Part shown: piece by piece, positions 1-64,000 of the stretch
Numbering within the stretch: the first letter of the stretch is position 1
Layout: each line of letters opens with the position of its first letter
Source: Minisyncoccota bacterium
GTDB lineage: Bacteria; Patescibacteriota; Minisyncoccia; Phycocordibacterales; Phycocordibacteraceae
Length of the DNA: 64,000 nucleotides
Assembly: GCA_035531495.1 (NCBI GenBank)
Contig: DATKSU010000017.1
Location: forward strand, 2,668-66,667
Direction: 5' to 3'
Made by a program: the position numbers and the translations under genes
The notes under the pieces: generated by a model
What the model saw: the letters and a program-made list of their open reading frames with translations, nothing else
The model's database searches: none
Told to the model about the DNA's origin: nothing

Positions 1-2
1 CG

Positions 3-89
3 AGCACGGGCGCGGCCGGCATCAGGATCGTCGACGTGCATGCCGCGTCGTCGAGCTCCGCGGCCGAGCAGACGGTCATCCCGTTTTAA
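3..89 (+). CDS. 3' end of an upstream gene (partial, product unknown)
   Basis: Frame 3 reads through the window edge to ...AAEQTVIPF followed by TAA at 87-89. Too short to assign a product. Confidence 0.2.
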   Translation, partial: STGAAGIRIVDVHAASSSSAAEQTVIPF

Positions 90-123
90 CGGTGCGGGCA
101 GCGTAGCGATTTCATAATTTTTC

Positions 124-2601
<2,478 letters not shown>

Positions 2602-2730
2602 CTCCGCGAGCGACGCAGGACGGAGCACACGCGGCGTTCTCATTCCGGCATTGCGCAGCGGGCGCAGCGGGAGTAGGGTGCGCAGCAGAAGCATCGCACA
2701 CCGCAACCCAACGACGACGGAGGTTCCGCA

Positions 2731-3345
2731 ATGCACATTACGCTGTTCAAGGGACTCGATCCCTACGTCATCGAGCATCAACCGACCGGCAAATCGCATC
2801 GGTATCAGTTCTGGAAATGCTGCAAGGAAGAGAAGAAGGGAAACGGAGAGGCGCCCGCAGAGACGCCGTCCCAGATGCCGAAGCCAGTGCCGCTCCCGGC
2901 GCGAAGCTGGGTGACGCCGGTCGTGGCGCCGGAGCAGTCGAGCCGCAAACGTGAGGGGGCTGCGTGCGGCAAGACACACGAGGAAGCGCAGACGGCCTTC
3001 CTCGCCGAACATTATCCGGGCGGCATCGTGGCATCGCAGGCAGTCGATGACGAGATTCCCGATGACCTGAAGCGGATTCCTTTCCGCATCGAGTACCGGG
3101 GTTCGTGGCGCAAGATCGTCGGCAAGAGCATCGACAAGGTCGCACACCTCGTCCTCGTGCGTCTCCTGCAAGCGCACGCGTGCTGGTATGACGACTTCCC
3201 GCACGGGCAGTCGAATAACTTCACGGGTCTCGCATCTACAGTGAAAGGAAGCTGCGCTCATGGCATTGCGGCAGAAGGAAGAAAGGCCGCTTCACAGATC
3301 GGCTTACACCGATCGCCCCTCGAACCTGCGGGATGCCGATGGTGA
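2731..3345 (+). CDS. hypothetical protein (204 aa)
   Basis: ORF has GGAGG 8 nt upstream of the ATG and is followed by a rho-independent terminator hairpin. No recognisable domain. Confidence 0.35.
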   Translation: MHITLFKGLDPYVIEHQPTGKSHRYQFWKCCKEEKKGNGEAPAETPSQMPKPVPLPARSWVTPVVAPEQSSRKREGAACGKTHEEAQTAFLAEHYPGGIVASQAVDDEIPDDLKRIPFRIEYRGSWRKIVGKSIDKVAHLVLVRLLQAHACWYDDFPHGQSNNFTGLASTVKGSCAHGIAAEGRKAASQIGLHRSPLEPAGCRW

Positions 3346-3354
3346 CTTCTGACG

Positions 3355-3386
3355 CAGGCCGCTCGCGAGAGCGGCCTGTTTTTTCG
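3355..3386 (+). terminator. rho-independent terminator
   Basis: GC hairpin caggccgctcgcgagagcggcctg followed by TTTTTT. Confidence 0.6.
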
Positions 3387-3462
3387 GCATTGCGCCGAGT
3401 GCGGCGCGGAGGTAGTGTGCGCGGCAGGCAACACCTGTCCATTCATCTCATGCGGGAGACAC

Positions 3463-3732
3463 ATGATGACAGCACCATCCGACGAACGTCCGTATCCTCG
3501 AGAGGACGCCGAGAAAGCACTGCATGAACTCGAGTACGATATCGAGACCGAAGGGAGCCCGAACGTGAAGCCGGGATACCGGTTCCTCGTGCGGATACGG
3601 CGGCCGAGAAGCGAAAAGCTTGACCACCGGCCGATCGAGAAGACGATGGACATCGTCGGTGCCGGCGCGACGCTTGATGAAGCCGTTCAGAAAGCGCTCA
3701 AGCGGTACCGGTGGGAAAAGCGCAAGACGTGA
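3463..3732 (+). CDS. hypothetical protein (about 89 aa)
   Basis: ORF 3415-3732 begins with GTG in the track. The internal ATG at 3463 (MMTAPS…) has a GGGAGA SD-like motif upstream. A terminator follows at 3735-3764. Confidence 0.35.
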   Translation: MMTAPSDERPYPREDAEKALHELEYDIETEGSPNVKPGYRFLVRIRRPRSEKLDHRPIEKTMDIVGAGATLDEAVQKALKRYRWEKRKT

Positions 3733-3734
3733 CA

Positions 3735-3764
3735 CAGGCCGCCCGGAGACGGCCTGTTTATTTT
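3735..3764 (+). terminator. rho-independent terminator
   Basis: Hairpin caggccgcccggagacggcctg followed by TTTATTTT. Confidence 0.6.
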
Positions 3765-3820
3765 GTATGCGATGTTGATTGCGCGGTCGCCAAGGGCGGC
3801 CGCGTGGTATTTTTATGTGA

Positions 3821-4357
3821 ATGAGCGCTCATTTCAGCGACCCGCGCGAGAATGTGCTCCAGCTCGGGCTGCGCGAGGGCATGAAGGTCGGCGATTTCGG
3901 CACTGGCACCGGCTATTACGCGCGCGCGGCGGCGGGCGTCGTCGGCACGAGCGGCCGCGTTTACGCCATCGACGTGCAGGAGGGCATCCTCAAGCACCTG
4001 AAGCTCAACTCGCACGAGCAGCACCTGCACGTCATCGAGACGGTCTGGGGCGACATCGAGAAGCTCGGCGGCACGCGGCTGCGCGACCGGTCGCTCGACG
4101 CCGTCATCCTCGCGAACACGCTCTTCCAGATTGAAAACCGCTTCGGCCTGCTCTCCGAGATAAAGCGGGTTCTGAAGCCGGGCGGCAAGCTTCTCGTCGT
4201 CGACTGGGCCGGCAGCTACGGCGGCATGGGCCCGGCGCAGGACAAGGTCGTGCCGGAGCACGAAGCGGAGGCCTTCTTCATCACCGGCGGCTTCCATAAG
4301 GCCAAGTCGTTCCGCGCCGGCCCGTATCATTACGGCATAATATTCACGTCGCCATGA
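3821..4357 (+). CDS. class I SAM-dependent methyltransferase
   Basis: Motif I VGDFGTGTGYYA and a post-II LKPGGKLLVVDW motif are present. TGgTATTTT lies 7 nt upstream of the ATG. The gene overlaps the next gene by ATGA. Confidence 0.8.
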   Translation: MSAHFSDPRENVLQLGLREGMKVGDFGTGTGYYARAAAGVVGTSGRVYAIDVQEGILKHLKLNSHEQHLHVIETVWGDIEKLGGTRLRDRSLDAVILANTLFQIENRFGLLSEIKRVLKPGGKLLVVDWAGSYGGMGPAQDKVVPEHEAEAFFITGGFHKAKSFRAGPYHYGIIFTSP

Positions 4358-5664
4358 AAGTATCCCTCTTCCAAGGCATCCTCATCGGCGTTTTCGCTCT
4401 CGGCGCCCTCATCGGCTTGTTCGTCTTCTCGAACTACACGAGCAAGAATACGGGCAATACCGGCGTCGGCACGGTCGTCATCTGGGGCACCCTGCCCGGA
4501 AGCGCGATGAAGGCGGCGCTCGCTGACGTCGTGAAGAAAGACACTTCGCTCAAGAGCGTCTCCTACGTGCAGAAGGACGAAGCGACGCTGCCGTCGGACC
4601 TCGCGGCCGCCATCGCGACGGGCGCCGCGCCCGATCTCGTGCTCGCGTCGCAGGAGAATCTCGAGTCGCTCGCGAAGTTCCTCACCCCCATCCCGCTGTC
4701 GACGCTTTCGGCAAACACGTTCCAGAATTCGTTCGTCAGGGAAGGGCAGATCTTCACGGTGCCGAACGGCGGCGGCTTCTACGGTGTCCCGCTCCTCGTC
4801 GACCCGCTCGTGCTCTTCTCGAATCCGACCATCCTCTCGTCCGACGGAATCGTGAAGCCGCCCGCCACCTGGGAAGCGCTCACGGGCCTCGTGCCGAACG
4901 TCGCCGTGCTCACGCCGACGAAGCAGATAACGCGAGGCCTCGTCGCGCTCGGCACCTATGACAACGTGCACGACGCGCGCGGCATTCTCTCGACGCTCTT
5001 CTTCCAGACGGGCGTGCCCGTCGCGAGCTATTCGCTGGGCGGCATCCTCTCGGCTGACCTCGGCGCGAGCGCGTCCGCCGGCGTGCCGCCCGGCCAGGCG
5101 GTGCTGAATTTCTATACGCAGTTCGCCGACCCCTCGAAGGTCTCCTACACCTGGAACGGTTCCTTGCCGGATTCCGAGCAGGCATTCCTCGCGGGCGATC
5201 TCGCGCTCTACCTCGGCTACGCGTCGGAGGCGCAGTACTTCTCGACCGCGAATCCGAACCTCGCCTTCGAGGTCACGCCCGTGCCGGAGCCCGCGGCGGC
5301 GACGGCGAAGACGGCATACGGCCTCATCTATGCGCTCATGATTCCGCGCGGGGCGAAGAACGTCTCGGGCGCTTACCTGGCGGCGACGGCGCTCGCCGGC
5401 GCACCGGCGCAGTCCGCGCTCGCGAGCGATACCGGCCTCGCGCCCGCAACGCTCACTAACCTCGCGGCGGCGCCTCCCGATCCCACCGCGGCCGTCGCGT
5501 ATAGCGAGGCGCTGTATGCGGCGGGCTGGCTGTCCCCAGCACCGGCCGACACGGATAGCGTATTTTCCGCTATGATTGGGAACGTGATAAGCGGCCGCTC
5601 GACGCTCACCACCGCACTCTCGACCGCGCAGAGCTCGCTCAGCGCGCTCCTGCAGCAACAATGA
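4354..5664 (+). CDS. membrane-anchored extracellular solute-binding-protein-like protein (SBP family 1-like)
   Basis: N-terminal TM helix then a domain with SBP_bac_1-like segments (VVIWGTLP…, KPPATWEAL). Start codon overlaps the methyltransferase stop; stop codon overlaps the first pilin-like gene. No permease or ATPase partner is present in the window. Confidence 0.5.
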   Translation: MKVSLFQGILIGVFALGALIGLFVFSNYTSKNTGNTGVGTVVIWGTLPGSAMKAALADVVKKDTSLKSVSYVQKDEATLPSDLAAAIATGAAPDLVLASQENLESLAKFLTPIPLSTLSANTFQNSFVREGQIFTVPNGGGFYGVPLLVDPLVLFSNPTILSSDGIVKPPATWEALTGLVPNVAVLTPTKQITRGLVALGTYDNVHDARGILSTLFFQTGVPVASYSLGGILSADLGASASAGVPPGQAVLNFYTQFADPSKVSYTWNGSLPDSEQAFLAGDLALYLGYASEAQYFSTANPNLAFEVTPVPEPAAATAKTAYGLIYALMIPRGAKNVSGAYLAATALAGAPAQSALASDTGLAPATLTNLAAAPPDPTAAVAYSEALYAAGWLSPAPADTDSVFSAMIGNVISGRSTLTTALSTAQSSLSALLQQQ

Positions 5665-6215
5665 CCAGAACGCTCGCGTCAACGCTCTTCGCCCTTGCGC
5701 TCTTCACCCTTGCGCCGATTGCGGCGTCGGCGCAAGGCACGGATTGCAACATCCTGGTCCAGGGGGCTTCGTGCGTCACGTCTTCAGGCGCTTCCGGCAC
5801 GTGCCAGCCGACGGGCGGCAATTACGGCAACATGACGTGCCAGGGAGGCGCGCAACAATCAACGACGGGGACAAATACCGGAGGCGCGCAATCGACGGCC
5901 GGGACGAATACGGGCGGTCCGAGCGTGACGCTCACCAATCCGCTCAACACCGGCAGCAACTGCTCCGCGACGAACACCTGCTTGAACGTCTTCCTTATGG
6001 ACATCCTGCAGCTCGTCATCCGCATCGGCGCTGTCGTCGTCGTCGTCATGCTCGTCTACGTCGGCTTCCTCTTCGTGACGGCGCAGGGGAATGAATCGAA
6101 GCTCAGTAGAGCGAAACAAGCGCTCCTCTGGACCATCGTCGGCGCGCTCATCCTGCTCGGCGCCGAAGCCATCGCACAGGGCATCCAGGCGACGGTCCAA
6201 GCGCTCTCCGTATGA
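5661..6215 (+). CDS. TrbC/VirB2-type (T4SS) pilin-like protein, paralog 1, with N-terminal Cys/Gly/Thr-rich extension
   Basis: Signal peptide present. C-terminal two-helix hairpin motif …VMLVYVGFLFVTAQGNESK…ALLWTIVGALILLGAEAI… is shared with the five downstream paralogs. Confidence 0.5.
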   Translation: MTRTLASTLFALALFTLAPIAASAQGTDCNILVQGASCVTSSGASGTCQPTGGNYGNMTCQGGAQQSTTGTNTGGAQSTAGTNTGGPSVTLTNPLNTGSNCSATNTCLNVFLMDILQLVIRIGAVVVVVMLVYVGFLFVTAQGNESKLSRAKQALLWTIVGALILLGAEAIAQGIQATVQALSV

Positions 6216-6475
6216 CGTTCGCCCAGTTCGTCGGCAGCGGCTCGACCGGCATCATTGGCGCCATCAATACGGTCATCGTCCCGCTCATCTTCGGCCTCGC
6301 GTTCGCTTATTTCATCTGGGGCGTCGTCAAGTACTTCTTTATCAACGGCGGCGATGAACGGAGCCGGATCGAGGGGCGGCAATTCGTACTGTGGGGCGTC
6401 CTCGCGATGGCGCTCATCTTCTCGATATGGGGCGTCCTGAATATCCTGTTATCCACGCTCGGCATCGCGCCGTAG
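6212..6475 (+). CDS. TrbC/VirB2-type pilin-like small membrane protein, paralog 2
   Basis: 87 aa. Motif …VPLIFGLAFAYFIWGVVKYF..NGGDE…QFVLWGVLAMALIFSIWGVLN. ATGA overlap with paralog 1. Confidence 0.5.
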   Translation: MTFAQFVGSGSTGIIGAINTVIVPLIFGLAFAYFIWGVVKYFFINGGDERSRIEGRQFVLWGVLAMALIFSIWGVLNILLSTLGIAP

Positions 6476-6506
6476 CGATAACGTGTCATACTGACTAAGC
6501 GGCACT

Positions 6507-6836
6507 ATGAACTTCAGCATCGGATTCGGCGTCGGCGGCGGTTCCGTATGTACGGTCGGCATCTGCCAAGTCGCGAACACCATCCTCTACCTCATCAACG
6601 GCGTGTTCGTCCCCGTCCTTTTCGCGGTGGCGTTCATCGTCTTCCTCTACGGCGTCGCGAAGGCTTATATCTTCTCAGGCGGCGATCCGGGCGAGGTCGA
6701 GAAAGGGCACAAGCTCATCTTGTGGGGTATCATCGCCTTCGTCGTCATGATCTCGCTCTGGGGCCTCGTGAACGTCGTCGCGAATACCTTCGGCCTTGCG
6801 GGGTATTCGGCGCCGCCGATGCCGACATCGTATTAG
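6507..6836 (+). CDS. TrbC/VirB2-type pilin-like small membrane protein, paralog 3
   Basis: 109 aa. Motif …VPVLFAVAFIVFLYGVAKAYIFSGGD…LILWGIIAFVVMISLWGLVNV. Confidence 0.5.
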   Translation: MNFSIGFGVGGGSVCTVGICQVANTILYLINGVFVPVLFAVAFIVFLYGVAKAYIFSGGDPGEVEKGHKLILWGIIAFVVMISLWGLVNVVANTFGLAGYSAPPMPTSY

Positions 6837-6849
6837 AACGACCCTCCCT

Positions 6850-7281
6850 ATGAACAAACTCTCCCTTGCTGGTCCCGATCTTCGCACGCTCGCGCTCAGC
6901 GTCATCTCGTTTCTCGCTGCTGCGCCGGTTGCATTCGCCCAAGTACCGGCGAATACCACCAATACGGGCGCGGGCAGCGTCAACCTGGTATGGCTGCAGT
7001 ACTACCGGGACACCATCGTCTGGGTTATCAACTCGGTCATCGTCCCGGTCCTAATTGCAGTGGCGTTCATCGTCTTCCTCTACGGAGTCTATAAATATTT
7101 CATCCAGGGGGCAGCGAGCGATACCGAGCGGGAGACGGGCCGGAAATTCGTCATGTGGGGCGTGATCGGCATGGTCATCATCGTATCCTTCTGGGGCGTC
7201 GTCAACATCGTCAAGGATACGCTCATCCCCTCGACCGCGAACAACACCGCCCCCGCATACCCGACGCTGCCGACCCAGTAA
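6850..7281 (+). CDS. TrbC/VirB2-type pilin-like protein, paralog 4
   Basis: The ATG at 6850 (MNKLSLAG…) gives a clean signal peptide; the track start at 6796 is an upstream extension. Motif …VPVLIAVAFIVFLYGVYKYFIQG…KFVMWGVIGMVIIVSFWGVVNIV. Confidence 0.5.
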   Translation: MNKLSLAGPDLRTLALSVISFLAAAPVAFAQVPANTTNTGAGSVNLVWLQYYRDTIVWVINSVIVPVLIAVAFIVFLYGVYKYFIQGAASDTERETGRKFVMWGVIGMVIIVSFWGVVNIVKDTLIPSTANNTAPAYPTLPTQ

Positions 7282-7373
7282 GGCCGCCAGGGATTATCCC
7301 CACACGGGCTCGAATGGCGTTGACCGGGCTTGCGGGGAAGCTAGAATAGTACTGTTATCCAATTAACGTCTGT

Positions 7374-7742
7374 ATGAAAAAAGCAATCACTCTTACGGGG
7401 GCGCTCGCGGTGTTCGCACTGCCGCTCGTCTCGTTCGCGCAGGTGAACAACCTCTCGGATGTCGGTTCCCTCATCATCAACATCATCAATAACATCCTCG
7501 TCCCGGTCATCTTCGCGGTGGCGTTCATCGTCTTCCTCTGGGGCGCATTCGACACCTTCATCCTCGGCGCGACGAATGATACGGCGAAGGAGAAGGGCAA
7601 GAGCCTCATGCTCTGGGGCCTCATCGGCTTCTTCGTAATGGTGTCGGTCTGGGGCCTCGTGAACATCCTCACCGGTACGATCACCTTCGGCAACAACACC
7701 GGCCCGTCGAGCGTTCCGACCTCCGGCACGACCGTCCAGTAG
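7374..7742 (+). CDS. TrbC/VirB2-type pilin-like protein, paralog 5
   Basis: Signal peptide MKKAITLTGALAVFALPLVSFAQ. Motif …VPVIFAVAFIVFLWGAFDTFILG…SLMLWGLIGFFVMVSVWGLVNIL. Confidence 0.5.
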   Translation: MKKAITLTGALAVFALPLVSFAQVNNLSDVGSLIINIINNILVPVIFAVAFIVFLWGAFDTFILGATNDTAKEKGKSLMLWGLIGFFVMVSVWGLVNILTGTITFGNNTGPSSVPTSGTTVQ

Positions 7743-7754
7743 CCCTCGCGCTAC

Positions 7755-8042
7755 ATGTCCGTCCTCAACGCCTTTCTCTCGAAGGTCACTGTTCAGATCA
7801 TCAATCCGCTCATCCTGCTCCTGGCCGCCGGCGCGTTCGTCGCCTTCTTGTGGGGAGCGTTTGAGTTCATCCGCAACGGCGGCGACGAGAAGAAGCGTGC
7901 GGATGGGCAGCGAGCAATCCTGTGGGGCATCGTCGGGCTCGTCATTATCTTCGGCGCGTACGGTATCATCAATGTCGCCATGAACACCTTCAACCTCCAG
8001 CCGAACGGGCAGTCGACCATCCAACAGGTCGTCTCCCCATAA
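7755..8042 (+). CDS. TrbC/VirB2-type pilin-like small membrane protein, paralog 6
   Basis: 95 aa. Motif …AGAFVAFLWGAFEFIRNGGDEKK…AILWGIVGLVIIFGAYGIINV. Confidence 0.5.
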   Translation: MSVLNAFLSKVTVQIINPLILLLAAGAFVAFLWGAFEFIRNGGDEKKRADGQRAILWGIVGLVIIFGAYGIINVAMNTFNLQPNGQSTIQQVVSP

Positions 8043-8077
8043 GCCGACCGTAAGAGTAGATCATACGGATAAGAAAA

Positions 8078-8100
8078 GAGGCCGCGCATCGCGCGGCCTC
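8078..8100. terminator. bidirectional terminator hairpin between convergent genes
   Basis: Hairpin gaggccgcgcatcgcgcggcctc lies between the + strand pilin array and the - strand gene ending at 8123. Confidence 0.5.
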
Positions 8101-8122
8101 GTGCATGAAGGTACCTCTTGAT

Positions 8123-8935
8123 TTACTGAGCATAGGCGTATGACACGACATTCGGGTCAGCCTTTCTCATGTTCGTCACGTACACGTACGGCATGTCGCC
8201 GCTCGGACAGGGGTTCCCCCCTATCACAAACGAGGACTCGTGCCCGTCTCGGTAGACGCAGTGTATACGGACATCTTCTCCATCGAACGTTACTCTCATC
8301 TGTTGCGGCACAGGGATGTTCGCCGACCTGCCTCCCCGGGGGAGCATGACTTTCGGCCATGAATCCACGGATTGGCTCGTGAGCGGGATGCTTGCCTTCG
8401 GTGCGTATGCCGCGCTCGGCGCTTTTCCGGATAACAGCCACGAGAGGGCCGGCAGCACGAAGAGCATCGCAAGCACCACCCACACTGCTACCCATTGGTG
8501 CTGCTTCATACGCTCTTGCCACTTCGGGATTAGCAAACCGATGACCCCGAGCGAAGCAACGAGCGTCGCTAATATTAGCCCGACGGCAGCCCAGTGCTTC
8601 CACCACAGGGAGCTTATCGCGGCCATGGTCGGGGGATTTTTTATATAGACCCCGCTCCAGTACCACCCCTCTCCGAGGATGATGGCGAGCAGCACCACCA
8701 AGCCCATTTTTTCCCAAGTGAAGGTCTCCTTGAGCTTCTCGAGGATTTTCTTTGGTTCGTCTCTCGGGCTTGTCGTCGCGGTGACGGTACGCTGCCCCTT
8801 CTCGGGGTTCTTGGCATTCATCTCCGCCTGAACGTTCGCGAGCCGCGTCGAGTGCGGCTGCCTGATACGCAGTACCACAAGAATACCGAGCACGAACAGC
8901 ACGAACGATGCAACGGGAATGATAACGACCATCAT
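8123..8935 (-). CDS. polytopic membrane protein with C-terminal extracytoplasmic domain, co-transcribed with the SPFH protein
   Basis: About four hydrophobic helices and a Cys-containing C-terminal domain. Its start overlaps the SPFH stop (ATGA), so the position suggests an NfeD-like partner. No sequence motif confirms this. Confidence 0.45.
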   Translation of the reverse strand: MMVVIIPVASFVLFVLGILVVLRIRQPHSTRLANVQAEMNAKNPEKGQRTVTATTSPRDEPKKILEKLKETFTWEKMGLVVLLAIILGEGWYWSGVYIKNPPTMAAISSLWWKHWAAVGLILATLVASLGVIGLLIPKWQERMKQHQWVAVWVVLAMLFVLPALSWLLSGKAPSAAYAPKASIPLTSQSVDSWPKVMLPRGGRSANIPVPQQMRVTFDGEDVRIHCVYRDGHESSFVIGGNPCPSGDMPYVYVTNMRKADPNVVSYAYAQ

Positions 8936-10224
8936 ACGGAACCTCCATCAGATTGGCTTGCGGCTGGTTTATTCGGAGCGACCGGCAGCGTAGGCACGAG
9001 CGGCTGGGGTGCTCCCCAGACGATCGTATTGCCGGGACCTCTTGACGACTCTTGCATCGCGTCATACTGCGCGAGTCGGATACCGACTTCACCGACTGCA
9101 CTGATGACGCTGAGTCTCCTCTCGAGGGATTTGGCTTCGGCTTCTCCCGTCATCTCAATGACATCGGCTTTCGCTTTCCCCGTGGTACGCGTGGCAATCG
9201 CTTCCTGCTCGGCAACATAGGCTTTCGTCGCCGCTTCCTGGTTCCTATCTTTCGCGTCGCCAGAAAGATCAATCTTTTGGAGATCGACGGTGCGGATTTC
9301 CACGCCATATCGTCCGAGAAGGCCGAACGGAGGCTTGGTATCCACATCGTCCGGGAGTCGGCTGCTAAGCGCGATAATCGGCGCCGAGTACTCGGTCAGA
9401 TCAACCGTGTCCGTACTTCCTCCCGCCGCCGCCCTCTTGGTCGACCGGATGATATCATTGTACTTCTGAGAGCCGATGAAGGCCCTCGAATTACGGTTGA
9501 TAGCAGCCGTGACGCGTACCATCCAATCCTCGCCGCTGAAAAGCGCGCGGTAGGGATTGCGGACGGCAACCGTCGCGAACGTCAAGACGGTTACTTGCAG
9601 GTTCTCCGACGTTTCTGCGTCCTGGGTGACGAAGACGTAGACAAAGTCCGAGACGTAGACGAGGTCAGTCGCTTCCGCGCGTGGGAAGACCGACTCCGCG
9701 CCGTTCTCGTCCGTGCGCGTCTCGTTCCACACGAACTGATAGACGTGGACTTTGACAGACCACGGCCAGCCAATCCAATAGATGCCGAGATATTTGAGCA
9801 GCCACGACCGCCTGTCGTAGTACGAGTCCTCCATCATCTCGCCCGTGAAGCCGTTCGTATTGCCCGGTCCGTGGAATAAGACTTCCCAATTCGCCTTATC
9901 GGGCTTGAACCCTGGCCCCATCGGGTCGTTCAGATGGAACCCCTCGAATGACATGAGGATCCGCTCGAACGAGTTCCCGCGCAGGATGATCTTCGCGGTA
10001 CCTTCCTTCACGGTGGTGAAGAGGATGGCTTCTTTCGCGAGCGACTTGATGAAGAAGAACAGGATGATACTGGCGAACACCGCGCCGTCAATCGTGATGA
10101 ACAGCCATTTCAGGATGGTTGCCACCAACGGATTGGACAGGCTCAGTATCATGATTATCGTGACAGACAAGATCACGACGACTGGTGCCGACAGATTGCG
10201 GCGCAATTTAGACAGCGGTGCCAT
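8932..10224 (-). CDS. SPFH/band-7 (flotillin-like) membrane protein
   Basis: N-terminal TM helix, an SPFH core, and a flotillin-like Ala/Glu-rich coiled-coil tail (…EAATKAYVAEQEAIATRTTGKAKADVIEMTGEAEAKSL…). Confidence 0.75.
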   Translation of the reverse strand: MAPLSKLRRNLSAPVVVILSVTIIMILSLSNPLVATILKWLFITIDGAVFASIILFFFIKSLAKEAILFTTVKEGTAKIILRGNSFERILMSFEGFHLNDPMGPGFKPDKANWEVLFHGPGNTNGFTGEMMEDSYYDRRSWLLKYLGIYWIGWPWSVKVHVYQFVWNETRTDENGAESVFPRAEATDLVYVSDFVYVFVTQDAETSENLQVTVLTFATVAVRNPYRALFSGEDWMVRVTAAINRNSRAFIGSQKYNDIIRSTKRAAAGGSTDTVDLTEYSAPIIALSSRLPDDVDTKPPFGLLGRYGVEIRTVDLQKIDLSGDAKDRNQEAATKAYVAEQEAIATRTTGKAKADVIEMTGEAEAKSLERRLSVISAVGEVGIRLAQYDAMQESSRGPGNTIVWGAPQPLVPTLPVAPNKPAASQSDGGSV

Positions 10225-10305
10225 TCGTGCCTCCTAGATTGGTGAGAGTAGTTGAAATGAACAAATCGCCGGAACAAAATTAACTAATAAATGCTGAAAT
10301 GTCAA

Positions 10306-10389
10306 GGTGCTGGGGGAGAGATTCGAACTCTCATGCCTTGCGGCGCTAGCTCCTAAGGCTAGTGCGTCTGCCAGTTTCGCCACCCCAGC
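10306..10389 (-). tRNA. tRNA-Leu (anticodon TAG)
   Basis: Manually folded: acceptor GCTGGGG/CCCCAGC, anticodon arm CTAGC-CTTAGGA-GCTAG, long variable arm, T-arm GAGAG-TTCGAAT-CTCTC. Confidence 0.8.
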
Positions 10390-10550
10390 GCATCCGTCTA
10401 ACCGAACCACTCTGGCGGTCACAGATAATTCAATCGTCGTCACGATTGAATTTCTGCGACCCCGCCTCGCGGTGCTCGCCGCTGCTCGCACAACGCTCCG
10501 GCTCGCACCGAAGCATAACACCTGCCGCAGGGCAGGTGCTAAGTCTTCAG

Positions 10551-10623
10551 TGCGCCCACCAGGACTCGAACCTGGGACCTTCTCCTTAAGAGGGAGCAGC
10601 TCTACCAACTGAGCTATGGGCGC
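10551..10623 (-). tRNA. tRNA-Lys (anticodon CTT)
   Basis: Manually folded: acceptor GCGCCCA/TGGGCGC, D-arm TAGCTCAGTTGGTAGAGC, anticodon loop CTCTTAA, T-arm CCAGG-TTCGAGT-CCTGG. Confidence 0.75.
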
Positions 10624-10659
10624 AAGGTATGCAAACTGTACCCGAAGTGCGCCGCAGTT

Positions 10660-11505
10660 TCAATGCGCGTGTGCATAGGCGGTGAAGCGCTTCATGAGGT
10701 CGCGCGTGACGGGGCCCGGCTTTCCGCCGCCAATAATCCGTCCGTCGACGGCGACGACGGGCACGATGTCCTTGAAGGAAGAGGTGATGAAGGCCTCGTC
10801 CGCGCCGAAGAGCGCCGGCAGGAGGACCGCCGCCTCATGCGTAGGGTAGGCCTTTTCCGCGAGCGCGAGCGTGATGGCGCGCGTGACGCCTTTGAGCACG
10901 TCAGCACCCGGCGTGTATACCGCGCCGTCCTTCACGACGAAGACGTTGCTCGTCGCGCACTCGAGCACGCGGCCGTTCTTCGTGAAGAGGATCTCGAGGG
11001 CGCCCGCTTCCTTGCGCTTCGGCTGGAGCATGACGGCCGTGATGTAATGAGTGGTCTTCGACTCGGGCATGAAGCGCTCATATTCGTGCGTGATGAGCGA
11101 GGCGCCATGCTCGTAGAGTTCGGGCGCAAGCGGCGCCGTCGGCTCCGCGGTAGCGAAGAGCGTCTCGCGGCCCGGGACGTGCTCGAGGCCTCCTTTCGCC
11201 GCGCCGCCCGTGAGCACGAGCCGGATGCTCGCGCGCCTGCCCGGCGAATTGCGCGCGATGAGCGTCCGCAACGCGTGACGCACTTCGCCCTGCGAGCGAG
11301 GAAGAGCGAGTCCGAGCGCGTCGGCGGATTTCTCGAAGCGTTCCCAGTGGTCGTCGAAGTGGAACGGCTCGCCCGAGAAGGCGGTGATGCCTTGGTAGAT
11401 GCCGAAGCCGCGCAAGAGGCCGAGGTCCGTGATGCCGATTTTCGCCTCCGCGAGCGGCATGATCGAACCGTTCAGATAGCAGAGGAGCTCCATGCGTCGG
11501 AGCAT
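10660..11505 (-). CDS. class IV aminotransferase (branched-chain / D-amino-acid aminotransferase or aminodeoxychorismate lyase family)
   Basis: 281 aa with the fold-type IV PLP-enzyme pattern. The exact subfamily cannot be resolved by eye. Confidence 0.7.
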   Translation of the reverse strand: MLRRMELLCYLNGSIMPLAEAKIGITDLGLLRGFGIYQGITAFSGEPFHFDDHWERFEKSADALGLALPRSQGEVRHALRTLIARNSPGRRASIRLVLTGGAAKGGLEHVPGRETLFATAEPTAPLAPELYEHGASLITHEYERFMPESKTTHYITAVMLQPKRKEAGALEILFTKNGRVLECATSNVFVVKDGAVYTPGADVLKGVTRAITLALAEKAYPTHEAAVLLPALFGADEAFITSSFKDIVPVVAVDGRIIGGGKPGPVTRDLMKRFTAYAHAH

Positions 11506-11521
11506 TGTAGCAGACGCTCTC

Positions 11522-11556
11522 CGCGCAAAAGAAAAGCCCGCGGGGAAGCGGGCTTA
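11522..11556 (-). terminator. terminator hairpin
   Basis: Hairpin agcccgc-gggga-a-gcgggct. On the minus strand it is followed by a T-run, downstream of the 11554-11883 gene. Confidence 0.45.
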
Positions 11557-11883
11557 GAAGAGCATTTCGAACGGCAGCTCGAATTCCCGGCCGGCAAGGG
11601 CCGTGAGGAACGGCCCGGAATATGCGCGTATGCCGTCGTCGCTCGCGACGAGCTGCATGAACAGCTCCATCGAGACCGGGACGACGTACTGGCCTTGCCT
11701 GTACCACGGGATCGAGCGGCCGAAGGGAATCGGGACTGGCAGCGCGTTCACGTATCGGATGATGAACCTTCGCCGCTGGCTATGTCCGAGATGCAGAGAA
11801 CAACCGTCTGGAACCGTCACGATTTGTGCGCCGCGGCGCGCGCCGCGGCGCCAGAGCTGGAGTACGGCAACGTAGCTTTGCAT
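11554..11883 (-). CDS. hypothetical protein (about 109 aa)
   Basis: ATG at 11883 (MQSYVAVLQLWRR…). A terminator hairpin lies directly downstream. No recognised domain. Confidence 0.35.
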   Translation of the reverse strand: MQSYVAVLQLWRRGARRGAQIVTVPDGCSLHLGHSQRRRFIIRYVNALPVPIPFGRSIPWYRQGQYVVPVSMELFMQLVASDDGIRAYSGPFLTALAGREFELPFEMLF

Positions 11884-11979
11884 GGTGCACCTCATCTTGA
11901 ACGTCCTGGCCGAACCGCTGATCCTGCGGCGAATCTTCAAGCACCGCGCCGCGGAAGTCAAATGCGGCCGGCATCGTGG

Positions 11980-12068
11980 TACCGAGGGTGAGACTCGAAC
12001 TCACATGAAGGTTTTTAGGCCCTCTCCGGGTTTTAAGCCCGGTGCGTCTGCCATTCCGCCACCTCGGC
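11980..12068 (-). tRNA. tRNA-Leu (anticodon TAA)
   Basis: Manually folded: anticodon arm CCGGG-CTTAAAA-CCCGG, long variable arm, T-arm GTGAG-TTCGAGT-CTCAC. Confidence 0.8.
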
Positions 12069-12108
12069 GTCTTTTGAAGATACCATTCCTCTGCTACTCT
12101 CGGAGGAC

Positions 12109-12180
12109 GGCCCGATGGTGAAGTGGTAACACAGCGGTCTGCAAAACCGCGATGCGCGGGTTCGATTCCCGCTCGGGCCT
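12109..12180 (+). tRNA. tRNA-Cys (anticodon GCA)
   Basis: Acceptor GGCCCGA/TCGGGCC, anticodon arm GCGGT-CTGCAAA-ACCGC, T-loop GGTTCGATTCC. Confidence 0.8.
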
Positions 12181-12524
12181 CAGGAAAGCGCGTCTAACCG
12201 CCGGCGATTCTTCTCGCCGCGGTCGAGCGCGAAGTCGACGCGCGGCAAAGGCGAGAGGCGCGTATGCGCCTTGAGGTGATCCGAGAATGCTTCGCGCTGC
12301 CGTTCGAGGAAGGAGAGCGCCGCGCGTTCCTTAGCGTCGGGGAAGACCGTGACGAAGACGGTGACTCGCTCGCCGTGCGCGGACGGCTCCGCGCGCGTGA
12401 CGGTGATGAGGGACCCCGCGCCGGCTTCCCGCAAGATGAAGCCGGCGGCTTCGTGCGCGATGAGGGTCGCCGCGCGTTCGGCGTGATGATTGCCGCCTCC
12501 CGGCGCGTGTCCGGCGGCGCTCAT
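12180..12524 (-). CDS. rbfA: ribosome-binding factor A-like protein
   Basis: 114 aa, immediately downstream of infB with a 4-nt overlap. KH-like core …SLITVTRAEPSAHGERVTVFVTVF…. The N-terminus may be shorter than the ORF. Confidence 0.6.
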   Translation of the reverse strand: MSAAGHAPGGGNHHAERAATLIAHEAAGFILREAGAGSLITVTRAEPSAHGERVTVFVTVFPDAKERAALSFLERQREAFSDHLKAHTRLSPLPRVDFALDRGEKNRRRLDALS

Positions 12525-13987
12525 GACGTCACGACGGCAAAGGCGATGAGCACGTCGCTCGGCGCCGCATCCGCGCGCGCCTCGATCTCGGTGCCGAAGG
12601 TTCCTTCCGTGCGGATCTCCTTCACGTCGGCGCGCGCCTGCTGCAGGTTCGCCACCGTGCCGCGCCCAATCTCGTTCTCGCCCCGCATGATTTTCACCTT
12701 ATTTCCGACGGCGAAGGCGCCGCGGTCGAGCCGGGCGCCGATGACCTGCTTCTTTGCGCTCGACGAGAACGTCTTGATGACGGTCGCGCGCCCGAGCTCC
12801 TCTTCGACGGTGACGGACGGGGCGCGCTCGGCGAGGAGCTCGGCGACTTTCTGCGACAGCTCATAGATGATGGAGAACGATTCGATGCGGATGCCGTCAC
12901 GCAGCGCGAGTTCGCGCGCGATCGGGTCCGTCGCGGCGTTGAAGGCGATGATGACGCCGCCGGTCGCTGCCGCGGTCTTCACGTCGCCCTCGGAGACGTT
13001 TCCGACGCCCGTGGCAACGATGCGCAGCGCCGCGCGTTCGTGCGTGACTTTCTCGAGCTCGTGCAGGATGGCGTCGACGGAACCCGCGACGTCCGCCTTG
13101 ATGACGAGCGGCAGTTCGGCGCCGCCGTCCGCCGCCGCGATTGCGGTCGGGCGCGCCGCCGCCGCCGCATATTCGGCCGCGAGCGCTTCCGCCTCCTTCT
13201 TCGCCTTCACGACGGTGAAGATCGTTCCTGCCGCGGGGAGGGAACTGAAGCCGGAGATGCGCGCGGGTTCGGACGGGCCGGCCGCCTCGATGCGCTCGCC
13301 GCGGAAGTCCTCGATGTAGCGTACGGGCGCATATGCGTCGCCGGCGACGACGAAGCGGGATTTTCCGAGCGTACCGTCTTTCACGATGAGCGTGGCGGAT
13401 GCGCCACGCTTCGGGTCCTGCATGGACTCGAGCACGAAGCCCGTCGCCGCCGCATCCGTGTCGGCGGTGAGCTCCGCGAGGTCGGCAGCGAGGAGCACGA
13501 GATCAAGGAGTTCCGGCACGCCCTCGCCCGTCTTCGAGGAGACAAGTGCGTAGGCGATATCGCCGCCGAGCCCTTCGAGATAAATGCCGTGCTCGAGGAG
13601 CGAATTCTTCGCGCGTTCGACGTCCGCGTTGTTCTTGTCAATCTTCGTGATAGCGACGAGGTAGGGAATGCCAGCGTCCGTGATGGCCGCGAGCGCGTCC
13701 TCGGTCTGCGGCATGACGCCTTCGTCGGCCGCGACGACGAGGATGGCGATGTCAGCCGCCGCCGCGCCGCGCGTGCGCAGCGCCTTGAAGGCCTCGTGCC
13801 CGGGCGTGTCGAGGAAGGTCACGCGCCGCCCGTTATGTTCGGCAATGTACGCGGAGACGTGCTGCGTGATGCCACCAGCTTCGTTCGCGACGCTGTTCGT
13901 TTTCCGGATGTAGTCGAGGAGCGTCGACTTGCCATGATCTATGTGGCCCATCACCGCGATGACGGGCGGTCGTGCGACCCGTGCCAT
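12521..13987 (-). CDS. infB: translation initiation factor IF-2 (short form lacking an N-terminal extension)
   Basis: G-domain motifs [14 protein letters not shown] and NKID are present, followed by beta-barrel domains. Confidence 0.93.
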
Positions 13988-14044
13988 AATGCCTCATATC
14001 ATCACAAAAAATGCGCGCGCGCAATCAGTGTAGAATCACGTCAT

Positions 14045-15172
14045 ATGCTGCGAAGACGGAGGACGTATCTCGATTGGGCGGCGGGCGCGAGCGCGAACCC
14101 GTCGTCGCCGCACGCGGAAGGGCGGCGGGCGCGGGCGCGGCTCGAGGCCGCGCGCGAGGCGATCGCGCGGCTCGTCGAGGCGAAGCCGGACGACGTCATC
14201 TTCACCGGCGGCGCGACGGAGGCGAACGCGCTCGCAATCGTCGGTCATGCGCAGGCGCGTAAGCGCGCGGGTGCGCGCGCCACCCATATGCTGTACCTGC
14301 CGAGCGCGCACGCGTCGGTCGTGGAGAATATGGCCGCGCTCGCCGCAAGGGGCATCGCGGTCGAGCCGCTCGCCATCCGGGATGCGGCGGTCGACATCGG
14401 GGCGCTCGCGCGCCAGCTGCGCCCCGAGACCGCGCTCGTCTCGATGGACGCGGTCTGCGGCGAAACGGGTGTGGTGTGGAATACCCTCGATGTGCGGCAC
14501 GCGCTCGATGCGGCGCGTCCGGGCGGTCCGCGTATCCTGCTCCATGTCGACGCGAGCCAGGCGCCCTTGACCGAGAAGATGACGCGTGCACATTTCGGCG
14601 CCGACCTCCTCACGCTCGACGCGTCGAAGGTCAGCCTCGTCCGCGGCATCGGGGCGCTCGTCGCGCATCGCACGATCGCGCTTGCACCCTTGTACGCGGG
14701 CGGCGGGCAGGAGCGGGGACTCTGCCCCGGGAGCGAGGCGCCGGAACTCGCGCTGCGCTTCGCCGAGGGTCTCGCCGCCGCCGCGCAGGGTCGCGAGCGC
14801 TTCCGCGCCCGCGCCACGCGCGACCGCGCGGCATTCCTCGCCGCCATCACGGCAGCCGTTCCGGGCGTATCTATCCAGGAGGGGGCGCAGCAGGCGCCGC
14901 ATATCGTGAACCTATCACTACCGGGCCGCGACACCGATTACCTCGTCGCGTTGTTAGACGAGGCCGGCTATGCCGTCTCTACGAAGAGCGCGTGCGAGAC
15001 CGATTCCGAGGAGGGATCGCGCGCCGTCTTCGCCCTCACGGGTGATGCGGTGCGCGCCCGGTCGACCTTGCGCGTCTCCTTCGGCCCGGCGACGAGCTCC
15101 CGCGCCCTCGCTGCCTTCGCCCGCGCCCTCATCCGCGCCGTCGCATTTATTGACACTCATGCCCGCAGGTAG
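14045..15172 (+). CDS. class V aminotransferase / cysteine desulfurase-like protein
   Basis: ATG at 14045 (MLRRRRTYLDWAAG…). The track ORF starting at 13040 is a GC-driven extension running antisense to infB. Fold-type I features include …VIFTGGATEANALAIVGH… and HVDASQA. TAGAAT lies 8 nt upstream. Confidence 0.7.
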   Translation: MLRRRRTYLDWAAGASANPSSPHAEGRRARARLEAAREAIARLVEAKPDDVIFTGGATEANALAIVGHAQARKRAGARATHMLYLPSAHASVVENMAALAARGIAVEPLAIRDAAVDIGALARQLRPETALVSMDAVCGETGVVWNTLDVRHALDAARPGGPRILLHVDASQAPLTEKMTRAHFGADLLTLDASKVSLVRGIGALVAHRTIALAPLYAGGGQERGLCPGSEAPELALRFAEGLAAAAQGRERFRARATRDRAAFLAAITAAVPGVSIQEGAQQAPHIVNLSLPGRDTDYLVALLDEAGYAVSTKSACETDSEEGSRAVFALTGDAVRARSTLRVSFGPATSSRALAAFARALIRAVAFIDTHARR

Positions 15173-15187
15173 CATTATGTAATCACC

Positions 15188-15964
15188 ATGAATATCGAGG
15201 AACTCTCGAAATCCCAGCTCATCCTGCTCACGATCCTCGTAAATTTCGTTACGTCGGTCGCTACCGGCATCTTGACCGTGTCCCTGCTCGACCAGGCGCC
15301 GCCGGTGGTCACGCAGACCGTGAACCGCGTCGTCGAGCACACGATCGAGACCGTCGCCCAAGCGGCTCCGGCGGCCGTCATCTCGGCCCCGGCCCCGGCC
15401 CCGTCGAACCAGGACCTCGTCACGGCGGCCATCGGCGCCGACGCGTCGCGCGCCGTCGACATTTATGACGCGAAGACCGGCACCTCGACGCCCGCGCTCG
15501 CGGTCGGCACCTACCTGCCGGAAGCGCGTGCCATCGCCACCGCGGCGAAAGATTCGCTTCCGCAGGAAGTCATCATCGGCTTCGCGGGCAATTCCTACGT
15601 GCCCGCGTCGCTCTCGCACAAAGGGCAGGGCATCGCCATCTACGGCTTCTCGGATAAGGCGACTCTGCCGAAGGCGTCCGTGCCAGCCTTGGTCGCCGCG
15701 CAGAACCTCAAACTCGGTCAGACGGCGCTCGCGGTGGGCGCCGACGGCTCCGCCTCGACTGGTATCGTCTCCCGCGTCGGCGCGAGCGGCGTCCGCACGA
15801 CCTTGCCGGAGATCGGTGCCGGCAGCGCGGCGGTGGACCTCTCGGGGAACTTGATTGGCATCGCGGCCGGCGGGACGCCAGGGCTCCTCATCCCGACCGA
15901 TGTCATCACGGCGCTCCTCACGGCGACGTCCTCGGCTGCAACGTCCACGGCACCGGCGACGTAA
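15188..15964 (+). CDS. membrane-anchored trypsin-like (S1C/HtrA-like) protease homolog, apparently catalytically degenerate
   Basis: N-terminal TM helix. C-terminal half aligns to the HtrA core (…GQTALAVGADGSASTGIVSRVG…AAVDLSGNLIGIAAGG…). The GNSGG serine motif is replaced by GSAAV, and no catalytic His is evident. Confidence 0.45.
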   Translation: MNIEELSKSQLILLTILVNFVTSVATGILTVSLLDQAPPVVTQTVNRVVEHTIETVAQAAPAAVISAPAPAPSNQDLVTAAIGADASRAVDIYDAKTGTSTPALAVGTYLPEARAIATAAKDSLPQEVIIGFAGNSYVPASLSHKGQGIAIYGFSDKATLPKASVPALVAAQNLKLGQTALAVGADGSASTGIVSRVGASGVRTTLPEIGAGSAAVDLSGNLIGIAAGGTPGLLIPTDVITALLTATSSAATSTAPAT

Positions 15965-15984
15965 TAGTCAATAAATAGTACGGT

Positions 15985-18663
<2,679 letters not shown>

Positions 18664-18690
18664 GGAGCGCGCATCTGCTAGGGTTCTCGC

Positions 18691-18846
18691 ATGTCACAAG
18701 ACCGCCTCATCCGTCTCAAGTCGACGAAGTCCGAGCATGTCGTCTGGACGCGCAAGAACAAGAAGAAGGTCGAGCGCAAGATCGAACTCATGAAGTACGA
18801 CCCAACGCTCCGCAAGCGCGTGCCGTTCAAGGAGGCGAAGAAATAA
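18691..18846 (+). CDS. rpmG: 50S ribosomal protein L33 (non-Zn type)
   Basis: 51-aa ORF MSQDRLIRLKSTKSEHVVWTRKNKKKVERKIELMKYDPTLRKRVPFKEAKK. Below the ORF-track length cut-off. A strong terminator follows. Confidence 0.75.
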   Translation: MSQDRLIRLKSTKSEHVVWTRKNKKKVERKIELMKYDPTLRKRVPFKEAKK

Positions 18847-18857
18847 ACATCCGAGAT

Positions 18858-18890
18858 GAGAAACCGCCGAAAGGCGGTTTCTCATTCCTG
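18858..18890. terminator. bidirectional rho-independent terminator
   Basis: Hairpin gagaaaccgcc-gaaa-ggcggtttctc with flanking T/A runs, between rpmG (+) and tRNA-Gly (-). Confidence 0.6.
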
Positions 18891-18893
18891 CTG

Positions 18894-18964
18894 CGGGCCC
18901 ACCAGGACTCGAACCTGGGACGGCGGTTTTGGAGACCGCTGTTTTACCACTAAACTATAGGCCC
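18894..18964 (-). tRNA. tRNA-Gly (anticodon TCC)
   Basis: Acceptor GGGCCTA/TGGGCCC, anticodon arm GCGGT-CTCCAAA-ACCGC, T-arm CCAGG-TTCGAGT-CCTGG. Confidence 0.75.
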
Positions 18965-19042
18965 ATACGGACAAACGATAGCAGACGCGACGCAGTGGGG
19001 AAAGGCGCCGCAGCCGCACGGCGGCCGCGGTATGATGCCGGT

Positions 19043-20017
19043 ATGCGTTCTCGCATCCTCCTGCCCGCCCTCTTCCTCGTCGCGGCCGGCGCGTTCGTTC
19101 TGCCGAACGTCACGCACGCCGCCATCCCGTTCTTTGGACCCATCATCCCGGCCGGCAACGACACGTGCCCGGCGGGGTGGGGCATGTTCATGATCGTCAT
19201 CAACAACATCGTCGAGCTCCTCATCACGCTCGCCATCGTCTTCGTCGCGCCGCTCACGATCGCGTGGGCCGGGTTCCTCTATGTCGTCAATCCCGTCGAC
19301 CCGAGCGGCATGAGCCGCGCGAAGTCCATCCTCTGGAACACGGTCTTCGGCATCGTCATCGCGCTCGCCGCATGGCTCATCGTGGACGCCATCTTGGCGG
19401 CGCTGACCAACCAGGGGCTGACCTACTGGGCGAGCCTTGTCGGCAGCAACGGCACGCAGCCGTGCCTCTCGGTCGCGAGCTCGCTCCGGCAGGCCGCTCC
19501 GCCGACGACCACGGCCGGACTCGCGGTCGGGACGACGCCGACGGTGACGGGCGTCGGCGCGGGCGGCCAGCAGTACCTCTCGTTCGGCTCGGGCGCGTGC
19601 GTGGCGACGGCCGTGCAGCAGGGCGCGACCTCAGGCGGCTACAGCCTGACCGTCGCGCAATCGAATACGCTCGCCTGCATCGCGCAATTCGAGAGCACGT
19701 GCGGTTCGAACCTCAGGCCGAATCCGGCCTCAAGCGCCGCTGGCGCGTTCCAGGTCCTGCTGCAGCGAAACAGCGCGTGCTACAACAATGCGGCTTGCGA
19801 GCAGGCCGCCGGTCAGCCCGGCGTGCCGCTTAATTGCCAGAATGGATTCAGCGGCGGTCAATCGTTGAACAATGCCACTTCGCAGATGTGCTATGCCGCC
19901 GCAGCAAATCTCGCGTGCGCAGCGTCGGCGGCGGCCTGTCTCGTGCAAGCAAATCCGAACTTCAGCGATTGGGCGACGCCGAGCGACCAATCCTGCGTGC
20001 GCACCTACAACATCTGA
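19043..20017 (+). CDS. pilin-like N-terminal module fused to a Cys-rich C-terminal domain with lytic-transglycosylase-like motifs
   Basis: ATG at 19043 with TATGAT 6 nt upstream. Signal peptide present. The helix-loop-helix (…LITLAIVFVAPLTIAWAGFLYVVNPVD…SILWNTVFGIVIALAAWLIVDAIL…) resembles the 5661-8042 paralogs. The C-terminal 150 aa carries FESTCG, GAFQV and SACYNNAA in SLT order, plus 12 Cys. Confidence 0.45.
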   Translation: MRSRILLPALFLVAAGAFVLPNVTHAAIPFFGPIIPAGNDTCPAGWGMFMIVINNIVELLITLAIVFVAPLTIAWAGFLYVVNPVDPSGMSRAKSILWNTVFGIVIALAAWLIVDAILAALTNQGLTYWASLVGSNGTQPCLSVASSLRQAAPPTTTAGLAVGTTPTVTGVGAGGQQYLSFGSGACVATAVQQGATSGGYSLTVAQSNTLACIAQFESTCGSNLRPNPASSAAGAFQVLLQRNSACYNNAACEQAAGQPGVPLNCQNGFSGGQSLNNATSQMCYAAAANLACAASAAACLVQANPNFSDWATPSDQSCVRTYNI

Positions 20018-20034
20018 CGCGCTATGATGAACCT

Positions 20035-20631
20035 ATGATGCGGATACTGGCCATCGGTTCGCTCGCAGTCATCGTCGTCGCGGCGATCGCTTTCTACGTT
20101 CTCGCCCCGAAGCAACCGCAGCAGCAGGCGCCCGCCGGAAGCGGCGCGCCGGTAACGCTGCCGTCAGCCGGCGAGACGACAGTCACCGTCGGCAACTCGG
20201 GCGCCACATTTGCGCCGGGCGAACCGAACATGTCCCTCACTCTCGCGACGGGGAGCACCACCGTCGTCAAGGATTTCATAACGAGCAGCACGACCGGCAA
20301 AGACGTGCAGAACCCGGGCGTCTACTACCTGGCCGGGAGCGCCGGGTACTGCCTCGCGGACGGCACGTGCCCCCACGGCGCCGCCGTGAGCGATTTCATC
20401 ATCACCTACGACTCCTCGAGCGAATTCTTCACGATATCGCTCACAGAGGAGCCGCTCGCCACGGCGCGCGCGGACGCCGAGCAGTTCCTCGCGACGACGC
20501 TCGGCCTATCGGACATGCAGCTGTGCGATCTCAAGTACACGGTCCTGACGAACGAATCCGTGAACGCGTTCTTCGCCGGCAAGAATCTCGGTTTCAGCTC
20601 CTGTCCGGGCGCGACGGTGCTGCCGCAGTAG
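20035..20631 (+). CDS. hypothetical membrane-anchored secreted protein
   Basis: ATG at 20035 with TATGAT 6 nt upstream. N-terminal TM/signal anchor followed by a Thr/Ser-rich extracytoplasmic domain. Confidence 0.4.
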   Translation: MMRILAIGSLAVIVVAAIAFYVLAPKQPQQQAPAGSGAPVTLPSAGETTVTVGNSGATFAPGEPNMSLTLATGSTTVVKDFITSSTTGKDVQNPGVYYLAGSAGYCLADGTCPHGAAVSDFIITYDSSSEFFTISLTEEPLATARADAEQFLATTLGLSDMQLCDLKYTVLTNESVNAFFAGKNLGFSSCPGATVLPQ

Positions 20632-21475
20632 CGTGCTCGCGCACGAGCTTCGCGAGCCACGCTTTTTGCCGGCGCGCGTACTGCCAAAGCTTCGCCGAAA
20701 GGGCAGGCAGGAGCGACTCTTCAGACCGCTCGCCGCGCAGGCATTCGCCCACGACGCGGTACTCGAGGCCGAGCTCGTCGAGTCGTTCATCGCCGACCGC
20801 GTCCCGCACTTGTCGGACTTCCTTGACGAGGCCGCGCGCGAATGCCTCCTTGAGTCGCTCGTCGATGCGGGCGCGAAGTTCCTCGCGCGGCGGGTCGATG
20901 ATGATCCACTCGACGTCGTACGGGTTCGCGCCCCGGCCGCGCGCAGGCACGGCACCTTTTTGTGCGCCGATCTCGAGGGCGCGGATGAGTCGCCGCCGGT
21001 TCTTCGGATCAAGCTCGGCGGCGCGGCGCGGATCGGCGGCGCGGACGCGCGCGTACAGCTCTTCCGTCGATAGTCCCGCAAGCGCCTCGCGCAGGGCTTC
21101 GTCCGCCGGCACCGCGTCCGGCAGCCCGCTGAGGAGCGCGTCGAAATAGAAATGCGTTCCGCCCGCGAGGATGGGGAGCTTGCCGCGCGCGGCAATCTCC
21201 CCGATGAGCCGCTTCGCGTCCGCGACGAAATCGCCGGCCGAGTAGCGCTCGCCGGGTTCGCGGATATCGATGAGGTGGTGCGGGACGCCGCGCGTCTCGC
21301 CGCGCGGCAGCTTCTCCGTGCCGATGTCGAGGCAGCGATAGACCTGACGCGAATCGACCGAGATGACCTCGCCGCCCCGCGCGAGCGCTTCCGCGACGGC
21401 CCGCGCGGACTTGCCGGAGGCCGTCGGCCCCGCGATGCAGAGGATTTGTGCCGCCATTGCGCGCGATGGTAACAT
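20594..21475 (-). CDS. miaA: tRNA dimethylallyltransferase
   Basis: P-loop …ILCIAGPTASGKS…. ATG chosen at 21475 (MLPSRAMAAQ…); the track start 21484 is a GTG three codons upstream. Confidence 0.88.
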   Translation of the reverse strand: MLPSRAMAAQILCIAGPTASGKSARAVAEALARGGEVISVDSRQVYRCLDIGTEKLPRGETRGVPHHLIDIREPGERYSAGDFVADAKRLIGEIAARGKLPILAGGTHFYFDALLSGLPDAVPADEALREALAGLSTEELYARVRAADPRRAAELDPKNRRRLIRALEIGAQKGAVPARGRGANPYDVEWIIIDPPREELRARIDERLKEAFARGLVKEVRQVRDAVGDERLDELGLEYRVVGECLRGERSEESLLPALSAKLWQYARRQKAWLAKLVREHATAAAPSRPDRS

Positions 21476-21500
21476 ATGCCGCACGTAACCCTATACGCCT

Positions 21501-22160
21501 ATGAAAGAAACCAAGAGCAACTATTGCGAACGGTGCGGCGAGTTCCACGATCCGATACGCGATTACACGTCGCAAGTGAAGGTGGGCGAGGCGGTTCCTG
21601 ACTTCGAGTTCGAGGTATTCCATAAGGGCGCGATCAAGACGATGTCCTTGTCGCGGCTCCGCGGCAAGTGGGTCGTGCTCGTCTTCTATCCGGCTGATTT
21701 CACGTTCGTCTGCCCGACCGAGCTCGAGGAGCTCGCGAAGCTGCATCCGAAATTCAAGGATGCGAACGCCGAGATCATCTCGGTGTCGACCGATACGGCG
21801 TTCACGCATAAGGCGTGGCGCGACGCGTCAGAGGGCATCCGCGCCATCGAGTATCCGATGGCGGCGGACCCGTCCGGCAAGCTCTCCTACGCGTTCGGCG
21901 TCCTTATCGAGGGCGGCGAGGCGGAACTGACGCCGGACGAGGGCCTCCCGCTGCGCGGCACGTTCATCATCGATCCGGCGGGCATCCTGCGCGCGATGGA
22001 GATAAACGACAACTCGATGGGCCGCAAGGGCTCGGAGACCTTGCGCAAGCTCCAGGCGGCGCAGTACGTGGACACGCACAAGGGCCAGGTCTGTCCGGCC
22101 TCCTGGGAACCCGGGGGCGATACGCTCGAACCGGGCCTCGACCTGGTCGGGAAGCTGTAA
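21501..22160 (+). CDS. 2-Cys peroxiredoxin (AhpC/TSA family)
   Basis: Peroxidatic cysteine in FTFVCPTE, a resolving Cys near the C-terminus, and a thioredoxin fold. Confidence 0.88.
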   Translation: MKETKSNYCERCGEFHDPIRDYTSQVKVGEAVPDFEFEVFHKGAIKTMSLSRLRGKWVVLVFYPADFTFVCPTELEELAKLHPKFKDANAEIISVSTDTAFTHKAWRDASEGIRAIEYPMAADPSGKLSYAFGVLIEGGEAELTPDEGLPLRGTFIIDPAGILRAMEINDNSMGRKGSETLRKLQAAQYVDTHKGQVCPASWEPGGDTLEPGLDLVGKL

Positions 22161-22168
22161 GAGACGGT

Positions 22169-22198
22169 AAAAAAGCGACCCCTACGGGGGTCGCTTTG
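22169..22198. terminator. bidirectional terminator
   Basis: Hairpin aagcgacccc-tacg-ggggtcgctt between convergent genes, with flanking A/T runs. Confidence 0.55.
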
Positions 22199-22210
22199 CG
22201 TCATGGCCAG

Positions 22211-22873
22211 CTAGAGATGCTGCGGCGGATACGAAGGCATCGCCATAGCGTGCGTCCTGGCCGTCGCGAGCTTGATGGTCTCGACATTCCATGACGATTC
22301 CCAGACGGTGCGATCGAGCAGTACGTAATCGGCGCGTCGAAGCCTGCTCGCGCGGATGATGGGCTCCGCGCCGCGGCCTTCGCACGGGACGATGGTCGTC
22401 ATCGCGTCGCCACGCCCGCGGGCGTGGAGGACATCGAGATCGCCCGGCGAGCACAGGAGGCCGCGCACTCCATCATCGAGTAGTGTATCGACCGTCGTCA
22501 GGATGTTCTCCGGTTCGCGCGATGCTGGCGCGCAGGCGATGATAGCCGTGCGTGGCGATGCTTTGGCCGCTTCGCGCAGTACATCGTGCCCCGCACGGGC
22601 ATTCATGATAACGGCCGATACGCCTCGCGCGGCGAGTTCCCTCACCTCGACGGCGGCGGCTGCTGGATTGGAGAAATTCGTCGCGCTCCAGAACACCCGT
22701 ACGTAATTGCTCGCGAGGATCCATTCACGCATGACGTGCGGATAGACCGTAGCGTCCGGGAGGATATGCACTGCGTCGATGTGTGGGAAAATCCCTTGCA
22801 GCATGCGCAGGTCTTCTTCATGACGGAGCGACGGGTTCGGTCCCGCCGCGTACGTGACTACGATTGCTGGCAT
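22211..22873 (-). CDS. hypothetical protein (about 220 aa)
   Basis: ATG at 22873 is preceded by an SD-like CAAGGAG. No domain recognised with confidence. Confidence 0.35.
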   Translation of the reverse strand: MPAIVVTYAAGPNPSLRHEEDLRMLQGIFPHIDAVHILPDATVYPHVMREWILASNYVRVFWSATNFSNPAAAAVEVRELAARGVSAVIMNARAGHDVLREAAKASPRTAIIACAPASREPENILTTVDTLLDDGVRGLLCSPGDLDVLHARGRGDAMTTIVPCEGRGAEPIIRASRLRRADYVLLDRTVWESSWNVETIKLATARTHAMAMPSYPPQHL

Positions 22874-22965
22874 CACGTTCTCCTTGGGTTGAAGTACAGA
22901 AGGTCTAACGCTGATATACGCCGAAGCCGACGACACGGCAAGGGCTGTTCGCCAGGTGCCGGGGG

Positions 22966-23007
22966 AGGCTCGAACTCTCAAGCCTTTCGGCGGTGGGTTT
23001 TGAATCC
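22966..23007 (-). repeat. duplicated 3'-half fragment of tRNA-Leu(CAA) (about 42 nt direct repeat)
   Basis: ctcgaactctcaagcctttcggcggtgggttttgaatcc is identical to tRNA positions 23047-23088. The 5' half and acceptor do not fold, so it is a fragment rather than a gene. Confidence 0.6.
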
Positions 23008-23030
23008 GCCGCGCCCTGCACTGAAAATGT

Positions 23031-23114
23031 TGGTGCTGGAGGAGAGACTCGAACTCTCAAGCCTTTCGGCGGTGGGTTTTGAATCCACTGCGTTTACCAT
23101 TTCGCCACTCCAGC
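23031..23114 (-). tRNA. tRNA-Leu (anticodon CAA), CCA encoded
   Basis: Acceptor GCTGGAG/CTCCAGC then ACCA. Anticodon loop TTCAAAA, long variable arm, T-arm GAGAG-TTCGAGT-CTCTC. Confidence 0.75.
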
Positions 23115-23191
23115 ATTGCGGGGCCGCATCCCGATGAACGCCTCCACAGTAGCATCTTATCGCTGCATTTTCAGCGTGGTACCATGCGCGT

Positions 23192-24193
23192 ATGAACGAT
23201 GAGGCGCGGTATATCCCGACGAAATACGACTCGATATTCTGGATCGAGACGGACAGGATCAAGCCGAACCCGTATCAGCCGCGGCGCGAGTTCAGCGAGG
23301 AAGGCCTGCGGTCGCTCGCCGACTCCATCCGGCAGTACGGCATCCTCCAACCATTGACCGTCACGAGGAAGGACGTCGAAAAGCCGGACGGCGGTCTCGA
23401 GAGCGAGTACGAGCTCATCGCCGGCGAGCGGCGGCTCCGCGCGTCGAAGCTCGCGGGGCTCACGCAAGTGCCGGTCGTCATCCGCGCGGGCGAGAACAAC
23501 CTCTCGAAGCTCGAGCTCGCCATCATCGAGAACCTTCAGCGCGAGGATCTGAACGCCATCGATCGAGCGAAGGCGCTGCAGAAGCTCGTCAACGAGTTCG
23601 GCATCTCGCACGGCGAGACGGCCGCGAAGATCGGCAAGAGCCGCGAGTACGTCTCTAATTCGCTACGCCTTCTCGCGCTGCCGACGCACATGCAGGATGC
23701 CATCGTCCGCAAGGAGATCAGCGAGGGTCATGCGCGGACCCTGCTCGCGCTCAACGACCGGGAACAGGAACGCGAGACGCTTTTCCGCGAAATCACGCTC
23801 AAGAAGCTCTCGGTCCGTGCCGCCGAGCGCATCGCGCGGTCCATCGCGCAAGAGCGCGTCCGTAAGTATCACCGTAAGACGCCGGAGATGACCGAGCTCG
23901 AGAAGTCGCTCACCGAGACCCTCGGCACGCGCGTCATCATCGAGCCGGGCGCCGAAGGCGGGCGCTTGCTCATCGACTTTTTCTCGCCGGACGACCTCTC
24001 CGTGCTCGCGGAGGCCCTCACGATCCATCGCAGCGCCGTCCTGCGCGGCGCGGAGACATCTGTTCCCGAGGGCGCCGAAGCATACCCCGTGTATCCGAAT
24101 ACGACGCAGCTTTCCGACGACCCCGTCCCGCCGGCCGCGCCCGAAGAGCCGTCGGACGACGACCTCTACTCGGTGACGAACTTCGTCATTTAG
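23192..24193 (+). CDS. parB: ParB/Spo0J-family partition protein (no parA nearby)
   Basis: ParB N-terminal box (…YELIAGERRLRASKLAGLTQVPVVIR…) and HTH, plus a Pro-rich C-terminal tail. Confidence 0.85.
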   Translation: MNDEARYIPTKYDSIFWIETDRIKPNPYQPRREFSEEGLRSLADSIRQYGILQPLTVTRKDVEKPDGGLESEYELIAGERRLRASKLAGLTQVPVVIRAGENNLSKLELAIIENLQREDLNAIDRAKALQKLVNEFGISHGETAAKIGKSREYVSNSLRLLALPTHMQDAIVRKEISEGHARTLLALNDREQERETLFREITLKKLSVRAAERIARSIAQERVRKYHRKTPEMTELEKSLTETLGTRVIIEPGAEGGRLLIDFFSPDDLSVLAEALTIHRSAVLRGAETSVPEGAEAYPVYPNTTQLSDDPVPPAAPEEPSDDDLYSVTNFVI

Positions 24194-25790
24194 CCGCGCG
24201 GCGGGCGCGCACCCGCGTCCGCACGCGCGGGCGCGCCGCGTCGCCCATATCGAGCGCCGTGCGGATCTGCTTGCGGGCGAGCGAGGTGCGCGCGTGGTCG
24301 AGCCACTTCGTCGACGGATGCGCCGATTCGCGTCGGATGATCTCGACTATGTCTCCGTTGCCGAGCGGCGTGTCGAACGATACCAGTTTCCCGTTCACCT
24401 TCGCGCCTTGCAAGTGGTTGCCGAGGTCGGTATGGATCGCGTATGCGAAATCGACCGGCGTCGACGCGGTCGGCAGGTCGACGACGTCGCCTTTCGGCGT
24501 GAATACGAAGACGCGGTGCGAGAAGAAATCCTCCTTGAGCCCGTCGACGAATTCCTTCGAACCCGCGACCTCGGCGTGCGCGTCGGCGAGCTCGGCGAGC
24601 CAGGGCGGAATCTTTGCCGCGTCGCTCGCGGAAGCGCCGGACTTCACCTTCATCAAGGACGGGATGAGGGATCGCACCCACGAGAACGAGAGGGCGGAGA
24701 AGCGGCTCTTCTGGGAACCCTTATCGAGCTTCTCGATGCCTTTACCGAGCTGCTTGTACGTCATGTGCGACGCGATGCCGAACTGGGCGTGCCGGTGCAT
24801 CTCTTCGGTCCGTATCTGTACCTCAATGATGCCGGCTTCGGGCGCAACGACGGTGGTATGGAGCGACTGATAGCCGTTGGGCTTCGGGAAGGCGATGTAA
24901 TCCTTGAATTCGCCCGGCAACGGTTTGTAGAGCGCATGCACGGTGCCGAGCACGGCATAGCAGTCGCCGATGGCGGGGACGACGATGCGCAGCGCCGCGA
25001 TGTCGTGGATCTGGTTGATGTCGTCTTTCTTGCGCTTCAGCTTCTGATGCAGGCTCCAGAGCCCTTTCATGCGGATGTCGGTATGGAAATCGGTGATGCC
25101 TTTCTTCGCGAGTTCGCGCCGGATCTCCTTCTGCACCTTCGCGAGTCCCGCCTCGCTCTCCCTGGTCACGAACTTCCGCACTTCCGCGGTATGGCGCGCC
25201 GCGTCAGGGTCGACGTATGGGAAGGCGAGATCCTCGAGCTCGCGCTTCATCTTGCCCATGCCGAGCCGGTCCGCGATAGGCGCGTATATCTCCAGGGTCT
25301 CGAGCGCGATGCGGCGGCGCTTGTGCCCCGGCACGTGCTCGAGGGTCTGCATGTTGTGGTAGCGGTCGGCGAGCTTCACGATGAGGACGCGGATATCGCT
25401 CGCGGTGGCGACGAGGAGGCGTCGGAGCGATTCGGCGTGGCGTTCGGCGCCGTGGTACTTGTGCCGGCCGAGCTTCGTGACGCCGTCGACGATGAAGAGC
25501 ACTTCGCTCCCAAACTCCTTCTTGATCTCGTCGCGCGAAACGTCGCCATCCTCGACTGTGTCGTGAAGGAGGCCGGCGGCGATGGTCGCCGCGTCCATCC
25601 CGTATTCCGCGAGCATTTTCGCGGCCGCGGCCGGATGGATGAAGTACGGTTCGCCCGAATAGCGGGTGTGAGTCGCGTGCGCCTTCTTGGAGAACTCGTA
25701 GGCTTTCTCGATGAACGCGATGTCCTCGGGCGACGGCGCCGACATCTCGCCGACGATCTCTTTGACGGTCGTCATGGCGGTACTATACAC
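24186..25790 (-). CDS. bifunctional (p)ppGpp synthetase/hydrolase, short Rel/SpoT homolog
   Basis: HD hydrolase motif (…HDTVEDG…), synthetase domain and TGS region. Only 534 aa, with no C-terminal ACT region. Confidence 0.88.
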   Translation of the reverse strand: MYSTAMTTVKEIVGEMSAPSPEDIAFIEKAYEFSKKAHATHTRYSGEPYFIHPAAAAKMLAEYGMDAATIAAGLLHDTVEDGDVSRDEIKKEFGSEVLFIVDGVTKLGRHKYHGAERHAESLRRLLVATASDIRVLIVKLADRYHNMQTLEHVPGHKRRRIALETLEIYAPIADRLGMGKMKRELEDLAFPYVDPDAARHTAEVRKFVTRESEAGLAKVQKEIRRELAKKGITDFHTDIRMKGLWSLHQKLKRKKDDINQIHDIAALRIVVPAIGDCYAVLGTVHALYKPLPGEFKDYIAFPKPNGYQSLHTTVVAPEAGIIEVQIRTEEMHRHAQFGIASHMTYKQLGKGIEKLDKGSQKSRFSALSFSWVRSLIPSLMKVKSGASASDAAKIPPWLAELADAHAEVAGSKEFVDGLKEDFFSHRVFVFTPKGDVVDLPTASTPVDFAYAIHTDLGNHLQGAKVNGKLVSFDTPLGNGDIVEIIRRESAHPSTKWLDHARTSLARKQIRTALDMGDAARPRVRTRVRARRAAK

Positions 25791-25818
25791 CGCGTGCCTG
25801 ACGCCGCCTATGCGGGCG

Positions 25819-28215
25819 TCATTTCAGATACGCCGCCGCATCCTCGGGTGAGAATGCGTCCGGCTTCACCGAGTCGGGCAGATAGATGCGGCGCAGGCCT
25901 TTCTTCAGGAAGAGCCCTTGCTTCGAGCGGTAGAGTACGAGCTGCTTATGCGTCGAGGGGTGCGGGCCGAGCTCGCGGACGATCTCGGCGCCCTTCGGCG
26001 GGCGCTTCGGCTCGGCGAGGAGCGCGAGCGCTTCCGCGAGCGTGATGGCGTACGGGTCGCCCTTCTTGATTGAACGGAAGTCGCCGTCCGAACCCACGTA
26101 CGGGCCGAAACGTCCGGTCGAAGCGAAGACGGGCTTGCCGGTCTGCGGGTGGGTGCCGAGCTCGCGCGGCAGCGAAAGGTATTTCACCGCGTCCGCGAGC
26201 GTCACCTTCGAGAGGTCGGTGCCGGGCGGGATGCTCGCGCGCTTCACCGCCGCCTTCTTCGCGCGCCGTCGCGCCCCCGCCTTCTTCGGCGGGTCCGCTT
26301 CGGCCGCCTGCGGCGCTTCCATCTCGACATAGGGGCCGAAGCGGCCGGTCTTCACGTAGATCGCCGCGCCGGTCTCGGGATGACGGCCGATGGGCTCATC
26401 GGGCTTCAGTTCCGCGCCGTCCTCGGTGCGCGCGCCCATGCACGCCGGATAGCGTTTGCAGCTCATGAAGATGCCGCCGCGGCCAAGCTTATACTCCATC
26501 AGTGAGCCGCAGACGGGGCAGATGAATCCCCTCGGCGCATCGCCGAGCGATGTCGCCTTCGGCAGCTTGTCCTTGGCGCGCACGGCTTTCTCGAACGGGC
26601 CGTAGAACGCCCGCATGGTCTCTTCGTAGCCGCGTTCGCCGCGCGCTATCTCGTCGAGCTCGTCTTCCATCTCCGCCGTGAAGGAGTCACCGACGACTTC
26701 GGGGAAATTCGTCTCGAGCCAGCCGGAGACGACCATGCCGGTCGCCGTCGGCACGAGGGCGCGGCCGGTCTTCTCGACGTAGCCGCGGTCCTGGATGGTC
26801 TTCATGATGGAGGCGTAGGTCGACGGTCGGCCGATACCGCGTTTTTCGAGTTCCCGGATAAGCCCCGCTTCGGTATAGCGGTTCGGCGGTTCCGTCTGCT
26901 TCTCGGCCGCATCGAGTGCGCCGAGCGCGAGTGCGTCGCCCGCCGCGAGCTTCGGCAGCTCGACGTCCTCGCCTTTCGCGGCTGTGTCGAGCGCGAGCCA
27001 GCCGTGGAAGAGCGTGCGCGAGCCCGTCGCCGTGAAGGCGGGAATGCGCGCTCCGCTATCGGCGTTGTGAACGTCGGCGGTTGCCGTGACGCTTGTGCGC
27101 ATAATACGCGCCGGCGCCATCTGCGAGGCGAGCGCGCGGGTGCGGATGAGTTCGTAGAGCGCCGCTTCGTCCGGCGTCTTGCCCGCGCGCGTGCGGCCGG
27201 GATCGGTCGGACGGATGGCCTCGTGCGCTTCCTGCGCGTTCTTGCTCGTCGTCTTATACGCGCGCACCTGGAGATACTCCTTGCCGAACGTCTTCTCGAC
27301 GACGGAGGCCATCTTCGCCACCGCTTCCTTGGCGAGATTCACCGAATCCGTGCGCATGTAGGTGATGTGGCCCGCTTCGTAGAGCTTCTGCGCGGCGCGC
27401 ATCGTGCGCGAGGGCGCGAAGCCGAGCCGCGTCGACGCCGTCTGCTGCAGGGTGGAGGTCGTGAACGGCGGGCGCGGATTGCGCTCCTCCGCCTTCTCGG
27501 CGACGTTCCCGACGCGCCACGCGGCGGCACGGCCCGCGGCGACGATGCGATCCGCTTCTTCTCTCGTCTTCGGCTCCTCGACGCATGTCGCCGAGAAATC
27601 GCCCGCCGGCGTCGTGAAGCGCGCGGTGAGCACGTAGTACGTTTCCGGCACGAAGGCCTTAATCTCGCGCTCGCGCTCGGCGAGGATGCGCAGCGCGGGC
27701 GACTGCACGCGGCCGGCGGAGAGGCCGTAGCGCACCTTCTTCCAGATGAGGCCCGAGAGGTCGTAGCCGACGATGCGGTCGAGGACGCGCCGCGCTTCCT
27801 GCGCTTCCCGCAGGTGCTCGTCGATCGTCCGCGGATGCGCGAGCGCTTCCTCGACGGCCTCTTTCGTTATCTCGTGGAAGACGACGCGTTTCGGCTTCTT
27901 CAAGCCCGCGACTTCCTTGATATGCCAGGCGATGGATTCGCCTTCGCGGTCCGGGTCGGTCGCAAGGTACACCTCGCTCGCGCTCGCCGCCGCCTTCTTT
28001 ATCCTCTCGATGATGTCGCGCTTCTCGGCGGGGACGACGTAGCGCGGCACGAAGCCGCCCTCGATATCGACGGCGTCTTTGTTCGATTTCGGCAAGTCGC
28101 GCACGTGCCCGACCGAGGCGAGCACGTCATACGCCTTCCCAAGATACTGTTGGATTGTCCGCGCTTTCGTCGGCGATTCCACTATGAGCAGCTGTTTCTT
28201 CACCAATCCACTCAT
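25819..28215 (-). CDS. topA: DNA topoisomerase I
   Basis: 798 aa. Toprim start MSGLVKKQLLIVESPTKARTI and a C-terminal Zn-ribbon repeat region. Confidence 0.95.
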   Translation of the reverse strand: MSGLVKKQLLIVESPTKARTIQQYLGKAYDVLASVGHVRDLPKSNKDAVDIEGGFVPRYVVPAEKRDIIERIKKAAASASEVYLATDPDREGESIAWHIKEVAGLKKPKRVVFHEITKEAVEEALAHPRTIDEHLREAQEARRVLDRIVGYDLSGLIWKKVRYGLSAGRVQSPALRILAEREREIKAFVPETYYVLTARFTTPAGDFSATCVEEPKTREEADRIVAAGRAAAWRVGNVAEKAEERNPRPPFTTSTLQQTASTRLGFAPSRTMRAAQKLYEAGHITYMRTDSVNLAKEAVAKMASVVEKTFGKEYLQVRAYKTTSKNAQEAHEAIRPTDPGRTRAGKTPDEAALYELIRTRALASQMAPARIMRTSVTATADVHNADSGARIPAFTATGSRTLFHGWLALDTAAKGEDVELPKLAAGDALALGALDAAEKQTEPPNRYTEAGLIRELEKRGIGRPSTYASIMKTIQDRGYVEKTGRALVPTATGMVVSGWLETNFPEVVGDSFTAEMEDELDEIARGERGYEETMRAFYGPFEKAVRAKDKLPKATSLGDAPRGFICPVCGSLMEYKLGRGGIFMSCKRYPACMGARTEDGAELKPDEPIGRHPETGAAIYVKTGRFGPYVEMEAPQAAEADPPKKAGARRRAKKAAVKRASIPPGTDLSKVTLADAVKYLSLPRELGTHPQTGKPVFASTGRFGPYVGSDGDFRSIKKGDPYAITLAEALALLAEPKRPPKGAEIVRELGPHPSTHKQLVLYRSKQGLFLKKGLRRIYLPDSVKPDAFSPEDAAAYLK

Positions 28216-28236
28216 AACGCGCGCACCTATATATGG

Positions 28237-29019
28237 TCAAGCGAGCGTGACGGATATCGGGTGGTGATCGGAGCCTGCGCGGTCCGACAGGACCGCGGCG
28301 TCTTTCACCGAAAACGAACGGGAAACGAGGATATGATCGAGCTGGGAACGGGAGAGCGGATGCGTCGGACGGCCGTAAAGCGGGTTCACGAGCTTGTGCT
28401 CGACGAATCGCGCCTCGATGCGCATGCGTTCGCGGCGATAGCGCACGACATCGGTCATGCGGCCGCCGAGGAACCAGTTGAGGATGGTTATCTTCGGGGA
28501 CTCGAGGATGTTGAAATCGCCGCAGACGATGGTCGGCCGGCCAGGCACGCGCCCGGCGAGCGCCGTCTCGAACTCCTCGATGCGCCAGCGCGGATGCGCG
28601 AGGGTGAGGTGGAGATCGAAGACGCGGACGAGGCCCGCAGGCGTCTCGACGTCGGCGAAGAGCCCGTGGCGGTTCTCGGTCCTCGAGAAATTGAACGAGC
28701 GCATGAGGCGGATGAAGAGGCGCGCGCGCCACGGCAAGAGCGTCCAGTAATCCGGCAGCGGGATGACGCCTCGGGCGCTGATGGGATAGCGCGAGAGGAT
28801 GACGAGGTGATTGCGCACGCGGTGCGAGAAGAAGCGGTCGACGTCGATACCCGATGCGAGATGGAAGGGCAGCGTCTTCAGGCGGGCGAGGAATTCATCC
28901 GGGACTTCCTGCAGGCAGAAAATATCGAAGGCGACGTCGCGGATGAACGCGAAGGCGCGATCCTGTTCCTGATTACGGAACAGCATGTTCCATGAATAGA
29001 TAGTCATAGCCTGCGCCAC
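28237..29019 (-). CDS. exodeoxyribonuclease III-like endonuclease/exonuclease/phosphatase-family protein
   Basis: EEP-fold motifs …IFCLQEV…, …CGDFN… and …SDHHPI…. Confidence 0.75.
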   Translation of the reverse strand: MAQAMTIYSWNMLFRNQEQDRAFAFIRDVAFDIFCLQEVPDEFLARLKTLPFHLASGIDVDRFFSHRVRNHLVILSRYPISARGVIPLPDYWTLLPWRARLFIRLMRSFNFSRTENRHGLFADVETPAGLVRVFDLHLTLAHPRWRIEEFETALAGRVPGRPTIVCGDFNILESPKITILNWFLGGRMTDVVRYRRERMRIEARFVEHKLVNPLYGRPTHPLSRSQLDHILVSRSFSVKDAAVLSDRAGSDHHPISVTLA

Positions 29020-29855
29020 GCGCCGAGCTCCTCTCGGATGAGGCCACGTACTTCTAACGCGGCGAGCGCGGTGAGGGTTTCGCCGGGCGCGCCGTTCGCG
29101 CGCAAGAGCTCGTCACGGGTGCGCGGTTCCTCAAGGAGGGCCCACACGGCGGCCTCGGCGCCTTCGAGCGCGGGCGCTGGACGCTCGGCGGGCGTCTCGC
29201 GCGGCGGGATGCCGAGCGCTTCGAGCACGTGGACGGGCTCCGCGGCCAGCGCCGCGCCGAGCCGGATGAAGAGGTGCGGACCGACCCCGTGCGGGTCGGT
29301 GATGCGATGCGGCACACACAGGAGTTCGCGGTTGTATTCGCCCGCGAGCCGCGCGGTGATGAGCGTGCCCGACTTCCGCCCGGCTTCGATGATGAGCACG
29401 GCATCGGCGAGACCGACCATGATGCGGTTGCGCGACGGGAATTCTTTCAACCACGGCTTGTGGGACGGCTCTTTCTCGGAGAGGAGCGCGCCGCCCTTCG
29501 CGAGTATGTCGTACGCGAGGCCGAGATTCGTTCGCGGATAGATGACGCTCTCGTCGAGCCCGGAACCGGGGATGGCGATCGTGTGGAGCCCGGCGGCGAG
29601 CGCCGCCCTATGCGCACAAGCGTCGGTGCCGAGCGCGAGGCCCGAGATGATGGAGACGGGATAGCCGGCGAGCCCCATGATGAGCCCTTCGCACGCGGCG
29701 CGGCCATATGGGGAGAGCGCGCGGCTCCCGACGACGACAAGAAGCTTCGTCCCGGGCGGCGGGAGCATTCCGGCGAGCCACAGGCGCTCGGGCGGCTGCG
29801 GTATCTCGAGGAGCGGAGCGGGCCACTCTCCGCGCGGAAGCTCGCGAATCTTCAT
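29004..29855 (-). CDS. dprA: DNA-processing protein DprA (Rossmann-fold core)
   Basis: 283 aa with the DprA/Smf core (…VVVGSRALSPYG…IISGLALGTDACAH…). Confidence 0.8.
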   Translation of the reverse strand: MKIRELPRGEWPAPLLEIPQPPERLWLAGMLPPPGTKLLVVVGSRALSPYGRAACEGLIMGLAGYPVSIISGLALGTDACAHRAALAAGLHTIAIPGSGLDESVIYPRTNLGLAYDILAKGGALLSEKEPSHKPWLKEFPSRNRIMVGLADAVLIIEAGRKSGTLITARLAGEYNRELLCVPHRITDPHGVGPHLFIRLGAALAAEPVHVLEALGIPPRETPAERPAPALEGAEAAVWALLEEPRTRDELLRANGAPGETLTALAALEVRGLIREELGAWRRL

Positions 29856-29863
29856 GCGTTGAG

Positions 29864-29869
29864 TATACT
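29864..29869 (+). promoter_or_regulatory. -10 hexamer TATACT 7 nt upstream of the serS ATG (leaderless-type promoter)
   Basis: gagTATACTaggtggcATG. The same hexamer-to-ATG spacing recurs at many genes in this window. Confidence 0.4.
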
Positions 29870-29876
29870 AGGTGGC

Positions 29877-31148
29877 ATGCTCGACATACGGTTCATCCGC
29901 GAGAACGCCGATCTCGTGAAGGCTGGCGCTGCCAAGAAGCGCATTGATGCCGACATCGACCGCCTGCTCGCCGTCGACGACGATCGCAAGCGGCTCCAGC
30001 AGGAGTATGAGACGAAACGCGCGGAGCAGAATCGCAAAAGCGGCGAGGTGCAGCGAGCGCAAGGCGCCGAACGCGAGAAGCTGCTCGAGGCGATGCGGCA
30101 GCTGAAGCAGGGCATGGCCGAGACGGAGGACGAGCTCAAGAAGGTGATGGAGGAATGGCAGCGGCTCATGCTCGCCGTCCCGAACATCCCCGACATGTCG
30201 GTGCCGGACGGCGAGAGCGATGCAGACAACGTCGAGGTGAAGAAGTGGGGCGAGCCGACTGCGTTCCCGTTCGAGCCGAAAGGCCACGTCGAGCTCATGA
30301 CGGCGCTCGGCATGGCGGACTTCGAGCGCGGCGCCAAAGTCGCCGGCTTCCGCGGCTATTTCCTCAAGGGCGACGGTGTGCTCCTGTCGAACGCGGTCTG
30401 GCAGCTGGCGCTCAAGCACTTCGGCGCGAAAGGGTTCGAGCTTCTCTTCGCACCGTCCTTGGTGCGCCGCGAAGCGTTCCTCGGCACGGGATATCTCCCG
30501 CAGGGCGAAGAAGACCTCTACAAGACGCAGGACGGCGATTTCCTTGCCGGCACCGCGGAGGTCGCGACGATGGGCTACCACATGAACGAGACGATCGACC
30601 TCGCGAACGACCCTATCCGCTTTCTCGGCTTCTCGCCGTGCTTCCGCCGCGAGGCCGGTGCGCACGGCAAGGACGTGCGCGGCCTCATCCGCGTGCACGA
30701 GTTCTATAAATGGGAGCAAGTCGTCCTCTGCAAGGCAGAGCACGACGAATCGGTCCGTCTCCATGAGTGGCTGAACCGCAATACGGAAGAATTCATCGAG
30801 CTCCTAGCGATTCCATATCACACGGTCGCCAATTGCGGCGGCGACCTTGGACTCGGCCAGGTGAAGAAGTACGACGTCGAGCTGTGGGTGCCGGGCGAGA
30901 AGAAATACCGCGAGATAAGCTCCGCGTCTTATTTCCATGATTTCCAGACGCGGCGTCTGAATATCCGGTACCGCGACACGGATGGCGCGCTCAAGTTCGC
31001 GCATTCGCTCAACTCGACTGCCATCCCGACGCCGCGCATCCTCGTCTCCATCATCGAGAATTACCAGCAGGCCGACGGCACGATCAAGGTACCGGACGCG
31101 CTCGTGTCGTATGTCGGCAAACCTATTATCGGCAAGGCGGGGAAGTGA
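29877..31148 (+). CDS. serS: seryl-tRNA synthetase
   Basis: ATG at 29877 (MLDIRFIREN…); the track ORF starts upstream at 29229. N-terminal coiled-coil arm plus class II core motifs. Confidence 0.93.
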   Translation: MLDIRFIRENADLVKAGAAKKRIDADIDRLLAVDDDRKRLQQEYETKRAEQNRKSGEVQRAQGAEREKLLEAMRQLKQGMAETEDELKKVMEEWQRLMLAVPNIPDMSVPDGESDADNVEVKKWGEPTAFPFEPKGHVELMTALGMADFERGAKVAGFRGYFLKGDGVLLSNAVWQLALKHFGAKGFELLFAPSLVRREAFLGTGYLPQGEEDLYKTQDGDFLAGTAEVATMGYHMNETIDLANDPIRFLGFSPCFRREAGAHGKDVRGLIRVHEFYKWEQVVLCKAEHDESVRLHEWLNRNTEEFIELLAIPYHTVANCGGDLGLGQVKKYDVELWVPGEKKYREISSASYFHDFQTRRLNIRYRDTDGALKFAHSLNSTAIPTPRILVSIIENYQQADGTIKVPDALVSYVGKPIIGKAGK

Positions 31149-31977
31149 GCGGCGCCTCCATGAGCGCCGCCGCCGGAATCGCCGCCGCGCCGCGCTCGCG
31201 CTCGCCGTCCTCGCGCTCCTCGCGTGCGCCAGCATCATCGTCGGGCTCCGACAGGGCGCGGTGCGAATCACGCGCGTCACGGTGATCGGGGCGAGCGCGT
31301 CCTTCGCGGCGTACGCGACGGACGCGATGCGCGGCTCCTATTTCGGACTCATCCCGCGCGATTCCGTGTTCTTCTATCCGGCGTCGAGCATCCGCAGCGC
31401 CATCCTGGCGGCGCATCCGGAAGTCGCTGCCGTCTCGGTCGCGCGCGACGGCTTCGACGGCGTCACGGTGCAGGTGGATAACCGGATGCCCGTCGGACGC
31501 TGGTGCGGCCCCGCGCCCGATCCGATGCCGCCTGAATGCTACGTCTTCGATGCGAGCGGGTTCATCTACGCGACGACAAGCGTGCCGGCGTGGCTCCCCG
31601 CAGCGCTCGCCGGCACTTCGTCCCCCGCGGCCTCGAGCGACGTCGCGGACCACTCCTTCGTCCTCTTCGAAGCGCTCGCAAGCTCGACGGCGTCTGTCGA
31701 CGCGACGCTTCCGACAGCCGCGGGATTGCCCGCCGTCTTCGATTTCGCGCGCAAGCTCGATTCCTTCGGCTCGCCAGCGACGGTGATTTCCATCCATGAC
31801 GGCGAAGCGGACGACTATCTCGCGAGCGGCACGCTCGTGAAGTACGTGCTCGGCCAAGAACAGGACGCGTACGCCGCGCTTTCGTCCGCGCAGGCGCAGT
31901 TCAATCTCGCGAATGGGTCCGTCGAATACGTCGATCTGCGCTTCAGCGGGAAGATTTATCTAAAGAAGAGAGGGTGA
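31111..31977 (+). CDS. FtsQ/DivIB-like cell-division protein (POTRA)
   Basis: Basic cytoplasmic N-terminus, one TM helix, then …TVQVDNRMPVGRW…. The only in-frame start is the ATG at 31111, which overlaps the serS 3' end by 38 nt. Confidence 0.5.
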   Translation: MSANLLSARRGSERRLHERRRRNRRRAALALAVLALLACASIIVGLRQGAVRITRVTVIGASASFAAYATDAMRGSYFGLIPRDSVFFYPASSIRSAILAAHPEVAAVSVARDGFDGVTVQVDNRMPVGRWCGPAPDPMPPECYVFDASGFIYATTSVPAWLPAALAGTSSPAASSDVADHSFVLFEALASSTASVDATLPTAAGLPAVFDFARKLDSFGSPATVISIHDGEADDYLASGTLVKYVLGQEQDAYAALSSAQAQFNLANGSVEYVDLRFSGKIYLKKRG

Positions 31978-31989
31978 TAGTGTAACCGG

Positions 31990-33015
31990 ATGCAGTCGTT
32001 CTGGCACACGCTCCCGCGGCCGTTCGTCGCGATGGCGCCCATGGCTGACGTGACGGACCCGGCCTTCCGGCGCCTCGTCGCGCGCTGCGGTGCGCCCGAC
32101 GTCACGTGGACCGAGTTCGTCTCAGCCGATGGCCTTTACCATACCCGCGAGATTCAGAAGCTCCCGGACGCTGAGAATCCGCTCATGCGCGACCTCGCCT
32201 TCACGGACGCGGAGCGCCCCATCGTTGCGCAATTCTTCTCAAGCAAGCCCGATATGCTCGCGTATGCCGCGCGCCTCGCCGCAGAGCTCGGCTTCGACGG
32301 CGTCGATCTCAACATGGGCTGCCCGGACCGCGCCATCGAGAAGCAGGGCGCGGGCGCCGCGCTCATTAAGGATCCGGAGCGCGCCACCGAGCTCGTCCGC
32401 GCGGCGCAGACGGCCGGCCTGCCGGTCTCGGTGAAGACGCGCATCGGTTATAACGCAGAGTCGCTCGACCAGTGGCTGCCGGCGCTTCTCGCCGCGCGCC
32501 CCGCCGCGGTGACGCTCCACCTGCGGACGCGCAAGGAGATGTCGCTCGTGCCGGCCGAGTGGGAGCTCATGCGTCGCGCCGTCGCCATCCGCGACCGCCT
32601 CGCTCCGTCTGCGGCGGGGCAAGCGCCGGACGTCCTCCTCATCGGCAACGGCGACGCAAAGAATCTCGTCGATGCGCGGGCGAAGGCCGCGGCGTCCGGT
32701 GCCGACGGCGTCATGATCGGCCGCGGCATGTTCGGCAACCCGTGGGTTTTCGCCGGCCGCGCGCCGGAGGACACGCCGCTTCCCGAGAAACTCGCGGCGC
32801 TCGTCGCGCTCGCGCGCGATTTCGAGACGCTTTCGCCGCCGAAGCACTTCGCCATCCTGAAGAAGCACGTGAAGGCCTTCGTCACGGGGTTCGACGGGGC
32901 CGCGGAATTGCGGGCGGCGCTCATGGATGCGGATTCCGCCGCCGGGATGGAGGCCGTCCTCGAGCGGCGCGGGTGCGCGACGGCCCGTAAGGAAGCGCTC
33001 ACCCGCACGTCATGA
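31990..33015 (+). CDS. tRNA-dihydrouridine synthase
   Basis: Dus TIM-barrel motifs …LNMGCP… and …VSVKTRIG…, plus a C-terminal helical domain. Confidence 0.85.
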   Translation: MQSFWHTLPRPFVAMAPMADVTDPAFRRLVARCGAPDVTWTEFVSADGLYHTREIQKLPDAENPLMRDLAFTDAERPIVAQFFSSKPDMLAYAARLAAELGFDGVDLNMGCPDRAIEKQGAGAALIKDPERATELVRAAQTAGLPVSVKTRIGYNAESLDQWLPALLAARPAAVTLHLRTRKEMSLVPAEWELMRRAVAIRDRLAPSAAGQAPDVLLIGNGDAKNLVDARAKAAASGADGVMIGRGMFGNPWVFAGRAPEDTPLPEKLAALVALARDFETLSPPKHFAILKKHVKAFVTGFDGAAELRAALMDADSAAGMEAVLERRGCATARKEALTRTS

Positions 33016-33539
33016 AGAAAGACCACGGTCAGGGAATGGATGAACGCTTCCTCTCAGCATACGAGAGTCATGCCGATAGCGTGTATCGCTTCGGGCTCTT
33101 GAAGCTATCGGATAAGGATGCCGCCCTCGACTTGGTCCAAGACGTCTTTATGCGGTACTGGGATGTTCTTCGCAAGGATGCGCGGGCGACGCACGAGCGC
33201 GCCTTTCTTTTTACGATCGCGCGGAATCTCGTCATCGATCGGTATCGCGCGAAACGCACGGTCTCGCTCGACCGCTTGCGCGAGGAAGACGGTTTCGAGC
33301 CGCCCGAAACGGGGCTCCCGGACCCGGAACGGGCCGCGGAAGGGAAGCGCGCCTTCGGGCTTATCGGGCGGCTGCCGGACGCGTACCGCGAGGCGCTCAT
33401 TCTACGCTACGTCGAGGGATTCGAGCCGCGCGACATCGCCGCGCTCCTCGGCGAATCGGCGGATGCCGTGACCGTGCGGCTCCACCGGGGCATCAAGAAG
33501 CTGCGCGAGCTCATGCATGAACGGAATACCCATGGATAA
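33012..33539 (+). CDS. ECF (sigma-70 family) RNA polymerase sigma factor
   Basis: Region 2 (…VQDVFMRYW…) and region 4 HTH. ATGA overlap with the dus stop. Confidence 0.8.
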   Translation: MKKDHGQGMDERFLSAYESHADSVYRFGLLKLSDKDAALDLVQDVFMRYWDVLRKDARATHERAFLFTIARNLVIDRYRAKRTVSLDRLREEDGFEPPETGLPDPERAAEGKRAFGLIGRLPDAYREALILRYVEGFEPRDIAALLGESADAVTVRLHRGIKKLRELMHERNTHG

Positions 33540-34965
33540 CCACGACACATTTTCACAAGCAGATATCGACGCCTTCAAGGCGGCAGACGCCGTGCGCCTG
33601 CCGGACGGCGACCGCGTGCGTATCCGCGCGAACCTCGCTGCGTACGCGAAGGCGCATCCGCGCACGAGCATCGTGAGCCGCTTCTTCGGCGCGGGCGCGC
33701 CGAAGGCCGTGCCGTCGCCGTATCAGTCGTGGCTGCGCCGGCCGATGCCGGCTATCGCCGCCGTCCTCATACTCATCCTCATCGGCGGCGGCACTTCCTA
33801 TGCGGCCGAAGGCGCGCTGCCCGGCGACGCACTGTATCCCATCAAGGTGAACGTGAACGAGCCCATCCAAGAAGCGCTCGCGTTCACGCCGCAGAGCAAA
33901 GCGGCCGTCGCCGCGAACATCGCGGTCACGCGCCTCGACGAGGCCCAGCAGCTCGCCGCGGCCGGGAAGCTGAGCACGACCACGGCCGTGATGCTCGACG
34001 CGAATCTGCAGGCGCACGTCACGCAGGCGGACTCGGCGGCTGCCGCGCTCGCCAAGAGCGATCCTTTGGCGGCCGCAGAGACGCAGTCGTCGCTCGACGC
34101 GCGCCTGAACGCGCACCGCGACATCCTCCAGGCGGTGGCCGACAGCAACGACGAGAGCCGGGGCGCCGCGACCGGACTCCTCGCGTCGCTCACGGCGAAG
34201 CTCGACGCGAGCACGAGCACAGATCGGGCGGTGAATATGCAAGCGCTCGCACACGCGTCCGACCAGAGCTTCACCGCGCTCGAGGGGCGCGCGAAGAGTG
34301 CGCTCGGCGCAGCGAGCGCCGCCGTCACGAGCGCGAAGGCGACGACCTCCGTCGCGACGGCCACGTCGACGGCGGTCGCCGCGCCGGCGTTCTTCCTCTC
34401 CCGCGCCTCGACGACGCTCGCCAGCGCGCAATCGAGCTATGATGCCGGCGCATCCGCCCTCGCTGCAGGGGACCGCGCGGCCGCATACCTGGCGTTCATG
34501 CAATCGCTCGCCGCATCCGCGCAAGCGCAGACGTACGCCGACGCAGCGACGCGCGTCTCGGCTTCGGTGAGCATCCCGGCTGCCTTCTCTGCCGAGCACG
34601 GCGAGGGCGCGCGCGACGCGCGGTCGCCCTTCCCAGTCTTCCACGCGGCGTCTACGACCGAGTCCGTTCGCCGCCCGCCGGCATTCGAGTGGCGATCGGG
34701 CACGTTCTCGACGACGACTCCCGCGCAGTCGGGGGACGCGCAGAGCGGCACGGATAACCAGCCGGCCAATGACTGGAATCAGGGCGCCGACGTCTACCAG
34801 GGCGCCGCGCCCGCCGGATTCGGCGGCGCGGCCCAGGCATCGACGAGCTGGAACTTCGCTACATCGAGCATCCGCAGTTATGGGAATGACGACCAGAATT
34901 ACGGCTCGTACGCATCGACCACGTCGCGCTGGGGCTGGCACTCCGATTCCCGTTCGGATTACTGA
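33517..34965 (+). CDS. DUF5667-like membrane protein (putative anti-sigma / sigma-associated)
   Basis: Immediately downstream of and overlapping the ECF sigma gene. One TM helix, then …PGDALYPIK…E… and a long Ala-rich low-complexity tail. The start may instead be the ATG at 33532. Confidence 0.5.
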   Translation: MNGIPMDNHDTFSQADIDAFKAADAVRLPDGDRVRIRANLAAYAKAHPRTSIVSRFFGAGAPKAVPSPYQSWLRRPMPAIAAVLILILIGGGTSYAAEGALPGDALYPIKVNVNEPIQEALAFTPQSKAAVAANIAVTRLDEAQQLAAAGKLSTTTAVMLDANLQAHVTQADSAAAALAKSDPLAAAETQSSLDARLNAHRDILQAVADSNDESRGAATGLLASLTAKLDASTSTDRAVNMQALAHASDQSFTALEGRAKSALGAASAAVTSAKATTSVATATSTAVAAPAFFLSRASTTLASAQSSYDAGASALAAGDRAAAYLAFMQSLAASAQAQTYADAATRVSASVSIPAAFSAEHGEGARDARSPFPVFHAASTTESVRRPPAFEWRSGTFSTTTPAQSGDAQSGTDNQPANDWNQGADVYQGAAPAGFGGAAQASTSWNFATSSIRSYGNDDQNYGSYASTTSRWGWHSDSRSDY

Positions 34966-35053
34966 CATTGTCCCTATTGCGCCGTTTCGCGGCATCGACT
35001 AGGATGCCGCACAGGCAGTACTCATCAATCAACGACGCGTGAAGGAGCAGCGA

Positions 35054-35458
35054 ATGCAAGCGCAAACAGCTAACCTGGAAAGCATCGCGAACAAGCTCGA
35101 GAACATTGCCAGGAGGGTGCGCGTCACCCATCCGCGAGATCTCGAAACCGAGAAGATGAAGTGGGCCGGAGAGATTCTCACCCTGGCGAGCATCATCAGG
35201 ACCATGTTCGCCGACATCGAGATTGCCGAGATGCTGCGGCGTACGGCCGAAGAGGGCGAGGCGTTCCGCGAGACGCTCGATGAGCTCGACGAAATCGCGA
35301 ATCAGATGGGCGCGCGATTCCCCGTCCCGCTGTTCTCGACGACGGTTCGGCAATGGGCTCAGTCGCTCAAAGGGTTCCTGCTTATCCTGCGCGGCATGAC
35401 CGGCATGACACGAAGTGCGGGCCGCTCGGCAGACGCACGCGCTGCCCGCGCCGACTGA
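35054..35458 (+). CDS. hypothetical protein (about 134 aa)
   Basis: ATG at 35054 has AAGGAG 6 nt upstream. A terminator hairpin follows the stop. Confidence 0.4.
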   Translation: MQAQTANLESIANKLENIARRVRVTHPRDLETEKMKWAGEILTLASIIRTMFADIEIAEMLRRTAEEGEAFRETLDELDEIANQMGARFPVPLFSTTVRQWAQSLKGFLLILRGMTGMTRSAGRSADARAARAD

Positions 35459-35475
35459 ACAGCAGTCGCATCCGA

Positions 35476-35508
35476 CCCGGCCGAGCTCCGCTCGGCCGGC
35501 TTTTTTGT
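35476..35508 (+). terminator. rho-independent terminator
   Basis: Hairpin cccggccgagc-tcc-gctcggccgg followed by CTTTTTTGTT. Confidence 0.6.
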
Positions 35509-35593
35509 TGAAAAACCTCTTGCGGTCTCCCGGCATCGGTCGTATGGTTCGGGCAGTCGTACTTTTCTTTCCACGCATTCTGTCGGAGGGAAC

Positions 35594-35998
35594 ATGCTGC
35601 ACAAATCCACATGCACTGAAATCAAGTCGGCGGTCGAACGGGTTGAAGAGATTGCCAGCGAGATGCGGAAGGCATCGCGCGTCGAATGGCCGGCGCGCCG
35701 GGCGATGGGTTGGAAGCGGCGTCTCGAGACCGAGTGCGGAATCATCGGCTCGGCCATCATGCAAGCGAAAATCAGCCCGAGTGAGGTGCGCGGCGTCGTC
35801 CTCCTCAAGGATGTTGCGGGGTACATGGGGCAAGAGATCGGCGCTCAAGAGACACATCTCGAACCCCTCTTTCCGCAATGGGCAGGGAGGATCGAAGAAG
35901 CGGCGAAGGTCATCTGCCGCGCCATCATGCCGGGGCCGAAGACGATGCGGACTCTGGGAAAGAGCTCGAAGGAGCAGGCCGCCATTTCGGCGGAATGA
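35594..35998 (+). CDS. hypothetical protein (134 aa), same size and loosely similar layout to the 35054 gene
   Basis: GGAGGG SD 4-5 nt upstream of the ATG. Confidence 0.4.
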   Translation: MLHKSTCTEIKSAVERVEEIASEMRKASRVEWPARRAMGWKRRLETECGIIGSAIMQAKISPSEVRGVVLLKDVAGYMGQEIGAQETHLEPLFPQWAGRIEEAAKVICRAIMPGPKTMRTLGKSSKEQAAISAE

Positions 35999-36042
35999 TG
36001 CCTTACGACGGCGGCACCTACAGGTGCCGCCGCTTCTTTTGC

Positions 36043-36048
36043 TATACT
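36043..36048 (+). promoter_or_regulatory. -10 hexamer TATACT 9 nt upstream of the dnaX ATG
   Basis: gcTATACTtcacggactATG. Confidence 0.35.
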
Positions 36049-36057
36049 TCACGGACT

Positions 36058-37152
36058 ATGGCGAATCAGTCGCTCTACCGGACGCACCGGCCGGCCTCGT
36101 TCAAGGAAGTCATCGGCCAGGAGCAGGTGACGGGACCCCTCGCGGAGCAGGTGAAGACGAAGAAAGTCGGCCACGCCTACCTCTTCGCCGGGAGCCGCGG
36201 CCTCGGCAAGACCTCCGTTGCGCGTATTCTCGCGAAGGATATCGGCTGCACCGAGAAGGACCTCTACGAAGTCGACGCCGCGTCGAACAACAGCGTCGAG
36301 GACATCCGTGCGCTCACCGAGGGCGTTTACACGCTTCCGTTCGAATCGCCGTACAAGGTCTACATCCTCGACGAGGTGCACATGCTCTCGAAGTCGGCGT
36401 GGAACGCGTTCCTCAAGACGCTCGAGGAGCCGCCCGCTTACGCGGTCTTCATTCTCGCGACCACCGAGCTCGACAAGGTTCCGGAGACCGTGCAATCGCG
36501 CTGCCAGGTCTTCGAGTTCAAGAAGCCGACGCGCAAAGCGCTCGCAAAAATGGTGGCGGCGGTCGCGATGAAAGAAGGGTACGAGCTCGCGTCGGACGCG
36601 GCCGAACTCATCGCGATGCTCGCGGAGGGCTCGTACCGCGACGGATTATCCATCCTTCAAAAGGTATTACCATCACCCGGAAGAGACACGGCGAAAAACC
36701 TCAAAATTAATGTTAGCGACCAAATTAATGTTGGCGACAAAGTGGAAATCTCCAGAGAAAAAATTGAAGCGACGACCGGCGCGCCGAAGCGCGAGCTGGT
36801 GCATGCGCTCATCGCCGCACTCGCCGCGGGCGACCGCGGCAAGGCGCTCGCGGCGATAGCGCAGGCGGCGAAAGCGGACGTCGACATGCAGCTCTTTCTC
36901 GAACTTACGCTCGAAGCGCTTCGCGCCACGCTCCTCATCCGCATGGCGCCGGACCTGCGCGCAACGCTGGAGGACGAGCTCGGCGCGGACGAATTCGCCG
37001 CGCTCGAAGCGTTCGCGAAGGGAAAGGGGATTACTCCCGACACGCTCCTCGCGTTCCTGAATGCTTCCGAGCGCATCCGCTACGCGCCGATTCCCGCGCT
37101 CCCCTTGGAACTCGCCGTCTTCGAACTCTTTCCTGGTGAAGCCGAAAAGTAG
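36058..37152 (+). CDS. dnaX: DNA polymerase III subunit gamma/tau (short, gamma-length)
   Basis: ATG at 36058 (MANQSLYRTHRPASFKEVIGQE…). Walker A GSRGLGKTS and DEVHML box. The track ORF begins upstream at 35878. Confidence 0.9.
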   Translation: MANQSLYRTHRPASFKEVIGQEQVTGPLAEQVKTKKVGHAYLFAGSRGLGKTSVARILAKDIGCTEKDLYEVDAASNNSVEDIRALTEGVYTLPFESPYKVYILDEVHMLSKSAWNAFLKTLEEPPAYAVFILATTELDKVPETVQSRCQVFEFKKPTRKALAKMVAAVAMKEGYELASDAAELIAMLAEGSYRDGLSILQKVLPSPGRDTAKNLKINVSDQINVGDKVEISREKIEATTGAPKRELVHALIAALAAGDRGKALAAIAQAAKADVDMQLFLELTLEALRATLLIRMAPDLRATLEDELGADEFAALEAFAKGKGITPDTLLAFLNASERIRYAPIPALPLELAVFELFPGEAEK

Positions 37153-37168
37153 TGTAGAGTGCGACCAT

Positions 37169-37239
37169 TGGGGGATCGTCTAATGGTAGGACAGCGGCCT
37201 TTGGAGCCGTGAATCTAGGTCCGACTCCTAGTCCCCCAG
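37169..37239 (+). tRNA. tRNA-Gln (anticodon TTG), U1:A72
   Basis: Acceptor TGGGGGA/TCCCCCA, anticodon arm GCGGC-CTTTGGA-GCCGT, T-arm CTAGG-TCCGACT-CCTAG. Confidence 0.7.
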
Positions 37240-37372
37240 CAAAGGGCATTTCACTCACTCGCTTGGCTGCAGGACAGCGGCGATACCGTTACCTCCCGCG
37301 CATGCGAGTATGAACCCGTGCTCAAGACCGGGGTATTGCGTTTTTTAAGCAATGTGATATATTTGTTTTTAC

Positions 37373-37696
37373 GTGACCTACGCAAAGAAGCCGGGCGGAT
37401 ACGCCCGCAAGAGCTTTGGTTCTCGCCAGAGCTACACCAAGCGAGACGCCTATGGCGAGCAGCATCGCTTCCAAGCTGTCTGCAACGAATGCCAGAAGGC
37501 CTGCGAGGTGCCGTTCCGTCCCAACGGGAAGAAGCCGGTCTACTGCCGCGATTGCTTCAGGGGGAAGGAAGAGAGTCCGTCATACGGCGCGCGCGCATCC
37601 CGCAAAGGAGCTCCGCCCCAAGGTTCTGATTTCGCCACGCGTCTCGACGCCATCGAAGCGAAACTCGACCGCATTCTCAAGTCACTAGGCAAGTAA
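37373..37696 (+). CDS. zinc-ribbon (zf-trcl-like) CxxC…CxxC protein
   Basis: GTG start. Contains …FQAVCNECQKACEVPFRPNGKKPVYCRDCF…. An AT-rich TGtGATATAT element lies upstream and a terminator downstream. Confidence 0.55.
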   Translation: MTYAKKPGGYARKSFGSRQSYTKRDAYGEQHRFQAVCNECQKACEVPFRPNGKKPVYCRDCFRGKEESPSYGARASRKGAPPQGSDFATRLDAIEAKLDRILKSLGK

Positions 37697-37715
37697 TTAA
37701 GCTCAAACAAGAGAG

Positions 37716-37748
37716 AAAGCGCCCGGCTTCGGCCGGGCCTTTCTATTT
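37716..37748 (+). terminator. rho-independent terminator
   Basis: Hairpin gcccggcttcggccgggc followed by CTTTCTATTT. Confidence 0.55.
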
Positions 37749-37780
37749 CGGGTGCTACACTGCCCGCATACGGCTTCGCT

Positions 37781-38353
37781 ATGCCTCGCGCACTGACCCT
37801 CGCGCTCTTCCTCGGCGCGTTCGCAGCATTCCTCTACCTCGCTAACCTCGTCGTCTTCGTCGCGCTCGCGACGATGTTCGGCATCCGGTCTGCGCCCGAG
37901 CTCACGGCGCTCGACGTGAGCCTCATCGCCCTGCCCGCGAGCTTCATCGCGGCCTCGATTCTCGGCAGCTACCACTACAACTGGTTCACGCGCTCGTTCT
38001 ATCGGGCCTCGGCGGTGTCGTATTCTCTTTCGAGGCGGCTGCGAACGTTATGTAAGAAATCGCAAATAGAATGCGGCGAATACGAGGACGATGCCGACGT
38101 TCGTCATGAGCCGTGGCCAGAAGTGGCTCGCACTCCTGAAGAACAGCAGATCGACGCTGACGATGAGGACTATCATCGCCGCGATGCAGAGCACGAGGAG
38201 CGTGGTCCGTGTCATATCCGGCAGTATATCGCTCCGAGAGTCGAGCGTATTGGTCCGACCAAAGCGAGGCGTTCTGGCCAAGAATTGGCGCAGGTATATA
38301 CTCTAGCCAGATGCTTGCGACAATCCCGTCGCACAACCATGTTCCGGAGGTGA
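37781..38353 (+). CDS. hypothetical membrane protein (only the N-terminal 70 aa look protein-like)
   Basis: Two hydrophobic helices at the N-terminus; the rest is charged low-complexity. Conflicts with the small antisense ORF at 38048-38215, which carries a promoter signature. Confidence 0.25.
   Translation: MPRALTLALFLGAFAAFLYLANLVVFVALATMFGIRSAPELTALDVSLIALPASFIAASILGSYHYNWFTRSFYRASAVSYSLSRRLRTLCKKSQIECGEYEDDADVRHEPWPEVARTPEEQQIDADDEDYHRRDAEHEERGPCHIRQYIAPRVERIGPTKARRSGQELAQVYTLARCLRQSRRTTMFRR
38048..38215 (-). CDS. candidate small membrane protein (about 55 aa)
   Basis: MTRTTLLVLCIAAMIVLIVSVDLLFF…. A TATACT hexamer lies exactly 7 nt upstream of its ATG on the minus strand, matching the leaderless-promoter pattern seen at many genes here. 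Confidence 0.3.
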   Translation of the reverse strand: MTRTTLLVLCIAAMIVLIVSVDLLFFRSASHFWPRLMTNVGIVLVFAAFYLRFLT

Positions 38354-38356
38354 GCC

Positions 38357-38728
38357 ATGGCCGGCAGTCCCGAAGGCAGCGCGCCGCATTCAGATTTTTT
38401 CGAGCATTGGTCGAAACTCGCAACCGCGGATCCGGAGCGGTTCGAACGCGAGCGGAGGAAAGCGATCGAGGAGATCATCGCACGCGCTCCCGAAGAACAG
38501 AGTGAGCGGCTCTGGCGTCTGCAGTGGCGCATCGACATGGAACGAGCCCGCGCGAGCAATCCGCTGTCCGCGTGCATCCGGTTGAATCGGATGATGCTCG
38601 ACCACTTCTACGGGCCGAACGGGCTAGTCGACGCGCTCAATGGCCTGGCCGACAGCATGAGGGCGCTGGCGCCACCCGAGACGAAAGCACCCGGGGAAGT
38701 CTTACAACTCGTACCGCCGCAGAGGTAA
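38357..38728 (+). CDS. hypothetical protein, possibly DUF3135-like
   Basis: GGAGG SD 6 nt upstream. The pattern …FFEHWSKLATADPERFER…IEEII…RLWRLQWRID… is recalled from that family; this is not certain. Confidence 0.4.
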   Translation: MAGSPEGSAPHSDFFEHWSKLATADPERFERERRKAIEEIIARAPEEQSERLWRLQWRIDMERARASNPLSACIRLNRMMLDHFYGPNGLVDALNGLADSMRALAPPETKAPGEVLQLVPPQR

Positions 38729-39089
38729 TGCACAAGCCCGGCCGTTGCGGCCGGGCTTGAATCATTCGCGGCGGTACTGCCGGGAATCGGTAGCGACTCG
38801 TCTAAGATGGGTTCGCTGGGAGCGTTTGATAGAATTTGCGTATGGGCCAGGAGGCCGTCACGGAAGCCAAGCCGCATGCCGATGGGGGAACAGCCCAAAC
38901 CTGTGACGGAAACGTGCAATTCATCTTTCCAGAACTAGCAGATGCAGTTGTCGCCTTAAGGGACGAATCCAACCACCTAAAGCCGAAGTAAGGCAGTAAT
39001 ATAGTCCCAGCCCGAGACGGCCAGCTCGTCTTTCTGATGGATTTGTAGTAATGTCCTCCCGGACCAATCAAATCAATGGAGGATGTTCA

Positions 39090-39554
39090 ATGCGGTTCTA
39101 TAGTCTTTGGATGCGGGATCCTATCCCGCCAGCCGATATGGAAATGTTCAGGCGGATTACTGAGGTAGTACAGGAATTGCCTGATCATCTTTTCGACCTG
39201 GGGGACAGGTGCGCAGCGGAGTGCGTTAACCGCTATTCCTGCCATCTCATTTGCCGCGGCATCGAAGCGCACGTCAAGGGAGTGTACGCGAAGGACGGCT
39301 ATTTCCATCGGCGCCATCAACACAGCTGGCTTGTCTCGAGAAGCGGTCGGAGCATCATCGATGCATATCCGGTTGCTGCTGCGGCTCCGTTTATCGTCTC
39401 GAGCGATCGGGCGTCCCCGTGGGCTGAGCTGTACAGAATCGATACGGTATACAGCGGAATGTTCTACACGGATATTTTCCGCGCGAATGTTGCCACGACG
39501 ATACACCTCATCGGTGAGACTATCGAGCGTCTCGCTCGCAGCCGTCCCTCCTAG
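39090..39554 (+). CDS. hypothetical Cys/His-containing protein
   Basis: ATG at 39090 with GGAGGA 6 nt upstream. Sits in a locally lower-GC segment. A terminator hairpin lies at about 39583-39620. Confidence 0.35.
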   Translation: MRFYSLWMRDPIPPADMEMFRRITEVVQELPDHLFDLGDRCAAECVNRYSCHLICRGIEAHVKGVYAKDGYFHRRHQHSWLVSRSGRSIIDAYPVAAAAPFIVSSDRASPWAELYRIDTVYSGMFYTDIFRANVATTIHLIGETIERLARSRPS

Positions 39555-39824
39555 GGTGCGGCTGTTTCCTTTTATCAAAAATGTTCCGACGCCGTCCCGG
39601 ACGGCCAACCGTGACTTTTTTGCGACCGTATCGTAATCTCCCCGCAGACCGCACCGCTCACCTTAGGGGATTCGAATGACCAATGAATATCCCGTCTTGG
39701 GGGATATCCCGTTTTGAACTGGGCTGGCGTTCATTCGCCAGCCCTTCTCTTTTGTCATGGGTCCCGACAGCGTCCGGGGCGGCTCGTGGAGAACATTCGC
39801 CGAACCTCTTGGTAAGATAGGGTG

Positions 39825-41078
39825 ATGAGGAAGCTTTTCCCGCTCTTCGGCATCGCGGTCGCTCTTGCCGCCGTCCTCGCTTATGCCGCAACCCAAGACC
39901 TCTCGGTCGCCCGTGCGGCGACGACGGCCACGAGCTCGCTCCAGGCGCAGATTAACGCGCATGACGCGCAGATAGCGGCGCTCAATCAGCAGATTGCTAC
40001 GTACGAAGCCGAGCTCAAGCAAGTCGGCGCGGACAAGGCGACGCTCCAGGCCGCCATCAACTCGCTCAACCTAGAGCGGCAGAAAGTCGAGGCGCAGATA
40101 GCCGTCACGCAGCATCAGATAAACATCACCCAGCTGCAGATACAGCAGATCGGGTCGAACATATCGGACATCGAGCAACAGGTCCAGGCGAACCAGGTGG
40201 CGCTCGCCGAGAATATCCGCAGCTTGCAGGAAGCAGATGCGCAGCCGCTCGTATTCCAGATCTTCTCATCGGATGACCTCGCGTCGGCATGGACCGATGC
40301 CGACGCGGTCCTGCAGGTCCAGAGCGCCATCCAAGACAAGGTGAGCGCGCTCCAGGAGCAGGAGCGCGCGCTCGCGGACCAGCAAACCGCCTCGCAACAG
40401 AAAAAGAGCACCCTCCTCTCGCAGCGCGCCTCGCTCTCGTCGCAGCAGACGACGCTCACGCAGACGAAGCAGACGAAAGCGCAGCTCCTCGCGCAGACCA
40501 ATGCGAAGGAATCGACATACCAGCAGCTCCTCGCGCGCGCGAAGGCCGAGCTCGCGAGCTTCTCCGCCTTCACGACGAATGCCGGCGGCTCGGGTCTCCT
40601 CGCGAATCAGACGAGCTGCGATTCCTGGGGCTGCTATTACAACCAGCGCGACACCGCGTGGGGGAACGATCCCCTGGACGGCACTCAGTACCTCCTGAAG
40701 AGCGATGGCTGCCTCGTCACCGCGATGGCGATGGTGATGACGCACTATGGCTATCGCGACGTGACGCCGGTGAGCATCAACGCGAACCCCGCGAACTTCG
40801 CCGCGTACTATCCGGCGTACCTCCTCTACACCATCAACGTCGATGGCGTTTCGGCGACGCGCAAGTCGGCGTACATCGATGCCACGCTCGCGACCGGCAA
40901 TCCCGTCATCATCGGCCTCCACGCCTACGGCGGCACGCACTACGTCGTCCTCGTGAGCGGGAGCAGGGGCCGGTACGTCATGCGCGATCCCTACATCCCG
41001 AACGGCAAGGACGTCAGCTTCTCCGCGCATTACACGATGGGCGAGATATTCGGCGTGAACAAAGTCATCGTCGGCTAG
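39825..41078 (+). CDS. PcsB-like secreted hydrolase: signal peptide, Gln/Ala-rich coiled coil, C-terminal papain-like cysteine peptidase domain (Peptidase_C39-like / CHAP-like)
   Basis: TAAGAT 6 nt upstream of the ATG. Signal peptide MRKLFPLFGIAVALAAVLAYA. About 230 aa of heptad-like Q/A/L-rich sequence. C-terminal …SDGCLVTAMAMVMTHYG… then …GLHAYGGTHYVVLV…, a Cys…His arrangement. Confidence 0.55.
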   Translation: MRKLFPLFGIAVALAAVLAYAATQDLSVARAATTATSSLQAQINAHDAQIAALNQQIATYEAELKQVGADKATLQAAINSLNLERQKVEAQIAVTQHQINITQLQIQQIGSNISDIEQQVQANQVALAENIRSLQEADAQPLVFQIFSSDDLASAWTDADAVLQVQSAIQDKVSALQEQERALADQQTASQQKKSTLLSQRASLSSQQTTLTQTKQTKAQLLAQTNAKESTYQQLLARAKAELASFSAFTTNAGGSGLLANQTSCDSWGCYYNQRDTAWGNDPLDGTQYLLKSDGCLVTAMAMVMTHYGYRDVTPVSINANPANFAAYYPAYLLYTINVDGVSATRKSAYIDATLATGNPVIIGLHAYGGTHYVVLVSGSRGRYVMRDPYIPNGKDVSFSAHYTMGEIFGVNKVIVG

Positions 41079-41121
41079 GTGTATACTGATTGTCATTATC
41101 CGTCAGCAGCTCGCGCATTGT

Positions 41122-41775
41122 ATGAAAACATCAACGCTTATATGGCTCGCCGTCATCATCATCGTCCTCGGCGGCTGGTACTGGTGGTCGCACCAGGGTT
41201 CAGGCTCGCAGCTCGCCAACCCGGCGTCGGTCAACTGCACGCAGACGCTCGGCGGAACGCTCGAGATTGTCGATGAAGCGAACGGCCAGGTCGGCTATTG
41301 CCACCTTCCGGACGGCCGCGTCTGCGAGGAGTGGGCGCTCTACCAGGGCGGGACGTGCACGCCGCCCGCCGCAACCTCGACGCCGTCCACCACGACGAGC
41401 GCCACGTCGAGCCCGGGCATCCTGTATGCATCCGGAACTCCCCTCCTCGGGCACGCCGCCACGACGAGCGTCGGCTCGTATCTCACGGCTTTCAACGGCA
41501 TGACGCTCTACACGTTCGCGAACGACACGACGGGCGTCTCCAACTGCTCGGGCATCTGCGCGGCCATCTGGCCGCCGTACCTCGTGACGAACCGGAGCCC
41601 GCTCACGGACGTGCAGCCGGGCGTCTCGGGGAAGGTGAGCGTCATCACGCGTACGGACGGGACCATGCAGGTGACGTACAACGGCATGCCGCTCTACTTT
41701 TATAAGAGCGATACGGCGCCCGGCGACACGAGCGGGCAAGGCGTAAAGGGCGTCTGGTCGGTCGCGAAACCCTAG
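41122..41775 (+). CDS. secreted protein with DUF333-like domain and Yx(FWY)xxD-repeat (COG4315-like) region
   Basis: N-terminal anchor, then …CTQTLGGTLEIVDEANGQVGYCHLPDGRVCEEW…. The C-terminal half has …MTLYTFANDT…CSGICA…WPP… and …MPLYFYKSDTAPGDT…. Confidence 0.5.
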   Translation: MKTSTLIWLAVIIIVLGGWYWWSHQGSGSQLANPASVNCTQTLGGTLEIVDEANGQVGYCHLPDGRVCEEWALYQGGTCTPPAATSTPSTTTSATSSPGILYASGTPLLGHAATTSVGSYLTAFNGMTLYTFANDTTGVSNCSGICAAIWPPYLVTNRSPLTDVQPGVSGKVSVITRTDGTMQVTYNGMPLYFYKSDTAPGDTSGQGVKGVWSVAKP

Positions 41776-41965
41776 CGCGTTCGTCGGGCTGCGGGTCAAC
41801 CGGCGGCGCGCCGGATGAGCGTCGTCGCTATGATGACGAGGAGCCGCAGCGCATCGTGCGAGAAAGAGCCCTGCATCTTACCGATCGCGGCAGCCGCGGC
41901 GCATTTATCCACTTCGCGCGCGCGCCGCGCATCCCGCGCGCGCGCGAAGTGCTACGCTTGAAAGT

Positions 41966-42568
41966 ATGAACAATAAAACAATCGGATGGGTGCTCGTTGC
42001 GGCCGCCGCGCTGCTTATCGTCGCGTGGTTCGCCGCGAGCAGTTCGCAGCCCGCGTCCGCGCCCGGCACGACCGCGACATCGACCGTGCCGACGACCTCG
42101 CCTTCGGCGACGCAAACGCCGAGCGCGCCGCGCGCGACGGGGAGTGGCGCGACGACCGTGCAGAAGGCGCCGGGCGCGCAGCCGCCGAAGCTTGCCGGCG
42201 TGAGCTCGCTCAATTATCTCATCGGGCTCAAGCAGAACCTCCAGTGCTCCGTATACACGGTGGGCACGACGCCGTACCGAACGGGCGCGGTGTACATCGC
42301 GAACGGCGAGCTGCGCGCAGACTTCACGACGACCGTGAGTGGGCAAACCCTGAAGTCGTCGATGATCAATGACGGAACATACCTCTACGTGTGGATGGAA
42401 GCCGGCACCTACGGCACGAAGGTCCTCGCAGCGTCGAGCGTGAGCGGCAGCGTCATGGCAAGCCACGGCGGCGTCGACCCGACGACGAACGTCAACTTCG
42501 CCTGCAACTCCTGGACGCCCGAGACGAGCGTCTTCATGCCGCCTTCGAACATCACGTTCCAATCCTAG
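41966..42568 (+). CDS. hypothetical secreted protein (200 aa)
   Basis: TACGCT 7 nt upstream of the ATG. TM/signal anchor then a Thr/Ser/Pro-rich linker and a beta-rich domain. Confidence 0.4.
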   Translation: MNNKTIGWVLVAAAALLIVAWFAASSSQPASAPGTTATSTVPTTSPSATQTPSAPRATGSGATTVQKAPGAQPPKLAGVSSLNYLIGLKQNLQCSVYTVGTTPYRTGAVYIANGELRADFTTTVSGQTLKSSMINDGTYLYVWMEAGTYGTKVLAASSVSGSVMASHGGVDPTTNVNFACNSWTPETSVFMPPSNITFQS

Positions 42569-42632
42569 CCGCAGCCGTCCACGGGCGGTTTCGGACAAGG
42601 TAGGGTAGAATGCCCCTACGCGCCGATTCCAT

Positions 42633-43778
42633 ATGCCGCTCGTCACGAAACGCACGCAGAAAGCCGAGCGCGCGCCCGAGGAGCGCACGCGGCAGTGGCT
42701 GTACGGCCTCATCACGCTTCTCGTGTTGCTCGCCGGGTTCACATACCTCTCCTTCTACTCCAATCTCTTCTCGTACGAGTACCGGTCGGAGGCGGCCGGC
42801 GATTCGGTCTTCATTCCGCTGCCGAAGCTCGACAAGGCGGCGTATGACGGCCGCCTCCTCGCGCTCGCGCACCTCGCGACGTCCTCGCCCGCGGCCATCC
42901 GCTGGCTCGCGGCGATGAACGCGACGACCTCGGTCGCGACGTCGACCGGGAAGCTGCCCTTGTGGCCGATGAAGACCGTGTACCCCGAGGCGGGGGCCAT
43001 CCTGCCGTTCCACCGCGTCGTCGCGTACTACGGGAATTTCTATTCGGCGCAGATGGGCGTGCTCGGCGAATATCCGCCGGATCAGGTGCTCGCGATGCTC
43101 GCGAGCACGACCGCCGTATGGGCCGCCGCCGACCCTTCGACGCCCGTCATCCCAGCCATCCAGTACATCGCGGTCGTCGCGCAAGGCGCGGCCGGCAAGG
43201 ATGGGAAATACCGCGCGCGCATGCCGGACGAAGAGATCGACAAGGCGCTCGCGATGGCGGACGAGATCCACGGACTCCTCATCCTCGACGTGCAGGTGGG
43301 GAAGAGCGACCTTCCGGCGGAGCTTCCGCTCTTGAAGCGGTACCTTGCGATGCCGCAAGTCGAGCTCGCCATCGACCCCGAGTTCTCGATGAAATACGGC
43401 AACCCGCCGGGCACCGTCATCGGCACGTATGACGCGAGCGACGTCAACTACGCCGCCGATTACCTCGCGAGCCTCGTCGACGAGTACCATCTGCCGCCGA
43501 AAGTCCTCATCGTGCATCGCTTCACCGAGGATATGGTAACGAATTACCGGAACATACACCCCTTGCCGGAGGTGGAGATAGTGATGGATATGGACGGCTG
43601 GGGTTCTCAGGCGAAGAAGAAGGGCACGTATAACGCGGTCATCTATTCGGAACCGGTGCAGTTCACGGGCATCAAGCTCTTCTATAAGAACGATCTGCGC
43701 CCGCCCTCGACCGGACTCCTCACGCCTGCCCAGGTGCTCGACCTCACGCCGTCGCCCATTTACGTCCAGTACCAGTAG
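42633..43778 (+). CDS. hypothetical membrane-anchored protein (381 aa), possibly a glycoside-hydrolase-like TIM barrel
   Basis: N-terminal TM helix. Alternating beta-strand/helix segments (…LILDVQVGKSDL…ELAIDPEF…VLIVHRF…) give a weak, unverified GH-like impression. Confidence 0.35.
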   Translation: MPLVTKRTQKAERAPEERTRQWLYGLITLLVLLAGFTYLSFYSNLFSYEYRSEAAGDSVFIPLPKLDKAAYDGRLLALAHLATSSPAAIRWLAAMNATTSVATSTGKLPLWPMKTVYPEAGAILPFHRVVAYYGNFYSAQMGVLGEYPPDQVLAMLASTTAVWAAADPSTPVIPAIQYIAVVAQGAAGKDGKYRARMPDEEIDKALAMADEIHGLLILDVQVGKSDLPAELPLLKRYLAMPQVELAIDPEFSMKYGNPPGTVIGTYDASDVNYAADYLASLVDEYHLPPKVLIVHRFTEDMVTNYRNIHPLPEVEIVMDMDGWGSQAKKKGTYNAVIYSEPVQFTGIKLFYKNDLRPPSTGLLTPAQVLDLTPSPIYVQYQ

Positions 43779-43798
43779 CGCGGGTGTACAATGCGCGC

Positions 43799-44185
43799 AT
43801 GATCGAGCACGTCTCCATCCCGGTCTCGAACGTACGCCGCGCGAAGATCTTTTACGCGAAGGCGCTCAAGCCCCTCGGTTACCGCATGAATATGGATTTC
43901 GCGGATGCAGCCGGCTTCAAGGCCGACGGCCATACGAGCTTCTGGATAGGGAAGGAGCGCACGGTCGTGCCGACGCACATCGCCTTCCGCGCGAAGAGCA
44001 AGAAGGCCGTCGAGGCATTCTATGCCATCGCGCTCCGGGAGGGCGCGAAGGATAACGGCGCGCCGGGCTATCGCGCGTACAGCCGCGGCTACTATGCTGC
44101 CTTCGTCCACGACGAGGACGGCAACAACGTCGAGGCGGTCTATTTCGACACGAGGATGCCCGCGAAGAAGAGACGGAAGAAATAA
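43799..44185 (+). CDS. VOC/glyoxalase-family protein
   Basis: ATG at 43799 (MIEHVSIPVSNVRRAKIFY…) with TGtTACAAT 6 nt upstream; the track start is a GTG at 43784. A βαβββ VOC module. Confidence 0.7.
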   Translation: MIEHVSIPVSNVRRAKIFYAKALKPLGYRMNMDFADAAGFKADGHTSFWIGKERTVVPTHIAFRAKSKKAVEAFYAIALREGAKDNGAPGYRAYSRGYYAAFVHDEDGNNVEAVYFDTRMPAKKRRKK

Positions 44186-44221
44186 AAAACGGCCGCGCAG
44201 AGCGCGGCCGGACGGTTTCCC

Positions 44222-44683
44222 TCACAGCGAGGTGAAAGAACCGATAGAGATGAAATCCTTCCCGGGTTCCCGGTAGTAGACCTCCGTCCGGAATTTCCGG
44301 CCGCGGATGGCTTGCGGCATCCAGCGGCTGTCGGCCTCAAGCATATCGTCGAACGGAAGGTCGTCTACGTCGTACCATTGCGGTACCATGCAGGCCGTCT
44401 CGCGCGGCTCGCCCGTGAACGAACCGGTGCGGAAGACATGCACCTCCTGGTGCGGCACGCCGCCGGCGTAGAACGTGATGACGGCGACCTCTTTGAGCTT
44501 ACTCGCGTCGATCGTCACGCCGGCTTCTTCCCGCGCCTCCCGGATGGCGCAGTCAACGAGCGACTCGCCCTCTTCCTGCTTGCCGCCGGGAGCGTTCACC
44601 TTACCTTCGCAGAATCCCTCCTTACTGAGTCCGAGGAGGATCTGCTCGTCCTTGATGATGAGTACAAGTGTCGCGATGCGCAT
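44222..44683 (-). CDS. NUDIX hydrolase
   Basis: Nudix box GGKQEEGESLVDCAIREAREEAGV. ATG at 44683; the track start at 44752 is a TTG. Confidence 0.75.
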   Translation of the reverse strand: MRIATLVLIIKDEQILLGLSKEGFCEGKVNAPGGKQEEGESLVDCAIREAREEAGVTIDASKLKEVAVITFYAGGVPHQEVHVFRTGSFTGEPRETACMVPQWYDVDDLPFDDMLEADSRWMPQAIRGRKFRTEVYYREPGKDFISIGSFTSL

Positions 44684-44733
44684 GGCAGGCCTCCTGGTTG
44701 CGTGCTCCGGCGGTATGGTATCATCGCCCGCAT

Positions 44734-45459
44734 ATGGATACCAACCAATCAAACGGGAACAAGTTCTTTCTGCCGATAGCCGTCATCTTAGCCGGTTTCT
44801 TCATCGCTGGAGCGGTCGTCTGGAACGGTTCGCATCCCTCGGCCGGCACGGCCGGAACGGCGGGCACGGCCGGGACGCCGCCCGCAGCCGCAGTCAACAT
44901 CCAGGACGTGAACACGTCGGGCAGTCCGTACATCGGGCAGCCGAACGCGCAGACGACCATCGCCTTCTGGTCCGACTTCCAGTGCCCGTTCTGCAAGCAG
45001 TTCGAGGTGACGACCTTGCCGCAGATCATTCAGAACTACGTGAACAGCGGCAAGGCGAAGGTCGTCTTCATGGACTATCCTTTCCTCGGCCCGAACTCGA
45101 TGGTGGACGCGGAGTACGCCCGCTCCATCTGGAAGCTCTATCCGGACAAGTACTTCACCTGGCGCTCGGCGTTCTTCAATAGTCAGCCGCAGGAGAACAG
45201 CCTCGATGCGACGCAGAATCTCGCCTTCATCAAGACGACGACGGATTCCGTCTCCGGCCTCGACTGGGCGAAGATCAAGGCGGATGTCGCAGCGAATCAG
45301 ACCGCCTACGACGCGGCCATCAACGCCGACAAGACGGAAGGGCAGAAGTTCGGCGTGAACGCGACGCCGTCGTTCATCATCGGCACGCAGCTCATCGCCG
45401 GCGCGTACCCCTACGCGAACTTCCAGTCGGCCATCGACGCGGCGCTTTCGGGCGGCTAG
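44734..45459 (+). CDS. DsbA-family thiol:disulfide oxidoreductase (membrane-anchored)
   Basis: ATG at 44734 (the track used a GTG at 44668). TM anchor and CPFC active site in …FWSDFQCPFCKQF…. Confidence 0.75.
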   Translation: MDTNQSNGNKFFLPIAVILAGFFIAGAVVWNGSHPSAGTAGTAGTAGTPPAAAVNIQDVNTSGSPYIGQPNAQTTIAFWSDFQCPFCKQFEVTTLPQIIQNYVNSGKAKVVFMDYPFLGPNSMVDAEYARSIWKLYPDKYFTWRSAFFNSQPQENSLDATQNLAFIKTTTDSVSGLDWAKIKADVAANQTAYDAAINADKTEGQKFGVNATPSFIIGTQLIAGAYPYANFQSAIDAALSGG

Positions 45460-45477
45460 GAGCGCGGCTCGGCATCC

Positions 45478-45514
45478 GATAACGCGCAACCGGCAAGGCC
45501 GGTTGCGCGTTATC
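45478..45514. terminator. long perfect inverted repeat (17-bp stem), terminator or regulatory hairpin
   Basis: gataacgcgcaaccggc-aag-gccggttgcgcgttatc, immediately followed by TTATCAT, 6 nt, then the ATG of the next gene. Confidence 0.5.
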
Positions 45515-45522
45515 ATTCCTGT

Positions 45523-46143
45523 ATGAAGCCTCGCTTCGCTCGCGTTTTCGCGCTCTGGATACCGTTCCTCGTCGCCACGTCCGGCCTCTTCCTGTTTGCG
45601 TACTGGGGGATTCAGCAGCAGTACCGGCAGGACGCGAACAATCCGCAGATACAGATGGCCGAAGACGGCGCAGCGATACTCGACGCGGGCGGCGTGCCCG
45701 CAGCGGTCGTTCCGCGCACGAACCCGTTGTCCGCCGGCGTGCCGACGGTTGACATCACCCGGAACCTTGCGCCCTGGATTGCGGTCTTCGATTCGAGCGG
45801 TACGCCGCTCGAATCCTCGGCGTCCTATGGCGATAAACCGCTCTCGCTCCCGCCGAGGGTCTTCGACACGAGCACGTGGAAGGCGCGCTATGCCGGGTGG
45901 GGCATCGACCTCTCCGTGCCGGACAACGAGACGCGTTTCTCGTGGCAGCCGTCGCCCAGCGCACGGCAGGCCGTCGTCATCGTGCGCGCGAACAACGGCG
46001 ATTTCGTCGTCGCGGGCCGTGCGCTCCGCGAAGTGGAGGACCGTGAGGCGACGCTCACGCATGGCGCCGCCATCCTCTGGGGCGCGACCGAGCTTGGTAC
46101 GCTCGTCGCTCTCGGCATTCTCGTCGCGTTCGGCTGGCTCTAG
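45523..46143 (+). CDS. hypothetical membrane protein (206 aa)
   Basis: N- and C-terminal TM helices. -10-like TTATCAT 6 nt upstream of the ATG. Confidence 0.4.
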   Translation: MKPRFARVFALWIPFLVATSGLFLFAYWGIQQQYRQDANNPQIQMAEDGAAILDAGGVPAAVVPRTNPLSAGVPTVDITRNLAPWIAVFDSSGTPLESSASYGDKPLSLPPRVFDTSTWKARYAGWGIDLSVPDNETRFSWQPSPSARQAVVIVRANNGDFVVAGRALREVEDREATLTHGAAILWGATELGTLVALGILVAFGWL

Positions 46144-46174
46144 CGCGCTGGCGCAGTGCTATAGTAGGACGGCC

Positions 46175-46894
46175 ATGAACGTCCTCGCGTTTGCGCTCGC
46201 CGCGTCGATCGCCACCTTCATCGGCGGCTCGTTCGCGCTCAAGTTCCGCGACAAGCTGCATCTCATCCTCGGCTTCTCCGCCGGCGCGGTCGCCGGCGTC
46301 GCCCTGTTCGACCTCCTGCCCGAAGCCATACAGCTCGGGACGAAGTATCATTCCGCAGAGACCGTCGCGCTCGCCGTCGCTGCGGGGCTCTTCGGCTATC
46401 TCGTCCTCGATCGGCTCATCTTCCTTCACTCGCACGACGAGGATAACGGGGAGGCGAACGCGCCGCGCGGCTCCTTCGGCGCGCTCACGCTCTCCGCGCA
46501 TAGCTTCCTCGACGGCATCGCCATCGGCGTCGGCTTCCAGGCGTCGGCCGCCGTCGGCATGGTCGTGACCGTCGCCGTGCTCACGCACGACTTCTCCGAC
46601 GGCATCAACACTGTGAATCTCGTGCTCAGGAACGGCGGCCCGTGGCGGCAGGCCTTCCGCTGGCTCCTCGTCGACGCGGCGGCACCCGTGCTCGGGGCAG
46701 CGTCGACGCTCCTCGTCGCCATCCCCGACTCGGCAATCGGCCTCATCCTCGGCATATTCGTCGGCACGTTCCTCTACCTGTCATCGAGCGACCTCATCCC
46801 GGAAAGCCATCACCGCCATCCGCGCGCCCTCACGACCGTCATGACGCTTTTCGGTGCCGGGCTCCTTTATCTCGTCGTCCACCTTGCAAGTTAG
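46175..46894 (+). CDS. ZIP-family metal (zinc) transporter
   Basis: ATG at 46175 with TATAGT 9 nt upstream; the track ORF starts far upstream at 45596. Multi-TM with a ZIP-like …HDFSDGI… signature. Confidence 0.8.
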   Translation: MNVLAFALAASIATFIGGSFALKFRDKLHLILGFSAGAVAGVALFDLLPEAIQLGTKYHSAETVALAVAAGLFGYLVLDRLIFLHSHDEDNGEANAPRGSFGALTLSAHSFLDGIAIGVGFQASAAVGMVVTVAVLTHDFSDGINTVNLVLRNGGPWRQAFRWLLVDAAAPVLGAASTLLVAIPDSAIGLILGIFVGTFLYLSSSDLIPESHHRHPRALTTVMTLFGAGLLYLVVHLAS

Positions 46895-46943
46895 GGCGCG
46901 ATAGGGCGTACTAGTAGCTATAGCGGCTTCATCATCATTTCCT

Positions 46944-47639
46944 ATGGAAACCATCACTCTCGATACGAGCAACGCGACCTCGATGCCGGTGCACGCGGCG
47001 CGCCCGAAGGGGAAGGCGACGAAGGGCATCATCGTCGTCCAGGAGGCGTTCGGCGTAAACGATTACATCAAGCGCATCGCCGGACGCTTCGCGAAGCAAG
47101 GATTCCTCGCGGTCGCGCCGGAACTCTTCCACCGCAGCGCGCCGGCCGGTTTCGAAGGCTCGTACACGGACTACCAGGGCATCATGCCGCACATGCAGGC
47201 CTTGACTGACGAGGGCATTCTGGCCGACATAACGGCGGCGTACGAGTGGCTCGCCGCCGAGGGCGTGTCGAAGGACCGCATCGCCGTCATCGGCTTCTGC
47301 ATGGGCGGCCGCGCGAGTTTCCTCGCGAACGCCTCGCTTCCGGTCGCGGCGGCCGTCTCCTTCTACGGCGGCGGCATCGCGCAGACCCTCCTCCCGCGCG
47401 CGAAGAATCTCCATGCGCCGCAGCTCCTCATGTGGGGCGGCAAGGATACGCACATCCTGCCGGAGCACGTGCGCGCGGTCTCCGACGCGCTCACTGCGGC
47501 AGGGAAGCCGTTCGTTGAGGCGACGTTCTCGGAAGCGGGGCACGGTTTCGCGTGCGACGCGCGCGATGCGTACCACAAGCCATCGGCCGACCTCGCGTGG
47601 GTCCTCGCCGACGCGTTCATCGCGGAGCGCCTCCCCTAG
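46944..47639 (+). CDS. dienelactone hydrolase-family alpha/beta hydrolase
   Basis: …KGIIVVQEAFGVNDYIKRIAGRFAKQGFLAVAPELF…IGFCMGG…. Confidence 0.72.
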   Translation: METITLDTSNATSMPVHAARPKGKATKGIIVVQEAFGVNDYIKRIAGRFAKQGFLAVAPELFHRSAPAGFEGSYTDYQGIMPHMQALTDEGILADITAAYEWLAAEGVSKDRIAVIGFCMGGRASFLANASLPVAAAVSFYGGGIAQTLLPRAKNLHAPQLLMWGGKDTHILPEHVRAVSDALTAAGKPFVEATFSEAGHGFACDARDAYHKPSADLAWVLADAFIAERLP

Positions 47640-47646
47640 GCGGTGC

Positions 47647-47652
47647 TATACT
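47647..47652 (+). promoter_or_regulatory. -10 hexamer TATACT 7 nt upstream of ATG
   Basis: gcTATACTgcctcgcATG. Confidence 0.35.
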
Positions 47653-47659
47653 GCCTCGC

Positions 47660-47995
47660 ATGAAGCTCTTCTTCCACTGGCTCATCGCCGCGATCGCCAT
47701 CGGCATCACGGCGTACATCGTGCCGGGCGTCTCGATAACGCTCGGCGGCGCGCTCATCGCCGCGGTCGTCCTCGGCGCCTTGAACATCTTCATCCGTCCG
47801 GTGCTCATGCTGCTCGCGTTGCCCATCAACATCCTCACGCTCGGGCTCTTCTCGCTTGTCATCAACGCGCTCCTCGTGATGCTCGCCGCGCTCCTCGTGC
47901 CGGGCTTCTCGATCGCCGGCTTCTGGACGGCGCTCCTCTTCGCGCTCGTCCTTGCCGTCATCAATTGGGTTTTCCACCTCTGGAGCCGCGCCTAG
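47660..47995 (+). CDS. phage-holin-4-like / DUF360-family small membrane protein
   Basis: 111 aa with three to four TM helices (MKLFFHWLIAAIAIGITAYIVPGV…). The family is widespread outside phages. Confidence 0.55.
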   Translation: MKLFFHWLIAAIAIGITAYIVPGVSITLGGALIAAVVLGALNIFIRPVLMLLALPINILTLGLFSLVINALLVMLAALLVPGFSIAGFWTALLFALVLAVINWVFHLWSRA

Positions 47996-47996
47996 C

Positions 47997-48209
47997 ATGA
48001 TCGATCCAGAACTCGCCGCGAAGCTCGACGAGATCAGCGCGAAAGCCGACGCCGCCTACCGCGCGGCGGAGACGTCGCGCAAGTATCTCTTCTGGACCGG
48101 CGTCGTGACTGTCGCCCTCATCATCCTGCCGCTCATCGGCCTCGTCTTCGTCATCCCGCAATTCGTGAATACTTACACGACGACCCTGAATGGTATCGGC
48201 GGCTCCTAG
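47997..48209 (+). CDS. hypothetical small membrane protein (70 aa)
   Basis: ATG two nucleotides after the preceding stop. Single TM helix. Confidence 0.3.
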   Translation: MIDPELAAKLDEISAKADAAYRAAETSRKYLFWTGVVTVALIILPLIGLVFVIPQFVNTYTTTLNGIGGS

Positions 48210-48820
48210 GCCCGGCGCCTCGCGCGGCGCGAGAAGACAATGGGGAGGAATGAGAGTACGACGATGACGAGCGAGAGCGGCAGCACGTAGTGCTCGCTGC
48301 CGGGCAGGATCGAGCCGAGGAAATAGCCGACTGCGAGGACGCCGGCGCCCCAGAGGGCGCCGCCGAGCGCGTTGTACGCGAGGAAGCGGCCGTAAGTCAT
48401 CGAGCCGGCGCCGGCGAGGATAGGCGCGATAGTGCGGACGATGGGCACGAAGCGTGCGAGCATGACCGTCCGCGCGCCGTATCGCTCGTAGAACTTTTCC
48501 GTACGTTCGATGTATTCCCGCTTGAAGAAGCGGGAATCTTTCTTATTGAAGAGGTTATCGCCCACGTTCGCGCCGAACCAATAGCCGACGGAATCGCCGA
48601 GGATGGCGCACAGGACGACGATGACGACGAGCGTCCCGAAGGAGAGGAAGCCGCCCGCGGCGAGGAGTCCGGCGACGAAGAGGAGGGAATCGCCCGGCAG
48701 GAGGATGCCGATGAGGAGCCCGCTCTCCGCAAAGATGATGCCGGCGATACCGAGGTAGCCGCCCGCCTTCACGATCGCGAGGGGGTCGAGATGTACGCAC
48801 GCGATGAGGAAATTCAGCAT
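48206..48820 (-). CDS. DedA-family membrane protein
   Basis: ATG at 48820 (MLNFLIACV…). DedA signature …GDSVGYWFG… and …RFVPIVRTIAPILAG…. The track ORF extends spuriously to 50158. Confidence 0.75.
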   Translation of the reverse strand: MLNFLIACVHLDPLAIVKAGGYLGIAGIIFAESGLLIGILLPGDSLLFVAGLLAAGGFLSFGTLVVIVVLCAILGDSVGYWFGANVGDNLFNKKDSRFFKREYIERTEKFYERYGARTVMLARFVPIVRTIAPILAGAGSMTYGRFLAYNALGGALWGAGVLAVGYFLGSILPGSEHYVLPLSLVIVVLSFLPIVFSRRARRRA

Positions 48821-48830
48821 TCGCGTGCAG

Positions 48831-48836
48831 TATACT
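48831..48836 (+). promoter_or_regulatory. -10 hexamer TATACT 8 nt upstream of the second ATG (48845)
   Basis: cagTATACTagATGgaaATGg. The first ATG is only 2 nt from the hexamer, so a leaderless start at 48845 is more likely. Confidence 0.35.
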
Positions 48837-48844
48837 AGATGGAA

Positions 48845-51643
48845 ATGGAATCGGCGCCGACATTGTCCACGCCTGAGGCGGAGCTCGCGTACCTGCGCGA
48901 ACAGGTCGCGCGCAAGGAGGCCGAACTCTCCGCCGCCGGCCGCGCGGACGCGGCTGCCGAGCGCCCGCGGCTCGTCGCCGAGGAGCTGCGCGCGCACCAA
49001 GCGGCGCCAGCCGAGATACTCGCGTCCGCGTACCGCATGAGCGCCACCGAGGCCGCGAGCGCCGCCGAGCGCATTCTCGCCGAACTCGACGTCGGCGACG
49101 AGGCGGACGCGATACGGCAGATACAGCAGGTGCTCGAGGAGAAGGGCATCAAGAACGCGCTCGCCGTGCTCGAGAAGCTCCAGAATCCGCGCATCGGCGA
49201 CGACCTGCACCGCTATCTCGTGCGCTACATCGCAGCCGGATTGCCAATGGCCGCCGGCGGCGAGAAGCTGCCGCAGTTCGCCGCGCTCCGCATGACGCTC
49301 TACGAGATCGCCTTGCCGGAACCGAAGGGCGCGGACGGCGGCGGGCGCGAGAAGTCGCTCAAGGAGCTCATCTCTGCGATGGAGCAGTTCTACGCGGGAC
49401 TCCTCTCGGTCGCCGAAGCGGCGCCCGGCGAGCCCGGCTACTACGCGCTCGAGCTTGCCGTTCCGGCGGAGAGCCCGGAGCTCCAGTTCTACGCGGCGAT
49501 TCCGAACGGCAAACGCAACCTCTTCGAGAAGCAGCTCCTCGCGATGTTTCCGGACGCGCATCTCGTCCCGCAGCCGCTCGATTACAACGTCTTCGCGGCT
49601 GGCGGCGCGTCGCTCGCGTCGGTCGCGCGGCTGGCGGCGAACCCGGCGCTCCCGCTCAAGGATTACGCCGATTTCGATTACGACCCCTTGAACGCCGTCA
49701 CGAACGCCTTCGCGAAGATCGAGCACGTCGGCGAAGGCGCCGCCATCCAGTTCATCATCGAGCCGCGCGGCGAGCGCCACGTCGAGCACTACCGGAAAGT
49801 CCTCCATGCGCTCCAGAAGGGTGAGACGGTCGCGCAGGCGCTCCGGACGCCCGGGACCGTGTTCGGCGAGCTCGCGCGCGACGTCGCGAAGACGTTCTTC
49901 TCGCGGACGCCGGACGAGAAAGGGAAGGAGAAAGCGAAGGAAGACGCAGCGCGTCGCGTCGAGGAGAACAAGCCGACCGCCGAACAGGTGGAGCGCAAGA
50001 TTTCCGCGCCCATCGTCGGTACGACCATCCGCCTCGTGACGTCGTCGAAAGACGCGACGAAGGCGGCGCAGGTGCTCGGCGAGCTTGAGGCGGCATTCAA
50101 CCAGTTCGCGAACACGCGGGGCAACCGGCTCGAGTTCGCGCGCATGACGCCCGGGCAAAAGGGCGCCGCGCGCGTCTTCGAGGACTTCTCGTTCCGCCTG
50201 CCGGAGGCCACCGGGCTGCCCTTATCCTTGCGCGAGCTCACGGCGCTCTACCACTTCCCGCCGTCGGGCGTCGCATCGTCGCCGCACCTGAAGCAGGCGC
50301 GCTTCACGCACGCGCCCGCGTCCCTCTCGCTCTCGAAGGAGGGCGCGCTCCTCGGGACGAATAGTTATCGCGGCCACGACACGGCGGTGTACCTTGACCC
50401 AGAGGACCGGCTGCGGCACCTCTACGTCGTCGGTCAGACGGGTACCGGCAAGACAGGTCTCATGAAGAACCTCATCATCCAGGACATCCGCCGCGGCGAA
50501 GGCTGCTGCTTCATCGATCCGCACGGTAATGACATCTTCGACATCCTCGCGGCCGTGCCGCCTGAGCGCTATGAGGACGTCATTTACTTCGATCCGGCTG
50601 ACCTCTCACGCCCATTCGGCCTCAATTTCCTCGAATACGAGCATTCGCGCCCCGAGCAGAAGACGTTCATCGTGAATGAGCTCCTCGCCATCTTCCGCCG
50701 CCTGTATGGTGACGTGCCGGAGAGCATGGGGCCAGCTTTCGAGCAATACTTCAGGAACGCGACCCTGCTCGTCATGGAAGATCCCTCATCGGGCTCGACC
50801 ATCCTCGATATCGCGCGTGTGCTCTCGAATGCGGAGTTCCGTGCGCTGAAGCTCGCGAAAAGCATGAACCCCATCGTGAACCAGTTCTGGACGGAGATAG
50901 CGACGAAGGCCGGCGGGGAAGCGGCGCTTGAGAACATTGTCCCGTACATCACGAACAAGTTCGACGACTTCACGGCGAACGACTTCATCCGACCCATCGT
51001 CGGGCAGCAGGAATCGTCGTTCAAGTTCCGCGACGTCATGGACAACCGCAAGATCCTCCTCGTGAACCTTTCGAAAGGGCGGCTCGGCGAGCGCAACGCG
51101 AACCTGCTCGGCCTCGTCGTCGTCGGCAAGCTCTTCATGGCCGCGCTCGCGCGCGCCGACAATCCGCGCGCGGCATATCCGCCGTTCTACCTCTACATCG
51201 ACGAATTCCAGAACGTCACGACCGATTCCGTCCCCGGCATCCTCTCCGAGGCGCGCAAATACAAGCTCGCGCTTTCGATGGCGCACCAGTTCCTCGCGCA
51301 GCTCGAGGAGAAGACGCGCGACGCCGTCTTCGGCAACGTCGGCAACATGACGATCTTCCGCGTGGGCGAGGAAGACGCCGAATTCTTCGCCAAGCAGTTC
51401 GCGCCAGTCTTCGGCGCGCCGGATTTCGTGAGCATCGAGAACAGGAGCGCCTATGTGAAGCTGCTCGCGCACGGCGTGCCGCAGAAGCCGTTCGATATCC
51501 GCACGCCGGACCTGCTGGCGGGCAATCCGGCGCAGGTTGACGAGCTTATCCAGCTTTCCGCGCTCACTTACGGCCGCGACCGTGCTACTGTGGAGACGAC
51601 GATCCGCGAACGCTACCTGGGCCGCGCGGCAGCTGCTATATGA
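48845..51643 (+). CDS. FtsK/HerA-superfamily P-loop ATPase, TraD/VirD4 (T4SS coupling protein)-like with TraD_C-like tail; no TM anchor
   Basis: Walker A VVGQTGTGKTG followed by CFIDPHGND, Walker B YLYIDEFQN, and C-terminal …ARKYKLALSMAHQFLAQL…. The N-terminal 480 aa are soluble and unassigned. Confidence 0.65.
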   Translation: MESAPTLSTPEAELAYLREQVARKEAELSAAGRADAAAERPRLVAEELRAHQAAPAEILASAYRMSATEAASAAERILAELDVGDEADAIRQIQQVLEEKGIKNALAVLEKLQNPRIGDDLHRYLVRYIAAGLPMAAGGEKLPQFAALRMTLYEIALPEPKGADGGGREKSLKELISAMEQFYAGLLSVAEAAPGEPGYYALELAVPAESPELQFYAAIPNGKRNLFEKQLLAMFPDAHLVPQPLDYNVFAAGGASLASVARLAANPALPLKDYADFDYDPLNAVTNAFAKIEHVGEGAAIQFIIEPRGERHVEHYRKVLHALQKGETVAQALRTPGTVFGELARDVAKTFFSRTPDEKGKEKAKEDAARRVEENKPTAEQVERKISAPIVGTTIRLVTSSKDATKAAQVLGELEAAFNQFANTRGNRLEFARMTPGQKGAARVFEDFSFRLPEATGLPLSLRELTALYHFPPSGVASSPHLKQARFTHAPASLSLSKEGALLGTNSYRGHDTAVYLDPEDRLRHLYVVGQTGTGKTGLMKNLIIQDIRRGEGCCFIDPHGNDIFDILAAVPPERYEDVIYFDPADLSRPFGLNFLEYEHSRPEQKTFIVNELLAIFRRLYGDVPESMGPAFEQYFRNATLLVMEDPSSGSTILDIARVLSNAEFRALKLAKSMNPIVNQFWTEIATKAGGEAALENIVPYITNKFDDFTANDFIRPIVGQQESSFKFRDVMDNRKILLVNLSKGRLGERNANLLGLVVVGKLFMAALARADNPRAAYPPFYLYIDEFQNVTTDSVPGILSEARKYKLALSMAHQFLAQLEEKTRDAVFGNVGNMTIFRVGEEDAEFFAKQFAPVFGAPDFVSIENRSAYVKLLAHGVPQKPFDIRTPDLLAGNPAQVDELIQLSALTYGRDRATVETTIRERYLGRAAAAI

Positions 51644-51647
51644 ACAT

Positions 51648-53966
51648 ATGGACATGAACGAAGGATCAGCGAATCTCGACAAGAAAGGTGGTCAGCCGCC
51701 TTTGAATCCCGTGCTGTCTCCCGAAATGGCGGAGAAACTGCGCGCGAATCGGAGCGCTGCAGAGTCGGAAACTTCGGACGAGGCGGCGGGCCGCATCATC
51801 GACCGGATGATGGTAGAAATCGACAAACAGGCGGCGGGGCCTGACGAAGTGTCGGCGATTGCGGCGCAGCGCGTCAAGGCTCCGCAATACGGATTTCCGA
51901 AGAATGTCGGCATGGAGCGCGCCATGAAGCAGCTTGAGACGGAAGCCGCAGACCAGCCGCCCGTGCCTGGCAATAGCGGAATGTCGCATGAGGTTCCCCC
52001 GCCGCCTGCCGCTGCGCCGGCGCCCGAAGAAGACGCGCACGCATTCGGCCAGCGACTCGAGCAAGAGATCGGCGATTTCCGCGACCGCCGGGACGACGGC
52101 ATCCCGACGCTTACCGACGTCGTAACCGCGGAGAGCGAGAACGGCGTACCGGAAGAGGACGACGGCATCCCGACGCTTACCGACGTCGTAACTCCGGGAA
52201 GCGGCGCAGCCGAAGCGCGTGGAGCGGCTACTCTGCACGGCGAGTACGCCGACCCGAGCTTATCGCCGGACGATGTGCGCAATATGCGCGAGGAGCTTGA
52301 TCGCATGGCGGGAGCAGGGCCGGCGGTCGTACCGGGGGAACCGCAGACCGCGGCGGAATCAGCTGCGGTCGAGGAGCGGACGCCGGCGGAAGAGCGCCGC
52401 CGACTGCACGAACTCGTCGGGAAGCTCACGGGCGGCGCGAAAGAGAAGCTCGACTGGTGGAAGAGCTCGGAGGAACGACTCATCAATCGCTCTGCGGAGC
52501 TTGACGCCCAGCTGGCCGAGATGGGGAAGGTAGAGAAAGGGTTCCGCTGGCTCGGCGAGCGGTACAACAAGCTCGGCTGGAAGACGAAGCTCGCCGTCGG
52601 CGTCGCGCTCGGCATCGGCTACGGCGGCGCGCTCGCCGCCGGTGCGTCGCTCCCGATCCTGCTTGCGTGCATCGGCGCCATCGGCGCCCAGCGCACCGCA
52701 GCGCTCTCGACCCAGTATCTGAAATACGAGAAGGAGTTCACGGCGCGCGGCAGCTCCTGGGCGCGCGGCCGCGCGCTCTTGAACGCCGTCGGCTACTCCG
52801 CGCTCCTGACGGGTGGCTCGATGCTCGTTGCGAAGGGCGTCGAAGACGTTCTCGGACATTATCTCGGGCACGAGGGACATGCTCCCGGAGGCCCGCCGAC
52901 CGGCGGGCGCATCGAGGGAGCGCCGGCTGCGCCACCGGCGCATACGCTCGAGCCCGCAGCGCTCGCGCACCCGGCGCACGAGACGGTGGCGCCGATGCAC
53001 GAAGCCGCCACGGCCGCGGCGAAGCCGGCAGCATCGTCATTCGAGGTCGCTGCGTCGGGGGGGCACGGCACGGAATTCATGATGAAGCAGATGTGGGAAT
53101 CGATGCGGCCGGAGCATCTCGACCCGAAAGAGTACGCGAGCCTGAAAGGGACCGATTTCTACAGGCTGCTCACGGCTACGCCGAAGAATATCGACAGCGT
53201 CGTGCGCGATATCGCGAACAGTCCGAACCACGCATTCTACGATCCGGCGCACCACGCGAGCATCCTCGTCGGACCGCACGACACGATTTCGTTCGACGCG
53301 CACGGGAACATGCTGCTCCATACCGACCACGGCACATTCGCGCACGCGCCGCTCGGCGCGCACATGACGCCGGACGCTCATCCGGAAGCGCCGCTCGCGC
53401 ACGAGACGCTGCCGCCGACCGAGCACGCTGCGACCGTCGACGTCACGCACGGCGCAGCGCCGCAGCACGCGGTGCCCGCCGAGGGGCAGCCATTCCCGCC
53501 CGTTGAGCACGCGCAGAACGTCGTCCACAGCGGTGACGGCAGCGTCGTGCATGACGGCTCCGGGAACCCAGTCCACAGCGGCGGCCATGAGGCCGCCATC
53601 GGGCCACCGCCGCCCGTTCCGGCCGAACATGCGCAAGCGTTCGTGAACCGCTTCGGTGTCAGCATCGACCCGACGCAGGCGCATGTCTTTCAGGATTCGA
53701 ACGGCGCAGTGCTCTCCTACGGCAACGATTATGCCGCACGACTTGCCGCGGCCGAGGAGTTCGTCCGTGCGCACCACGATGCGACCGTCTGGATGCAGGC
53801 AGAGAAGCCGGTCTTCCACGGGGGCGCATGGCATCCGTGGGTATTCGCCGTGAAGTACGCAGGATTCTTCCGCGGCGTGCAGCCGGTCTTGCCGCCGGAC
53901 GGCATGCCGACTCCGGACCACATCGGCTACATCGACCCGACCGCATTCTCTAAGGAGTTGAACTGA
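51648..53966 (+). CDS. large hypothetical protein (772 aa): acidic/Pro-rich N-half, central TM segment, His-rich C-half
   Basis: ATG 4 nt after the ATPase stop. Exact 35-nt internal tandem repeat encoding DDGIPTLTDVVT twice. TM helix LAVGVALGIGYGGALAAGASLPILLACIGAIGA. C-half has many His in H-x-x-P/H-A-x contexts. Confidence 0.45.
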   Translation: MDMNEGSANLDKKGGQPPLNPVLSPEMAEKLRANRSAAESETSDEAAGRIIDRMMVEIDKQAAGPDEVSAIAAQRVKAPQYGFPKNVGMERAMKQLETEAADQPPVPGNSGMSHEVPPPPAAAPAPEEDAHAFGQRLEQEIGDFRDRRDDGIPTLTDVVTAESENGVPEEDDGIPTLTDVVTPGSGAAEARGAATLHGEYADPSLSPDDVRNMREELDRMAGAGPAVVPGEPQTAAESAAVEERTPAEERRRLHELVGKLTGGAKEKLDWWKSSEERLINRSAELDAQLAEMGKVEKGFRWLGERYNKLGWKTKLAVGVALGIGYGGALAAGASLPILLACIGAIGAQRTAALSTQYLKYEKEFTARGSSWARGRALLNAVGYSALLTGGSMLVAKGVEDVLGHYLGHEGHAPGGPPTGGRIEGAPAAPPAHTLEPAALAHPAHETVAPMHEAATAAAKPAASSFEVAASGGHGTEFMMKQMWESMRPEHLDPKEYASLKGTDFYRLLTATPKNIDSVVRDIANSPNHAFYDPAHHASILVGPHDTISFDAHGNMLLHTDHGTFAHAPLGAHMTPDAHPEAPLAHETLPPTEHAATVDVTHGAAPQHAVPAEGQPFPPVEHAQNVVHSGDGSVVHDGSGNPVHSGGHEAAIGPPPPVPAEHAQAFVNRFGVSIDPTQAHVFQDSNGAVLSYGNDYAARLAAAEEFVRAHHDATVWMQAEKPVFHGGAWHPWVFAVKYAGFFRGVQPVLPPDGMPTPDHIGYIDPTAFSKELN

Positions 53967-53997
53967 ATCGCTTTACCCGCATGCTACTATTCCCTGT

Positions 53998-54294
53998 ATG
54001 CAAGATGAATTGACCGCTGCGATCGCGAACGACCTCGGGATCGCTGGCTTGCCGAATGACGAGCAGCAGAAGCTCATCACCCAGTTCGGCGAAGTGGCGC
54101 TCAAGGCCGCGACCGTCGCCGTGCTCGAGAAAGTCCCTGATGGAAAACGTTCCGAATTCGAGAAGCTTGCGCAGGCAGGGGACGCGGATGCTATCAAGGT
54201 CTTCCTCGACCGCGAGGTGCCGGGACATGAGGAACTCGCCAGACAAGCGGTTGCGGACGAAGTCAAGCGTTTCAAGGACTTCCAGGCGCCGTAG
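53998..54294 (+). CDS. hypothetical protein (98 aa)
   Basis: TACTAT 7 nt upstream of the ATG. Helical, acidic. Confidence 0.4.
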   Translation: MQDELTAAIANDLGIAGLPNDEQQKLITQFGEVALKAATVAVLEKVPDGKRSEFEKLAQAGDADAIKVFLDREVPGHEELARQAVADEVKRFKDFQAP

Positions 54295-54308
54295 TATACT
54301 CGTCGAAT

Positions 54309-54842
54309 ATGAAACCAACCCCAACCGGCATCGCCGTCGCGCTCGCGCTCGTCGTCGTCATGACTTATTTCATCTTCCCGGGCCTCTGGCCGTTCAGTCC
54401 GGCAGCTTCGCAGGGCGCCGCGACCGCCGGGGCGCAAGAGCAGGCCACTTCTACCCAATCAACCTCAACAACAACCGCAACCACCATGCCGAACGATATT
54501 TCCAACCAGCTTCAGGTAACCGATGAGACAGTCGGCACCGGCGCGACCGCCGAACCAGGCGACACGGTTACGGTGAATTACGTAGGCGCGCTCACGAACG
54601 GCCAGGTGTTCGACGCCTCCGTCGATCATGGAAACTCCGGCTACACCTTCACACTCGGGGTAGGGCAGGTCATTAAGGGCTGGGACGAAGGTATCGTCGG
54701 CATGAAGGTCGGCGGCAAGCGCGACCTCGTCATCCCGCCGTCCTTGGCCTACGGGGATCAGGCTGTCGGGAACGTCATCCCGGCCAATTCGACCCTCGTC
54801 TTCCAGGTCGAACTCCTGTCGGTGAAGAAGCCGGGCCAGTAG
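54309..54842 (+). CDS. FKBP-type peptidyl-prolyl cis-trans isomerase (membrane/secreted)
   Basis: TATACT 8 nt upstream. N-terminal anchor. FKBP core …VTVNYVGALTNGQVFDAS…GWDEGIVGMKVGGKRDLVIPPSLAYG…. Confidence 0.85.
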   Translation: MKPTPTGIAVALALVVVMTYFIFPGLWPFSPAASQGAATAGAQEQATSTQSTSTTTATTMPNDISNQLQVTDETVGTGATAEPGDTVTVNYVGALTNGQVFDASVDHGNSGYTFTLGVGQVIKGWDEGIVGMKVGGKRDLVIPPSLAYGDQAVGNVIPANSTLVFQVELLSVKKPGQ

Positions 54843-54908
54843 CAGCGTGAGCGTCCGCTCTGCCGCGCGATTCATGTCTGCGCGCGCGTCTGCTACCGTG
54901 GTTCGTAT

Positions 54909-56153
54909 ATGAGTGCCATCTCGTTCGAGATAGAGAAGCGCGCGGGCGGCGGAGCTGCCCGCCCCGCCGCAGGCGGGGCGCGTGCGGGCGTCCTCACGAC
55001 CCCGCACGGCGCCATCCGCACGCCCGCCTTCACGCCGGTCGGCACGAAGGCGAACGTGAAAGGTATCCTGCCGGAGCAGCTGCGCGCCCTCGGCGCCGAA
55101 GCCGTCCTCGCGAACACCTACCACCTCTACCTGCAGCCCGGCGAAAAAATCGTCGAGAAAGCGGGCGGCCTCGGCCGCTTCATGGGGTGGGAGGGTCCGA
55201 TGCTGACCGACTCTGGGGGCTTCCAGGTCTTCTCGCTCGGCGCCGCTTTCGGCAAGACCATTTCGAAATTCGTCGCGGAGGAAGCGCCGCACGAAGAAGC
55301 CGTCGCGATTTATGACGAGGAGGTCGCGACGGCGCACGGTCAGCTCGCCACGATCGACGACGAGGGCGTGACCTTCACTTCGCACCTCGACGGCTCCCTG
55401 CACCGCTTCACGCCCGAGCGTTCGGTTGAGATCCAGCATGCGCTCGGCGCCGACATCTTCTTCGCGTTCGACGAGTGCACGTCGCCCTCGGCGCCATACG
55501 ACTACCAGCGCGAGGCGATGGAGCGTACGCATCGCTGGGCGGAGCGTTCGCTCAAAGCGCATCGCCAGAATCTCGGCGCGGATAAGCGGCAGGCCATTTT
55601 CGGCATCGTGCAGGGCGGCCGGCATGAGGACCTGCGCCGGGAGTCGGCGCGCGAGATCGCATCCTTGGGTTTCGACGGCATCGGCATCGGCGGTTCCTTC
55701 AGCAAGGAAGACATGCGCGGCGCGCTCCAGGCAGCGGTCGGGGAATTGCCGGAAGAGCTCCCGAAGCACTTCCTCGGCATCGGCGAGCCGGGCGACATCC
55801 TCGAGGGCATCGCGAACGGGATGGACCTCTTCGACTGCGTCGCAGCGACGCGTATCGGCCGCCACGGCTCCGTCTACACGAAGCACGGCATCATTCATTT
55901 GCGTAATGGGGAATTCAAAGGCGATTTCAGTCCGCTTGACCCGGAGACCTCCGTGCCGGGTACAGAGCCATTCACGCGCGCTTACGTATCGCACCTCGTG
56001 CGTGCGCGCGAACTCACGGGCTCTGTCATCTGTTCGATTCACAATGTCGGCTTCATACTGAAACTCGTCGCCGATGCCCGCGAGGCCATCCTCAACGGAC
56101 GGTTCGACGCGTTCCGCGAGGACTTCTCGCGAGCGTACTACGGCACGGGATAA
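54909..56153 (+). CDS. tgt: queuine tRNA-ribosyltransferase
   Basis: …GVLTTPHGAIRTPAFTPVGTKANVKG… with TIM barrel and C-terminal Zn site (CxCxxC…H). Confidence 0.9.
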   Translation: MSAISFEIEKRAGGGAARPAAGGARAGVLTTPHGAIRTPAFTPVGTKANVKGILPEQLRALGAEAVLANTYHLYLQPGEKIVEKAGGLGRFMGWEGPMLTDSGGFQVFSLGAAFGKTISKFVAEEAPHEEAVAIYDEEVATAHGQLATIDDEGVTFTSHLDGSLHRFTPERSVEIQHALGADIFFAFDECTSPSAPYDYQREAMERTHRWAERSLKAHRQNLGADKRQAIFGIVQGGRHEDLRRESAREIASLGFDGIGIGGSFSKEDMRGALQAAVGELPEELPKHFLGIGEPGDILEGIANGMDLFDCVAATRIGRHGSVYTKHGIIHLRNGEFKGDFSPLDPETSVPGTEPFTRAYVSHLVRARELTGSVICSIHNVGFILKLVADAREAILNGRFDAFREDFSRAYYGTG

Positions 56154-56188
56154 AAAAGAGCCGCCTAGGGCGGCTCGGCGAGCGCATA

Positions 56189-56476
56189 TCACCGGCGTTT
56201 CCTCATCACGATTCCCGCATCATCGAAGCCTCCCAGCGCGATGATGAAATGCATGATGACGATTGCCGCTATCGCGCACAGGATGAAGAAGAAAATGGGC
56301 GGATATATGCACGCCAATACGACGAGAGCACAGTACAGAGCCATCGCCGTAAGCAGCCGATTGAATTCCCTCTCGCGCGGGTGGAGCGAAAGCATGAGTC
56401 CTCCGACTTCGGATTCTGGCGATGTTGCCGATAGCATAGTATGGTTCCAGCACTGCATGTCAAGGAATGATTTCAA
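56189..56476 (-). CDS. possible small membrane protein
   Basis: Hydrophobic ORF antisense to the track's extended uvrB N-terminus. The real start is probably an internal Met. Weak. Confidence 0.2.
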   Translation of the reverse strand: MKSFLDMQCWNHTMLSATSPESEVGGLMLSLHPREREFNRLLTAMALYCALVVLACIYPPIFFFILCAIAAIVIMHFIIALGGFDDAGIVMRKRR

Positions 56477-58514
56477 GCTTCATATGCCTTTCCAGCCGGC
56501 AGGAGACCAGCCGCAGGCCATCCGCGCGCTCGAGAAGGGCCTTGCAGAGGGCATGCGCCACCAGACCCTGCTCGGCGTGACGGGCTCGGGGAAGACCTTC
56601 ACGATGGCGAACGTCATCGCGGCCTACGGCAAGCCGACCTTGGTCCTCGCGCACAACAAGACCCTCGCTGCGCAGCTCGCGCAGGAGTATCGCGAATTCT
56701 TCCCGGAGAACGCCGTACACTACTTCGTCTCCTATTACGACTACTACCAGCCGGAGGCGTATATCGCGCAGTCGGACACGTATATCGAGAAGGAGGCGAT
56801 GATAAACGCCGAAATAGACCGCCTCCGCCATGCAGCGACGCAGGCGCTCCTCACGCGACGCGACGTCATTATCGTCGCGTCGGTCTCCGCCATCTACGGT
56901 CTCGGCTCGCCCGAGGAATACGAGAAGGTGCACATCAAGGTCGCCCGAGGCGGGACGGAGAATCGCGCCGCGCTCATCCGGAAGCTCGTCGGCATCTACT
57001 TCGAACGCACGAACGCCGACCTTTCTCCGGGGCAGCTGCGCGCCGTTGGCAACGCGCTCGAGGTGATGCCCATCAACGAGCGCATCATCTATCGCATCGC
57101 CTTCGGCGAGGATACGGTCGCGCGCATCGACCTCCTCGACCCGGTCTCGCGCGCGAAGCTCTCCGAGCCCGCGTCCGTCTTCATCTTCCCGGCCAAGCAC
57201 TTCGTGACGAGCGAAGTCGAGCGCAATCGCGCGATAGAAGACATCAAGGCCGAGCTCGAGGAGCAGCTCGCAAAATTCAAGCGGGAAGAAAAGCCGCTCG
57301 AAGCCGAGCGGCTCAAGCGCCGCACGCTTTCCGACCTCGCCATGATCCGCGAGATCGGCTACACCTCTGGCATCGAGAACTATTCGCGCCACTTCGACGG
57401 CCGCAAGGCCGGCGAGCCGCCCTCGACCCTGCTCTCGTATTTCCCGCATACGAAAGACGGCGCGCCGGATTTCCTCACCGTTATCGACGAATCGCACGTG
57501 ACCATCCCGCAAATAGGCGGCATGTACGCGGGTGACCGCTCGCGCAAGGACGTCCTCGTCGAGCACGGGTTCCGGCTCCCGTCGGCGCGCGATAACCGGC
57601 CGCTGACCTTCGAAGAGTTCGAGGCGCGCGTGAATCCGTCCATTTATACGAGCGCGACGCCCGCGAATTACGAACGGAAGCACTCCGAGCAAGTCGTCGA
57701 GCAGATCATTCGGCCGACGGGTCTCATCGACCCCGAACTCGTCCTGCGGGAAGTCACGGAGACCGGGCAGTACCCGGGCCAGATTGCGGACTTCATCAAT
57801 GAAGCGGAGACGGTCATCAAGCGCGGCGGACGCGCGCTTGCGACGACTCTCACGAAGCAGATGGCGGAGGACCTCGCGGAATTCCTGAAGAAGCGCGGCA
57901 TGAAGGCCGAGTACCTCCACTCGGACGTAAAGACCATCGACCGCATCGACATCCTCACGAAGTTCCGCCGCGGGACGTTCGACATCCTCGTCGGCGTCAA
58001 TCTCCTGCGCGAGGGGCTCGACCTGCCGGAAGTGGAGCTCGTCGGCATCCTCGACGCGGACAAGGAAGGGTTCCTGCGCAGCGAAACCTCCCTCATTCAG
58101 ACCATCGGCCGCGCGGCGCGGAATGTACTGGGCCGCGTCATCCTCTATGCCGACGTGATGACGGGATCCCTCGAGCGTGCCATCGGCGAGACGAACCGCC
58201 GCCGGGAGAAACAGCTCGCGTACAACGAGGCGCACGGCATCACGCCGAAAACCATTAAGAAAGAGATTCACGACATCGCCGAGTCGATGCGCAGCGAACA
58301 CCAGAAGACGGTCGACGAGCTCCTCGCCCTCGACACCATCGCGTATAAGGATGACCCGAAGGCCTTCATCACGATGAAGCGCGAGGAGATGACGGCCGCG
58401 GTCGAGAAGCTCGACTTCGAAACGGCCGCGCTCATCCGTGATGAAATCTACAAGCTTGAAGGAAAGGAACCGAAGGCGAAACCGCGCAAGCGCAAGCCGT
58501 TTTCGGGCGCATAG
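56457..58514 (+). CDS. uvrB: excinuclease ABC subunit B
   Basis: ATG at 56457 (MSRNDFKLHMPFQPAGDQPQAIRAL…), replacing the track start at 56241. Helicase motifs and a C-terminal UVR domain (…FETAALIRDEIYKLEG…). Confidence 0.93.
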   Translation: MSRNDFKLHMPFQPAGDQPQAIRALEKGLAEGMRHQTLLGVTGSGKTFTMANVIAAYGKPTLVLAHNKTLAAQLAQEYREFFPENAVHYFVSYYDYYQPEAYIAQSDTYIEKEAMINAEIDRLRHAATQALLTRRDVIIVASVSAIYGLGSPEEYEKVHIKVARGGTENRAALIRKLVGIYFERTNADLSPGQLRAVGNALEVMPINERIIYRIAFGEDTVARIDLLDPVSRAKLSEPASVFIFPAKHFVTSEVERNRAIEDIKAELEEQLAKFKREEKPLEAERLKRRTLSDLAMIREIGYTSGIENYSRHFDGRKAGEPPSTLLSYFPHTKDGAPDFLTVIDESHVTIPQIGGMYAGDRSRKDVLVEHGFRLPSARDNRPLTFEEFEARVNPSIYTSATPANYERKHSEQVVEQIIRPTGLIDPELVLREVTETGQYPGQIADFINEAETVIKRGGRALATTLTKQMAEDLAEFLKKRGMKAEYLHSDVKTIDRIDILTKFRRGTFDILVGVNLLREGLDLPEVELVGILDADKEGFLRSETSLIQTIGRAARNVLGRVILYADVMTGSLERAIGETNRRREKQLAYNEAHGITPKTIKKEIHDIAESMRSEHQKTVDELLALDTIAYKDDPKAFITMKREEMTAAVEKLDFETAALIRDEIYKLEGKEPKAKPRKRKPFSGA

Positions 58515-58525
58515 ATAAAATGAAG

Positions 58526-58544
58526 CGGCGCATACATGCGCCGC
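58526..58544. terminator. bidirectional terminator hairpin
   Basis: gcggcgcat-a-catgcgccgc between the convergent uvrB and the 58565-58879 gene. Confidence 0.5.
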
Positions 58545-58564
58545 GGTGACGAGGTTGGAGAATT

Positions 58565-58879
58565 TTAGAACGGAATGTCATCTTCCATTTCTAGATTCTT
58601 CGGAGCAACAATGTTCAAGATATCCTGCCTTTGCTGGGCCGAGAGTTCGCCAAGAATTTCGCGGAGTTCGCGGGCTTGACCCGTTGCGATTTTCTGTAAG
58701 ATCTCCCCCGGCACATCAGTGATAGATTCCCATGCCCCGATCTCGATGATTTCGGTTGCTTGCCCTTCAGCGCCGAAAAGACGGCAGATCCTCTCGGCGA
58801 GCTCCACACTCGTACAGAAACCGAGATGTGTCCCGCCACCGCCCTGTCCGACTAGCTTGATCTCTTGTATCGGTTTCAT
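58565..58879 (-). CDS. hypothetical 104-aa protein ending in the SSB-type acidic tail …MEDDIPF
   Basis: Divergent from uvrA, the position usually held by ssb. The body (MKPIQEIKLVGQGGGGTHLGFCTSVELAERICRLFG…) is not an OB-fold SSB. Confidence 0.45.
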   Translation of the reverse strand: MKPIQEIKLVGQGGGGTHLGFCTSVELAERICRLFGAEGQATEIIEIGAWESITDVPGEILQKIATGQARELREILGELSAQQRQDILNIVAPKNLEMEDDIPF

Positions 58880-58999
58880 CCGCTACCTCCTGTATCTATG
58901 GACCGCAGGAGTTATACGCTCCTTGACGGCCCTCTGCAACTGACTCGAGCAATGCTATAGTGCTGTACGTACCTGCCCCGCCACGGGCAGGGATTTTGC

Positions 59000-61616
<2,617 letters not shown>

Positions 61617-61639
<23 letters not shown>

Positions 61640-62861
61640 GTACCGGCTGCCGGACGTCCCGGGAGTGTACCTGTTCAAGCAGGGTCGGAATGTTCTCTAC
61701 GTCGGCAAGGCGACGTCGCTCGCCGACCGCGTACGCTCGTATTTCGATGATGACCTCATCGCGACGCGCGGGCCGCGCATCGTGGACATGGTGACGCGCG
61801 CGGACCGAATCGCGCATGAGACGGCGCCGACCGTGCTCGAGGCGCTCGTGCGCGAGGCGGCGCTCATCAAGCGGTACCAGCCGCCCGCGAACGTGGAAGG
61901 GAAGGACAACTCGTCATTCCTCTATGCCGTCGTCACGAAGGAAGACGTTCCGCGCGTCCTTCCGCTGCGCGGCAAGGATATCGACGTAAAGGGGAAACGC
62001 GCGGCAGACAGCACGAAGTTGAAAGCGCTCTACGGCCCGTTCCCCTCGCTCGCGCAGCTGCGCGAAGCGCTGCGGCTCATCCAGCGCATTTTCCCGTTCT
62101 TCGATACGCTGCGGCCGGTCGCGTACGCGGGCAAGCATCAGCGCGCGAAAATAGAGTTCAACAAGCAGCTGCGGCAGTACCCGCAGGCCGTCGATCCGAA
62201 GGCGTACCGAGCGACCATCCGCAACGTCGAGCTCCTCCTCGCCGGGCGCGGACGGCAGCTGCGCGCGAAGCTCGGGCGGGAGATGAAGGCGGCAGCGAAG
62301 GCGGAGCGGTTCGAAGACGCAGCGCAGCTCCGCCGCGAGCTTTTCGCCCTCAATCACATCCAGGACGTCTCGCTCATCAAGGACGAGTTCATCGAGGACA
62401 CGCGCCGCGGAGCGGCGCGCGGCGGGCGCATCGAGGCATACGACACAGCGCATCTCTCCGGAACGAACGCCATCGGCGTGATGACGGTCGTCGAGGACGG
62501 TGCGCCCGTGAAGAGGGAATACCGCGTCTTCCGCATTCGCGGATTCCGGAAGAATGACGATATAGCGTCTCTCAAGGAAATCCTCTCACGCCGGCTCGCT
62601 CATTCAGAGTGGTTGTACCCGCGCGCCATCGTCGTGGACGGCGGGAAGACGCAGAAGAAGGCCGCCGAGACGGTGCTCGCGGACGCGGGCGTCGGCATCC
62701 CCGTTGCAGCCGTCGTGAAGGACGAGCGCCATCGACCGCGCGAGGTCATCGGCGCGCGCCGGGCCGGCATCACGGAAGCCGATGCCGTTCTCGCGAATGC
62801 CGAGGCGCACCGCTTCTCGCTTTCCCGCCACCGCCGTGCGCGTTCGCAGTCACTGCGGTGA
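61617..62861 (+). CDS. uvrC: excinuclease ABC subunit C (short form lacking the C-terminal (HhH)2 domain)
   Basis: GIY-YIG N-terminus (VPGVYLFKQGRNVLYVGKA), UVR motif (…FEDAAQLRRELFALNHI…) and RNase H-like endonuclease region (…EAYDTAHLSGTNAIGVMTV…). Ends at 414 aa. Confidence 0.85.
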
Positions 62862-62874
62862 GGTAGCCCTTTGG

Positions 62875-62880
62875 TATACT
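62875..62880 (+). promoter_or_regulatory. -10 hexamer TATACT 6 nt upstream of the ddl ATG
   Basis: ttggTATACTttccatATG. Confidence 0.4.
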
Positions 62881-62886
62881 TTCCAT

Positions 62887-63846
62887 ATGCAAACCATCGT
62901 CGGGGTTCTGCGTGGCGGGCCGAGTCGCGAGCATGACGTCTCGCTCAAGACCGGCGCCGCCATCCTGAAGCACCTCTCGCCGGAGCGCTTCAGCGCGCGT
63001 GATATTTACATCGGCCGCGACGGGACGTGGCACGATCGCGGTCGTCCGACGACGCCGGATCGCGTCCTGCGGCAGCTCGATGTCGCCCTCATCGGCCTTC
63101 ACGGCGAATACGGAGAAGACGGACAGGTGCAACGCCTCCTCGAACGGTTCGGCGTGCCGTATGCCGGCGCCGATTCATTCGGCTCGCACCTCGCGATGCA
63201 CAAGCTCATGGCGAAGGCGCGCGCGGAGGAAGCCGGACTCCGGACGCCGGAGTATCGCTATGTCGAGCGCGCGGAGGATGGCGACAAGGCGGCGCAGGAC
63301 ATCACGCGTTCGTTCCTGCAACCGGTCGTCGTGAAGCCCGTCAGCTGGGGTTCGTCTATCGGCGTGTCCGTCGTCGGCGGCCATGCGCCGGTGCGTGCGG
63401 CCATCGAGCGGCTCTTCACTGAGGGCGCGCCCGCCGTCCTCATCGAGGAATACATCCGCGGCAAGGAGGCGACCGCCGCCGTCGTCGAAGGCCTGCGCGC
63501 TGAGCCGCTCTACGCGCTGCCCGTTGTCGAGATTGCGCCGTCCGACGGTGATTTCTTCTCATACGACGCGAAATATTCTGGTGCCACGCGCGAGACCTGC
63601 CCCGGTGCCTTCTCACGCGTCGTGACGGAGGAATTGAAGCGCGCGGCGAAAGTCATGCATCGGGCGCTGGGCCTGCGCCACTACTCCCGCTCCGATTTCA
63701 TCGTCGGGCCGAAAGGCGTCTACTATCTGGAGACCAACACCTTGCCCGGTCTCACTGACAAATCGCTTATGCCGAAAGCGCTTGATGCCGTTGGCGTTCG
63801 CTTCGCGGATTTCCTCGAACACCTCGTCGGTCTCGCGCTCGCGTGA
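62887..63846 (+). CDS. ddl: D-alanine--D-alanine ligase
   Basis: ATG at 62887 (MQTIVGVLRGGPSREHDVSLKTG…). ATP-grasp. The track ORF starts upstream at 62782. Confidence 0.9.
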   Translation: MQTIVGVLRGGPSREHDVSLKTGAAILKHLSPERFSARDIYIGRDGTWHDRGRPTTPDRVLRQLDVALIGLHGEYGEDGQVQRLLERFGVPYAGADSFGSHLAMHKLMAKARAEEAGLRTPEYRYVERAEDGDKAAQDITRSFLQPVVVKPVSWGSSIGVSVVGGHAPVRAAIERLFTEGAPAVLIEEYIRGKEATAAVVEGLRAEPLYALPVVEIAPSDGDFFSYDAKYSGATRETCPGAFSRVVTEELKRAAKVMHRALGLRHYSRSDFIVGPKGVYYLETNTLPGLTDKSLMPKALDAVGVRFADFLEHLVGLALA

Positions 63847-63893
63847 CGACACGTCTTCAGATTATCGGGCGGAAATGATACGCTGGCGCACAC

Positions 63894-63966
63894 GGGCCCT
63901 TAGCTTAGTTGGTAGAGCGCCACATTTGCAATGTGGAGGTCACCGGTTCGAATCCGGTAGGGTCCA
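63894..63966 (+). tRNA. tRNA-Ala (anticodon TGC), G3:U70 present
   Basis: Acceptor GGGCCCT/AGGGTCC with a G3:T70 wobble, D-arm TAGCTTAGTTGGTAGAGC, anticodon arm CCACA-TTTGCAA-TGTGG, T-loop GGTTCGAATCC. Confidence 0.8.
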
Positions 63967-64000
63967 CCCGTATGGATGCTGAACGGGTTCTCGGAGAGGA

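What the first reader, a model, noticed from the sequence alone, without database searches (positions are those of the whole stretch)
5661..8042. Operon of six tandem paralogous TrbC/VirB2-like pilin genes with no other T4SS parts nearby
Six consecutive small genes (87-184 aa) share one architecture. Each has a signal-like N-terminus and a first helix ending in …AFIVFL(W/Y)G…. A short loop with GGD/NGG follows, then a second helix …(I/L)(L/M)LWG(L/I)…WG(L/V)(L/V)N…. This two-helix hairpin is how TrbC/VirB2 conjugative pilins are built, and is reminiscent of the T4SS-pilin family described from CPR/Patescibacteria genomes. Several genes overlap by ATGA, and the array is co-transcribed with a SAM methyltransferase and a TM-anchored solute-binding-like protein. 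No VirB4, VirB6 or VirB8-11 homolog lies within 10 kb. The only T4SS-like ATPase is 40 kb away at 48845, and a seventh pilin-like module is fused to an SLT-like domain at 19043. That points to an unconventional, dispersed pilus or secretion apparatus, or to a distinct surface filament.
Basis: partly seen in the sequence, partly recalled or inferred. Interest (0 to 1): 0.7.

Follow-up and report, generated by a model that had tools for sequence, protein, structure and literature searches.

The report
Six-gene VirB2-like pilin operon, Paceibacteria
Six neighbouring small genes in this ultrasmall (Patescibacteria) bacterium belong to a known family of pilin-like membrane proteins, but here they sit in a conserved operon with an orphan sugar-type binding protein and a methyltransferase, away from any secretion machinery.

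Summary
Six consecutive + strand genes (5661-8042) all score above the Pfam gathering threshold for PF18895 (T4SS_pilin). The window is chromosomal DNA of a Kaiserbacteria-like Candidatus Paceibacterota MAG. No VirB4, VirB6, VirB3 or VirB8 homologue was found among the ~57 ORFs Pfam-scanned across the 64 kb. The distant ATPase is an orphan coupling-protein-like (VirD4/TraD) enzyme. The seventh pilin module is fused to a lysozyme/SLT-like domain.

Most of this is already published for Patescibacteria: arrays of 2-11 VirB2-like pilins, six essential ones in Southlakia, and pilin and T4CP genes often far from virB4 (PMC12102498, PMC10633639).

Three points go beyond those papers:
- The methyltransferase-SBP-pilin module is present in all 45 assessable loci recovered from species-representative genomes, down to 25% SBP identity. 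No ABC permease or T4SS ATPase lies nearby.
- The six paralogues have positional orthologues in a fixed order. Five are 60-81% identical to them, against 20-47% between paralogues. This argues for non-redundant subunits rather than antigenic variation.
- A footprinted internal promoter precedes the best-conserved paralogue, p5.

Whether these proteins build a pilus at all remains untested. The array itself is a known kind; the SBP-coupled operon is a modest new variant.

The parts
3773..3820 (+). Conserved 5' control element of the operon: invariant TGTTGATTG, a covarying GC hairpin (3778-3808), then TGGTATTTT ending 7 nt before the MTase ATG. It is read as a composite of terminator or insulator and extended -10, which would give a leaderless start.
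   Evidence: Terminator-like call at 3778-3808. The same element lies at the same distance from the MTase ATG in 19 related loci. In the predicted hairpin, 4 of 8 pairs show compensatory double changes. The function is inferred.
3821..4357 (+). Class I SAM-dependent methyltransferase (178 aa), first gene of the operon. Its stop overlaps the SBP start (ATGA).
   Evidence: Methyltransf_11 at 64.7 bits. Overlap confirmed. Found immediately upstream of the SBP in about 41 of 47 related loci. It is 77-78% identical to orthologues in L006 and L007.
4354..5664 (+). Membrane-anchored orphan solute-binding protein (436 aa, family 1 / MalE-like). Its stop overlaps the p1 start (ATGA).
   Evidence: SBP_bac_8 at 70.2 bits. 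Distant PDB relatives are maltose- or sugar-binding proteins, E about 1e-4. Followed directly by pilin genes in 45 of 45 assessable loci. No polytopic permease nearby in 22 loci checked.
5661..6215 (+). Pilin paralogue p1 (184 aa): signal peptide, Cys-rich knob, Gly/Thr/Ser-rich linker, then a divergent hairpin. Candidate minor or adhesive subunit.
   Evidence: PF18895 at 30.5 bits and TrbC at 23.1 bits, the latter below threshold. Its positional orthologue is 61-67% identical. It is the first pilin of the array in every close relative (SBP >= 52% identity) and in most, though not all, of the more distant loci.
6212..6475 (+). Pilin paralogue p2 (87 aa), no signal peptide.
   Evidence: PF18895 at 27.6 bits. 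Orthologues are 60-68% identical.
6507..6836 (+). Pilin paralogue p3 (109 aa), no signal peptide.
   Evidence: PF18895 at 36.4 bits. Orthologues are 62-73% identical.
6850..7281 (+). Pilin paralogue p4 (143 aa from the ATG), with a signal peptide. It is the least conserved position of the array.
   Evidence: PF18895 at 28.8 bits. Gene callers on identical contigs use the 143-aa start. Orthologues are only 45-50% identical.
7294..7347 (+). Internal promoter in the p4-p5 gap: TTGACC-16 nt-TAGAAT (7320-7347), preceded by a conserved (T)TATCC(CC)ACA motif (7294-7304).
   Evidence: 10 of 12 consensus matches. TTGACC-N16-TACAAT lies upstream of the p5 ATG, with a variable spacer, in 17 of 18 related loci, at -54 in 14 of them and between -50 and -68 in the other three.
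7374..7742 (+). Pilin paralogue p5 (122 aa), with a signal peptide. It is the best conserved and has its own promoter, so it is the candidate major subunit.
   Evidence: PF18895 at 36.0 bits. There are 1256 homologues, and the top 120 clusters are 70-83% identical. The AF2 model shows a signal-peptide helix plus a hairpin at H27-64 and H69-102, with pLDDT 84-92.
7755..8042 (+). Pilin paralogue p6 (95 aa), no signal peptide. Last gene of the operon.
   Evidence: PF18895 at 35.9 bits. Orthologues are 69% identical.
8078..8100 (.). Perfect GC palindrome between the convergent p6 and the - strand gene at 8123-8935. It marks the end of the operon.
   Evidence: Terminator-like call on the - strand. 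Sequence read. A T-run is present only on the - strand, so termination of the + strand transcript is inferred.
19043..20017 (+). Seventh pilin-like module (residues ~46-122) fused to a Cys-rich lysozyme/SLT-like C-terminal domain (324 aa). Possible VirB1-like cell-wall hydrolase.
48839..51643 (+). Orphan T4SS coupling-protein-like ATPase (934 aa) with a ~500-residue soluble N-terminal region. Not VirB4.
   Evidence: TraG-D_C at 28 bits and DUF87 at 24.5 bits. Sub-threshold hits to TraD and to the VirD4-like CD1115 NCBIfam models. TrwB is the only PDB sequence hit. Its neighbours are a DedA-like gene and a protein of unknown function.

Best explanation
This is a conserved chromosomal operon of a Kaiserbacteria-like Paceibacterota bacterium. 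It encodes a cytoplasmic SAM methyltransferase, a membrane-anchored orphan sugar-type solute-binding protein, and six ancient, non-redundant paralogues of the Patescibacteria VirB2-like pilin family (PF18895).

Shown:
- Each paralogue is a ~70-residue two-helix membrane hairpin with a short charged loop.
- Three of the six have cleavable signal peptides.
- The order p1 to p6 and the identity of each paralogue are kept across related genomes.
- p5 is the most conserved and has its own footprinted promoter.

Inferred:
- The hairpins are inserted with both termini outside the cell.
- They are then assembled as a heteromeric surface filament or conduit, with p5 as the major subunit and p1, with its Cys-rich knob, as a minor or tip subunit.
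- Assembly is done by the Patescibacteria-type (MPF-FATA-like) VirB4/VirB6 machinery encoded elsewhere in the genome.
- The structure serves the epibiotic lifestyle through host contact and/or transfer.
- The co-translated SBP is a surface partner that captures a ligand or binds host glycan.
- The methyltransferase may modify a component of the system.
For: - All six genes exceed the PF18895 gathering score. The same family makes up the six essential pilin genes inside the Southlakia T4SS cluster (PMC10633639).
- Positional orthologues of p1, p2, p3, p5 and p6 are 60-81% identical; p4 reaches only 45-50%. Paralogues are 20-47% identical to each other. The fixed order p1-p6 is found in the ~18 loci that carry a complete array among relatives with SBP >= 62% identity.
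- The internal promoter is conserved in 17 of 18 loci.
- ATGA couplings link MTase to SBP, SBP to p1, and p1 to p2.
- The MTase-SBP-pilin module is present in 45 of 45 assessable loci.
- VirB4 occurs in 2417 of 3035 Patescibacteria genomes, and pilin genes are often unlinked to it. A T4SS elsewhere in this genome is therefore plausible.
Against: - No VirB4 or VirB6 was seen, because only 64 kb of the genome is available.
- No PF18895 protein has been shown to form a pilus.
- Homology to bona fide VirB2/TrbC is not demonstrable here: PF04956 is below threshold, hhalign gives 0.2%, and Foldseek finds no pilin.
- A helical hairpin is a generic fold.
- The invariable SBP linkage and the complete lack of T4SS ATPases within 10 kb in 47 loci are not predicted by a pure T4SS-pilus model.
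- The gyrA...infB...clpB neighbourhood is itself syntenic across these genomes. Part of the module's conservation may therefore be passive.
Confidence: 0.55

Rival explanations
1. The hairpins form a T4SS-independent, SBP-coupled membrane assembly. In this reading the six hairpin proteins build a hetero-oligomeric ring or pore in the cytoplasmic membrane. That pore works with the orphan binding protein as a non-ABC uptake or sensing device, and 'pilin' is a misnomer for this subfamily.
For: - The SBP is directly followed by 2-7 pilin-profile ORFs in 45 of 45 assessable loci, down to 25% SBP identity.
- The SBP and p1 are translationally coupled.
- No ABC permease-like polytopic protein was found in 22 loci, and no T4CP-like ATPase within 10 kb in any locus.
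- Many family members are single polypeptides with 2-7 tandem hairpins, that is, polytopic membrane proteins (P0380, P0437, P0487).
- Six two-TM subunits give 12 TM helices. This last point is only an inference.
Against: - The same Pfam family lies inside the T4SS cluster of Southlakia next to VirB6, and is essential there.
- Signal peptides, exposed Pro/Thr-rich tails and a Cys-rich knob on p1 suggest surface display.
- Regional synteny can explain part of the linkage.
- No precedent is known for SBP-dependent transport through two-TM hairpin oligomers.
Confidence: 0.22
2. The six genes are a redundant pilin repertoire for antigenic or host-range variation. This is the explanation proposed in the literature for Patescibacteria arrays, by analogy with Bartonella and Anaplasma VirB2 paralogues.
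For: - Paralogues within the array are only 20-47% identical, similar to the 25% average reported.
- p4 is more variable than the others between genomes.
- The exposed C-terminal tails differ between paralogues.
Against: - Each paralogue has a positional orthologue in a fixed order in the ~18 complete arrays from close relatives. Five of the six are 60-81% identical to theirs, at or near the range of the neighbouring MTase (77-78%) and SBP (66-68%). This indicates purifying selection on distinct roles.
- Presence or absence of a signal peptide and the domain architecture differ systematically between positions.
Confidence: 0.1
3. The neighbourhood is coincidental. The pilin-like genes, SBP and methyltransferase are functionally unrelated genes held together only by the strong synteny of the gyrA-infB-clpB region in reduced genomes.
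For: GyrA, IF2, RbfA, the class V aminotransferase and ClpB are found around the module in many loci, down to ~31-34% SBP identity.
Against: - Intervening genes (SPFH, the 270-aa membrane protein, the class IV aminotransferase) come and go, while MTase-SBP-pilins stay contiguous.
- Stop and start codons overlap.
- In L052 the module is flanked by GroES and NusA rather than GyrA, yet it is intact.
- A conserved 5' element travels with the MTase gene while upstream sequence differs.
Confidence: 0.13

Closest known systems
Pilin gene array of the Southlakia epibionticum (Saccharimonadia) T4SS locus, SEML1_0014-0019 (Wang et al. 2023, PMC10633639)
   Same: Both have six consecutive, sequence-divergent PF18895 genes in a monoderm Patescibacteria chromosome, with sizes of about 90-190 aa. 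Some members in each also give weak TrbC/VirB2 hits.
   Different: In Southlakia the array sits inside the T4SS cluster next to VirB6, PrgI and VirB4, and is experimentally essential. Here it is in an operon with a methyltransferase and an orphan SBP. No T4SS core gene was found among the ORFs scanned in 64 kb. No SBP is listed in the Southlakia T4SS locus.
VirB2-like pilin arrays surveyed across Patescibacteria (Quinonero-Coronel et al. 2025, PMC12102498)
   Same: The survey reports arrays of 2-11 tandem pilin genes with low identity between copies (average 25%). It also reports pilin and T4CP genes frequently unlinked to virB4.
   Different: [quoted passage not shown] It does not mention an SBP or a methyltransferase partner. 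Here the class is Paceibacteria, and the paralogues are orthologously fixed in order and sequence.
TrbC/VirB2/TraA conjugative pilins of diderm T4SS (PF04956; Agrobacterium VirB2, F TraA)
   Same: Both are small proteins with a signal peptide (in 3 of 6 here), two hydrophobic helices joined by a short basic loop, and both termini predicted to lie outside.
   Different: No significant sequence relation was found: PF04956 is below threshold and hhalign to VirB2 gives 0.2% probability. There is no adjacent VirB1, VirB3 or VirB4 as in the virB operon. The organism is a monoderm. Multiple heterologous subunits replace one major pilin.
Mbov_0395 family pilin-like conjugal transfer protein of Mycoplasma ICEs (NCBIfam NF045849)
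   Same: This is the only NCBIfam model hit by p5 (32.7 bits, full length 1-80 of 80) and by p1. It also comes from a monoderm, MPF-FATA-type system, in line with the proposed ancestry of the Patescibacteria T4SS.
   Different: The score is below the curated cut-off of 40. The Mycoplasma protein is ICE-borne and single-copy (the latter from my own knowledge, not tested). The genes here are chromosomal core genes.
SBP-dependent ABC importers (MalE/MalFGK2 type)
   Same: The SBP belongs to family 1 / SBP_bac_8. Its nearest solved relatives are maltose- or sugar-binding proteins.
   Different: No permease or ABC ATPase lies in the operon or within 10 kb in related loci. Pilin-like hairpin genes occupy the downstream genes instead.

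Membership tests
PF18895 T4SS_pilin (Patescibacteria VirB2-like pilins) | Score at or above the Pfam gathering threshold (26.6 bits) | tested here: met
   p1 30.5, p2 27.6, p3 36.4, p4 28.8, p5 36.0 and p6 35.9 bits. The same calls are precomputed for identical contigs.
PF18895 T4SS_pilin (Patescibacteria VirB2-like pilins) | A ~70-residue hairpin of two hydrophobic helices with a short polar or charged loop | tested here: met
   AF2 model of p5: H27-64 and H69-102, with block pLDDT of 84-92. The core is alignable in all six.
PF18895 T4SS_pilin (Patescibacteria VirB2-like pilins) | Encoded within or next to a VirB4/VirB6 T4SS cluster (typical but not universal) | tested here: not met
   No VirB4, VirB6, PrgI or VirB8 domain was found in any Pfam-scanned ORF of the 64 kb window. 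The literature shows only 1135 of 1948 assemblies have the pilin near virB4, so this does not exclude membership.
PF18895 T4SS_pilin (Patescibacteria VirB2-like pilins) | Polymerises into an extracellular pilus | not testable with these tools
   No experimental structure of any family member was found in the PDB by sequence. Pilus formation is described as only a 'potential' in the 2025 review.
PF04956 TrbC/VirB2 conjugative pilins | Score at or above the Pfam gathering threshold (27.9 bits) | tested here: not met
   The best score is p1 at 23.1 bits. p5 scores 19.1, p6 16.2 and p4 11.4.
PF04956 TrbC/VirB2 conjugative pilins | Detectable profile similarity to a bona fide VirB2 | tested here: not met
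   hhalign of A1 and A2 against Agrobacterium fabrum C58 VirB2 (L058:44614-44976) gives 0.2% probability and E 0.35. The template was a single sequence, so sensitivity is low.
PF04956 TrbC/VirB2 conjugative pilins | Structural match to solved T4SS pilins | tested here: inconclusive
NF045849 Mbov_0395 pilin-like conjugal transfer protein | Score at or above the NCBIfam cut-off (40 bits) | tested here: not met
   p5 scores 32.7 bits over the full model. p1 scores 17.3 bits.
SBP-dependent ABC importer | The SBP gene is accompanied by permease and ATPase genes | tested here: not met
   SBP_bac_8 is present. No polytopic permease-like ORF lies within the flanks of 22 related loci, and none was found among the window ORFs scanned.
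T4SS coupling protein (VirD4/TraD/TrwB) - for the ATPase at 48839 | P-loop NTPase with TraG-D_C/TrwB-type domains, and an N-terminal membrane anchor | tested here: inconclusive
   TraG-D_C scores 28.0 bits (above the gathering score of 22) and TrwB_AAD_bind 20.9 (gathering score 20.5). NCBIfam TraD and CD1115 hits are far below their cut-offs. No N-terminal TM helix is evident in the sequence.
Lysozyme-like / SLT (VirB1-like) - for the C-terminal domain of the 19043 protein | SLT or lysozyme fold with a catalytic Glu-Ser motif | tested here: inconclusive

The most novel reading that the evidence does not exclude
In Paceibacteria the VirB2-like hairpin proteins may not be accessories of a conjugation-type T4SS. 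They may instead be the membrane or filament component of an SBP-coupled acquisition device. An orphan MalE-like binding protein would capture a host-derived glycan or sugar and hand it to a heteromeric assembly of five or six distinct hairpin subunits. In some lineages these subunits are covalently fused into 2-7-module polypeptides. This would be a new class of SBP-dependent uptake or host-tapping system, and it would give the enigmatic Patescibacteria 'pilins' a nutritional role.
Probability: 0.18. Interest if true: 0.8.

Novelty: new variant of a known kind. Interest (0 to 1): 0.42.

Why it matters
Patescibacteria make up a large share of bacterial diversity and live off other microbes. 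Their T4SS-like genes and pilin arrays are essential in the one species tested, yet their function is described as completely unknown (PMC11665869).

This locus adds little to the catalogue of pilin arrays. It does give three concrete handles:
- The array in Paceibacteria is an ancient set of fixed, non-interchangeable subunits. This argues against the antigenic-variation explanation.
- One subunit, p5, is singled out by conservation and by its own promoter as the likely major component.
- The array is consistently co-encoded with an orphan sugar-type binding protein and a small methyltransferase rather than with secretion ATPases. This points to a testable link between the 'pilins' and ligand capture or host-surface recognition.

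If the SBP link is functional, it would shift thinking about these proteins from secretion or conjugation toward acquisition.

Tried and rejected
- **Fold search of the p5 model.** Foldseek against the PDB returned only generic helical hairpins at E > 1. This is uninformative for a 70-residue hairpin and does not count against the pilin reading.
- **PDB sequence search with the pilin profile.** It returned only a chance FliL hit.
- **tblastn of p1 against 72,556 plasmids.** No match, so no link to plasmid-borne TrbC/VirB2.
- **hhalign against Agrobacterium VirB2.** No similarity.
- **A second pilin next to the ATPase.** The 85-aa ORF at 47952-48209 scored only E 0.05 with the local profile. 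It is a single-TM protein, so it was rejected.
- **DnaA-box reading of the TATCCACA motif upstream of p5.** The window has 5 near-matches against 3.1 expected by chance. There is no oriC-like cluster and the motif's meaning is left open.
- **Presence of VirB4/VirB6 elsewhere in this genome or in the complete relative OY969413.1.** I could not determine this.
- **RP4 record for TrbC.** Attempted, but not in the collection.

Full report
**1. What is in the sequence**

The region 3821-8042 carries eight tightly packed + strand genes. They have the high GC3 and low GC2 signature of real coding sequence in this 64% GC genome. In order they are:
- a 178-aa class I SAM methyltransferase (Methyltransf_11, 64.7 bits);
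- a 436-aa protein with an N-terminal TM helix and an SBP_bac_8 domain (70.2 bits);
- six small proteins: p1 5661-6215, p2 6212-6475, p3 6507-6836, p4 6850-7281, p5 7374-7742 and p6 7755-8042.

All six small proteins score above the gathering threshold of PF18895 'T4SS_pilin', with 27.6-36.4 bits against 26.6. TrbC/VirB2 (PF04956) is hit only below threshold, best by p1 at 23.1 bits.

The six align over a ~75-residue core of two hydrophobic helices and a short charged loop. A profile of that core finds them, and only them, strongly in a six-frame scan of the window. It also finds a weak seventh match in the ORF at 19043.

MTase/SBP, SBP/p1 and p1/p2 overlap by ATGA. The remaining gaps are 12-31 nt, except for 92 nt before p5.

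Only p1, p4 and p5 have signal peptides. p1 lacks the WG motifs and carries a Cys-rich, Gly/Thr-rich N-terminal extension.

**2. Whose genome, and what else is in the window**

p5 and the SBP are 100% identical to proteins of a 'MAG TPA Candidatus Paceibacterota bacterium'. Relatives are named Kaiserbacteria, Minisyncoccia or Paceibacterota.

The window is ordinary chromosome. It carries GyrA, IF2, ClpB, ParB, RelA/SpoT, TopA, DprA, SerRS, DnaX, TGT, UvrABC, Ddl and eight tRNAs.

Pfam scans of the ~57 ORFs that passed a GC3 coding filter found no VirB4, VirB6/TrbL, PrgI/VirB3 or VirB8.

The 934-aa ATPase at 48839 has TraG-D_C, DUF87 and TrwB-type hits. Its NCBIfam hits are all to coupling proteins (TraD, VirD4-like CD1115). 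It is therefore T4CP-like, not VirB4. It sits between a DedA-like gene and a 773-aa protein without known domains.

**3. What is already known**

Quinonero-Coronel et al. 2025 (PMC12102498) searched 3,035 Patescibacteria genomes with PF04956 and PF18895. They report:
- VirB2-like pilins in 1,948 VirB4-containing assemblies, near virB4 in only 1,135 of them;
- 441 arrays of 2-11 pilin genes, with a mean identity of 25% between copies;
- 5,713 VirD4-like T4CPs, of which only 148 lie near virB4.

Wang et al. 2023 (PMC10633639) showed that six PF18895 genes (SEML1_0014-0019) inside the Southlakia T4SS cluster are essential.

[quoted passage not shown] The function is described as completely unknown.

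That covers both the tandem array of CPR-type pilins and the dispersed T4SS-related genes. None of these papers mentions a solute-binding protein or methyltransferase partner.

**4. What the comparative data add**

*The operon is conserved.* One scan of species-representative genomes with the SBP returned 47 loci, from 72% down to 25% SBP identity. They include Kaiserbacteria, Nomurabacteria, Moraniibacteria and unclassified Parcubacteria.
- In all 45 loci with downstream DNA, the SBP is followed directly, on the same strand, by 2-7 ORFs matching the pilin profile.
- The methyltransferase lies immediately upstream in about 41 loci.
- No T4CP-like ATPase lies within 10 kb in any locus.
- No polytopic permease-like ORF lies in the flanks of 22 loci checked.
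- In the low-GC Moraniibacteria locus L052 the same module is readable: MTase, lipoprotein SBP, a two-module pilin, a pilin, then a Cys-rich-extended pilin. There it sits between GroES and NusA.

One caveat applies. The wider gyrA...infB...clpB neighbourhood is also syntenic in many of these genomes, so part of the conservation may be passive. Against a purely passive explanation:
- intervening genes vary while the module stays contiguous;
- start and stop codons overlap;
- a conserved 5' element travels with the MTase gene.

*The paralogues are fixed.* In two relatives compared in detail, the positional orthologues are far closer than the paralogues:

| Paralogue or gene | Identity to positional orthologue |
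|---|---|
| p1 | 61-67% |
| p2 | 60-68% |
| p3 | 62-73% |
| p4 | 45-50% |
| p5 | 75-76% |
| p6 | 69% |
| SBP | 66% |
| MTase | 78% |
| Between paralogues | 20-47% |

Among the 23 relatives with at least 62% SBP identity, about 18 carry a complete six-gene array, and every ORF in it classifies to its positional counterpart in the order p1 to p6. The exceptions are truncated contigs and two loci where position 4 classifies ambiguously. A more distant group (SBP 42-48%) has five-gene arrays that keep p1, p2, p5 and p6.

This is the signature of ancient subfunctionalised subunits. It does not fit a rapidly diversifying repertoire.

*p5 is singled out.* p5 has more than 1,250 homologues, and the top 120 clusters are 70-83% identical.

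A sigma-70-type promoter (TTGACC-16-TAGAAT, 7320-7347) lies in the only sizeable gap of the array. The same TTGACC-N16-TACAAT, with a variable spacer, occurs upstream of the p5 ATG in 17 of 18 related loci. It sits at -54 in 14 of them and between -50 and -68 in the other three. I infer that p5, with p6, is expressed more highly and is the major subunit.

*The family is very large and includes fusions.* A profile of the six finds 18,900 50%-identity cluster representatives at E <= 1e-3. Many have 2-7 hairpin modules in one polypeptide, for example P0380 with a signal peptide and seven modules.

**5. Structure and family tests**

AlphaFold2 predicts p5 as a signal-peptide helix followed by a long helical hairpin (H27-64, H69-102) with pLDDT 84-92.

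Fold and sequence searches against solved structures are uninformative for such a small hairpin.

hhalign against Agrobacterium VirB2, fetched from pTiC58, shows no similarity.

The only other curated model touched is the Mycoplasma ICE 'Mbov_0395 pilin-like conjugal transfer protein'. It scores 32.7 bits against a cut-off of 40. This weakly echoes the proposed MPF-FATA ancestry of the Patescibacteria system.

Membership in PF18895 is therefore established, while membership in TrbC/VirB2 proper is not. The word 'pilin' for PF18895 remains an inference from fold and from the Saccharimonadia gene context.

**6. Most likely mechanism**

I favour, at about 0.55, a heteromeric surface filament or conduit built from six distinct VirB2-like hairpins. 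p5 would be the major subunit and p1 a knob-bearing minor subunit. Assembly would be by a Patescibacteria-type VirB4/VirB6 machine encoded outside the window. The SBP would act as a co-expressed surface partner.

- Shown: family membership, hairpin fold, operon structure, orthology and promoter conservation.
- Inferred: topology, assembly by a T4SS, subunit roles, and the functions of the SBP and the methyltransferase.

The main rival, at about 0.22, is a T4SS-independent, SBP-coupled membrane assembly. It is suggested by the invariable SBP linkage, the absence of permeases and T4SS ATPases nearby, and the multi-hairpin fusion proteins.

Antigenic variation (about 0.10) is disfavoured by the orthology data. 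Mere synteny (about 0.13) is disfavoured by the translational coupling and by the persistence of the module in changed contexts.

**7. Verdict**

The 'dispersed, unconventional apparatus' reading is largely the known state of affairs in Patescibacteria.

The increment is the conserved MTase-SBP-pilin operon of Paceibacteria, with fixed paralogues and an internal promoter. I rate this a new variant of a known kind, with moderate interest.

Noticed in passing
window 7294-7347 (p4-p5 intergenic gap): A phylogenetically footprinted internal promoter (TTGACC-N16-TA(G/C)AAT) lies upstream of the p5 ATG in 17 of 18 related loci, at -54 in 14 of them. About 20 nt upstream of the -35 element is a conserved (T)TATCCACA motif identical to the DnaA-box consensus; the window has TTATCCCCACA. 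The window as a whole is not enriched for DnaA boxes (5 near-matches against 3.1 expected).
   Followed up: partly
window 3773-3820, upstream of the methyltransferase gene: An invariant TGTTGATTG is followed by a GC hairpin with compensatory changes (4 of 8 pairs), then TG(G/C)TATTTT ending 6-7 nt before the ATG. This is conserved in 19 related loci while the sequence further upstream differs. It looks like a terminator or insulator fused to an extended -10 element, which would imply a leaderless mRNA for the first gene of the operon.
   Followed up: partly
proteins P0380 (606 aa), P0437 (555 aa), P0487 (455 aa), P0361, P0364; also L052:11310-11963: Many members of the pilin family are single polypeptides with 2-7 tandem hairpin modules joined by short Pro/Thr/Ser linkers behind one signal peptide. 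Such covalent 'poly-pilins' are not mentioned in the passages of the Patescibacteria T4SS papers I searched. They bear on whether the family forms filaments or membrane rings.
   Followed up: partly
window 19043-20017 and 20035-20631: The pilin-hairpin/lysozyme-like fusion protein is followed, after 17 nt, by a ~198-aa TM-anchored protein with no Pfam hit. The pair, followed by miaA on the opposite strand and then a peroxiredoxin gene, is conserved in related genomes (L056, L057). No T4SS genes lie nearby. NCBI annotates several orthologues simply as 'pilin'.
   Followed up: partly
window 48839-51643 and 51645-53966: The orphan T4CP-like ATPase has a ~500-residue soluble N-terminal region with no TM anchor. 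It is followed by a 773-aa Pro/Ala/His-rich protein with two central TM helices and no Pfam or NCBIfam hit. A DedA-like gene lies divergently upstream (about 48206-48800, - strand).
   Followed up: no
window 5736-5960 (mature N-terminus of p1); A_p1 and B_p1 in L006 and L007; L052:12515-13063: One pilin per array carries an N-terminal Cys-rich knob (C-x(6-9)-C-x(3-9)-G-x-C-type spacing), followed by a Gly/Thr/Ser-rich linker ahead of the hairpin. The feature persists even in the distant Moraniibacteria locus, where it sits on the last rather than the first pilin.
   Followed up: no
window 7374-7742 (p5) and 5661-6215 (p1): The only NCBIfam model touched by the pilins is NF045849, the Mbov_0395 pilin-like conjugal transfer protein of Mycoplasma ICEs (32.7 bits against a cut-off of 40). 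This hints that pilin-like hairpins may also exist in other monoderm MPF-FATA-type systems, which are usually said to lack VirB2.
   Followed up: no
window 8123-10224 (- strand): Two genes run convergent to the array: a 270-aa multi-TM protein without a Pfam hit, and a 430-aa SPFH/Band 7 protein. The pair is present in some relatives (L001, L007, L013, L016) and replaced by other genes elsewhere (L005, L006). It is therefore not part of the conserved module.
   Followed up: partly

Follow-up and report, generated by a model that had tools for sequence, protein, structure and literature searches.

A putative pilin-tethered, lysozyme-like enzyme with interchangeable C-terminal heads at a housekeeping locus of Patescibacteria

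Gene and feature layout of the locus

The window, by which we mean the whole 64,000-nt stretch of DNA that was analysed, carries at 19043-20017 an open reading frame whose product joins a pilin-like N-terminus to a cysteine-rich head, and a small gene for a membrane-anchored protein follows directly downstream. The features are given below with the evidence for each.

5661-8042, forward strand: array of six small T4SS_pilin paralogues (PF18895, E 4e-7 to 6e-9)
19031-19036, forward strand: -10-like hexamer TATGAT, 6 nt before the ATG of 19043; leaderless-type start
19043-20017, forward strand: coding sequence of the pilin/lysozyme-like fusion, ATG start, 324 aa plus stop (ORF listing)
19043-19120, forward strand: signal peptide, aa 1-26 (hydrophobic segment 1-28; predicted cleavage)
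19121-19465, forward strand: VirB2/TrbC-type pilin module, aa 27-141 (PF18895, AF2 helices, profile matches)
19466-19582, forward strand: flexible Pro/Thr/Ala/Gly-rich tether, aa 142-180 (low pLDDT, variable length)
19583-20014, forward strand: putatively disulfide-rich, diverged lysozyme-like (SLT_3-related) head, aa 181-324, 10 Cys (AF2, hhalign)
19691-19693, forward strand: codon of Glu217, the putative catalytic general acid (invariance, alignments, AF2 position)
20023-20028, forward strand: second TATGAT, 6 nt before the ATG of the partner gene (sequence and motif scan)
20035-20631, forward strand: partner gene, 198 aa, with a membrane anchor at its N-terminus, then a Ser/Thr/Pro tether and a domain of ~130 aa

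There were 401 homologues of a length similar to that of the product of 19043-20017, and homologue conservation was found to start at Met1 of the 324-aa protein; the public gene call of 340 aa (P0001) begins 16 codons too early. A longer frame opening with TTG at 18929 overlaps the gene for tRNA-Trp (18893-18964, minus strand). A sequence-only reading of this DNA had described a leaderless-type gene with TATGAT 6 nt upstream, followed by a further hypothetical gene at 20035. Both descriptions held: the hexamer lies at exactly that distance from the ATG, and a membrane-anchored hypothetical protein is encoded at 20035. The arrangement TATGAT-N6-ATG was retained in 51 of 69 orthologues, with TAnnnT at this position in most others. 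Such a start is general in this genome and not peculiar to the gene at 19043; many genes of the window share the type.

The AF2 model of the whole protein consisted of a helical hairpin and a confidently predicted head, joined by a disordered linker. The tether was modelled with pLDDT values of 45-64 (below 50 for residues 147-158), and its length differed among homologues, with inserts of up to ~100 aa. The same reading had counted 12 cysteines in the C-terminal domain; this number is correct only for the protein as a whole, for 10 cysteines lie in the C-terminal domain and the remaining two, C42 and C141, flank the pilin hairpin.

The N-terminal pilin module

Residues P21, A24 and A26 of the signal peptide were invariant or nearly so, and the family consensus A-H-A (T-H-A in the present protein) precedes (A/G)-I-P-F-F-G-P, which places the predicted cleavage after residue 26. 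The module that follows is laid out as an IPFFGPIIP N-terminus, C42, a first helix (~45-83), a basic loop (~84-97), a second helix (~95-124), W129 and C141. Hydropathy analysis delimited the segments 1-28, 45-83 and 95-124, with the short basic loop NPVDPSGMSRAKS between the two long hydrophobic helices, and the AF2 model placed helices at 46-82 and 87-122.

The Pfam family T4SS_pilin (PF18895) matched aa 52-117 with an E-value of 2.5e-5 and 24.7 bits, against a curated cut-off of 26.6. The same family was matched by 27 of 32 close and 37 of 42 distant relatives, with a best E-value of 9e-14 and several scores above the cut-off. When a profile of the N-terminal module was searched against a database of 5.8 billion sequences, free-standing PF18895/PF04956 pilins of 120-150 aa were retrieved with E-values of 1e-12 to 1e-18; the search returned mainly fragments and small pilins, so it confirms pilin homology only. 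Within the window, PF18895 was found on all six pilins of the array at 5661-8042 and the module profile matched five of them (E 1e-13 to 1e-4), in agreement with the earlier proposal that the first 140 aa are paralogous to these proteins. Homology thus supports a T4SS_pilin/VirB2-like module at the N-terminus, with the signal peptide-helix-basic loop-helix layout common to VirB2/TrbC and the Patescibacterial T4SS_pilin arrays and with a detectable sequence family.

It may be argued that the hairpin is a mere membrane anchor which resembles pilins and has no functional link to a T4SS or pilus. The PF18895 score of this protein is indeed under the cut-off, composition alone can make two hydrophobic helices match, and the gene lies outside any T4SS cluster: no VirB4 was found in the 64-kb window, no T4SS family was among its 25 best Pfam families, and a weakly TrwB-like ATPase at 48839-51643 was the sole candidate in it for T4SS-like machinery. 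On the other hand, the module is far better conserved than a generic anchor would be (mean column identity 57%, with IPFFGPIIP, C42, W129 and C141 invariant or nearly so), and its profile retrieved both bona fide pilins and the array of the window itself. We therefore consider the anchor-only explanation unlikely. The pilin module nevertheless differs from known pilins, which are ~90-150 aa long and have no enzymatic extension, in that it carries a head. It also differs from the array pilins, which are hypervariable with ~25% mean identity (PMC12102498), in being conserved and in having its own invariant motifs and Cys pair.

The C-terminal head

In the head, three ordered motifs had been likened to those of family-1 lytic transglycosylases, namely FESTCG (aa 216-221), GAFQVLL (234-240) and SACYNNAA (244-251). 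All three are present, and the first two kept their assignment: in every hhalign comparison, FESTCG fell on IESEG and GAFQV on GVMQL of the canonical heads, so that E-S and G-x-F-Q fit motifs I and II. The reading of SACYNN as motif III (AYNAG) was rejected, because it stands 7 residues after GAFQV where about 55-60 are expected, aligns just after GLMQ and not with AAYNAG, and has its Tyr changed to His in distant relatives. Residues E217, C220, A232, G234 and Q237 were invariant among 112 close homologues, and the Glu of FESTCG, whose conservation the sequence-only reading had made decisive, was invariant in a further 42 distant relatives as well. Modelled alone, the head was predicted with confidence (pLDDT 87, pTM 0.82). 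In the model of the whole protein, Glu217 lay at the C-terminal end of the helix 204-218, followed by a beta-hairpin whose strands (232-239) carry G-x-x-Q. In alignments this residue corresponded to Glu35 of C-type lysozymes and to the Glu of the ES motif in SLT_3/SLT heads.

Scans with Pfam and NCBIfam gave no direct match on the head, neither PF18896 nor PF01464 being found, and a direct hhalign comparison of the head with canonical heads and Slt70 was not significant (E 0.13, probability 0.5%). The HMM search suggested earlier for this region thus yielded no Pfam family, but it did yield a profile-profile link. The head matched the SLT_3-like heads of syntenic loci over 119 columns (98%, E 2.3e-13), and the SLT_3-like syntenic orthologues in turn matched canonical SLT domains together with E. 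coli Slt70 (83.5%, E 8e-6). The head profile also found the homologue P0233 (E 3.3e-8), which scores 36.6 bits on PF18896 and so exceeds the cut-off of 27, and the homologue P0248, which bears pilin, SLT_3 and SLT matches. The heads of close relatives gave sub-threshold SLT_3 scores of 15.8-20.2 bits against the same cut-off of 27, and among distant relatives SLT_3 was matched in 15 of 42 (best 6.5e-9) and SLT in 4 of 42.

The nearest curated family is therefore SLT_3 (PF18896, 'Lysozyme like domain'), which is matched above or near its cut-off in distant relatives that also bear the pilin module; our literature search found no functional test of it. Compared with SLT_3, the present head is longer, has 10 Cys and extra helices, and is itself without a match. 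Its membership of the lysozyme-like/SLT clan is supported by transitive homology in place of a direct match, and for family-1 lytic transglycosylases the sequence link is transitive only.

Searches against PDB sequences pointed in the same direction. The profile matches with E-values under 1 were to C-type lysozymes only (range 0.0085-0.5; best 6ukc, E 0.0085), and in the GH22 alignment CIAxxES...G.FQ(I/V) several Cys and a C-terminal Trp aligned in addition to the motifs. The C-type (GH22) lysozymes are disulfide-rich, as the head is presumed to be, and they gave its best PDB sequence matches; since GH22 is an animal family, this resemblance may reflect a shared superfamily core. The two differ in their acidic residues, GH22 having the pair Glu35 and Asp52 and the head having the Glu only, with Ala at the Asp52 position (SSAAGAFQ vs STDYGIFQ).

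Structural comparison was far less informative. The full-length model returned only noise from the PDB with Foldseek, and the head model no significant match (GH23 chitinase, E 1.0; Slt, 5.6; fly lysozyme, 6.3). Against BFVD the best E-value was 0.4, and the annotated matches were mostly lysozyme-like, SLT or LT_GEWL. TM-scores of these weak matches were 0.3-0.4 despite the confidence of the head model. The predicted fold was thus not a recognisable non-lysozyme fold, which had been named as the outcome that would count against a wall-cutting domain, but neither was a significant lysozyme match obtained with Foldseek.

The lack of a significant Foldseek match and of a direct Pfam match is what one would also expect of a novel Cys-rich fold unrelated to lysozymes, in which the motif matches are coincidental. 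Such a coincidence would have to extend to a profile chain (E 2.3e-13, then 8e-6) that keeps the motifs in one register throughout, to whole-library profile matches that include a PF18896 member above the cut-off, and to weak structural matches that are almost all lysozyme-like, and we regard it as highly improbable. By its sequence, the head adds a new and highly diverged branch to the lysozyme-like superfamily. Together with the pilin matches at the N-terminus, this transitive homology supports the earlier reading of a pilin fused to a wall-cutting domain.

Head exchange, the partner gene and the putative target

The genes around 19043-20017 in the window are clpB, rpmG, tRNA-Trp, miaA, prx and parB, and the same neighbours were found in 80 other loci. 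The housekeeping locus clpB-rpmG-X-miaA-prx-parB holds the gene as gene X in at least 80 species of Kaiserbacteria/Paceibacteria, and the gene is present in at least 164 species genomes. At this locus the pilin module is constant and the head interchangeable, with eight head classes. Cys-rich heads were found at 26 loci, SLT_3-like heads at 17, canonical SLT heads at 6 and heads with an H...D...HxH signature at 27. The canonical SLT heads scored 36-67 bits against a cut-off of 21.3, and syntenic orthologues with the textbook motifs ES...GLMQ...AAYNAG scored 57-67 bits. The 27 loci with H...D...HxH gave sub-threshold matches to VanY (6 of 27, best E 2.6e-5), Peptidase_M15_3, M15_4 and Hedgehog-N, and from these matches and the signature their heads may be assigned to M15/LAS-type peptidases; profiles of three of the alternative classes of head, searched against PDB sequences, found nothing.

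Exchange of heads is frequent. The nearest neighbour had the same head type in 34% of cases by miaA, 27% by prx and 35% by parB, with a random expectation of 20%, and head type thus tracks phylogeny only weakly. In one complete genome (L060) there are two tandem cassettes, whose pilin modules are near-identical and whose heads differ. Identity to the proteins of the window was 32-66% for the head and 26-51% for the partner, against 78-89% for ClpB, which makes head and partner the fastest-evolving genes at the locus.

These exchanges bear on the possibility that the head is catalytically dead, a lysozyme-fold adhesin or glycan-binding module that grips peptidoglycan or a host glycan. Non-enzymatic proteins with a lysozyme fold do exist, alpha-lactalbumin being an example, and the head has no second carboxylate at the Asp52 position and a heavily remodelled fold. 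However, neither the Glu nor the G..Q motif varies at all across very divergent sequences, and the head swaps with canonical SLT heads and with peptidase heads that retain their metal-ligand signature. Interchangeability with such heads argues that catalysis is the selected function, and a dead head seems improbable to us.

The partner gene was found beside 42 of 43 lysozyme-like heads, beside none of the 6 canonical SLT heads and beside 1 of 27 peptidase heads. Its domain of ~130 aa ends in NLGFSxCPGATxLP, and C164 and C190 were invariant in an alignment of 36 partner orthologues; no relative was found in Pfam, NCBIfam or PDB profile searches. The partner most likely binds the lysozyme-like head and keeps it in check within the envelope of the producer itself, and it is a candidate for a new lysozyme-binding protein. 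To regard it as an immunity protein needs special pleading for its absence beside SLT and peptidase heads.

We consider it probable that the product of 19043-20017 is a pilin-tethered wall-breaching enzyme, more precisely a peptidoglycan glycosidase, which may be a lytic transglycosylase or a hydrolytic lysozyme. After Sec export and cleavage of the signal peptide, the two-helix pilin module would sit in the membrane with its short basic loop in the cytoplasm and both ends outside, and it may also enter the pilus of T4SS type whose assembly is presumed in Patescibacteria. The flexible tether of ~40 residues would extend from the outer, C-terminal end of the module and carry a compact head with 10 Cys and possibly five disulfides, a strongly diverged lysozyme-like glycosidase. 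In this head, Glu217, placed before the G-A-F-Q beta-hairpin, would serve as the general acid in breaking the MurNAc-GlcNAc bond of peptidoglycan. As the second carboxylate of the C-type enzymes has no counterpart here, the chemistry would be of the single-acid SLT/goose type. The gene would then be one local form of a gene conserved at this locus, in which the same pilin module is combined with interchangeable peptidoglycan-cleaving heads. The literature that we searched (not exhaustively) contained no description of a pilin-hydrolase fusion or of such a modular swapping arrangement.

Among known proteins, the VirB1-type lytic transglycosylases (A. tumefaciens VirB1, R1 P19; PF01464) share with this protein a lysozyme-like/SLT-clan head, a single catalytic Glu (putative here) in an E-S motif followed by G-x-x-Q, and a presumed role in opening peptidoglycan for an apparatus of T4SS type; in some syntenic orthologues the head is a bona fide SLT domain. 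VirB1, however, is a soluble periplasmic protein encoded in the virB operon, whereas the present head is fused to a pilin module, is encoded among housekeeping genes, lacks the AYNAG motif and gave no detectable match in a direct comparison with SLT. PrgK (pCF10), TraG (pIP501) and CwlT (ICEBs1), the membrane-anchored peptidoglycan hydrolases of Gram-positive conjugation systems, likewise belong to a monoderm setting and have an N-terminal membrane anchor and extracytoplasmic SLT-type and/or peptidase domains (PMC12102498), the same two chemistries that are suggested at the present locus. They have a single-pass anchor and several catalytic domains per protein, unlike the VirB2-like hairpin and the one head per protein, differing between species, that were observed here.

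As to the target, we lean slightly towards the wall of the host cell over the producer's own, neither being judged likely by itself. The own-wall account takes the protein for a cis-acting autolysin or VirB1 surrogate on a pilin-derived hairpin, which opens or remodels the producer's peptidoglycan for passage of a pilus/T4SS or for growth and division, with the partner as a regulator and no anti-host role. We hold this account to be a serious, if still doubtful, contender. It accords with a gene that is single-copy and lies among housekeeping genes in a strongly conserved order, with the number of species genomes in which the gene occurs, and with a tether whose ~40 aa suit the reach from membrane to wall layer. 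The SLT/peptidase repertoire moreover mirrors the membrane-anchored hydrolases of Gram-positive T4SSs, and most CPR genomes with VirB2 have no recognisable VirB1 (PMC12102498). Against it, wall chemistry of the producer should stay stable within a lineage, yet heads of different bond specificity often swap; tandem cassettes exist, head and partner evolve fastest, and separate VirB1 homologues have been reported near virB4 in Paceibacteria (PMC12102498).

The host-wall target is part of a fuller proposal, in which a VirB2-like pilin displays swappable heads on a pilus or at a contact site against the host wall, recombination exchanges the heads when hosts change, and a membrane-tethered immunity protein guards the producer from its glycan-cutting heads. 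The gene would then be a polymorphic weapon or entry tool in the core genome of Kaiserbacteria-like Patescibacteria, a proposal that we put forward tentatively and rate as rather unlikely in its entirety. Polymorphic effector-immunity systems (T6SS muramidase pairs of the Tse3-Tsi3 type, PMC3792639; bacteria-killing T4SS effectors, PMC6536674) resemble the locus in their constant N-terminal module for delivery or anchoring with variable wall-degrading heads, in fast evolution, in a small envelope partner gene directly downstream of the commonest heads and in tandem cassettes within one genome. Unlike those systems, the locus is without the partner beside SLT heads and most peptidase heads, and it is core and syntenic and not an island.

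A large part of bacterial diversity belongs to the Patescibacteria, which live attached to other cells. Epibiotic growth requires their T4SS and their arrays of VirB2-like pilins (PMC12102498, PMC10633639, PMC12857230), as was found for the T4SS_pilin array of Southlakia epibionticum (PMC10633639), although the existence of a pilus is still to be demonstrated in Patescibacteria (PMC12857230). The role of the apparatus and the way in which the wall barrier is crossed are not understood (PMC10633639, PMC12857230). A conserved pilin subunit bearing a wall-cutting enzyme offers an explanation of wall opening that can be tested, to which the exchange of enzyme type from species to species adds, and it would explain the apparent absence of VirB1 from most such genomes (PMC12102498). 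If the enzyme acts on the producer's own wall only, the outcome is the more modest one of an autolysin, either T4SS-associated or housekeeping, with a new architecture. If the weapon proposal is true, the protein would supply a concrete molecular step in the opening of hosts by epibionts and a new mode of delivery for polymorphic effectors, with the pilin as carrier; a pilin is not known among the modules that traffic such effectors. The family would also illustrate, in a natural setting, how enzymes can be displayed as modules on a pilin scaffold.

A DsbA-like family was also detected in the window, where the open reading frame concerned is probably the membrane-anchored one with a CPFC motif. 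It suggests a capacity for disulfide formation, and we counted it in favour of the Cys-rich head described above.

Translation start and pilin-like N-terminal module

The window has a G+C content of 64% and the gene content of a typical Patescibacterial genome; very long antisense ORFs opposite real genes (e.g., 15718-18087, minus strand, 789 aa, opposite clpB) were rejected as high-G+C artefacts. The fusion gene and its relatives in the window are as follows.

19043-20017, plus strand: target CDS, ATG start, 324 aa
19166-19168 and 19463-19465, plus strand: codons of C42 and C141, invariant cysteines before helix 1 and after helix 2
Residues 142-180 of the target, plus strand: low-confidence linker rich in Pro, Thr, Gly and Ala (pLDDT 45-64 in the AF2 model)
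5661-8042, plus strand: six tandem T4SS_pilin genes; all six small ORFs match Pfam T4SS_pilin and are divergent in sequence

Homologues of the target came from metagenome-assembled genomes of Kaiserbacteria, Paceibacterota and Parcubacteria. An alternative TTG reading from 18929 is longer and overlaps a tRNA-Trp on the opposite strand, and P0001, the public version of the gene (340 aa), begins 16 codons ahead of the target ATG; conservation across 112 homologues begins at Met1. The sequence-only reading had proposed a leaderless-type start, and this was borne out, with TATGAT lying exactly 6 nt upstream in 51/69 orthologues. In over-extended public calls of orthologues, the box was translated as an in-frame R-Y-D-x-x-M. 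A TAnnnT box 5-7 nt before the start codon was also seen at many window genes (e.g., 3821, 20035, 23192, 31990, 41966, 45523 and 53998; on the minus strand 14902, 25775 and 29855). Because so many genes share this arrangement, the leaderless start characterises the genome as a whole, not the target in particular, and leaderless mRNAs appear to be common throughout it.

Pfam T4SS_pilin (PF18895) matched residues 52-117 of the target (E 2.5e-5) with 24.7 bits, just missing the cut-off of 26.6; it also matched 27/32 close and 37/42 distant relatives (best E 9e-14), and eight of these distant ones matched TrbC/VirB2 as well. The kinship of the N-terminus with the 5661-8042 paralogs, noticed earlier in the sequence, was recovered by a profile of residues 1-145, which matched 5/6 of them (1e-13 to 1e-4). 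When 5.8 billion proteins were searched, the N-module profile retrieved free-standing PF18895/PF04956 pilins of 120-150 aa (1e-12 to 1e-18). Hydropathy and the AF2 model agreed on a signal peptide at residues 1-26 (family consensus A-H-A, then I-P-F-F-G-P) and on two long helices at 46-82 and 87-122, joined by a short loop containing Arg and Lys. The positive-inside rule and the analogy to VirB2 would place both termini of the mature hairpin on the outer side.

Mean column identity of the N-module was 57%, and IPFFGPIIP, C42, W129 and C141 were invariant or nearly so; this conservation exceeds the needs of a generic anchor. Equivalents of C42 and C141 were missing in the free-standing array pilins inspected. 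A C42-C141 disulfide could tie the ends of the hairpin, an arrangement reminiscent of the head-to-tail cyclised TrbC/VirB2. The pilin array itself is similar to those reported as essential in Saccharibacteria. Its first gene carries a Cys-rich N-terminal extension; a solute-binding protein gene (4354-5664) lies upstream, and genes for a membrane protein and an SPFH/Band-7 protein (8123-10224) follow on the opposite strand.

The linker differs in length among homologues. Tether inserts of 60-100 aa were present in some orthologues (P0036, P0059, P0111, P0070, P0082 and P0109), for example CDVGSE..GSKCTNPDSGEYTLPRGSSCP..GDCSVCTEGGCD, and the tether of P0070 contains an EGF-like/DUF5885-like run.

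Assignment of the cysteine-rich head

AF2 predicted a compact domain after the linker (pLDDT 87 and pTM 0.82 when modelled alone). It had been credited with 12 cysteines; 12 is the count for the whole protein, with 10 in the domain and the others being C42 and C141. Direct Pfam and NCBIfam scans gave no family match to the head. The three motifs described earlier were located at residues 216-221 (FESTCG), 234-240 (GAFQVLL) and 244-251 (SACYNNAA), and E217, C220, A232, G234 and Q237 were invariant in 112 sequences. Glu217 was likewise invariant in 42 further relatives at the edge of detection, where the G..Q motif also stayed conserved.

Run against every sequence in the PDB, a family profile matched essentially C-type lysozymes alone (best 6ukc, E 0.0085). 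The alignment laid CIAxxES...G.FQ over CLAKWES...GIFQ, so that Glu217 coincides with lysozyme Glu35; the position of Asp52 is Ala in the head. Against 1.84 billion cluster representatives, a head-only profile matched 154 proteins, nearly all of 300-350 aa with the domain C-terminal. Among 42 of the most distant relatives, Pfam found SLT_3 in 15, SLT in four and Phage_lysozyme2 in one; the homologue P0233 scored above the family cut-off as a member of PF18896, and P0248 matched T4SS_pilin, SLT_3 and SLT in one protein. In hhalign, the Cys-rich family aligned with SLT_3-like heads (98% probability, E 2.3e-13) and these with canonical SLT heads including E. coli Slt70 (83.5%, E 8e-6), the motif register remaining constant along the chain (FESTCG/TESSG/IESEG; GAFQV/GTFQI/GVMQL). 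In the AF2 model, Glu217 terminates a helix (204-218) that is followed by a beta-hairpin, as in lysozymes. By five lines of evidence from sequence comparison and modelling, the head is placed in the lysozyme-like clan.

A Foldseek search with the model returned no significant neighbour; lysozyme-superfamily enzymes made up three of the top five PDB matches and most annotated BFVD matches, all non-significant. A lysozyme-like fold is thus unproven but consistent with the model. The equation of SACYNN with AYNAG proved wrong: it lies seven residues past GAFQV and aligns elsewhere, and canonical SLT orthologues carry AAYNAG about 60 residues after GLMQ. Direct comparison of the head with canonical SLT by hhalign was not significant (E 0.13). 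As the head has neither motif III nor significant direct similarity, membership in the family-1 lytic transglycosylases was rejected.

Short parts of the head profile matched six times in P0228 (1731 aa) and 10 times in P0232 (1148 aa); these two could consist of repeats of a domain fragment, or the matches could reflect low complexity. The following ORF would, by its sequence, supply extracytoplasmic disulfide formation for the head and for the product of the downstream gene.

44668-45459, plus strand: ORF with membrane anchor and CPFC motif, probably the Thioredoxin_4 (DsbA-like) match of the window-wide Pfam scan

Head exchange at a conserved locus and the partner gene

One genome per species was scanned; a relative was found in 164 genomes and 80 loci were fetched. 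Nearly all 80 showed the order clpB, rpmG, target-type gene, then convergent miaA, a peroxiredoxin gene (prx) and parB. The pilin module was present in every locus and the C-terminal part differed between loci. Directly downstream of the target lies a partner gene, whose distribution was determined by profile search of the loci.

20035-20631, plus strand: partner gene with its own TATGAT-N6-ATG

Head types at 76 complete, non-redundant loci, with partner genes downstream
Cys-rich lysozyme-like (the target's own): 26/76 loci; partner in 26/26
SLT_3-like: 17/76; partner in 16/17, the missing case being at a contig end
Canonical SLT (36-67 bits, cut-off 21.3): 6/76; partner in 0/6
Five unrelated-looking classes sharing S-x-H-x-x-G...V-D...G-x-H-x-H: 27/76; partner in 1/27, a tandem locus (L060)

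The signature shared by the last 27 heads is, we presume, that of LAS/M15 metallopeptidases; sub-threshold Pfam matches were to VanY (6/27, best 2.6e-5), Peptidase_M15_3, M15_4 and Hedgehog-N. All recognisable heads are therefore peptidoglycan-cleaving enzymes, which supports the assignment of the target head independently of sequence similarity. The nearest neighbour by pilin module carried the same head in 28/76 cases, and by miaA, prx and parB in 24/71, 15/56 and 18/51, with about 20% expected at random; phylogeny predicts head type weakly. One complete Kaiserbacteria chromosome carries two cassettes.

OY969413.1, 3953-7131 (L060): two cassettes in tandem whose pilin modules are almost identical, the first with a LAS-type peptidase head and a partner-like gene, the second with a lysozyme-like head and the partner

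This tandem suggests a recent duplication in which a head was exchanged.

The partner combines a membrane anchor with a Ser/Thr/Pro tether and a domain of ~130 aa that closes with NLGFSFCPGATxLP; two cysteines are invariant, and no relatives were found in Pfam, NCBIfam or PDB. The partner is inherited together with lysozyme-like heads, lies next to them and has a similar tethered design, which suggests that it binds these heads specifically; it could act as their inhibitor or immunity factor, or as a regulator.

Possible mechanism and the wall that is cut

VirB2-like pilins, SLT/lysozyme-like and M15 hydrolases, anchored T4SS hydrolases and effector-immunity pairs are known building blocks. 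Both halves of the target have Pfam models with consecutive accessions (PF18895, PF18896), and NCBI labels some family members just "pilin". In a literature search of incomplete coverage, no paper was found on the pilin-hydrolase fusion, its locus conservation, the head polymorphism or the partner.

Most economically, the target is probably a wall-cutting enzyme on a tether. Its pilin module would hold it in place, either in the membrane or, should the cell build one, in a T4SS-type pilus; the linker would provide reach, and the head would cut glycan strands, Glu217 serving as the acid. The wall that is cut could be the producer's own, as the core-genome location, the near-universal presence of the gene and its likeness to anchored hydrolases of Gram-positive T4SSs suggest; VirB1 is also reported missing from most VirB2-bearing Patescibacteria (PMC12102498). 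We lean slightly to the host's wall instead, given that heads of different bond specificity replace one another often, head and partner evolve fast relative to neighbouring genes, tandem cassettes exist and the partner is immunity-like.

No T4SS ATPase was found near the target gene, and the sole candidate within the window lies ~29 kb away.

48839-51643, plus strand: P-loop protein of 934 aa with weak TrwB similarity

At E 1e-5, no relative of this ORF was found in the PDB. A Walker A motif (GQTGTGKTG), FIDPHGN, LYIDEFQNV and ARKYKLALSMAHQ lie in its C-terminal half. The ORF weakly matched TrwB, a conjugative coupling protein (E 0.0044), and IcmO/DotL (E 0.15), and could encode a T4SS ATPase of the VirD4 type.

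Follow-up and report, generated by a model that had tools for sequence, protein, structure and literature searches.

A three-gene operon of Patescibacteria encodes an ATPase with a VirB4-like N-terminal domain and a VirD4-like motor, a variable membrane protein and a DUF5663 protein

Introduction

What is the role of a T4SS-related motor ATPase that is encoded next to a membrane protein gene, when no relaxase, virB4 or virB6 occurs in the surrounding 64 kb? This question is raised by a locus in the stretch of 64,000 nt analysed here (the window). Much of bacterial diversity falls within the Patescibacteria (CPR), whose way of life is attachment to other cells, and little is known of how material passes between them and their hosts. 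An earlier note, made from the letters of the window, had singled out the ATPase and the gene behind it as a two-gene unit resembling neither a canonical T4CP-relaxase module nor a known HerA-nuclease pair, and searches of Pfam, NCBIfam and PADLOC led us to the same view of what the pair is not.

Orphan T4CP homologues in Patescibacteria have already been noted in the literature. According to Quinonero-Coronel et al. 2025 (PMC12102498), T4CP homologues were present in 2,918 of 3,035 Patescibacteria genomes (about 96%), only 148 of 5,713 homologues were located near virB4, and the 2,474 virB4 genes in CPR were fewer than the genomes with T4CP homologues. A separate canonical VirB4 family in CPR genomes was also described, and the authors raised exaptation of the T4CP homologues as a possibility (PMC12102498). 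The ATPase family considered here, which carries the domain DUF8128, probably belongs among these orphan homologues, judging by their description. The DUF8128 domain, the N-terminal fusion and the neighbouring partner and DUF5663 genes are not described in the available portion of that paper, and we found no literature on DUF8128, on DUF5663 or on Patescibacteria with DUF87. The present analysis adds that the DUF8128 ATPase family combines a docking domain like that of VirB4 with a motor like that of VirD4, and that companion genes are conserved along with it: those for a membrane protein that evolves fast, for DUF5663 and for a small helical protein, which in some cases is fused to the motor.

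Results

Gene organisation and genomic context

The region 48839-54294 is an operon of three genes, for the ATPase, a variable membrane protein (the partner) and a DUF5663 protein (Table 1); it is inherited vertically and is confined to Patescibacteria (CPR). The gene order is DedA, ATPase, partner, DUF5663, FKBP, TGT, UvrB and UvrA, and the neighbours are housekeeping and syntenic genes (within 10 kb on each side, and the larger genes across the 64-kb window). The locus is chromosomal (Paceibacterota, Kaiserbacteria-like), stands in housekeeping synteny and is not on a mobile element. Neither the window nor any of 90 related loci showed VirB3, VirB6 or VirB8 genes in their Pfam annotation. 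The pilin array that had been placed some 40 kb away is real; T4SS-type (VirB2-like) pilins are encoded at 5661-7281, about 41.5 kb from the ATPase locus.

Table 1. Coordinates of the features of the operon in the window
Feature	Position	Strand	Basis or remark
Candidate -10-like hexamer TATACT	48831..48836	+	2-8 nt 5' of both ATGs (48839, 48845); read from sequence
ATPase gene	48839..51643	+	934 aa from 48839; 932 aa from 48845 (= public protein P0001)
N-terminal helical module, ATPase aa 1-144	48839..49270	+	Motif EKGIKNALAVLEKLQNPRIGDDLHRYLV; HMM matches to small CPR proteins
DUF8128 domain (PF26449), ATPase aa 145-480	49271..50278	+	VirB4 N-terminal-domain-like fold
T4CP-type P-loop motor, ATPase aa ~500-934	50336..51643	+	Profiles, motifs
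Walker A GQTGTGKT	50432-50455	+	In ATPase motor
Walker B YIDEFQN	51194-51214	+	In ATPase motor
TraG-D_C region	ATPase aa 782-861	+	Pfam
Partner gene	51648..53966	+	772 aa; public P0121 starts two codons later, 770 aa
Direct duplication, 66-nt-spaced	52091..52203	+	Copies 52091-52137 and 52157-52203; 47 nt, 91% nt identity; encodes DDGIPTLTDVVT twice
Conserved core, partner aa 243-365	52374..52742	+	Alignment; hmmalign conservation, 59 homologs
Gly/Ala-rich TM hairpin, partner aa 315-347	52590-52688	+	Hydrophobic stretch; Pro336 conserved
DUF5663 gene	53998..54294	+	98 aa, acidic, helical; Pfam DUF5663 E 2e-4

The public annotation places the ATPase start at the second Met, and neither possible start gives the 933 aa reported earlier. 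The candidate -10-like hexamer lies within the 24-nt spacer between the ATPase and the divergent DedA gene (start 48820, minus strand), a placement suggesting a possible leaderless ATPase transcript. The ATPase stop codon (TGA) is followed by 4 nt (ACAT) and then by the partner ATG; both this spacing and the length of the partner were borne out from the ORFs as the earlier note had given them, and the codon-position GC (0.72/0.49/0.79) supports coding. A TACTAT is found just 5' of the DUF5663 ATG, at 53984-53989.

Conservation of the operon

The gene pair was evaluated in 77 species-level loci, each with at least 1.5 kb downstream of the ATPase. The earlier note had named a lack of joint conservation of the two genes as grounds for refutation, and a large same-strand ORF was found right after the ATPase stop in 70 of the 77 loci, a recurrence that puts the adjacency far beyond chance. 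In 57 loci this ORF was recognised by jackhmmer as a partner homolog, always as the next gene and typically with a gap of 1-14 nt or an overlap, which suggests translational coupling; in another 13 loci the partner slot was taken by an ORF that measured 400 aa or more. A DUF5663 homolog directly followed the partner in 58 of the 77 loci. The pair therefore stood, while its description as a unit of only two genes did not, since the third gene had been missed. Among close relatives, the DUF5663 proteins share about 65-70% identity. A borderline PDB match of DUF5663 to the helical bundle of protein A constructs (E 1e-4) was judged compositional.

The ATPase occurred with neither partner nor DUF5663 in seven loci (L001, L012, L036, L061, L062, L067 and L083), and the partner was absent nearby in four of six distant ATPase loci. 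These observations indicate that the motor does not strictly depend on an adjacent partner. In Moranbacteria-type loci the same four components are encoded in the order partner-like protein, DUF5663, small protein and ATPase. Long C-terminal extensions of distant ATPase homologs (P0183, P0185 and others) were considered as Rosetta-stone fusions of ATPase and partner. This was rejected, since the extensions are Pro/Ala-rich tails in which inspection showed neither a clear TM segment nor the YNKL core.

More than 895 homologs of the ATPase were found, the best 120 at 73-77% identity, and orthologs in this range of identity occur in over 100 assemblies of Paceibacterota/Kaiserbacteria. A relative is present in at least 592 GTDB species representatives, and there are 20,560 clusters at 50% identity (E<=1e-3). 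The gene set of the operon is near-universal in CPR and vertically inherited, and the window locus is an ordinary member of a widespread ATPase family, so that its value lies in a reading at the level of the family.

Motor domain of the ATPase

Profile searches confirmed the T4CP/HerA-superfamily signatures that had been read from the ATPase core. In Pfam, TraG-D_C (28 bits, cut-off 22), TrwB_AAD_bind (20.9 bits, cut-off 20.5) and DUF87 (24.5 bits, cut-off 23.2) all exceeded their cut-offs on the window ATPase, and TrwB_AAD_bind and T4SS-DNA_transf aligned over about 300 aa in relatives, above cut-off at 29-49 bits. When PDB sequences were searched with the family profile, the closest solved sequences were TrwB (1e-7) and DotL (2.4e-6), and no VirB4 chain was retrieved. 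Neither CagE_TrbE_VirB nor AAA_10 matched the window ATPase at Pfam E<=0.1. The NCBIfam T4CP models fell short of their cut-offs, SXT_TraD being the best (52.9 bits vs 366) and the CD1115 VirD4-like model reaching 34.4 bits vs 250. A confident classification as a standard chromosomal FtsK/SpoIIIE would have counted against the earlier note; the FtsK_SpoIIIE profile remained below its cut-off (12.6 bits vs 24, E 0.096), and no multi-TM N-terminus was found. PADLOC HerA models gave matches limited to the P-loop (2e-4 and 2.7e-3), mad8 gave a weak but broader match (3.8e-12, aa 526-853), and the DUF87/HerA likeness of the P-loop covered aa 512-565.

The motifs GQTGTGKT (aa 532-539), CFIDPHG.D (aa 557-565), Y.DEF (aa 786-790), ARKYKL (aa 805-810) and AHQF (aa 815-818) were unchanged in 30 orthologs. 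A helical insertion, a candidate for the all-alpha domain that T4CPs carry within the NBD, was predicted at aa ~600-735 in a low-confidence model (pLDDT <50), a region that the TrwB_AAD_bind alignments in relatives span. This full-length AF2 model, built from a shallow alignment (30 orthologs, ~75% identity), had a pLDDT of 52.7, and its motor was unusable.

N-terminal part of the ATPase

The N-terminal 480 aa, previously described as being of unknown function, were resolved into two parts. A usable AF2 model was obtained for aa 1-505 with an alignment of 67 diverse homologs, and its DUF8128 portion (pLDDT >90) retrieved TrwK/VirB4 as all of the top 13 Foldseek matches. A VirB4-type N-terminal domain fold is thus present ahead of the ATPase. 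A profile search of PDB sequences with the isolated N-terminal domain gave nothing meaningful and no VirB4 chain. Precomputed matches place PF26449 N-terminal to a DUF87/TraG-D_C ATPase in P0001, in at least 120 orthologs and in at least 120 distant CPR relatives. Since aa 145-480 adopt a VirB4-like fold, the architecture is VirB4-like with a VirD4-type motor, and the ATPase is a member of the VirB4/VirD4 branch of the FtsK-HerA superfamily with a hybrid build.

The remaining module was modelled by AF2 with low confidence (pLDDT 45-85). It is homologous to small proteins of 133-167 aa from other CPR lineages, where their genes lie 40-130 nt upstream of TM-anchored ATPase homologs. An HMM of the N-terminal ~150 aa of the ATPase matched L086_139 (E 9e-8), L087_167 (5e-7) and L090_133 (2e-3), with a clear alignment of the motif. 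Judging by these matches, aa 1-145 are a fused copy of the small protein that is encoded separately upstream elsewhere in CPR.

The lack of an N-terminal TM anchor, claimed in the earlier note, held in a hydropathy scan; with 19-aa Kyte-Doolittle windows the first 750 aa were free of hydrophobic segments, and the sole window with a mean above 1.4 (aa 753-775) lies within the ATPase core. An N-terminal TM helix was present in all six distant homologs examined, as a single helix and not as the usual T4CP pair. Kaiser-type ATPases lack such a helix, the median of their maximum 19-aa hydropathy in the first 200 aa being 0.78. One Kaiser-type outlier reached 2.76, probably through an over-extended ORF call.

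The partner membrane protein

The partner had no match in Pfam, NCBIfam, PADLOC or PDB sequences, and no nuclease, Sir2 or other effector domain was recognised in it by Pfam, NCBIfam and PADLOC. A signal peptide or known secretion signal was not seen. Across loci the partner shows 17-36% identity, its N-terminal region cannot be aligned and its size varies from 450 to 1340 aa, as against 59-76% identity for the ATPase; on these alignments the partner is evolving very fast. Conservation is restricted to a juxtamembrane helix, the Gly/Ala-rich TM hairpin and two C-terminal blocks. The core is made up of TP.E..L..L, the juxtamembrane helix, GE.YNKL..K, the TM hairpin and QR..G, and the sequences on either side of the hairpin are K+R-rich. 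The central hydrophobic stretch of the earlier note was recovered, but it looks like a two-helix hairpin, possibly with a third helix, and not like one TM segment of a single-pass protein. Because the hydrophobicity of the third helix is low (mean KD 0.45), either side of the membrane is conceivable for the C-terminal half; an acidic segment follows this helix.

Several compositional features of the partner had been described, and these were found again. The N-half, described as acidic and Pro-rich, is rich in Ala, Glu, Gly, Pro and Asp, and the C-half, described as His-rich, contains 9.4% His. The duplicated dodecapeptide (aa 149-160 and 171-182) is exact and stems from a duplication of the DNA. 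As a family trait, His-richness was rejected, homologs ranging from 0.6 to 6.6%. The repeat motif IPTLTDV occurred in 0 of 58 other partner homologs and DG.GN.V in 5 of 58, and neither IPTLTDV nor DG.GNPV was accepted as a conserved linear motif of the family. Among the sequences compared, only this genome shows the His-richness and the duplicated dodecapeptide.

Discussion

Proposed role of the operon

In canonical T4SSs, the VirB4-type N-terminal domain docks the motor onto VirB3 and onto the VirB8 tails at the inner membrane. We consider, with moderate confidence, that the ATPase of the operon is best read as a motor descended from T4SSs and passed on vertically, for which the partner membrane protein would be the docking site, the function being a proposal. 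In most CPR lineages the ATPase is anchored by its one N-terminal TM helix, with the small helical protein encoded just upstream. In the Kaiserbacteria-like clade the small protein, now fused to the motor, has taken the place of this helix and leaves the motor soluble. This motor, presumably a hexamer, may be brought to the membrane by the co-translated downstream partner, through the only strongly conserved cytoplasmic element of the latter, the juxtamembrane helix with GE.YNKL beside the hairpin. ATP would then drive the translocation of a macromolecule, or an assembly process, at the envelope, and DUF5663 could be a small subunit that works as an adaptor or in the manner of a chaperone. The whole set might act as a remotely encoded coupling ATPase of the CPR T4SS or might have been exapted to an independent envelope function. 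The ATPase, partner, DUF5663 and small protein thus make up a concrete candidate complex that can be tested, and the motor bears on the divergence of the two T4SS ATPase families.

Alternative explanations

The ATPase could instead be a plain T4SS coupling protein (VirD4) encoded away from virB4, which recruits substrates and hands them to a VirB4/VirB6 channel, the downstream gene being a substrate or accessory factor. The matches to T4CP families, TrwB and DotL as nearest solved sequences and the pilins in the same window agree with this, as does the report that CPR T4SS clusters lack a recognisable coupling protein nearby (PMC10633639; PMC12102498). Nevertheless, we regard it as unlikely. 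A VirB4-type N-terminal domain is not known from T4CPs, the best NCBIfam T4CP score is far below its cut-off, and the window lacks the relaxase, virB4 and virB6 genes. Moreover, the CPR genomes with T4CP homologues outnumber the virB4 genes, and in the one strain tested a Southlakia t4cp homologue was reported to be non-essential for epibiotic growth, whereas the T4SS was essential (PMC12102498); that this homologue belongs to the present family is assumed.

It is also conceivable, but somewhat more doubtful, that the partner is the cargo and not the dock, that is, a diversifying surface or host-contact protein that the ATPase inserts, exports or extracts with DUF5663 as a chaperone. The extreme contrast in rate between the partner and the two other proteins and the spread of partner sizes fit such a role, and the acidic segment after the third helix would be expected if it lay outside. 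In a passenger, however, the putatively cytoplasmic juxtamembrane and hairpin core would hardly be the most conserved part, a pattern of structural contact, and the lack of a visible signal peptide or known secretion signal likewise speaks against cargo.

Less probable again is adjacency without shared function, with a variable envelope protein filling a syntenic slot behind a housekeeping ATPase. The seven loci that keep the ATPase without partner and DUF5663, and the four distant loci without a nearby partner, would suit this idea; the short gaps or overlaps typical of 57 loci do not, and inherited synteny by itself would hardly account for the same components in a different order in Moranbacteria-type loci.

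It is highly improbable that the ATPase is of the HerA type and forms an anti-phage pair with an effector, or that it pumps DNA at division as a chromosomal FtsK/SpoIIIE-like protein, in spite of the P-loop likeness, the weak PADLOC matches and nearby DNA-repair/replication genes such as those for UvrABC. The partner lacks an effector domain or PADLOC match, and the locus differs from defence islands in being core, syntenic and near-universal. The FtsK_SpoIIIE score is sub-threshold with no multi-TM N-terminus, and in the search with the family profile TrwB and DotL score far above HerA. FtsK is reportedly mentioned in papers on the Saccharibacteria strain TM7x; a replacement of FtsK by the present ATPase was considered and found to be without support, given the sub-threshold Pfam score.

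Comparison with known systems

Returning to the motor that is proposed to dock on the partner, its N-terminal domain fold is shared with VirB4 (TrwK of plasmid R388; PDB 7O42, 7O41, 8RTB and 8RTD), but it has no VirB4 signature at the sequence level, and its gene is not clustered with virB3, virB6 and virB8. With the T4CPs (TrwB/VirD4/TraD and DotL) it shares a motor domain of the T4CP type, as detected by Pfam, and the long disordered C-terminal tails of some ATPase relatives may recall the adaptor-binding tails of TraD and DotL. Unlike T4CPs, it lacks the two-helix N-terminal membrane domain and carries the VirB4-like domain in addition; it also has no adjacent relaxase or T4SS, is chromosomal and vertically inherited, and scores far below the NCBIfam T4CP cut-offs. 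To our knowledge, no T4CP has a VirB4-type N-terminal domain.

A wider proposal, which is speculative and unlikely, would unite the DUF8128 ATPase, the membrane protein with GE.YNKL, DUF5663 and the small helical protein in a previously unrecognised, near-universal envelope machine of CPR. This machine would descend in minimal form from the T4SS inner-membrane complex, or be its sister, and its motor, with VirB4 and VirD4 features, would power the passage of DNA, protein or lipid between the bacterium and the host cell. If this were true, the motor would stand midway in evolution between the two signature T4SS ATPases, or would merge their roles, and the fast-evolving partner would track host surfaces.

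Outside CPR, the closest relatives are stand-alone T4CP-like ATPases such as those of Sulfitobacter (WP_259956255) and Bradyrhizobium (WP_247904195), which are 27-35% identical over the motor domain and likewise lie outside T4SS operons, but lack DUF8128, the partner and DUF5663; DUF8128 was not detected in the Bradyrhizobium protein, the nearest plasmid homolog with an N-terminal extension. Since these closest non-CPR motor relatives are orphans without T4SS genes, the assumption of a link to a T4SS is weakened. They are about 400 aa long where measured (395 and 708 aa) and are encoded mostly on plasmids typed as non-mobilizable and on a few proviral contigs.

The ATPase gene and its chromosomal setting

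Both adjacent ORFs described in the earlier note were found in the window (table below), and codon-position GC supports their coding status. The large ATPase ORF is real, but its length is 934 or 932 aa depending on the start, not 933 aa; the claimed 4-nt gap was confirmed, with ACAT between the ATPase stop codon TGA and the ATG of the membrane-protein gene (the partner). The quoted ATPase motifs were present and invariant in 30 orthologs (GQTGTGKT 532-539, CFIDPHG.D 557-565, Y.DEF 786-790, and ARKYKL/AHQF 805-818), and the N-terminus had no hydrophobic segment, in agreement with the proposed lack of a TM anchor.

Features of the window and their positions
Feature	Positions	Strand	Remarks
ATPase ORF	48839-51643	+	934 aa; public annotation P0001, from second Met (48845), 932 aa
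Partner ORF	51648-53966	+	772 aa; public annotation P0121, 770 aa
DUF5663 (window copy)	53998-54294
Duplication in partner	52091-52203		66-nt spacing
Pilin array ORFs	5661-6215, 6507-6836, 6796-7281; possibly 6212-6475, 7755-8042		Pfam T4SS_pilin, TrbC/VirB2
-10-like hexamer TATACT	48831-48836
-10-like hexamer TACTAT	53984-53989
Class-V aminotransferase ORF	13040-15172		~350 N-terminal residues without assignment
SerRS ORF	29229-31148		~215 surplus N-terminal residues

A Candidatus Paceibacterota MAG encodes a protein with 100% identity to the ATPase, and >100 proteins of Kaiserbacteria/Paceibacterota assemblies share 73-77% identity with it. The window, which carries GyrA, ClpB, RelA/SpoT, TopA, SerRS, DnaX, TGT, and UvrA/B/C genes, is ordinary chromosome, and the local order of DedA (- strand), ATPase, partner, DUF5663, FKBP, TGT, UvrB, and UvrA was alike in related genomes. 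No relaxase, virB4, or virB6 was found within the 64 kb. T4SS-type (VirB2/TrbC-like) pilin genes at 5661-7281, which come after the genes for GyrA and a solute-binding protein, lie 41.5 kb from the ATPase locus, close to the 40 kb estimated earlier, and match the sequence-divergent VirB2-like pilin arrays reported for Patescibacteria T4SS.

Domain architecture of the ATPase

Pfam cut-offs were passed by TraG-D_C, DUF87, and TrwB_AAD_bind, and in distant members TrwB_AAD_bind and T4SS-DNA_transf covered ~300 residues from Walker A to past Walker B. The closest solved sequences by family profile were TrwB (1e-7) and DotL (2.4e-6), with HerA much weaker and VirB4 absent. These sequence profiles mark the C-terminal half as a motor of the T4CP type. 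We also considered that the whole protein is a plain, remotely encoded T4CP; full-length curated T4CP models missed it by a wide margin.

The 480-aa N-terminal region, previously regarded as of unknown function, carries the precomputed Pfam domain DUF8128 (aa 145-480). The full-length AF2 model was poor; the prediction for aa 1-505, built from 67 diverse homologs, had a pLDDT of 82.6, mainly >90 at aa 145-480. When the DUF8128-region model was compared with the PDB using Foldseek, the best 13 matches were all TrwK/VirB4 of R388 (E 2.5e-5 to 3e-3). The protein thus combines a VirB4 architecture with a VirD4-type motor, a combination not found in the literature searched.

Distant relatives of the ATPase (usually ~800-830 aa, 33-42% identity) aligned from ca. 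query residue 150, and a single TM helix was present at the start of all six examined. In three of these six loci, a small protein (133-167 aa) was encoded 40-130 nt upstream, and its C-terminal helices (KGVAHAVNVARKLQDYYALDRMHDELV in L086, KGVYYAANIADKLKDPYLLDEFHDTIV in L087, and QGIDKAVAAAKATGDAYLIDEFHDTLI in L090) aligned with ATPase aa ~90-135 (EKGIKNALAVLEKLQNPRIGDDLHRYLV); the E-values against the ATPase N-terminal profile were 9e-8, 5e-7, and 2e-3, respectively. In the window's clade, the small upstream protein has therefore become part of the ATPase and takes the place of its TM helix. A second, unrelated small-protein type, with the C-terminus LKIIPGVNKFF..QEAKIKTD, precedes the ATPase in two further lineages, in L085 (7384-7950) and L089 (9425-9994).

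Distribution of the family

The family comprised 20,560 clusters (50% identity) at E<=1e-3, spanned CPR (Portnoy-, Kerfeld-, Moran-, Berkel-, and Uhrbacteria among others), and occurred with exact motifs in at least 592 GTDB species. A published survey (PMC12102498) reports T4CP homologues in 2,918/3,035 Patescibacteria genomes, only 148/5,713 homologues near virB4, and a non-essential copy in Southlakia, and states that exaptation 'cannot be ruled out'; judging from shared Pfam and annotation, these homologues probably include the DUF8128 ATPase family. One distant CPR genome (L088) carries two DUF8128 ATPase paralogs within 10 kb (1-2588 and 10001-12442), which fits the literature figure of ~two T4CP homologues per genome. 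Outside CPR, only relatives of the motor domain were found. They are orphans, 395 and 708 aa long in the two examined, and are encoded on plasmids, mostly non-mobilizable, from proteobacteria, actinomycetes, Bacillus, and haloarchaea as well as on 16 viral contigs; DUF8128 was not detected in those tested.

The distant TM-anchored homologs P0183, P0185, P0192, P0195, P0209, P0187, and P0199 have C-terminal tails of 400-1200 aa, Pro/Ala-rich (Gly/Ala-rich in P0183), with the recurring short motifs PPIGAPPVD, L[ST]I[TS]DI.GG, and GDPYA.IDILG and the conserved end PGEV[FY]VDE.GNV[IV]IGE.

Conservation of the operon and its partner gene

We searched iteratively 80 species-representative loci with the ATPase at 59-76% identity, 77 of which had >=1.5 kb downstream. 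A recognisable partner homolog, always the next gene on the same strand (typically 1-14 nt from the ATPase stop or with a 4-nt overlap), was present in 57/77; another 13 had an ORF of >=400 aa there that was not a homolog by search, and seven had neither. The pair is conserved, with a large same-strand ORF next to the ATPase in 70/77 loci; coincidental adjacency was the rival considered here. A DUF5663 homolog directly followed the partner in 58 loci, including six of the 13. Moranbacteria-type loci have the same components in another order (partner-like protein of 1119 or 809 aa, DUF5663, small protein, TM-anchored ATPase), which argues for a gene set kept by function rather than synteny alone.

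The partner had no match in Pfam, NCBIfam, PADLOC, or PDB sequences, and a direct search returned, its own public copy apart, only five homologs. Partner identity was 17-36%, with an unalignable N-terminal region, while DUF5663 showed ~65-70% among close relatives; that the partner is cargo was considered. Its conserved parts are a juxtamembrane helix, GE.YNKL..K, a hydrophobic helix pair, QR..G, and two C-terminal blocks. The described central hydrophobic stretch exists (aa 315-347), but a single pass is not indicated: the Gly/Ala-rich helix pair is split by a conserved Pro and comes before QR..G, and its K/R-rich flanks on both sides (5.1 and 7.4 per segment) indicate a hairpin whose two ends are cytoplasmic. 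A weaker third helix (mean KD 0.45) precedes an acidic segment, so that the C-terminal half is possibly extracellular. The reported composition was also found, namely an N-half rich in Ala/Glu/Gly/Pro/Asp, DDGIPTLTDVVT present twice by duplication, and 9.4% His in the C-half. The repeat occurred in 0/58 other homologs, whose His content was 0.6-6.6%; both traits are thus local peculiarities. The observation in the earlier note was confirmed, and its interpretation partly supported.

Possible function

The locus typifies a CPR gene set that is widespread but so far uncharacterised. The ATPase is soluble, with VirB4 architecture, intact catalytic motifs, and a fused accessory module; it is tightly coupled to the downstream membrane protein, after which (31 nt on in the window) comes a helical protein that is small and acidic, and inheritance is vertical under strong constraint. 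In the R388 structure, the VirB4 N-terminal domain binds VirB3 and the VirB8 tails. By analogy, DUF8128 or the N-module may dock onto the partner's conserved cytoplasmic juxtamembrane element, which would bring the motor to the membrane as a hexamer that powers translocation or assembly, with DUF5663 as a putative adaptor. The system may either feed the CPR T4SS/pilus or work independently of it. A HerA-type defence pair or an FtsK substitute is effectively excluded, and the FtsK_SpoIIIE Pfam profile stayed below threshold, contrary to a standard FtsK/SpoIIIE. What is new is that DUF8128 is VirB4-like, that the N-terminal module is a fusion, and that the partner and DUF5663 form a conserved module.

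Other features of the window

The -10-like hexamers lie 2-9 nt before the ATPase and DUF5663 starts, where no Shine-Dalgarno sequence was found, which suggests leaderless transcripts. Only 24 nt separate the divergent DedA and ATPase starts. The GC content is ~64% (range 58-69%), which is high for a Patescibacteria genome, and cumulative GC skew falls monotonically, so that the window holds no origin or terminus. The N-terminal excess of the SerRS and aminotransferase ORFs could reflect over-called starts in high-GC DNA or genuine extensions.

Follow-up and report, generated by a model that had tools for sequence, protein, structure and literature searches.

The open reading frame at positions 58565..58879 (-) of the window, i.e. 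the whole 64-kb stretch of DNA that was analysed, is a real protein-coding gene under purifying selection. Its product is probably a mimic of the SSB tail, used as an adaptor or a competitor and carried on a scaffold that would not bind DNA, because it has no OB fold and yet ends in the peptide by which SSB recruits its partners. The preliminary description of this DNA had proposed a non-SSB protein carrying the SSB tip, and this holds computationally, both for the absence of the OB fold and for the conservation of the tail.

The frame consists of 104 codons followed by a stop. Its translation, MKPIQEIKLVGQGGGGTHLGFCTSVELAERICRLFGAEGQATEIIEIGAWESITDVPGEILQKIATGQARELREILGELSAQQRQDILNIVAPKNLEMEDDIPF, starts with MKPIQEIKLVGQGGGGTHLGF and terminates in NLEMEDDIPF*, which confirms the 104-aa protein ending in MEDDIPF that had been read initially. 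An identical protein is present on 8 contigs originating from several assemblies, and the corresponding NCBI entry is the hypothetical protein VMV50_03470 (HUY62815.1) of a Candidatus Paceibacterota MAG. The coordinates of the gene, of its expression signals and of the predicted protein segments are collected in the table below. Motifs of the AGGAG/GGAGG type were also found 5' of 8/8 homologues for which DNA is available (GAAAGGG for P0002 and GAGGGGGAAAG for P0010). A consensus promoter scan called no promoter 5' of the small gene, the element listed in the table being under the threshold of the tool. The G+C-rich terminator-like hairpin and its T-run, read at 58544..58525 (-) within the interval given in the table, are situated about 20 nt 3' of the small-gene stop, between this gene and the convergent uvrB, and an Rfam search of the region returned nothing above noise. 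The small gene is the only ORF of the 64-kb window displaying a C-terminal [DE][DE][ILVM]PF. Neither an SSB-like sequence or bona fide ssb nor any SSB-Ct-binding enzyme could be located within the same window.

Table. Features of the small gene and of its product. Coordinates are those of the window; residue numbers are those of the 104-aa protein.
Feature	Residues	Coordinates	Strand	Basis
Protein-coding gene, 104 aa		58565..58879	-	ORF call, homologues, dN/dS
Start codon ATG		58877-58879	-	From sequence
Shine-Dalgarno GGAGGT, 5 nt 5' of the ATG		58885..58890	-	From sequence
Weak promoter-like element TTGCAG-17 nt-TATAAC (putative)		58911..58939	-	Manual reading, inference only
Intrinsic-terminator-like hairpin GCGGCGCATGTATGCGCCGC, then T-run TTCATTTTAT		58515..58544	-	From sequence
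N-terminal globular domain (predicted)	1-57	58709..58879	-	AF2, block pLDDT 69-84
Strand 1 (predicted)	2-10			AF2
Strand 2 (predicted), preceded by the GQGGGG hairpin loop	16-22			AF2
Helix 1 (predicted), followed by a Gly-rich loop	25-35			AF2
Strand 3 (predicted), followed by the conserved VWES..D.P motif	41-49			AF2
Two amphipathic helices (predicted)	58-77 and 81-91	58607..58708	-	AF2 secondary structure
Disordered end (predicted), pLDDT <50	95-104			AF2
Nine-residue acidic tip LEMEDDIPF		58568..58594	-	Family alignment, AF2

When 5.8 billion proteins were searched with a word index, the small protein matched only itself. Two distant relatives, with E values of 1.5e-5 and 1.6e-4, came out of an exhaustive comparison with 1.84 billion cluster representatives by phmmer, and two profile rounds led to a family of 10 sequences with lengths of 99-120 aa. 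The nine relatives have bodies that are 24-78% identical, with a mean of 39%. With 10 sequences found against 5.8 billion searched, the family is extremely rare, and the members that can be placed are Patescibacteria (CPR): P0001 belongs to the Paceibacterota, and the proteins encoded next to the long-form clade share 90% identity or more with a protein of Candidatus Moranbacteria. The dN/dS ratio ranges from 0.09 to 0.74 where it is calculable (0.41 or less in all pairs except one), the synonymous sites being saturated between members (dS). No member matches Pfam or NCBIfam (E ≤ 10), a sequence search of the PDB gave no family match, and a profile search of the PDB produced insignificant helical matches only (uteroglobin 2e-3, XPA 0.06). 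Scanning the family alignment against genome and metagenome contigs returned nothing, as the search was swamped by true SSB tails. A family-specific DNA pattern matches every family locus with available DNA except L008/L009, which carry a WDS variant, and none among 323 other loci. No description of the 10-member family, nor of the phage domain DUF7336 considered below, was found in the literature.

The conservation of the tail among homologues, on which the initial reading depended, was borne out. The DDIPF end is kept in 9/10 family members and no other five-column block of the alignment is as well conserved, its majority fraction being 0.98 vs a body mean of 0.57; the second-best conserved block, VWES(E), reaches 0.84. 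The exception is P0007, which ends in DDIPR. A terminal Arg should abolish pocket binding, and this member is a point against tail mimicry. Over its last nine residues the family has the consensus xDFEDDIPF, to be compared with the nine-residue tip MDFDDDIPF of the E. coli SSB (PMC10018359, PMC7913777). The tail codons vary synonymously among members (GAT/GAC, ATT/ATC, CCG/CCT, TTC/TTT) and the tail is therefore conserved at the protein level rather than as recently shared DNA. The tip begins about 5-10 residues past the helix formed by residues 81-91, after a Pro-containing break, and is predicted to be disordered (AF2 pLDDT <50). The DDIPF end is also that of canonical SSBs within the same group of bacteria, as exemplified by the OB-fold SSB of Candidatus Kaiserbacteria, OGG47684.1, which ends in ...EENINPDDIPF.

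These comparisons bear on the possibility that the motif arose by convergence and binds outside the SSB network, for example to a CPR-specific partner or as a C-terminal-degron adaptor for a protease or chaperone. Short C-terminal motifs are indeed reusable, a terminal Arg is tolerated in P0007 and the genomic contexts are mostly unrelated to DNA. However, 8/9 positions of the tip match the E. coli SSB-Ct consensus, the upstream D-F included, and convergence is unlikely because of such extended identity; SSBs within this group of bacteria moreover have the same end. The convergent origin is accordingly considered to have a low probability.

The body of the protein was modeled with AlphaFold2 using a six-sequence family alignment (A2), which yielded a mean pLDDT of 70; a model built from the single sequence only reached a pLDDT of 57 and was too poor for use. 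In the retained model the body is a beta-beta-alpha-beta domain followed by a helical hairpin, and not an OB fold: the N-domain displays a three-stranded topology (residues 2-49) and the helices lie beyond it (residues 58-91). The helical domain proposed at first is thus to be corrected, as the body is not purely helical, whereas the GQGGGG loop and the lack of an OB signature announced along with it were both retrieved. Structure prediction had been set beforehand as a refuting test, and it revealed no cryptic OB fold. A Foldseek search against the PDB gave a best E of 0.78, with SSB and OB folds absent among the top matches, and none of the members matched the Pfam SSB profile (PF00436) even at E ≤ 10. 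A cryptic SSB or OB fold was consequently rejected, the AF2 topology not being a five-stranded barrel and both Foldseek and Pfam being devoid of a match. The suggestion of a diverged, minimised SSB was not supported either: the body does not resemble SSB, and every member of the family is acidic.

Within the body, W50 and D55 are invariant in the family alignment, V49, E51, S52 and P57 are conserved at 90% or more, and aromatic residues are conserved at positions 5 and 21; the conserved core can be written I-Y-x-V, G-F-C, L-A, h-x-V-W-E-S-x-x-D-L-P, together with the helical pair. The first helix is made longer by an insertion in six homologues, of 14 residues in P0003, P0006, P0007 and P0008 and of 7 residues in P0010 and P0011. 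The last two also lack both Gly-rich loops, GQGGGG included, which are therefore dispensable. All members are acidic, with a pI of 4.2-4.7 overall and of 4.1-4.6 for the N-domain, where 8-12 Asp/Glu stand vs 4-6 Lys/Arg. Such a pI argues against direct DNA binding, and it is unlikely, judging from composition, that the protein binds DNA itself.

An unconventional, non-OB ssDNA-binding protein was considered in this respect, in which the invariant Trp and the aromatics would bind ssDNA and the tail would recruit partners as in SSB; the Deinococcus DdrB protein offers a conceptual parallel for an alternative SSB. Such a role would account for the complete SSB-Ct tip, for the invariance of W50 and the aromatics at positions 5 and 21, and for a 64-kb window without an ssb gene. 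It is nevertheless quite improbable, given the net acidic character of the protein described above, a domain of only about 55 residues without OB topology, the presence of canonical SSBs in related CPR lineages and a family that is far too rare for the replacement of an essential SSB.

The small gene is located between uvrB (stop 58514, +) and uvrA (ATG 59000, +), with uvrC next, and the identities of the three uvr genes were confirmed with Pfam. It is divergent from uvrA, as originally reported, with 120 bp between the two start codons, and it is convergent with uvrB. An ssb gene divergent from uvrA had been ascribed to many bacteria, which is true for E. coli K-12, and the position of the small gene had been regarded as ssb-like on these grounds. 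That argument could not be maintained. The UvrB of the window retrieved CPR relatives sharing the common array TGT-uvrB-[gap]-uvrA-uvrC, in which the length of the uvrB-uvrA gap varies between about 0.1 kb and 2.5 kb. The genes found in the gap are unrelated: a histidine kinase and a response regulator in the 78-80% identical relative L260, an MGMT-like gene, a HIT gene or others in further relatives. No ssb was observed within 5 kb of uvrB at 80 uvrB loci. A meaningful ssb-like position was therefore rejected, the gap being a variable slot without ssb, the composition of the small gene being atypical and its homologues being located elsewhere.

The small gene has a GC content of 52% vs 64% for the window and a GC3 of 0.57 vs 0.83-0.90 for its neighbours, and its GC content resembles that of the homologue-bearing genomes (52-54%). 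A lineage-specific insertion into a variable slot is the most economical reading. No flanking repeats or insertion scars were found around the gene. The slot is occupied, in the GTDB genome that is closest (L251, UvrB 79% identical), by an 82-aa ORF (7110-7358) that has the same orientation and ends in QEDLPL. The C-terminal 40 residues of this ORF align end-to-end with the family, with an hhalign probability of only 18-22%, and its profile-search E-value is circular, the ORF having been inside the query.

The foreign composition and the variable intergenic slot raise the question of a selfish origin, in which a decoy derived from a phage or an integrative element, directed against the host or its defences, would have entered the uvrB-uvrA gap recently and would have no role in host repair. 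Homologue contexts differ, and host SSB tips are often found on phage proteins. A Foldseek search against BFVD furthermore indicated that the N-terminal 52 residues or so resemble many phage ORFans of 50-60 aa, some of them annotated DUF7336/DUF1482, with a target-normalised TM of 0.65-0.80 and an rmsd of 1.5-2.8 A for E values of only 2e-3 to 5e-2, the query model having a pLDDT of 70 and the fold being very simple. Several results are opposed to these indications. The family-specific DNA pattern, which does not cover the L008/L009 WDS variant, gave 0 matches in 2.9 million IMG/VR viral contigs; no family member matches PHROG, and 0/12 sequences match the PADLOC defence profiles (E ≤ 10). The neighbours are housekeeping genes, devoid of integrase, repeats or insertion scars, and the mutY-X-AI-2E-lgt synteny described below is stable in three divergent genomes. 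A mobile decoy is thus rather unlikely, though less so than the convergent origin or the alternative SSB. It is compatible with the tail-mimic mechanism and differs from it only in who benefits.

The neighbourhoods of the homologues were compared. A mutY-like HhH-GPD/FeS glycosylase gene (TIGR01084, E about 1e-66 to 1e-68, under the trusted cut-off) precedes P0003, P0006 and P0007 by 67-525 bp on the same strand, and the order mutY-like, X, (84-aa ORF), AI-2E permease, lgt is kept across these three divergent genomes. The remaining homologues adjoin housekeeping genes: trmD, an aminoacyl-tRNA synthetase, rpsU, HIT and PGK. Excision-repair genes are thus found in 2 out of about 7 independent contexts and housekeeping genes in 5/7, a rough binomial estimate giving p of about 0.04 for the association with repair. 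The link with excision-repair neighbourhoods, made of uvrB/uvrA and of the mutY-like gene, is suggestive and weak. The mostly housekeeping contexts and the extreme rarity of the family also count as points against a tail mimic.

The family can be compared to several known systems. As in the bacterial SSB-Ct, its tip occupies the extreme C-terminus, is predicted to be disordered and follows a Pro-containing break. Unlike in bacterial SSB, it is borne by a 90-residue acidic body, predicted as beta-beta-alpha-beta plus helices, instead of an OB-fold core, and the long disordered Gly/Pro/Gln linker is missing. The family would work like an SSB tail and yet stands outside the SSB family: OB fold and linker are absent, and only the tip is shared. 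The tether of the tip measures about 10 residues vs about 50 for the SSB linker, so that reach and accessibility differ; this is a further point against tail mimicry.

A conceptual precedent is provided by bacteriophage T7, in which the SSB gp2.5 and the helicase-primase gp4 both bind the same basic patches of the T7 DNA polymerase through acidic, Phe-ended tails. The gp4 protein shows that a non-SSB protein may share an SSB-type tail in order to reach a common docking site; it is however a large enzyme working on DNA, whereas the family scaffold is tiny and without recognisable activity. Among phage SSB-like proteins, which come closest of the cases described, Bas52_0087 carries the host tip FDDDIPF and has been proposed as a competitor for ssDNA-processing factors, e.g. 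ExoI (bioRxiv 10.64898/2026.04.29.721553). Like the family, it presents a host-type tip on a protein other than the host SSB. Such proteins are nevertheless phage-encoded and have an OB fold, whereas the family is non-OB, resides among CPR housekeeping genes and has no IMG/VR pattern match. The DUF7336/DUF1482 phage domains superpose with the N-terminal 52 residues or so of the family model, but no Pfam sequence match links them to the family (E ≤ 10) and they have neither an annotated helical extension nor the tip.

Other metagenome proteins without an OB fold were also found to end in DDIPF: a DnaB-family helicase (L030), an SF2 helicase (L067), a CAP12/Pycsar-type TIR protein with a wHTH (L078), an IrrE/M78 peptidase (L052) and a DUF669 protein (L069). 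A looser DNA pattern retrieved, among the matches listed, only SSBs and other DDIPF-ended proteins. The occurrence of this end on helicases, a TIR protein, a peptidase and a DUF669 protein means that tip grafting is not unique to the family, and suggests that tail grafting is a wider, under-described phenomenon. These other carriers have recognisable enzymatic or DNA-related domains, whereas the family has none, which leaves the tip as its sole interpretable feature. What is unusual in the family is that the scaffold bearing the tip has no further function that can be recognised, and that the gene belongs to a cellular CPR genome.

The function of a tail mimic can be outlined from what is established for SSB. 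In E. coli, the SSB-interacting enzymes include ExoI, RecJ, RecO, RecQ, RecG, PriA, DnaG, Ung, RNase HI, RadD and translesion polymerases. The SSB tip is a docking peptide for at least 17 genome-maintenance partners (PMC10018359, PMC10164576), and its terminal Phe and carboxylate insert into a hydrophobic and basic pocket of the partner (PMC10018359, PMC10164576, PMC3045619). By analogy, the product of the small gene would be a small, soluble, acidic protein, not DNA-binding by itself, whose business end is a copy of the SSB-Ct. Its flexible tip would place the terminal Phe and carboxylate into the SSB-Ct pocket of SSB-interacting enzymes and, lacking an ssDNA-binding core in its scaffold, the protein would act off DNA. 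Judging from the motif, it may compete for SSB partners or deliver them, as the preliminary description had envisaged, and two modes of operation can be considered. In mode (a), the protein would be a competitor or regulator titrating the enzymes away from SSB-coated ssDNA. In mode (b), it would be an adaptor using the conserved VWES..DLP face of its N-domain to tether an SSB partner to another target. Gene neighbourhood suggests UvrAB and MutY as candidate targets for the adaptor mode, and the uvrB/uvrA and mutY-like contexts favour, without proving it, an excision-repair target. A more specific proposal, to be taken as tentative, is that CPR bacteria possess a dedicated SSB-tail adaptor which would never bind DNA, its minimal scaffold serving solely to present the SSB-Ct off DNA.

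The same tip could alternatively be directed at SSB itself, occupying the site of the OB domain that receives the tip of SSB, and the DNA-binding mode, cooperativity or condensation of SSB would be modulated. An intramolecular binding of the SSB C-peptide to the OB domain is known (PMC3936761), and the family tail is a near-perfect copy of the SSB tip; that intramolecular interaction is however weak and electrostatic, and it would leave unexplained the strict conservation of I-P-F, which is the signature of partner-pocket binding. Such a target is considered improbable, on a par with the alternative SSB.

Genome maintenance in bacteria has the SSB tip as its central docking peptide, which has also been proposed as a target for antibiotics. 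If the family is a tail mimic as proposed, a dedicated adaptor would control how recombination and repair enzymes reach SSB-coated ssDNA, or would pass these enzymes to UvrAB or MutY, and the family would represent the first "short-linear-motif mimic" of the SSB hub that is both cellular and non-OB. Motif mimicry would then be a means by which cells, as well as phages, regulate the SSB interactome or re-route it. At about 100 residues, the protein would also constitute a compact natural reagent with which to probe SSB-tail pockets, and would provide a way into the organisation of DNA repair in the poorly understood, genome-reduced CPR bacteria.

The gene order TGT, uvrB, gap, uvrA, uvrC is kept in CPR relatives (L253 and L255-L260, compared with window 58515-58999). 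The gap between uvrB and uvrA behaves in these loci as a variable slot of 0.1-2.5 kb, whose cargo is unrelated from one relative to another: L260 has a histidine kinase with a response regulator, L257 an MGMT-like gene and L259 a HIT gene. In L251, the closest relative, an 82-aa ORF occupies the same slot downstream of uvrB and in the same orientation as the small gene of the window. It displays the RBS GGGAGGG, the motif GQHAGGT and the C-terminus ESQEDLPL, and aligns to the family with an hhalign probability of only 18-22%. This ORF may be a degenerate positional orthologue of the small gene, with its tip altered from F to L.

In the window, CCTGCCC-CGCCAC-GGGCAGG forms a perfect hairpin of 7 bp in the uvrA leader, with GATTTTGC directly after it; this element may serve as an operator or attenuator. 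All five contigs analysed from independent assemblies of the locus (L001-L005), each carrying the small gene, terminate within uvrA, four of them 240-300 bp from the start of the small gene and one at 1.56 kb; these ends are a hint of heterogeneity among strains, or of a recombination boundary in the 5' portion of that gene. The very long antisense ORFs of this region, with GC1 >0.8, were rejected as genes and are artefacts of high-GC codon bias. Elsewhere in the window, otherwise of housekeeping CPR content (GyrA, ClpB, RelA/SpoT, TopA, SerRS, ParB), a 934-aa protein is identified by its C-terminal domain as a VirD4-like coupling protein.

Coordinates of the features described in the window and in other loci
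Feature	Locus	Positions	Strand	Remark
Hairpin	window	58972-58991	+	9 nt upstream of uvrA ATG
934-aa protein	window	48839-51643	+	TraG/TraD C-terminal domain
Antisense ORFs, 575-907 aa	window	58955-61678, 56460-58301, 54465-56192	-	overlapping uvrA, uvrB, tgt
82-aa ORF (P0009/P0026)	L251	7110-7358	-	Patescibacteria MAGs REEB44 and others
P0007	L331	2119-2478		family member
bAvd + reverse transcriptase	L008	7246-8805		diversity-generating retroelement pair
84-aa ORF	L006	10411-10665		
84-aa ORF	L008	10419-10673		
DnaB-family helicase	L030	1628-3031		DDIPF end
SF2 helicase (ResIII/Helicase_C)	L067	3880-5562		DDIPF end
CAP12/Pycsar-type TIR + winged-helix protein	L078	8398-9273		DDIPF end
IrrE/M78 peptidase with zinc ribbons	L052	766-1872		DDIPF end
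DUF669 protein	L069	3883-4311		DDIPF end

At the mutY-linked loci, P0007 ends in DDIPR (codon CGC) in place of DDIPF; this end, seen on a single contig, reflects either natural loss of the tip or a mistake in the assembly. The retroelement pair of L008 lies directly upstream of the mutY-like gene, which is in turn followed by the family member. Behind the family member, L006 and L008 share a conserved 84-aa ORF without family match, which is missing from the third locus, L331.

Many short phage ORFs of 77-130 aa with a DDIPF end were also present among the matches listed (IMG/VR; L158, L174, L181, L147 and others; for example MAYEIKELTGSLFDNNRKEKDTHPNKTG...), and are probably miniature phage ssDNA-binding proteins bearing the host tip. 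The same C-terminus was found among the matches listed on at least five metagenomic non-SSB proteins, which suggests widespread grafting of the SSB tip.
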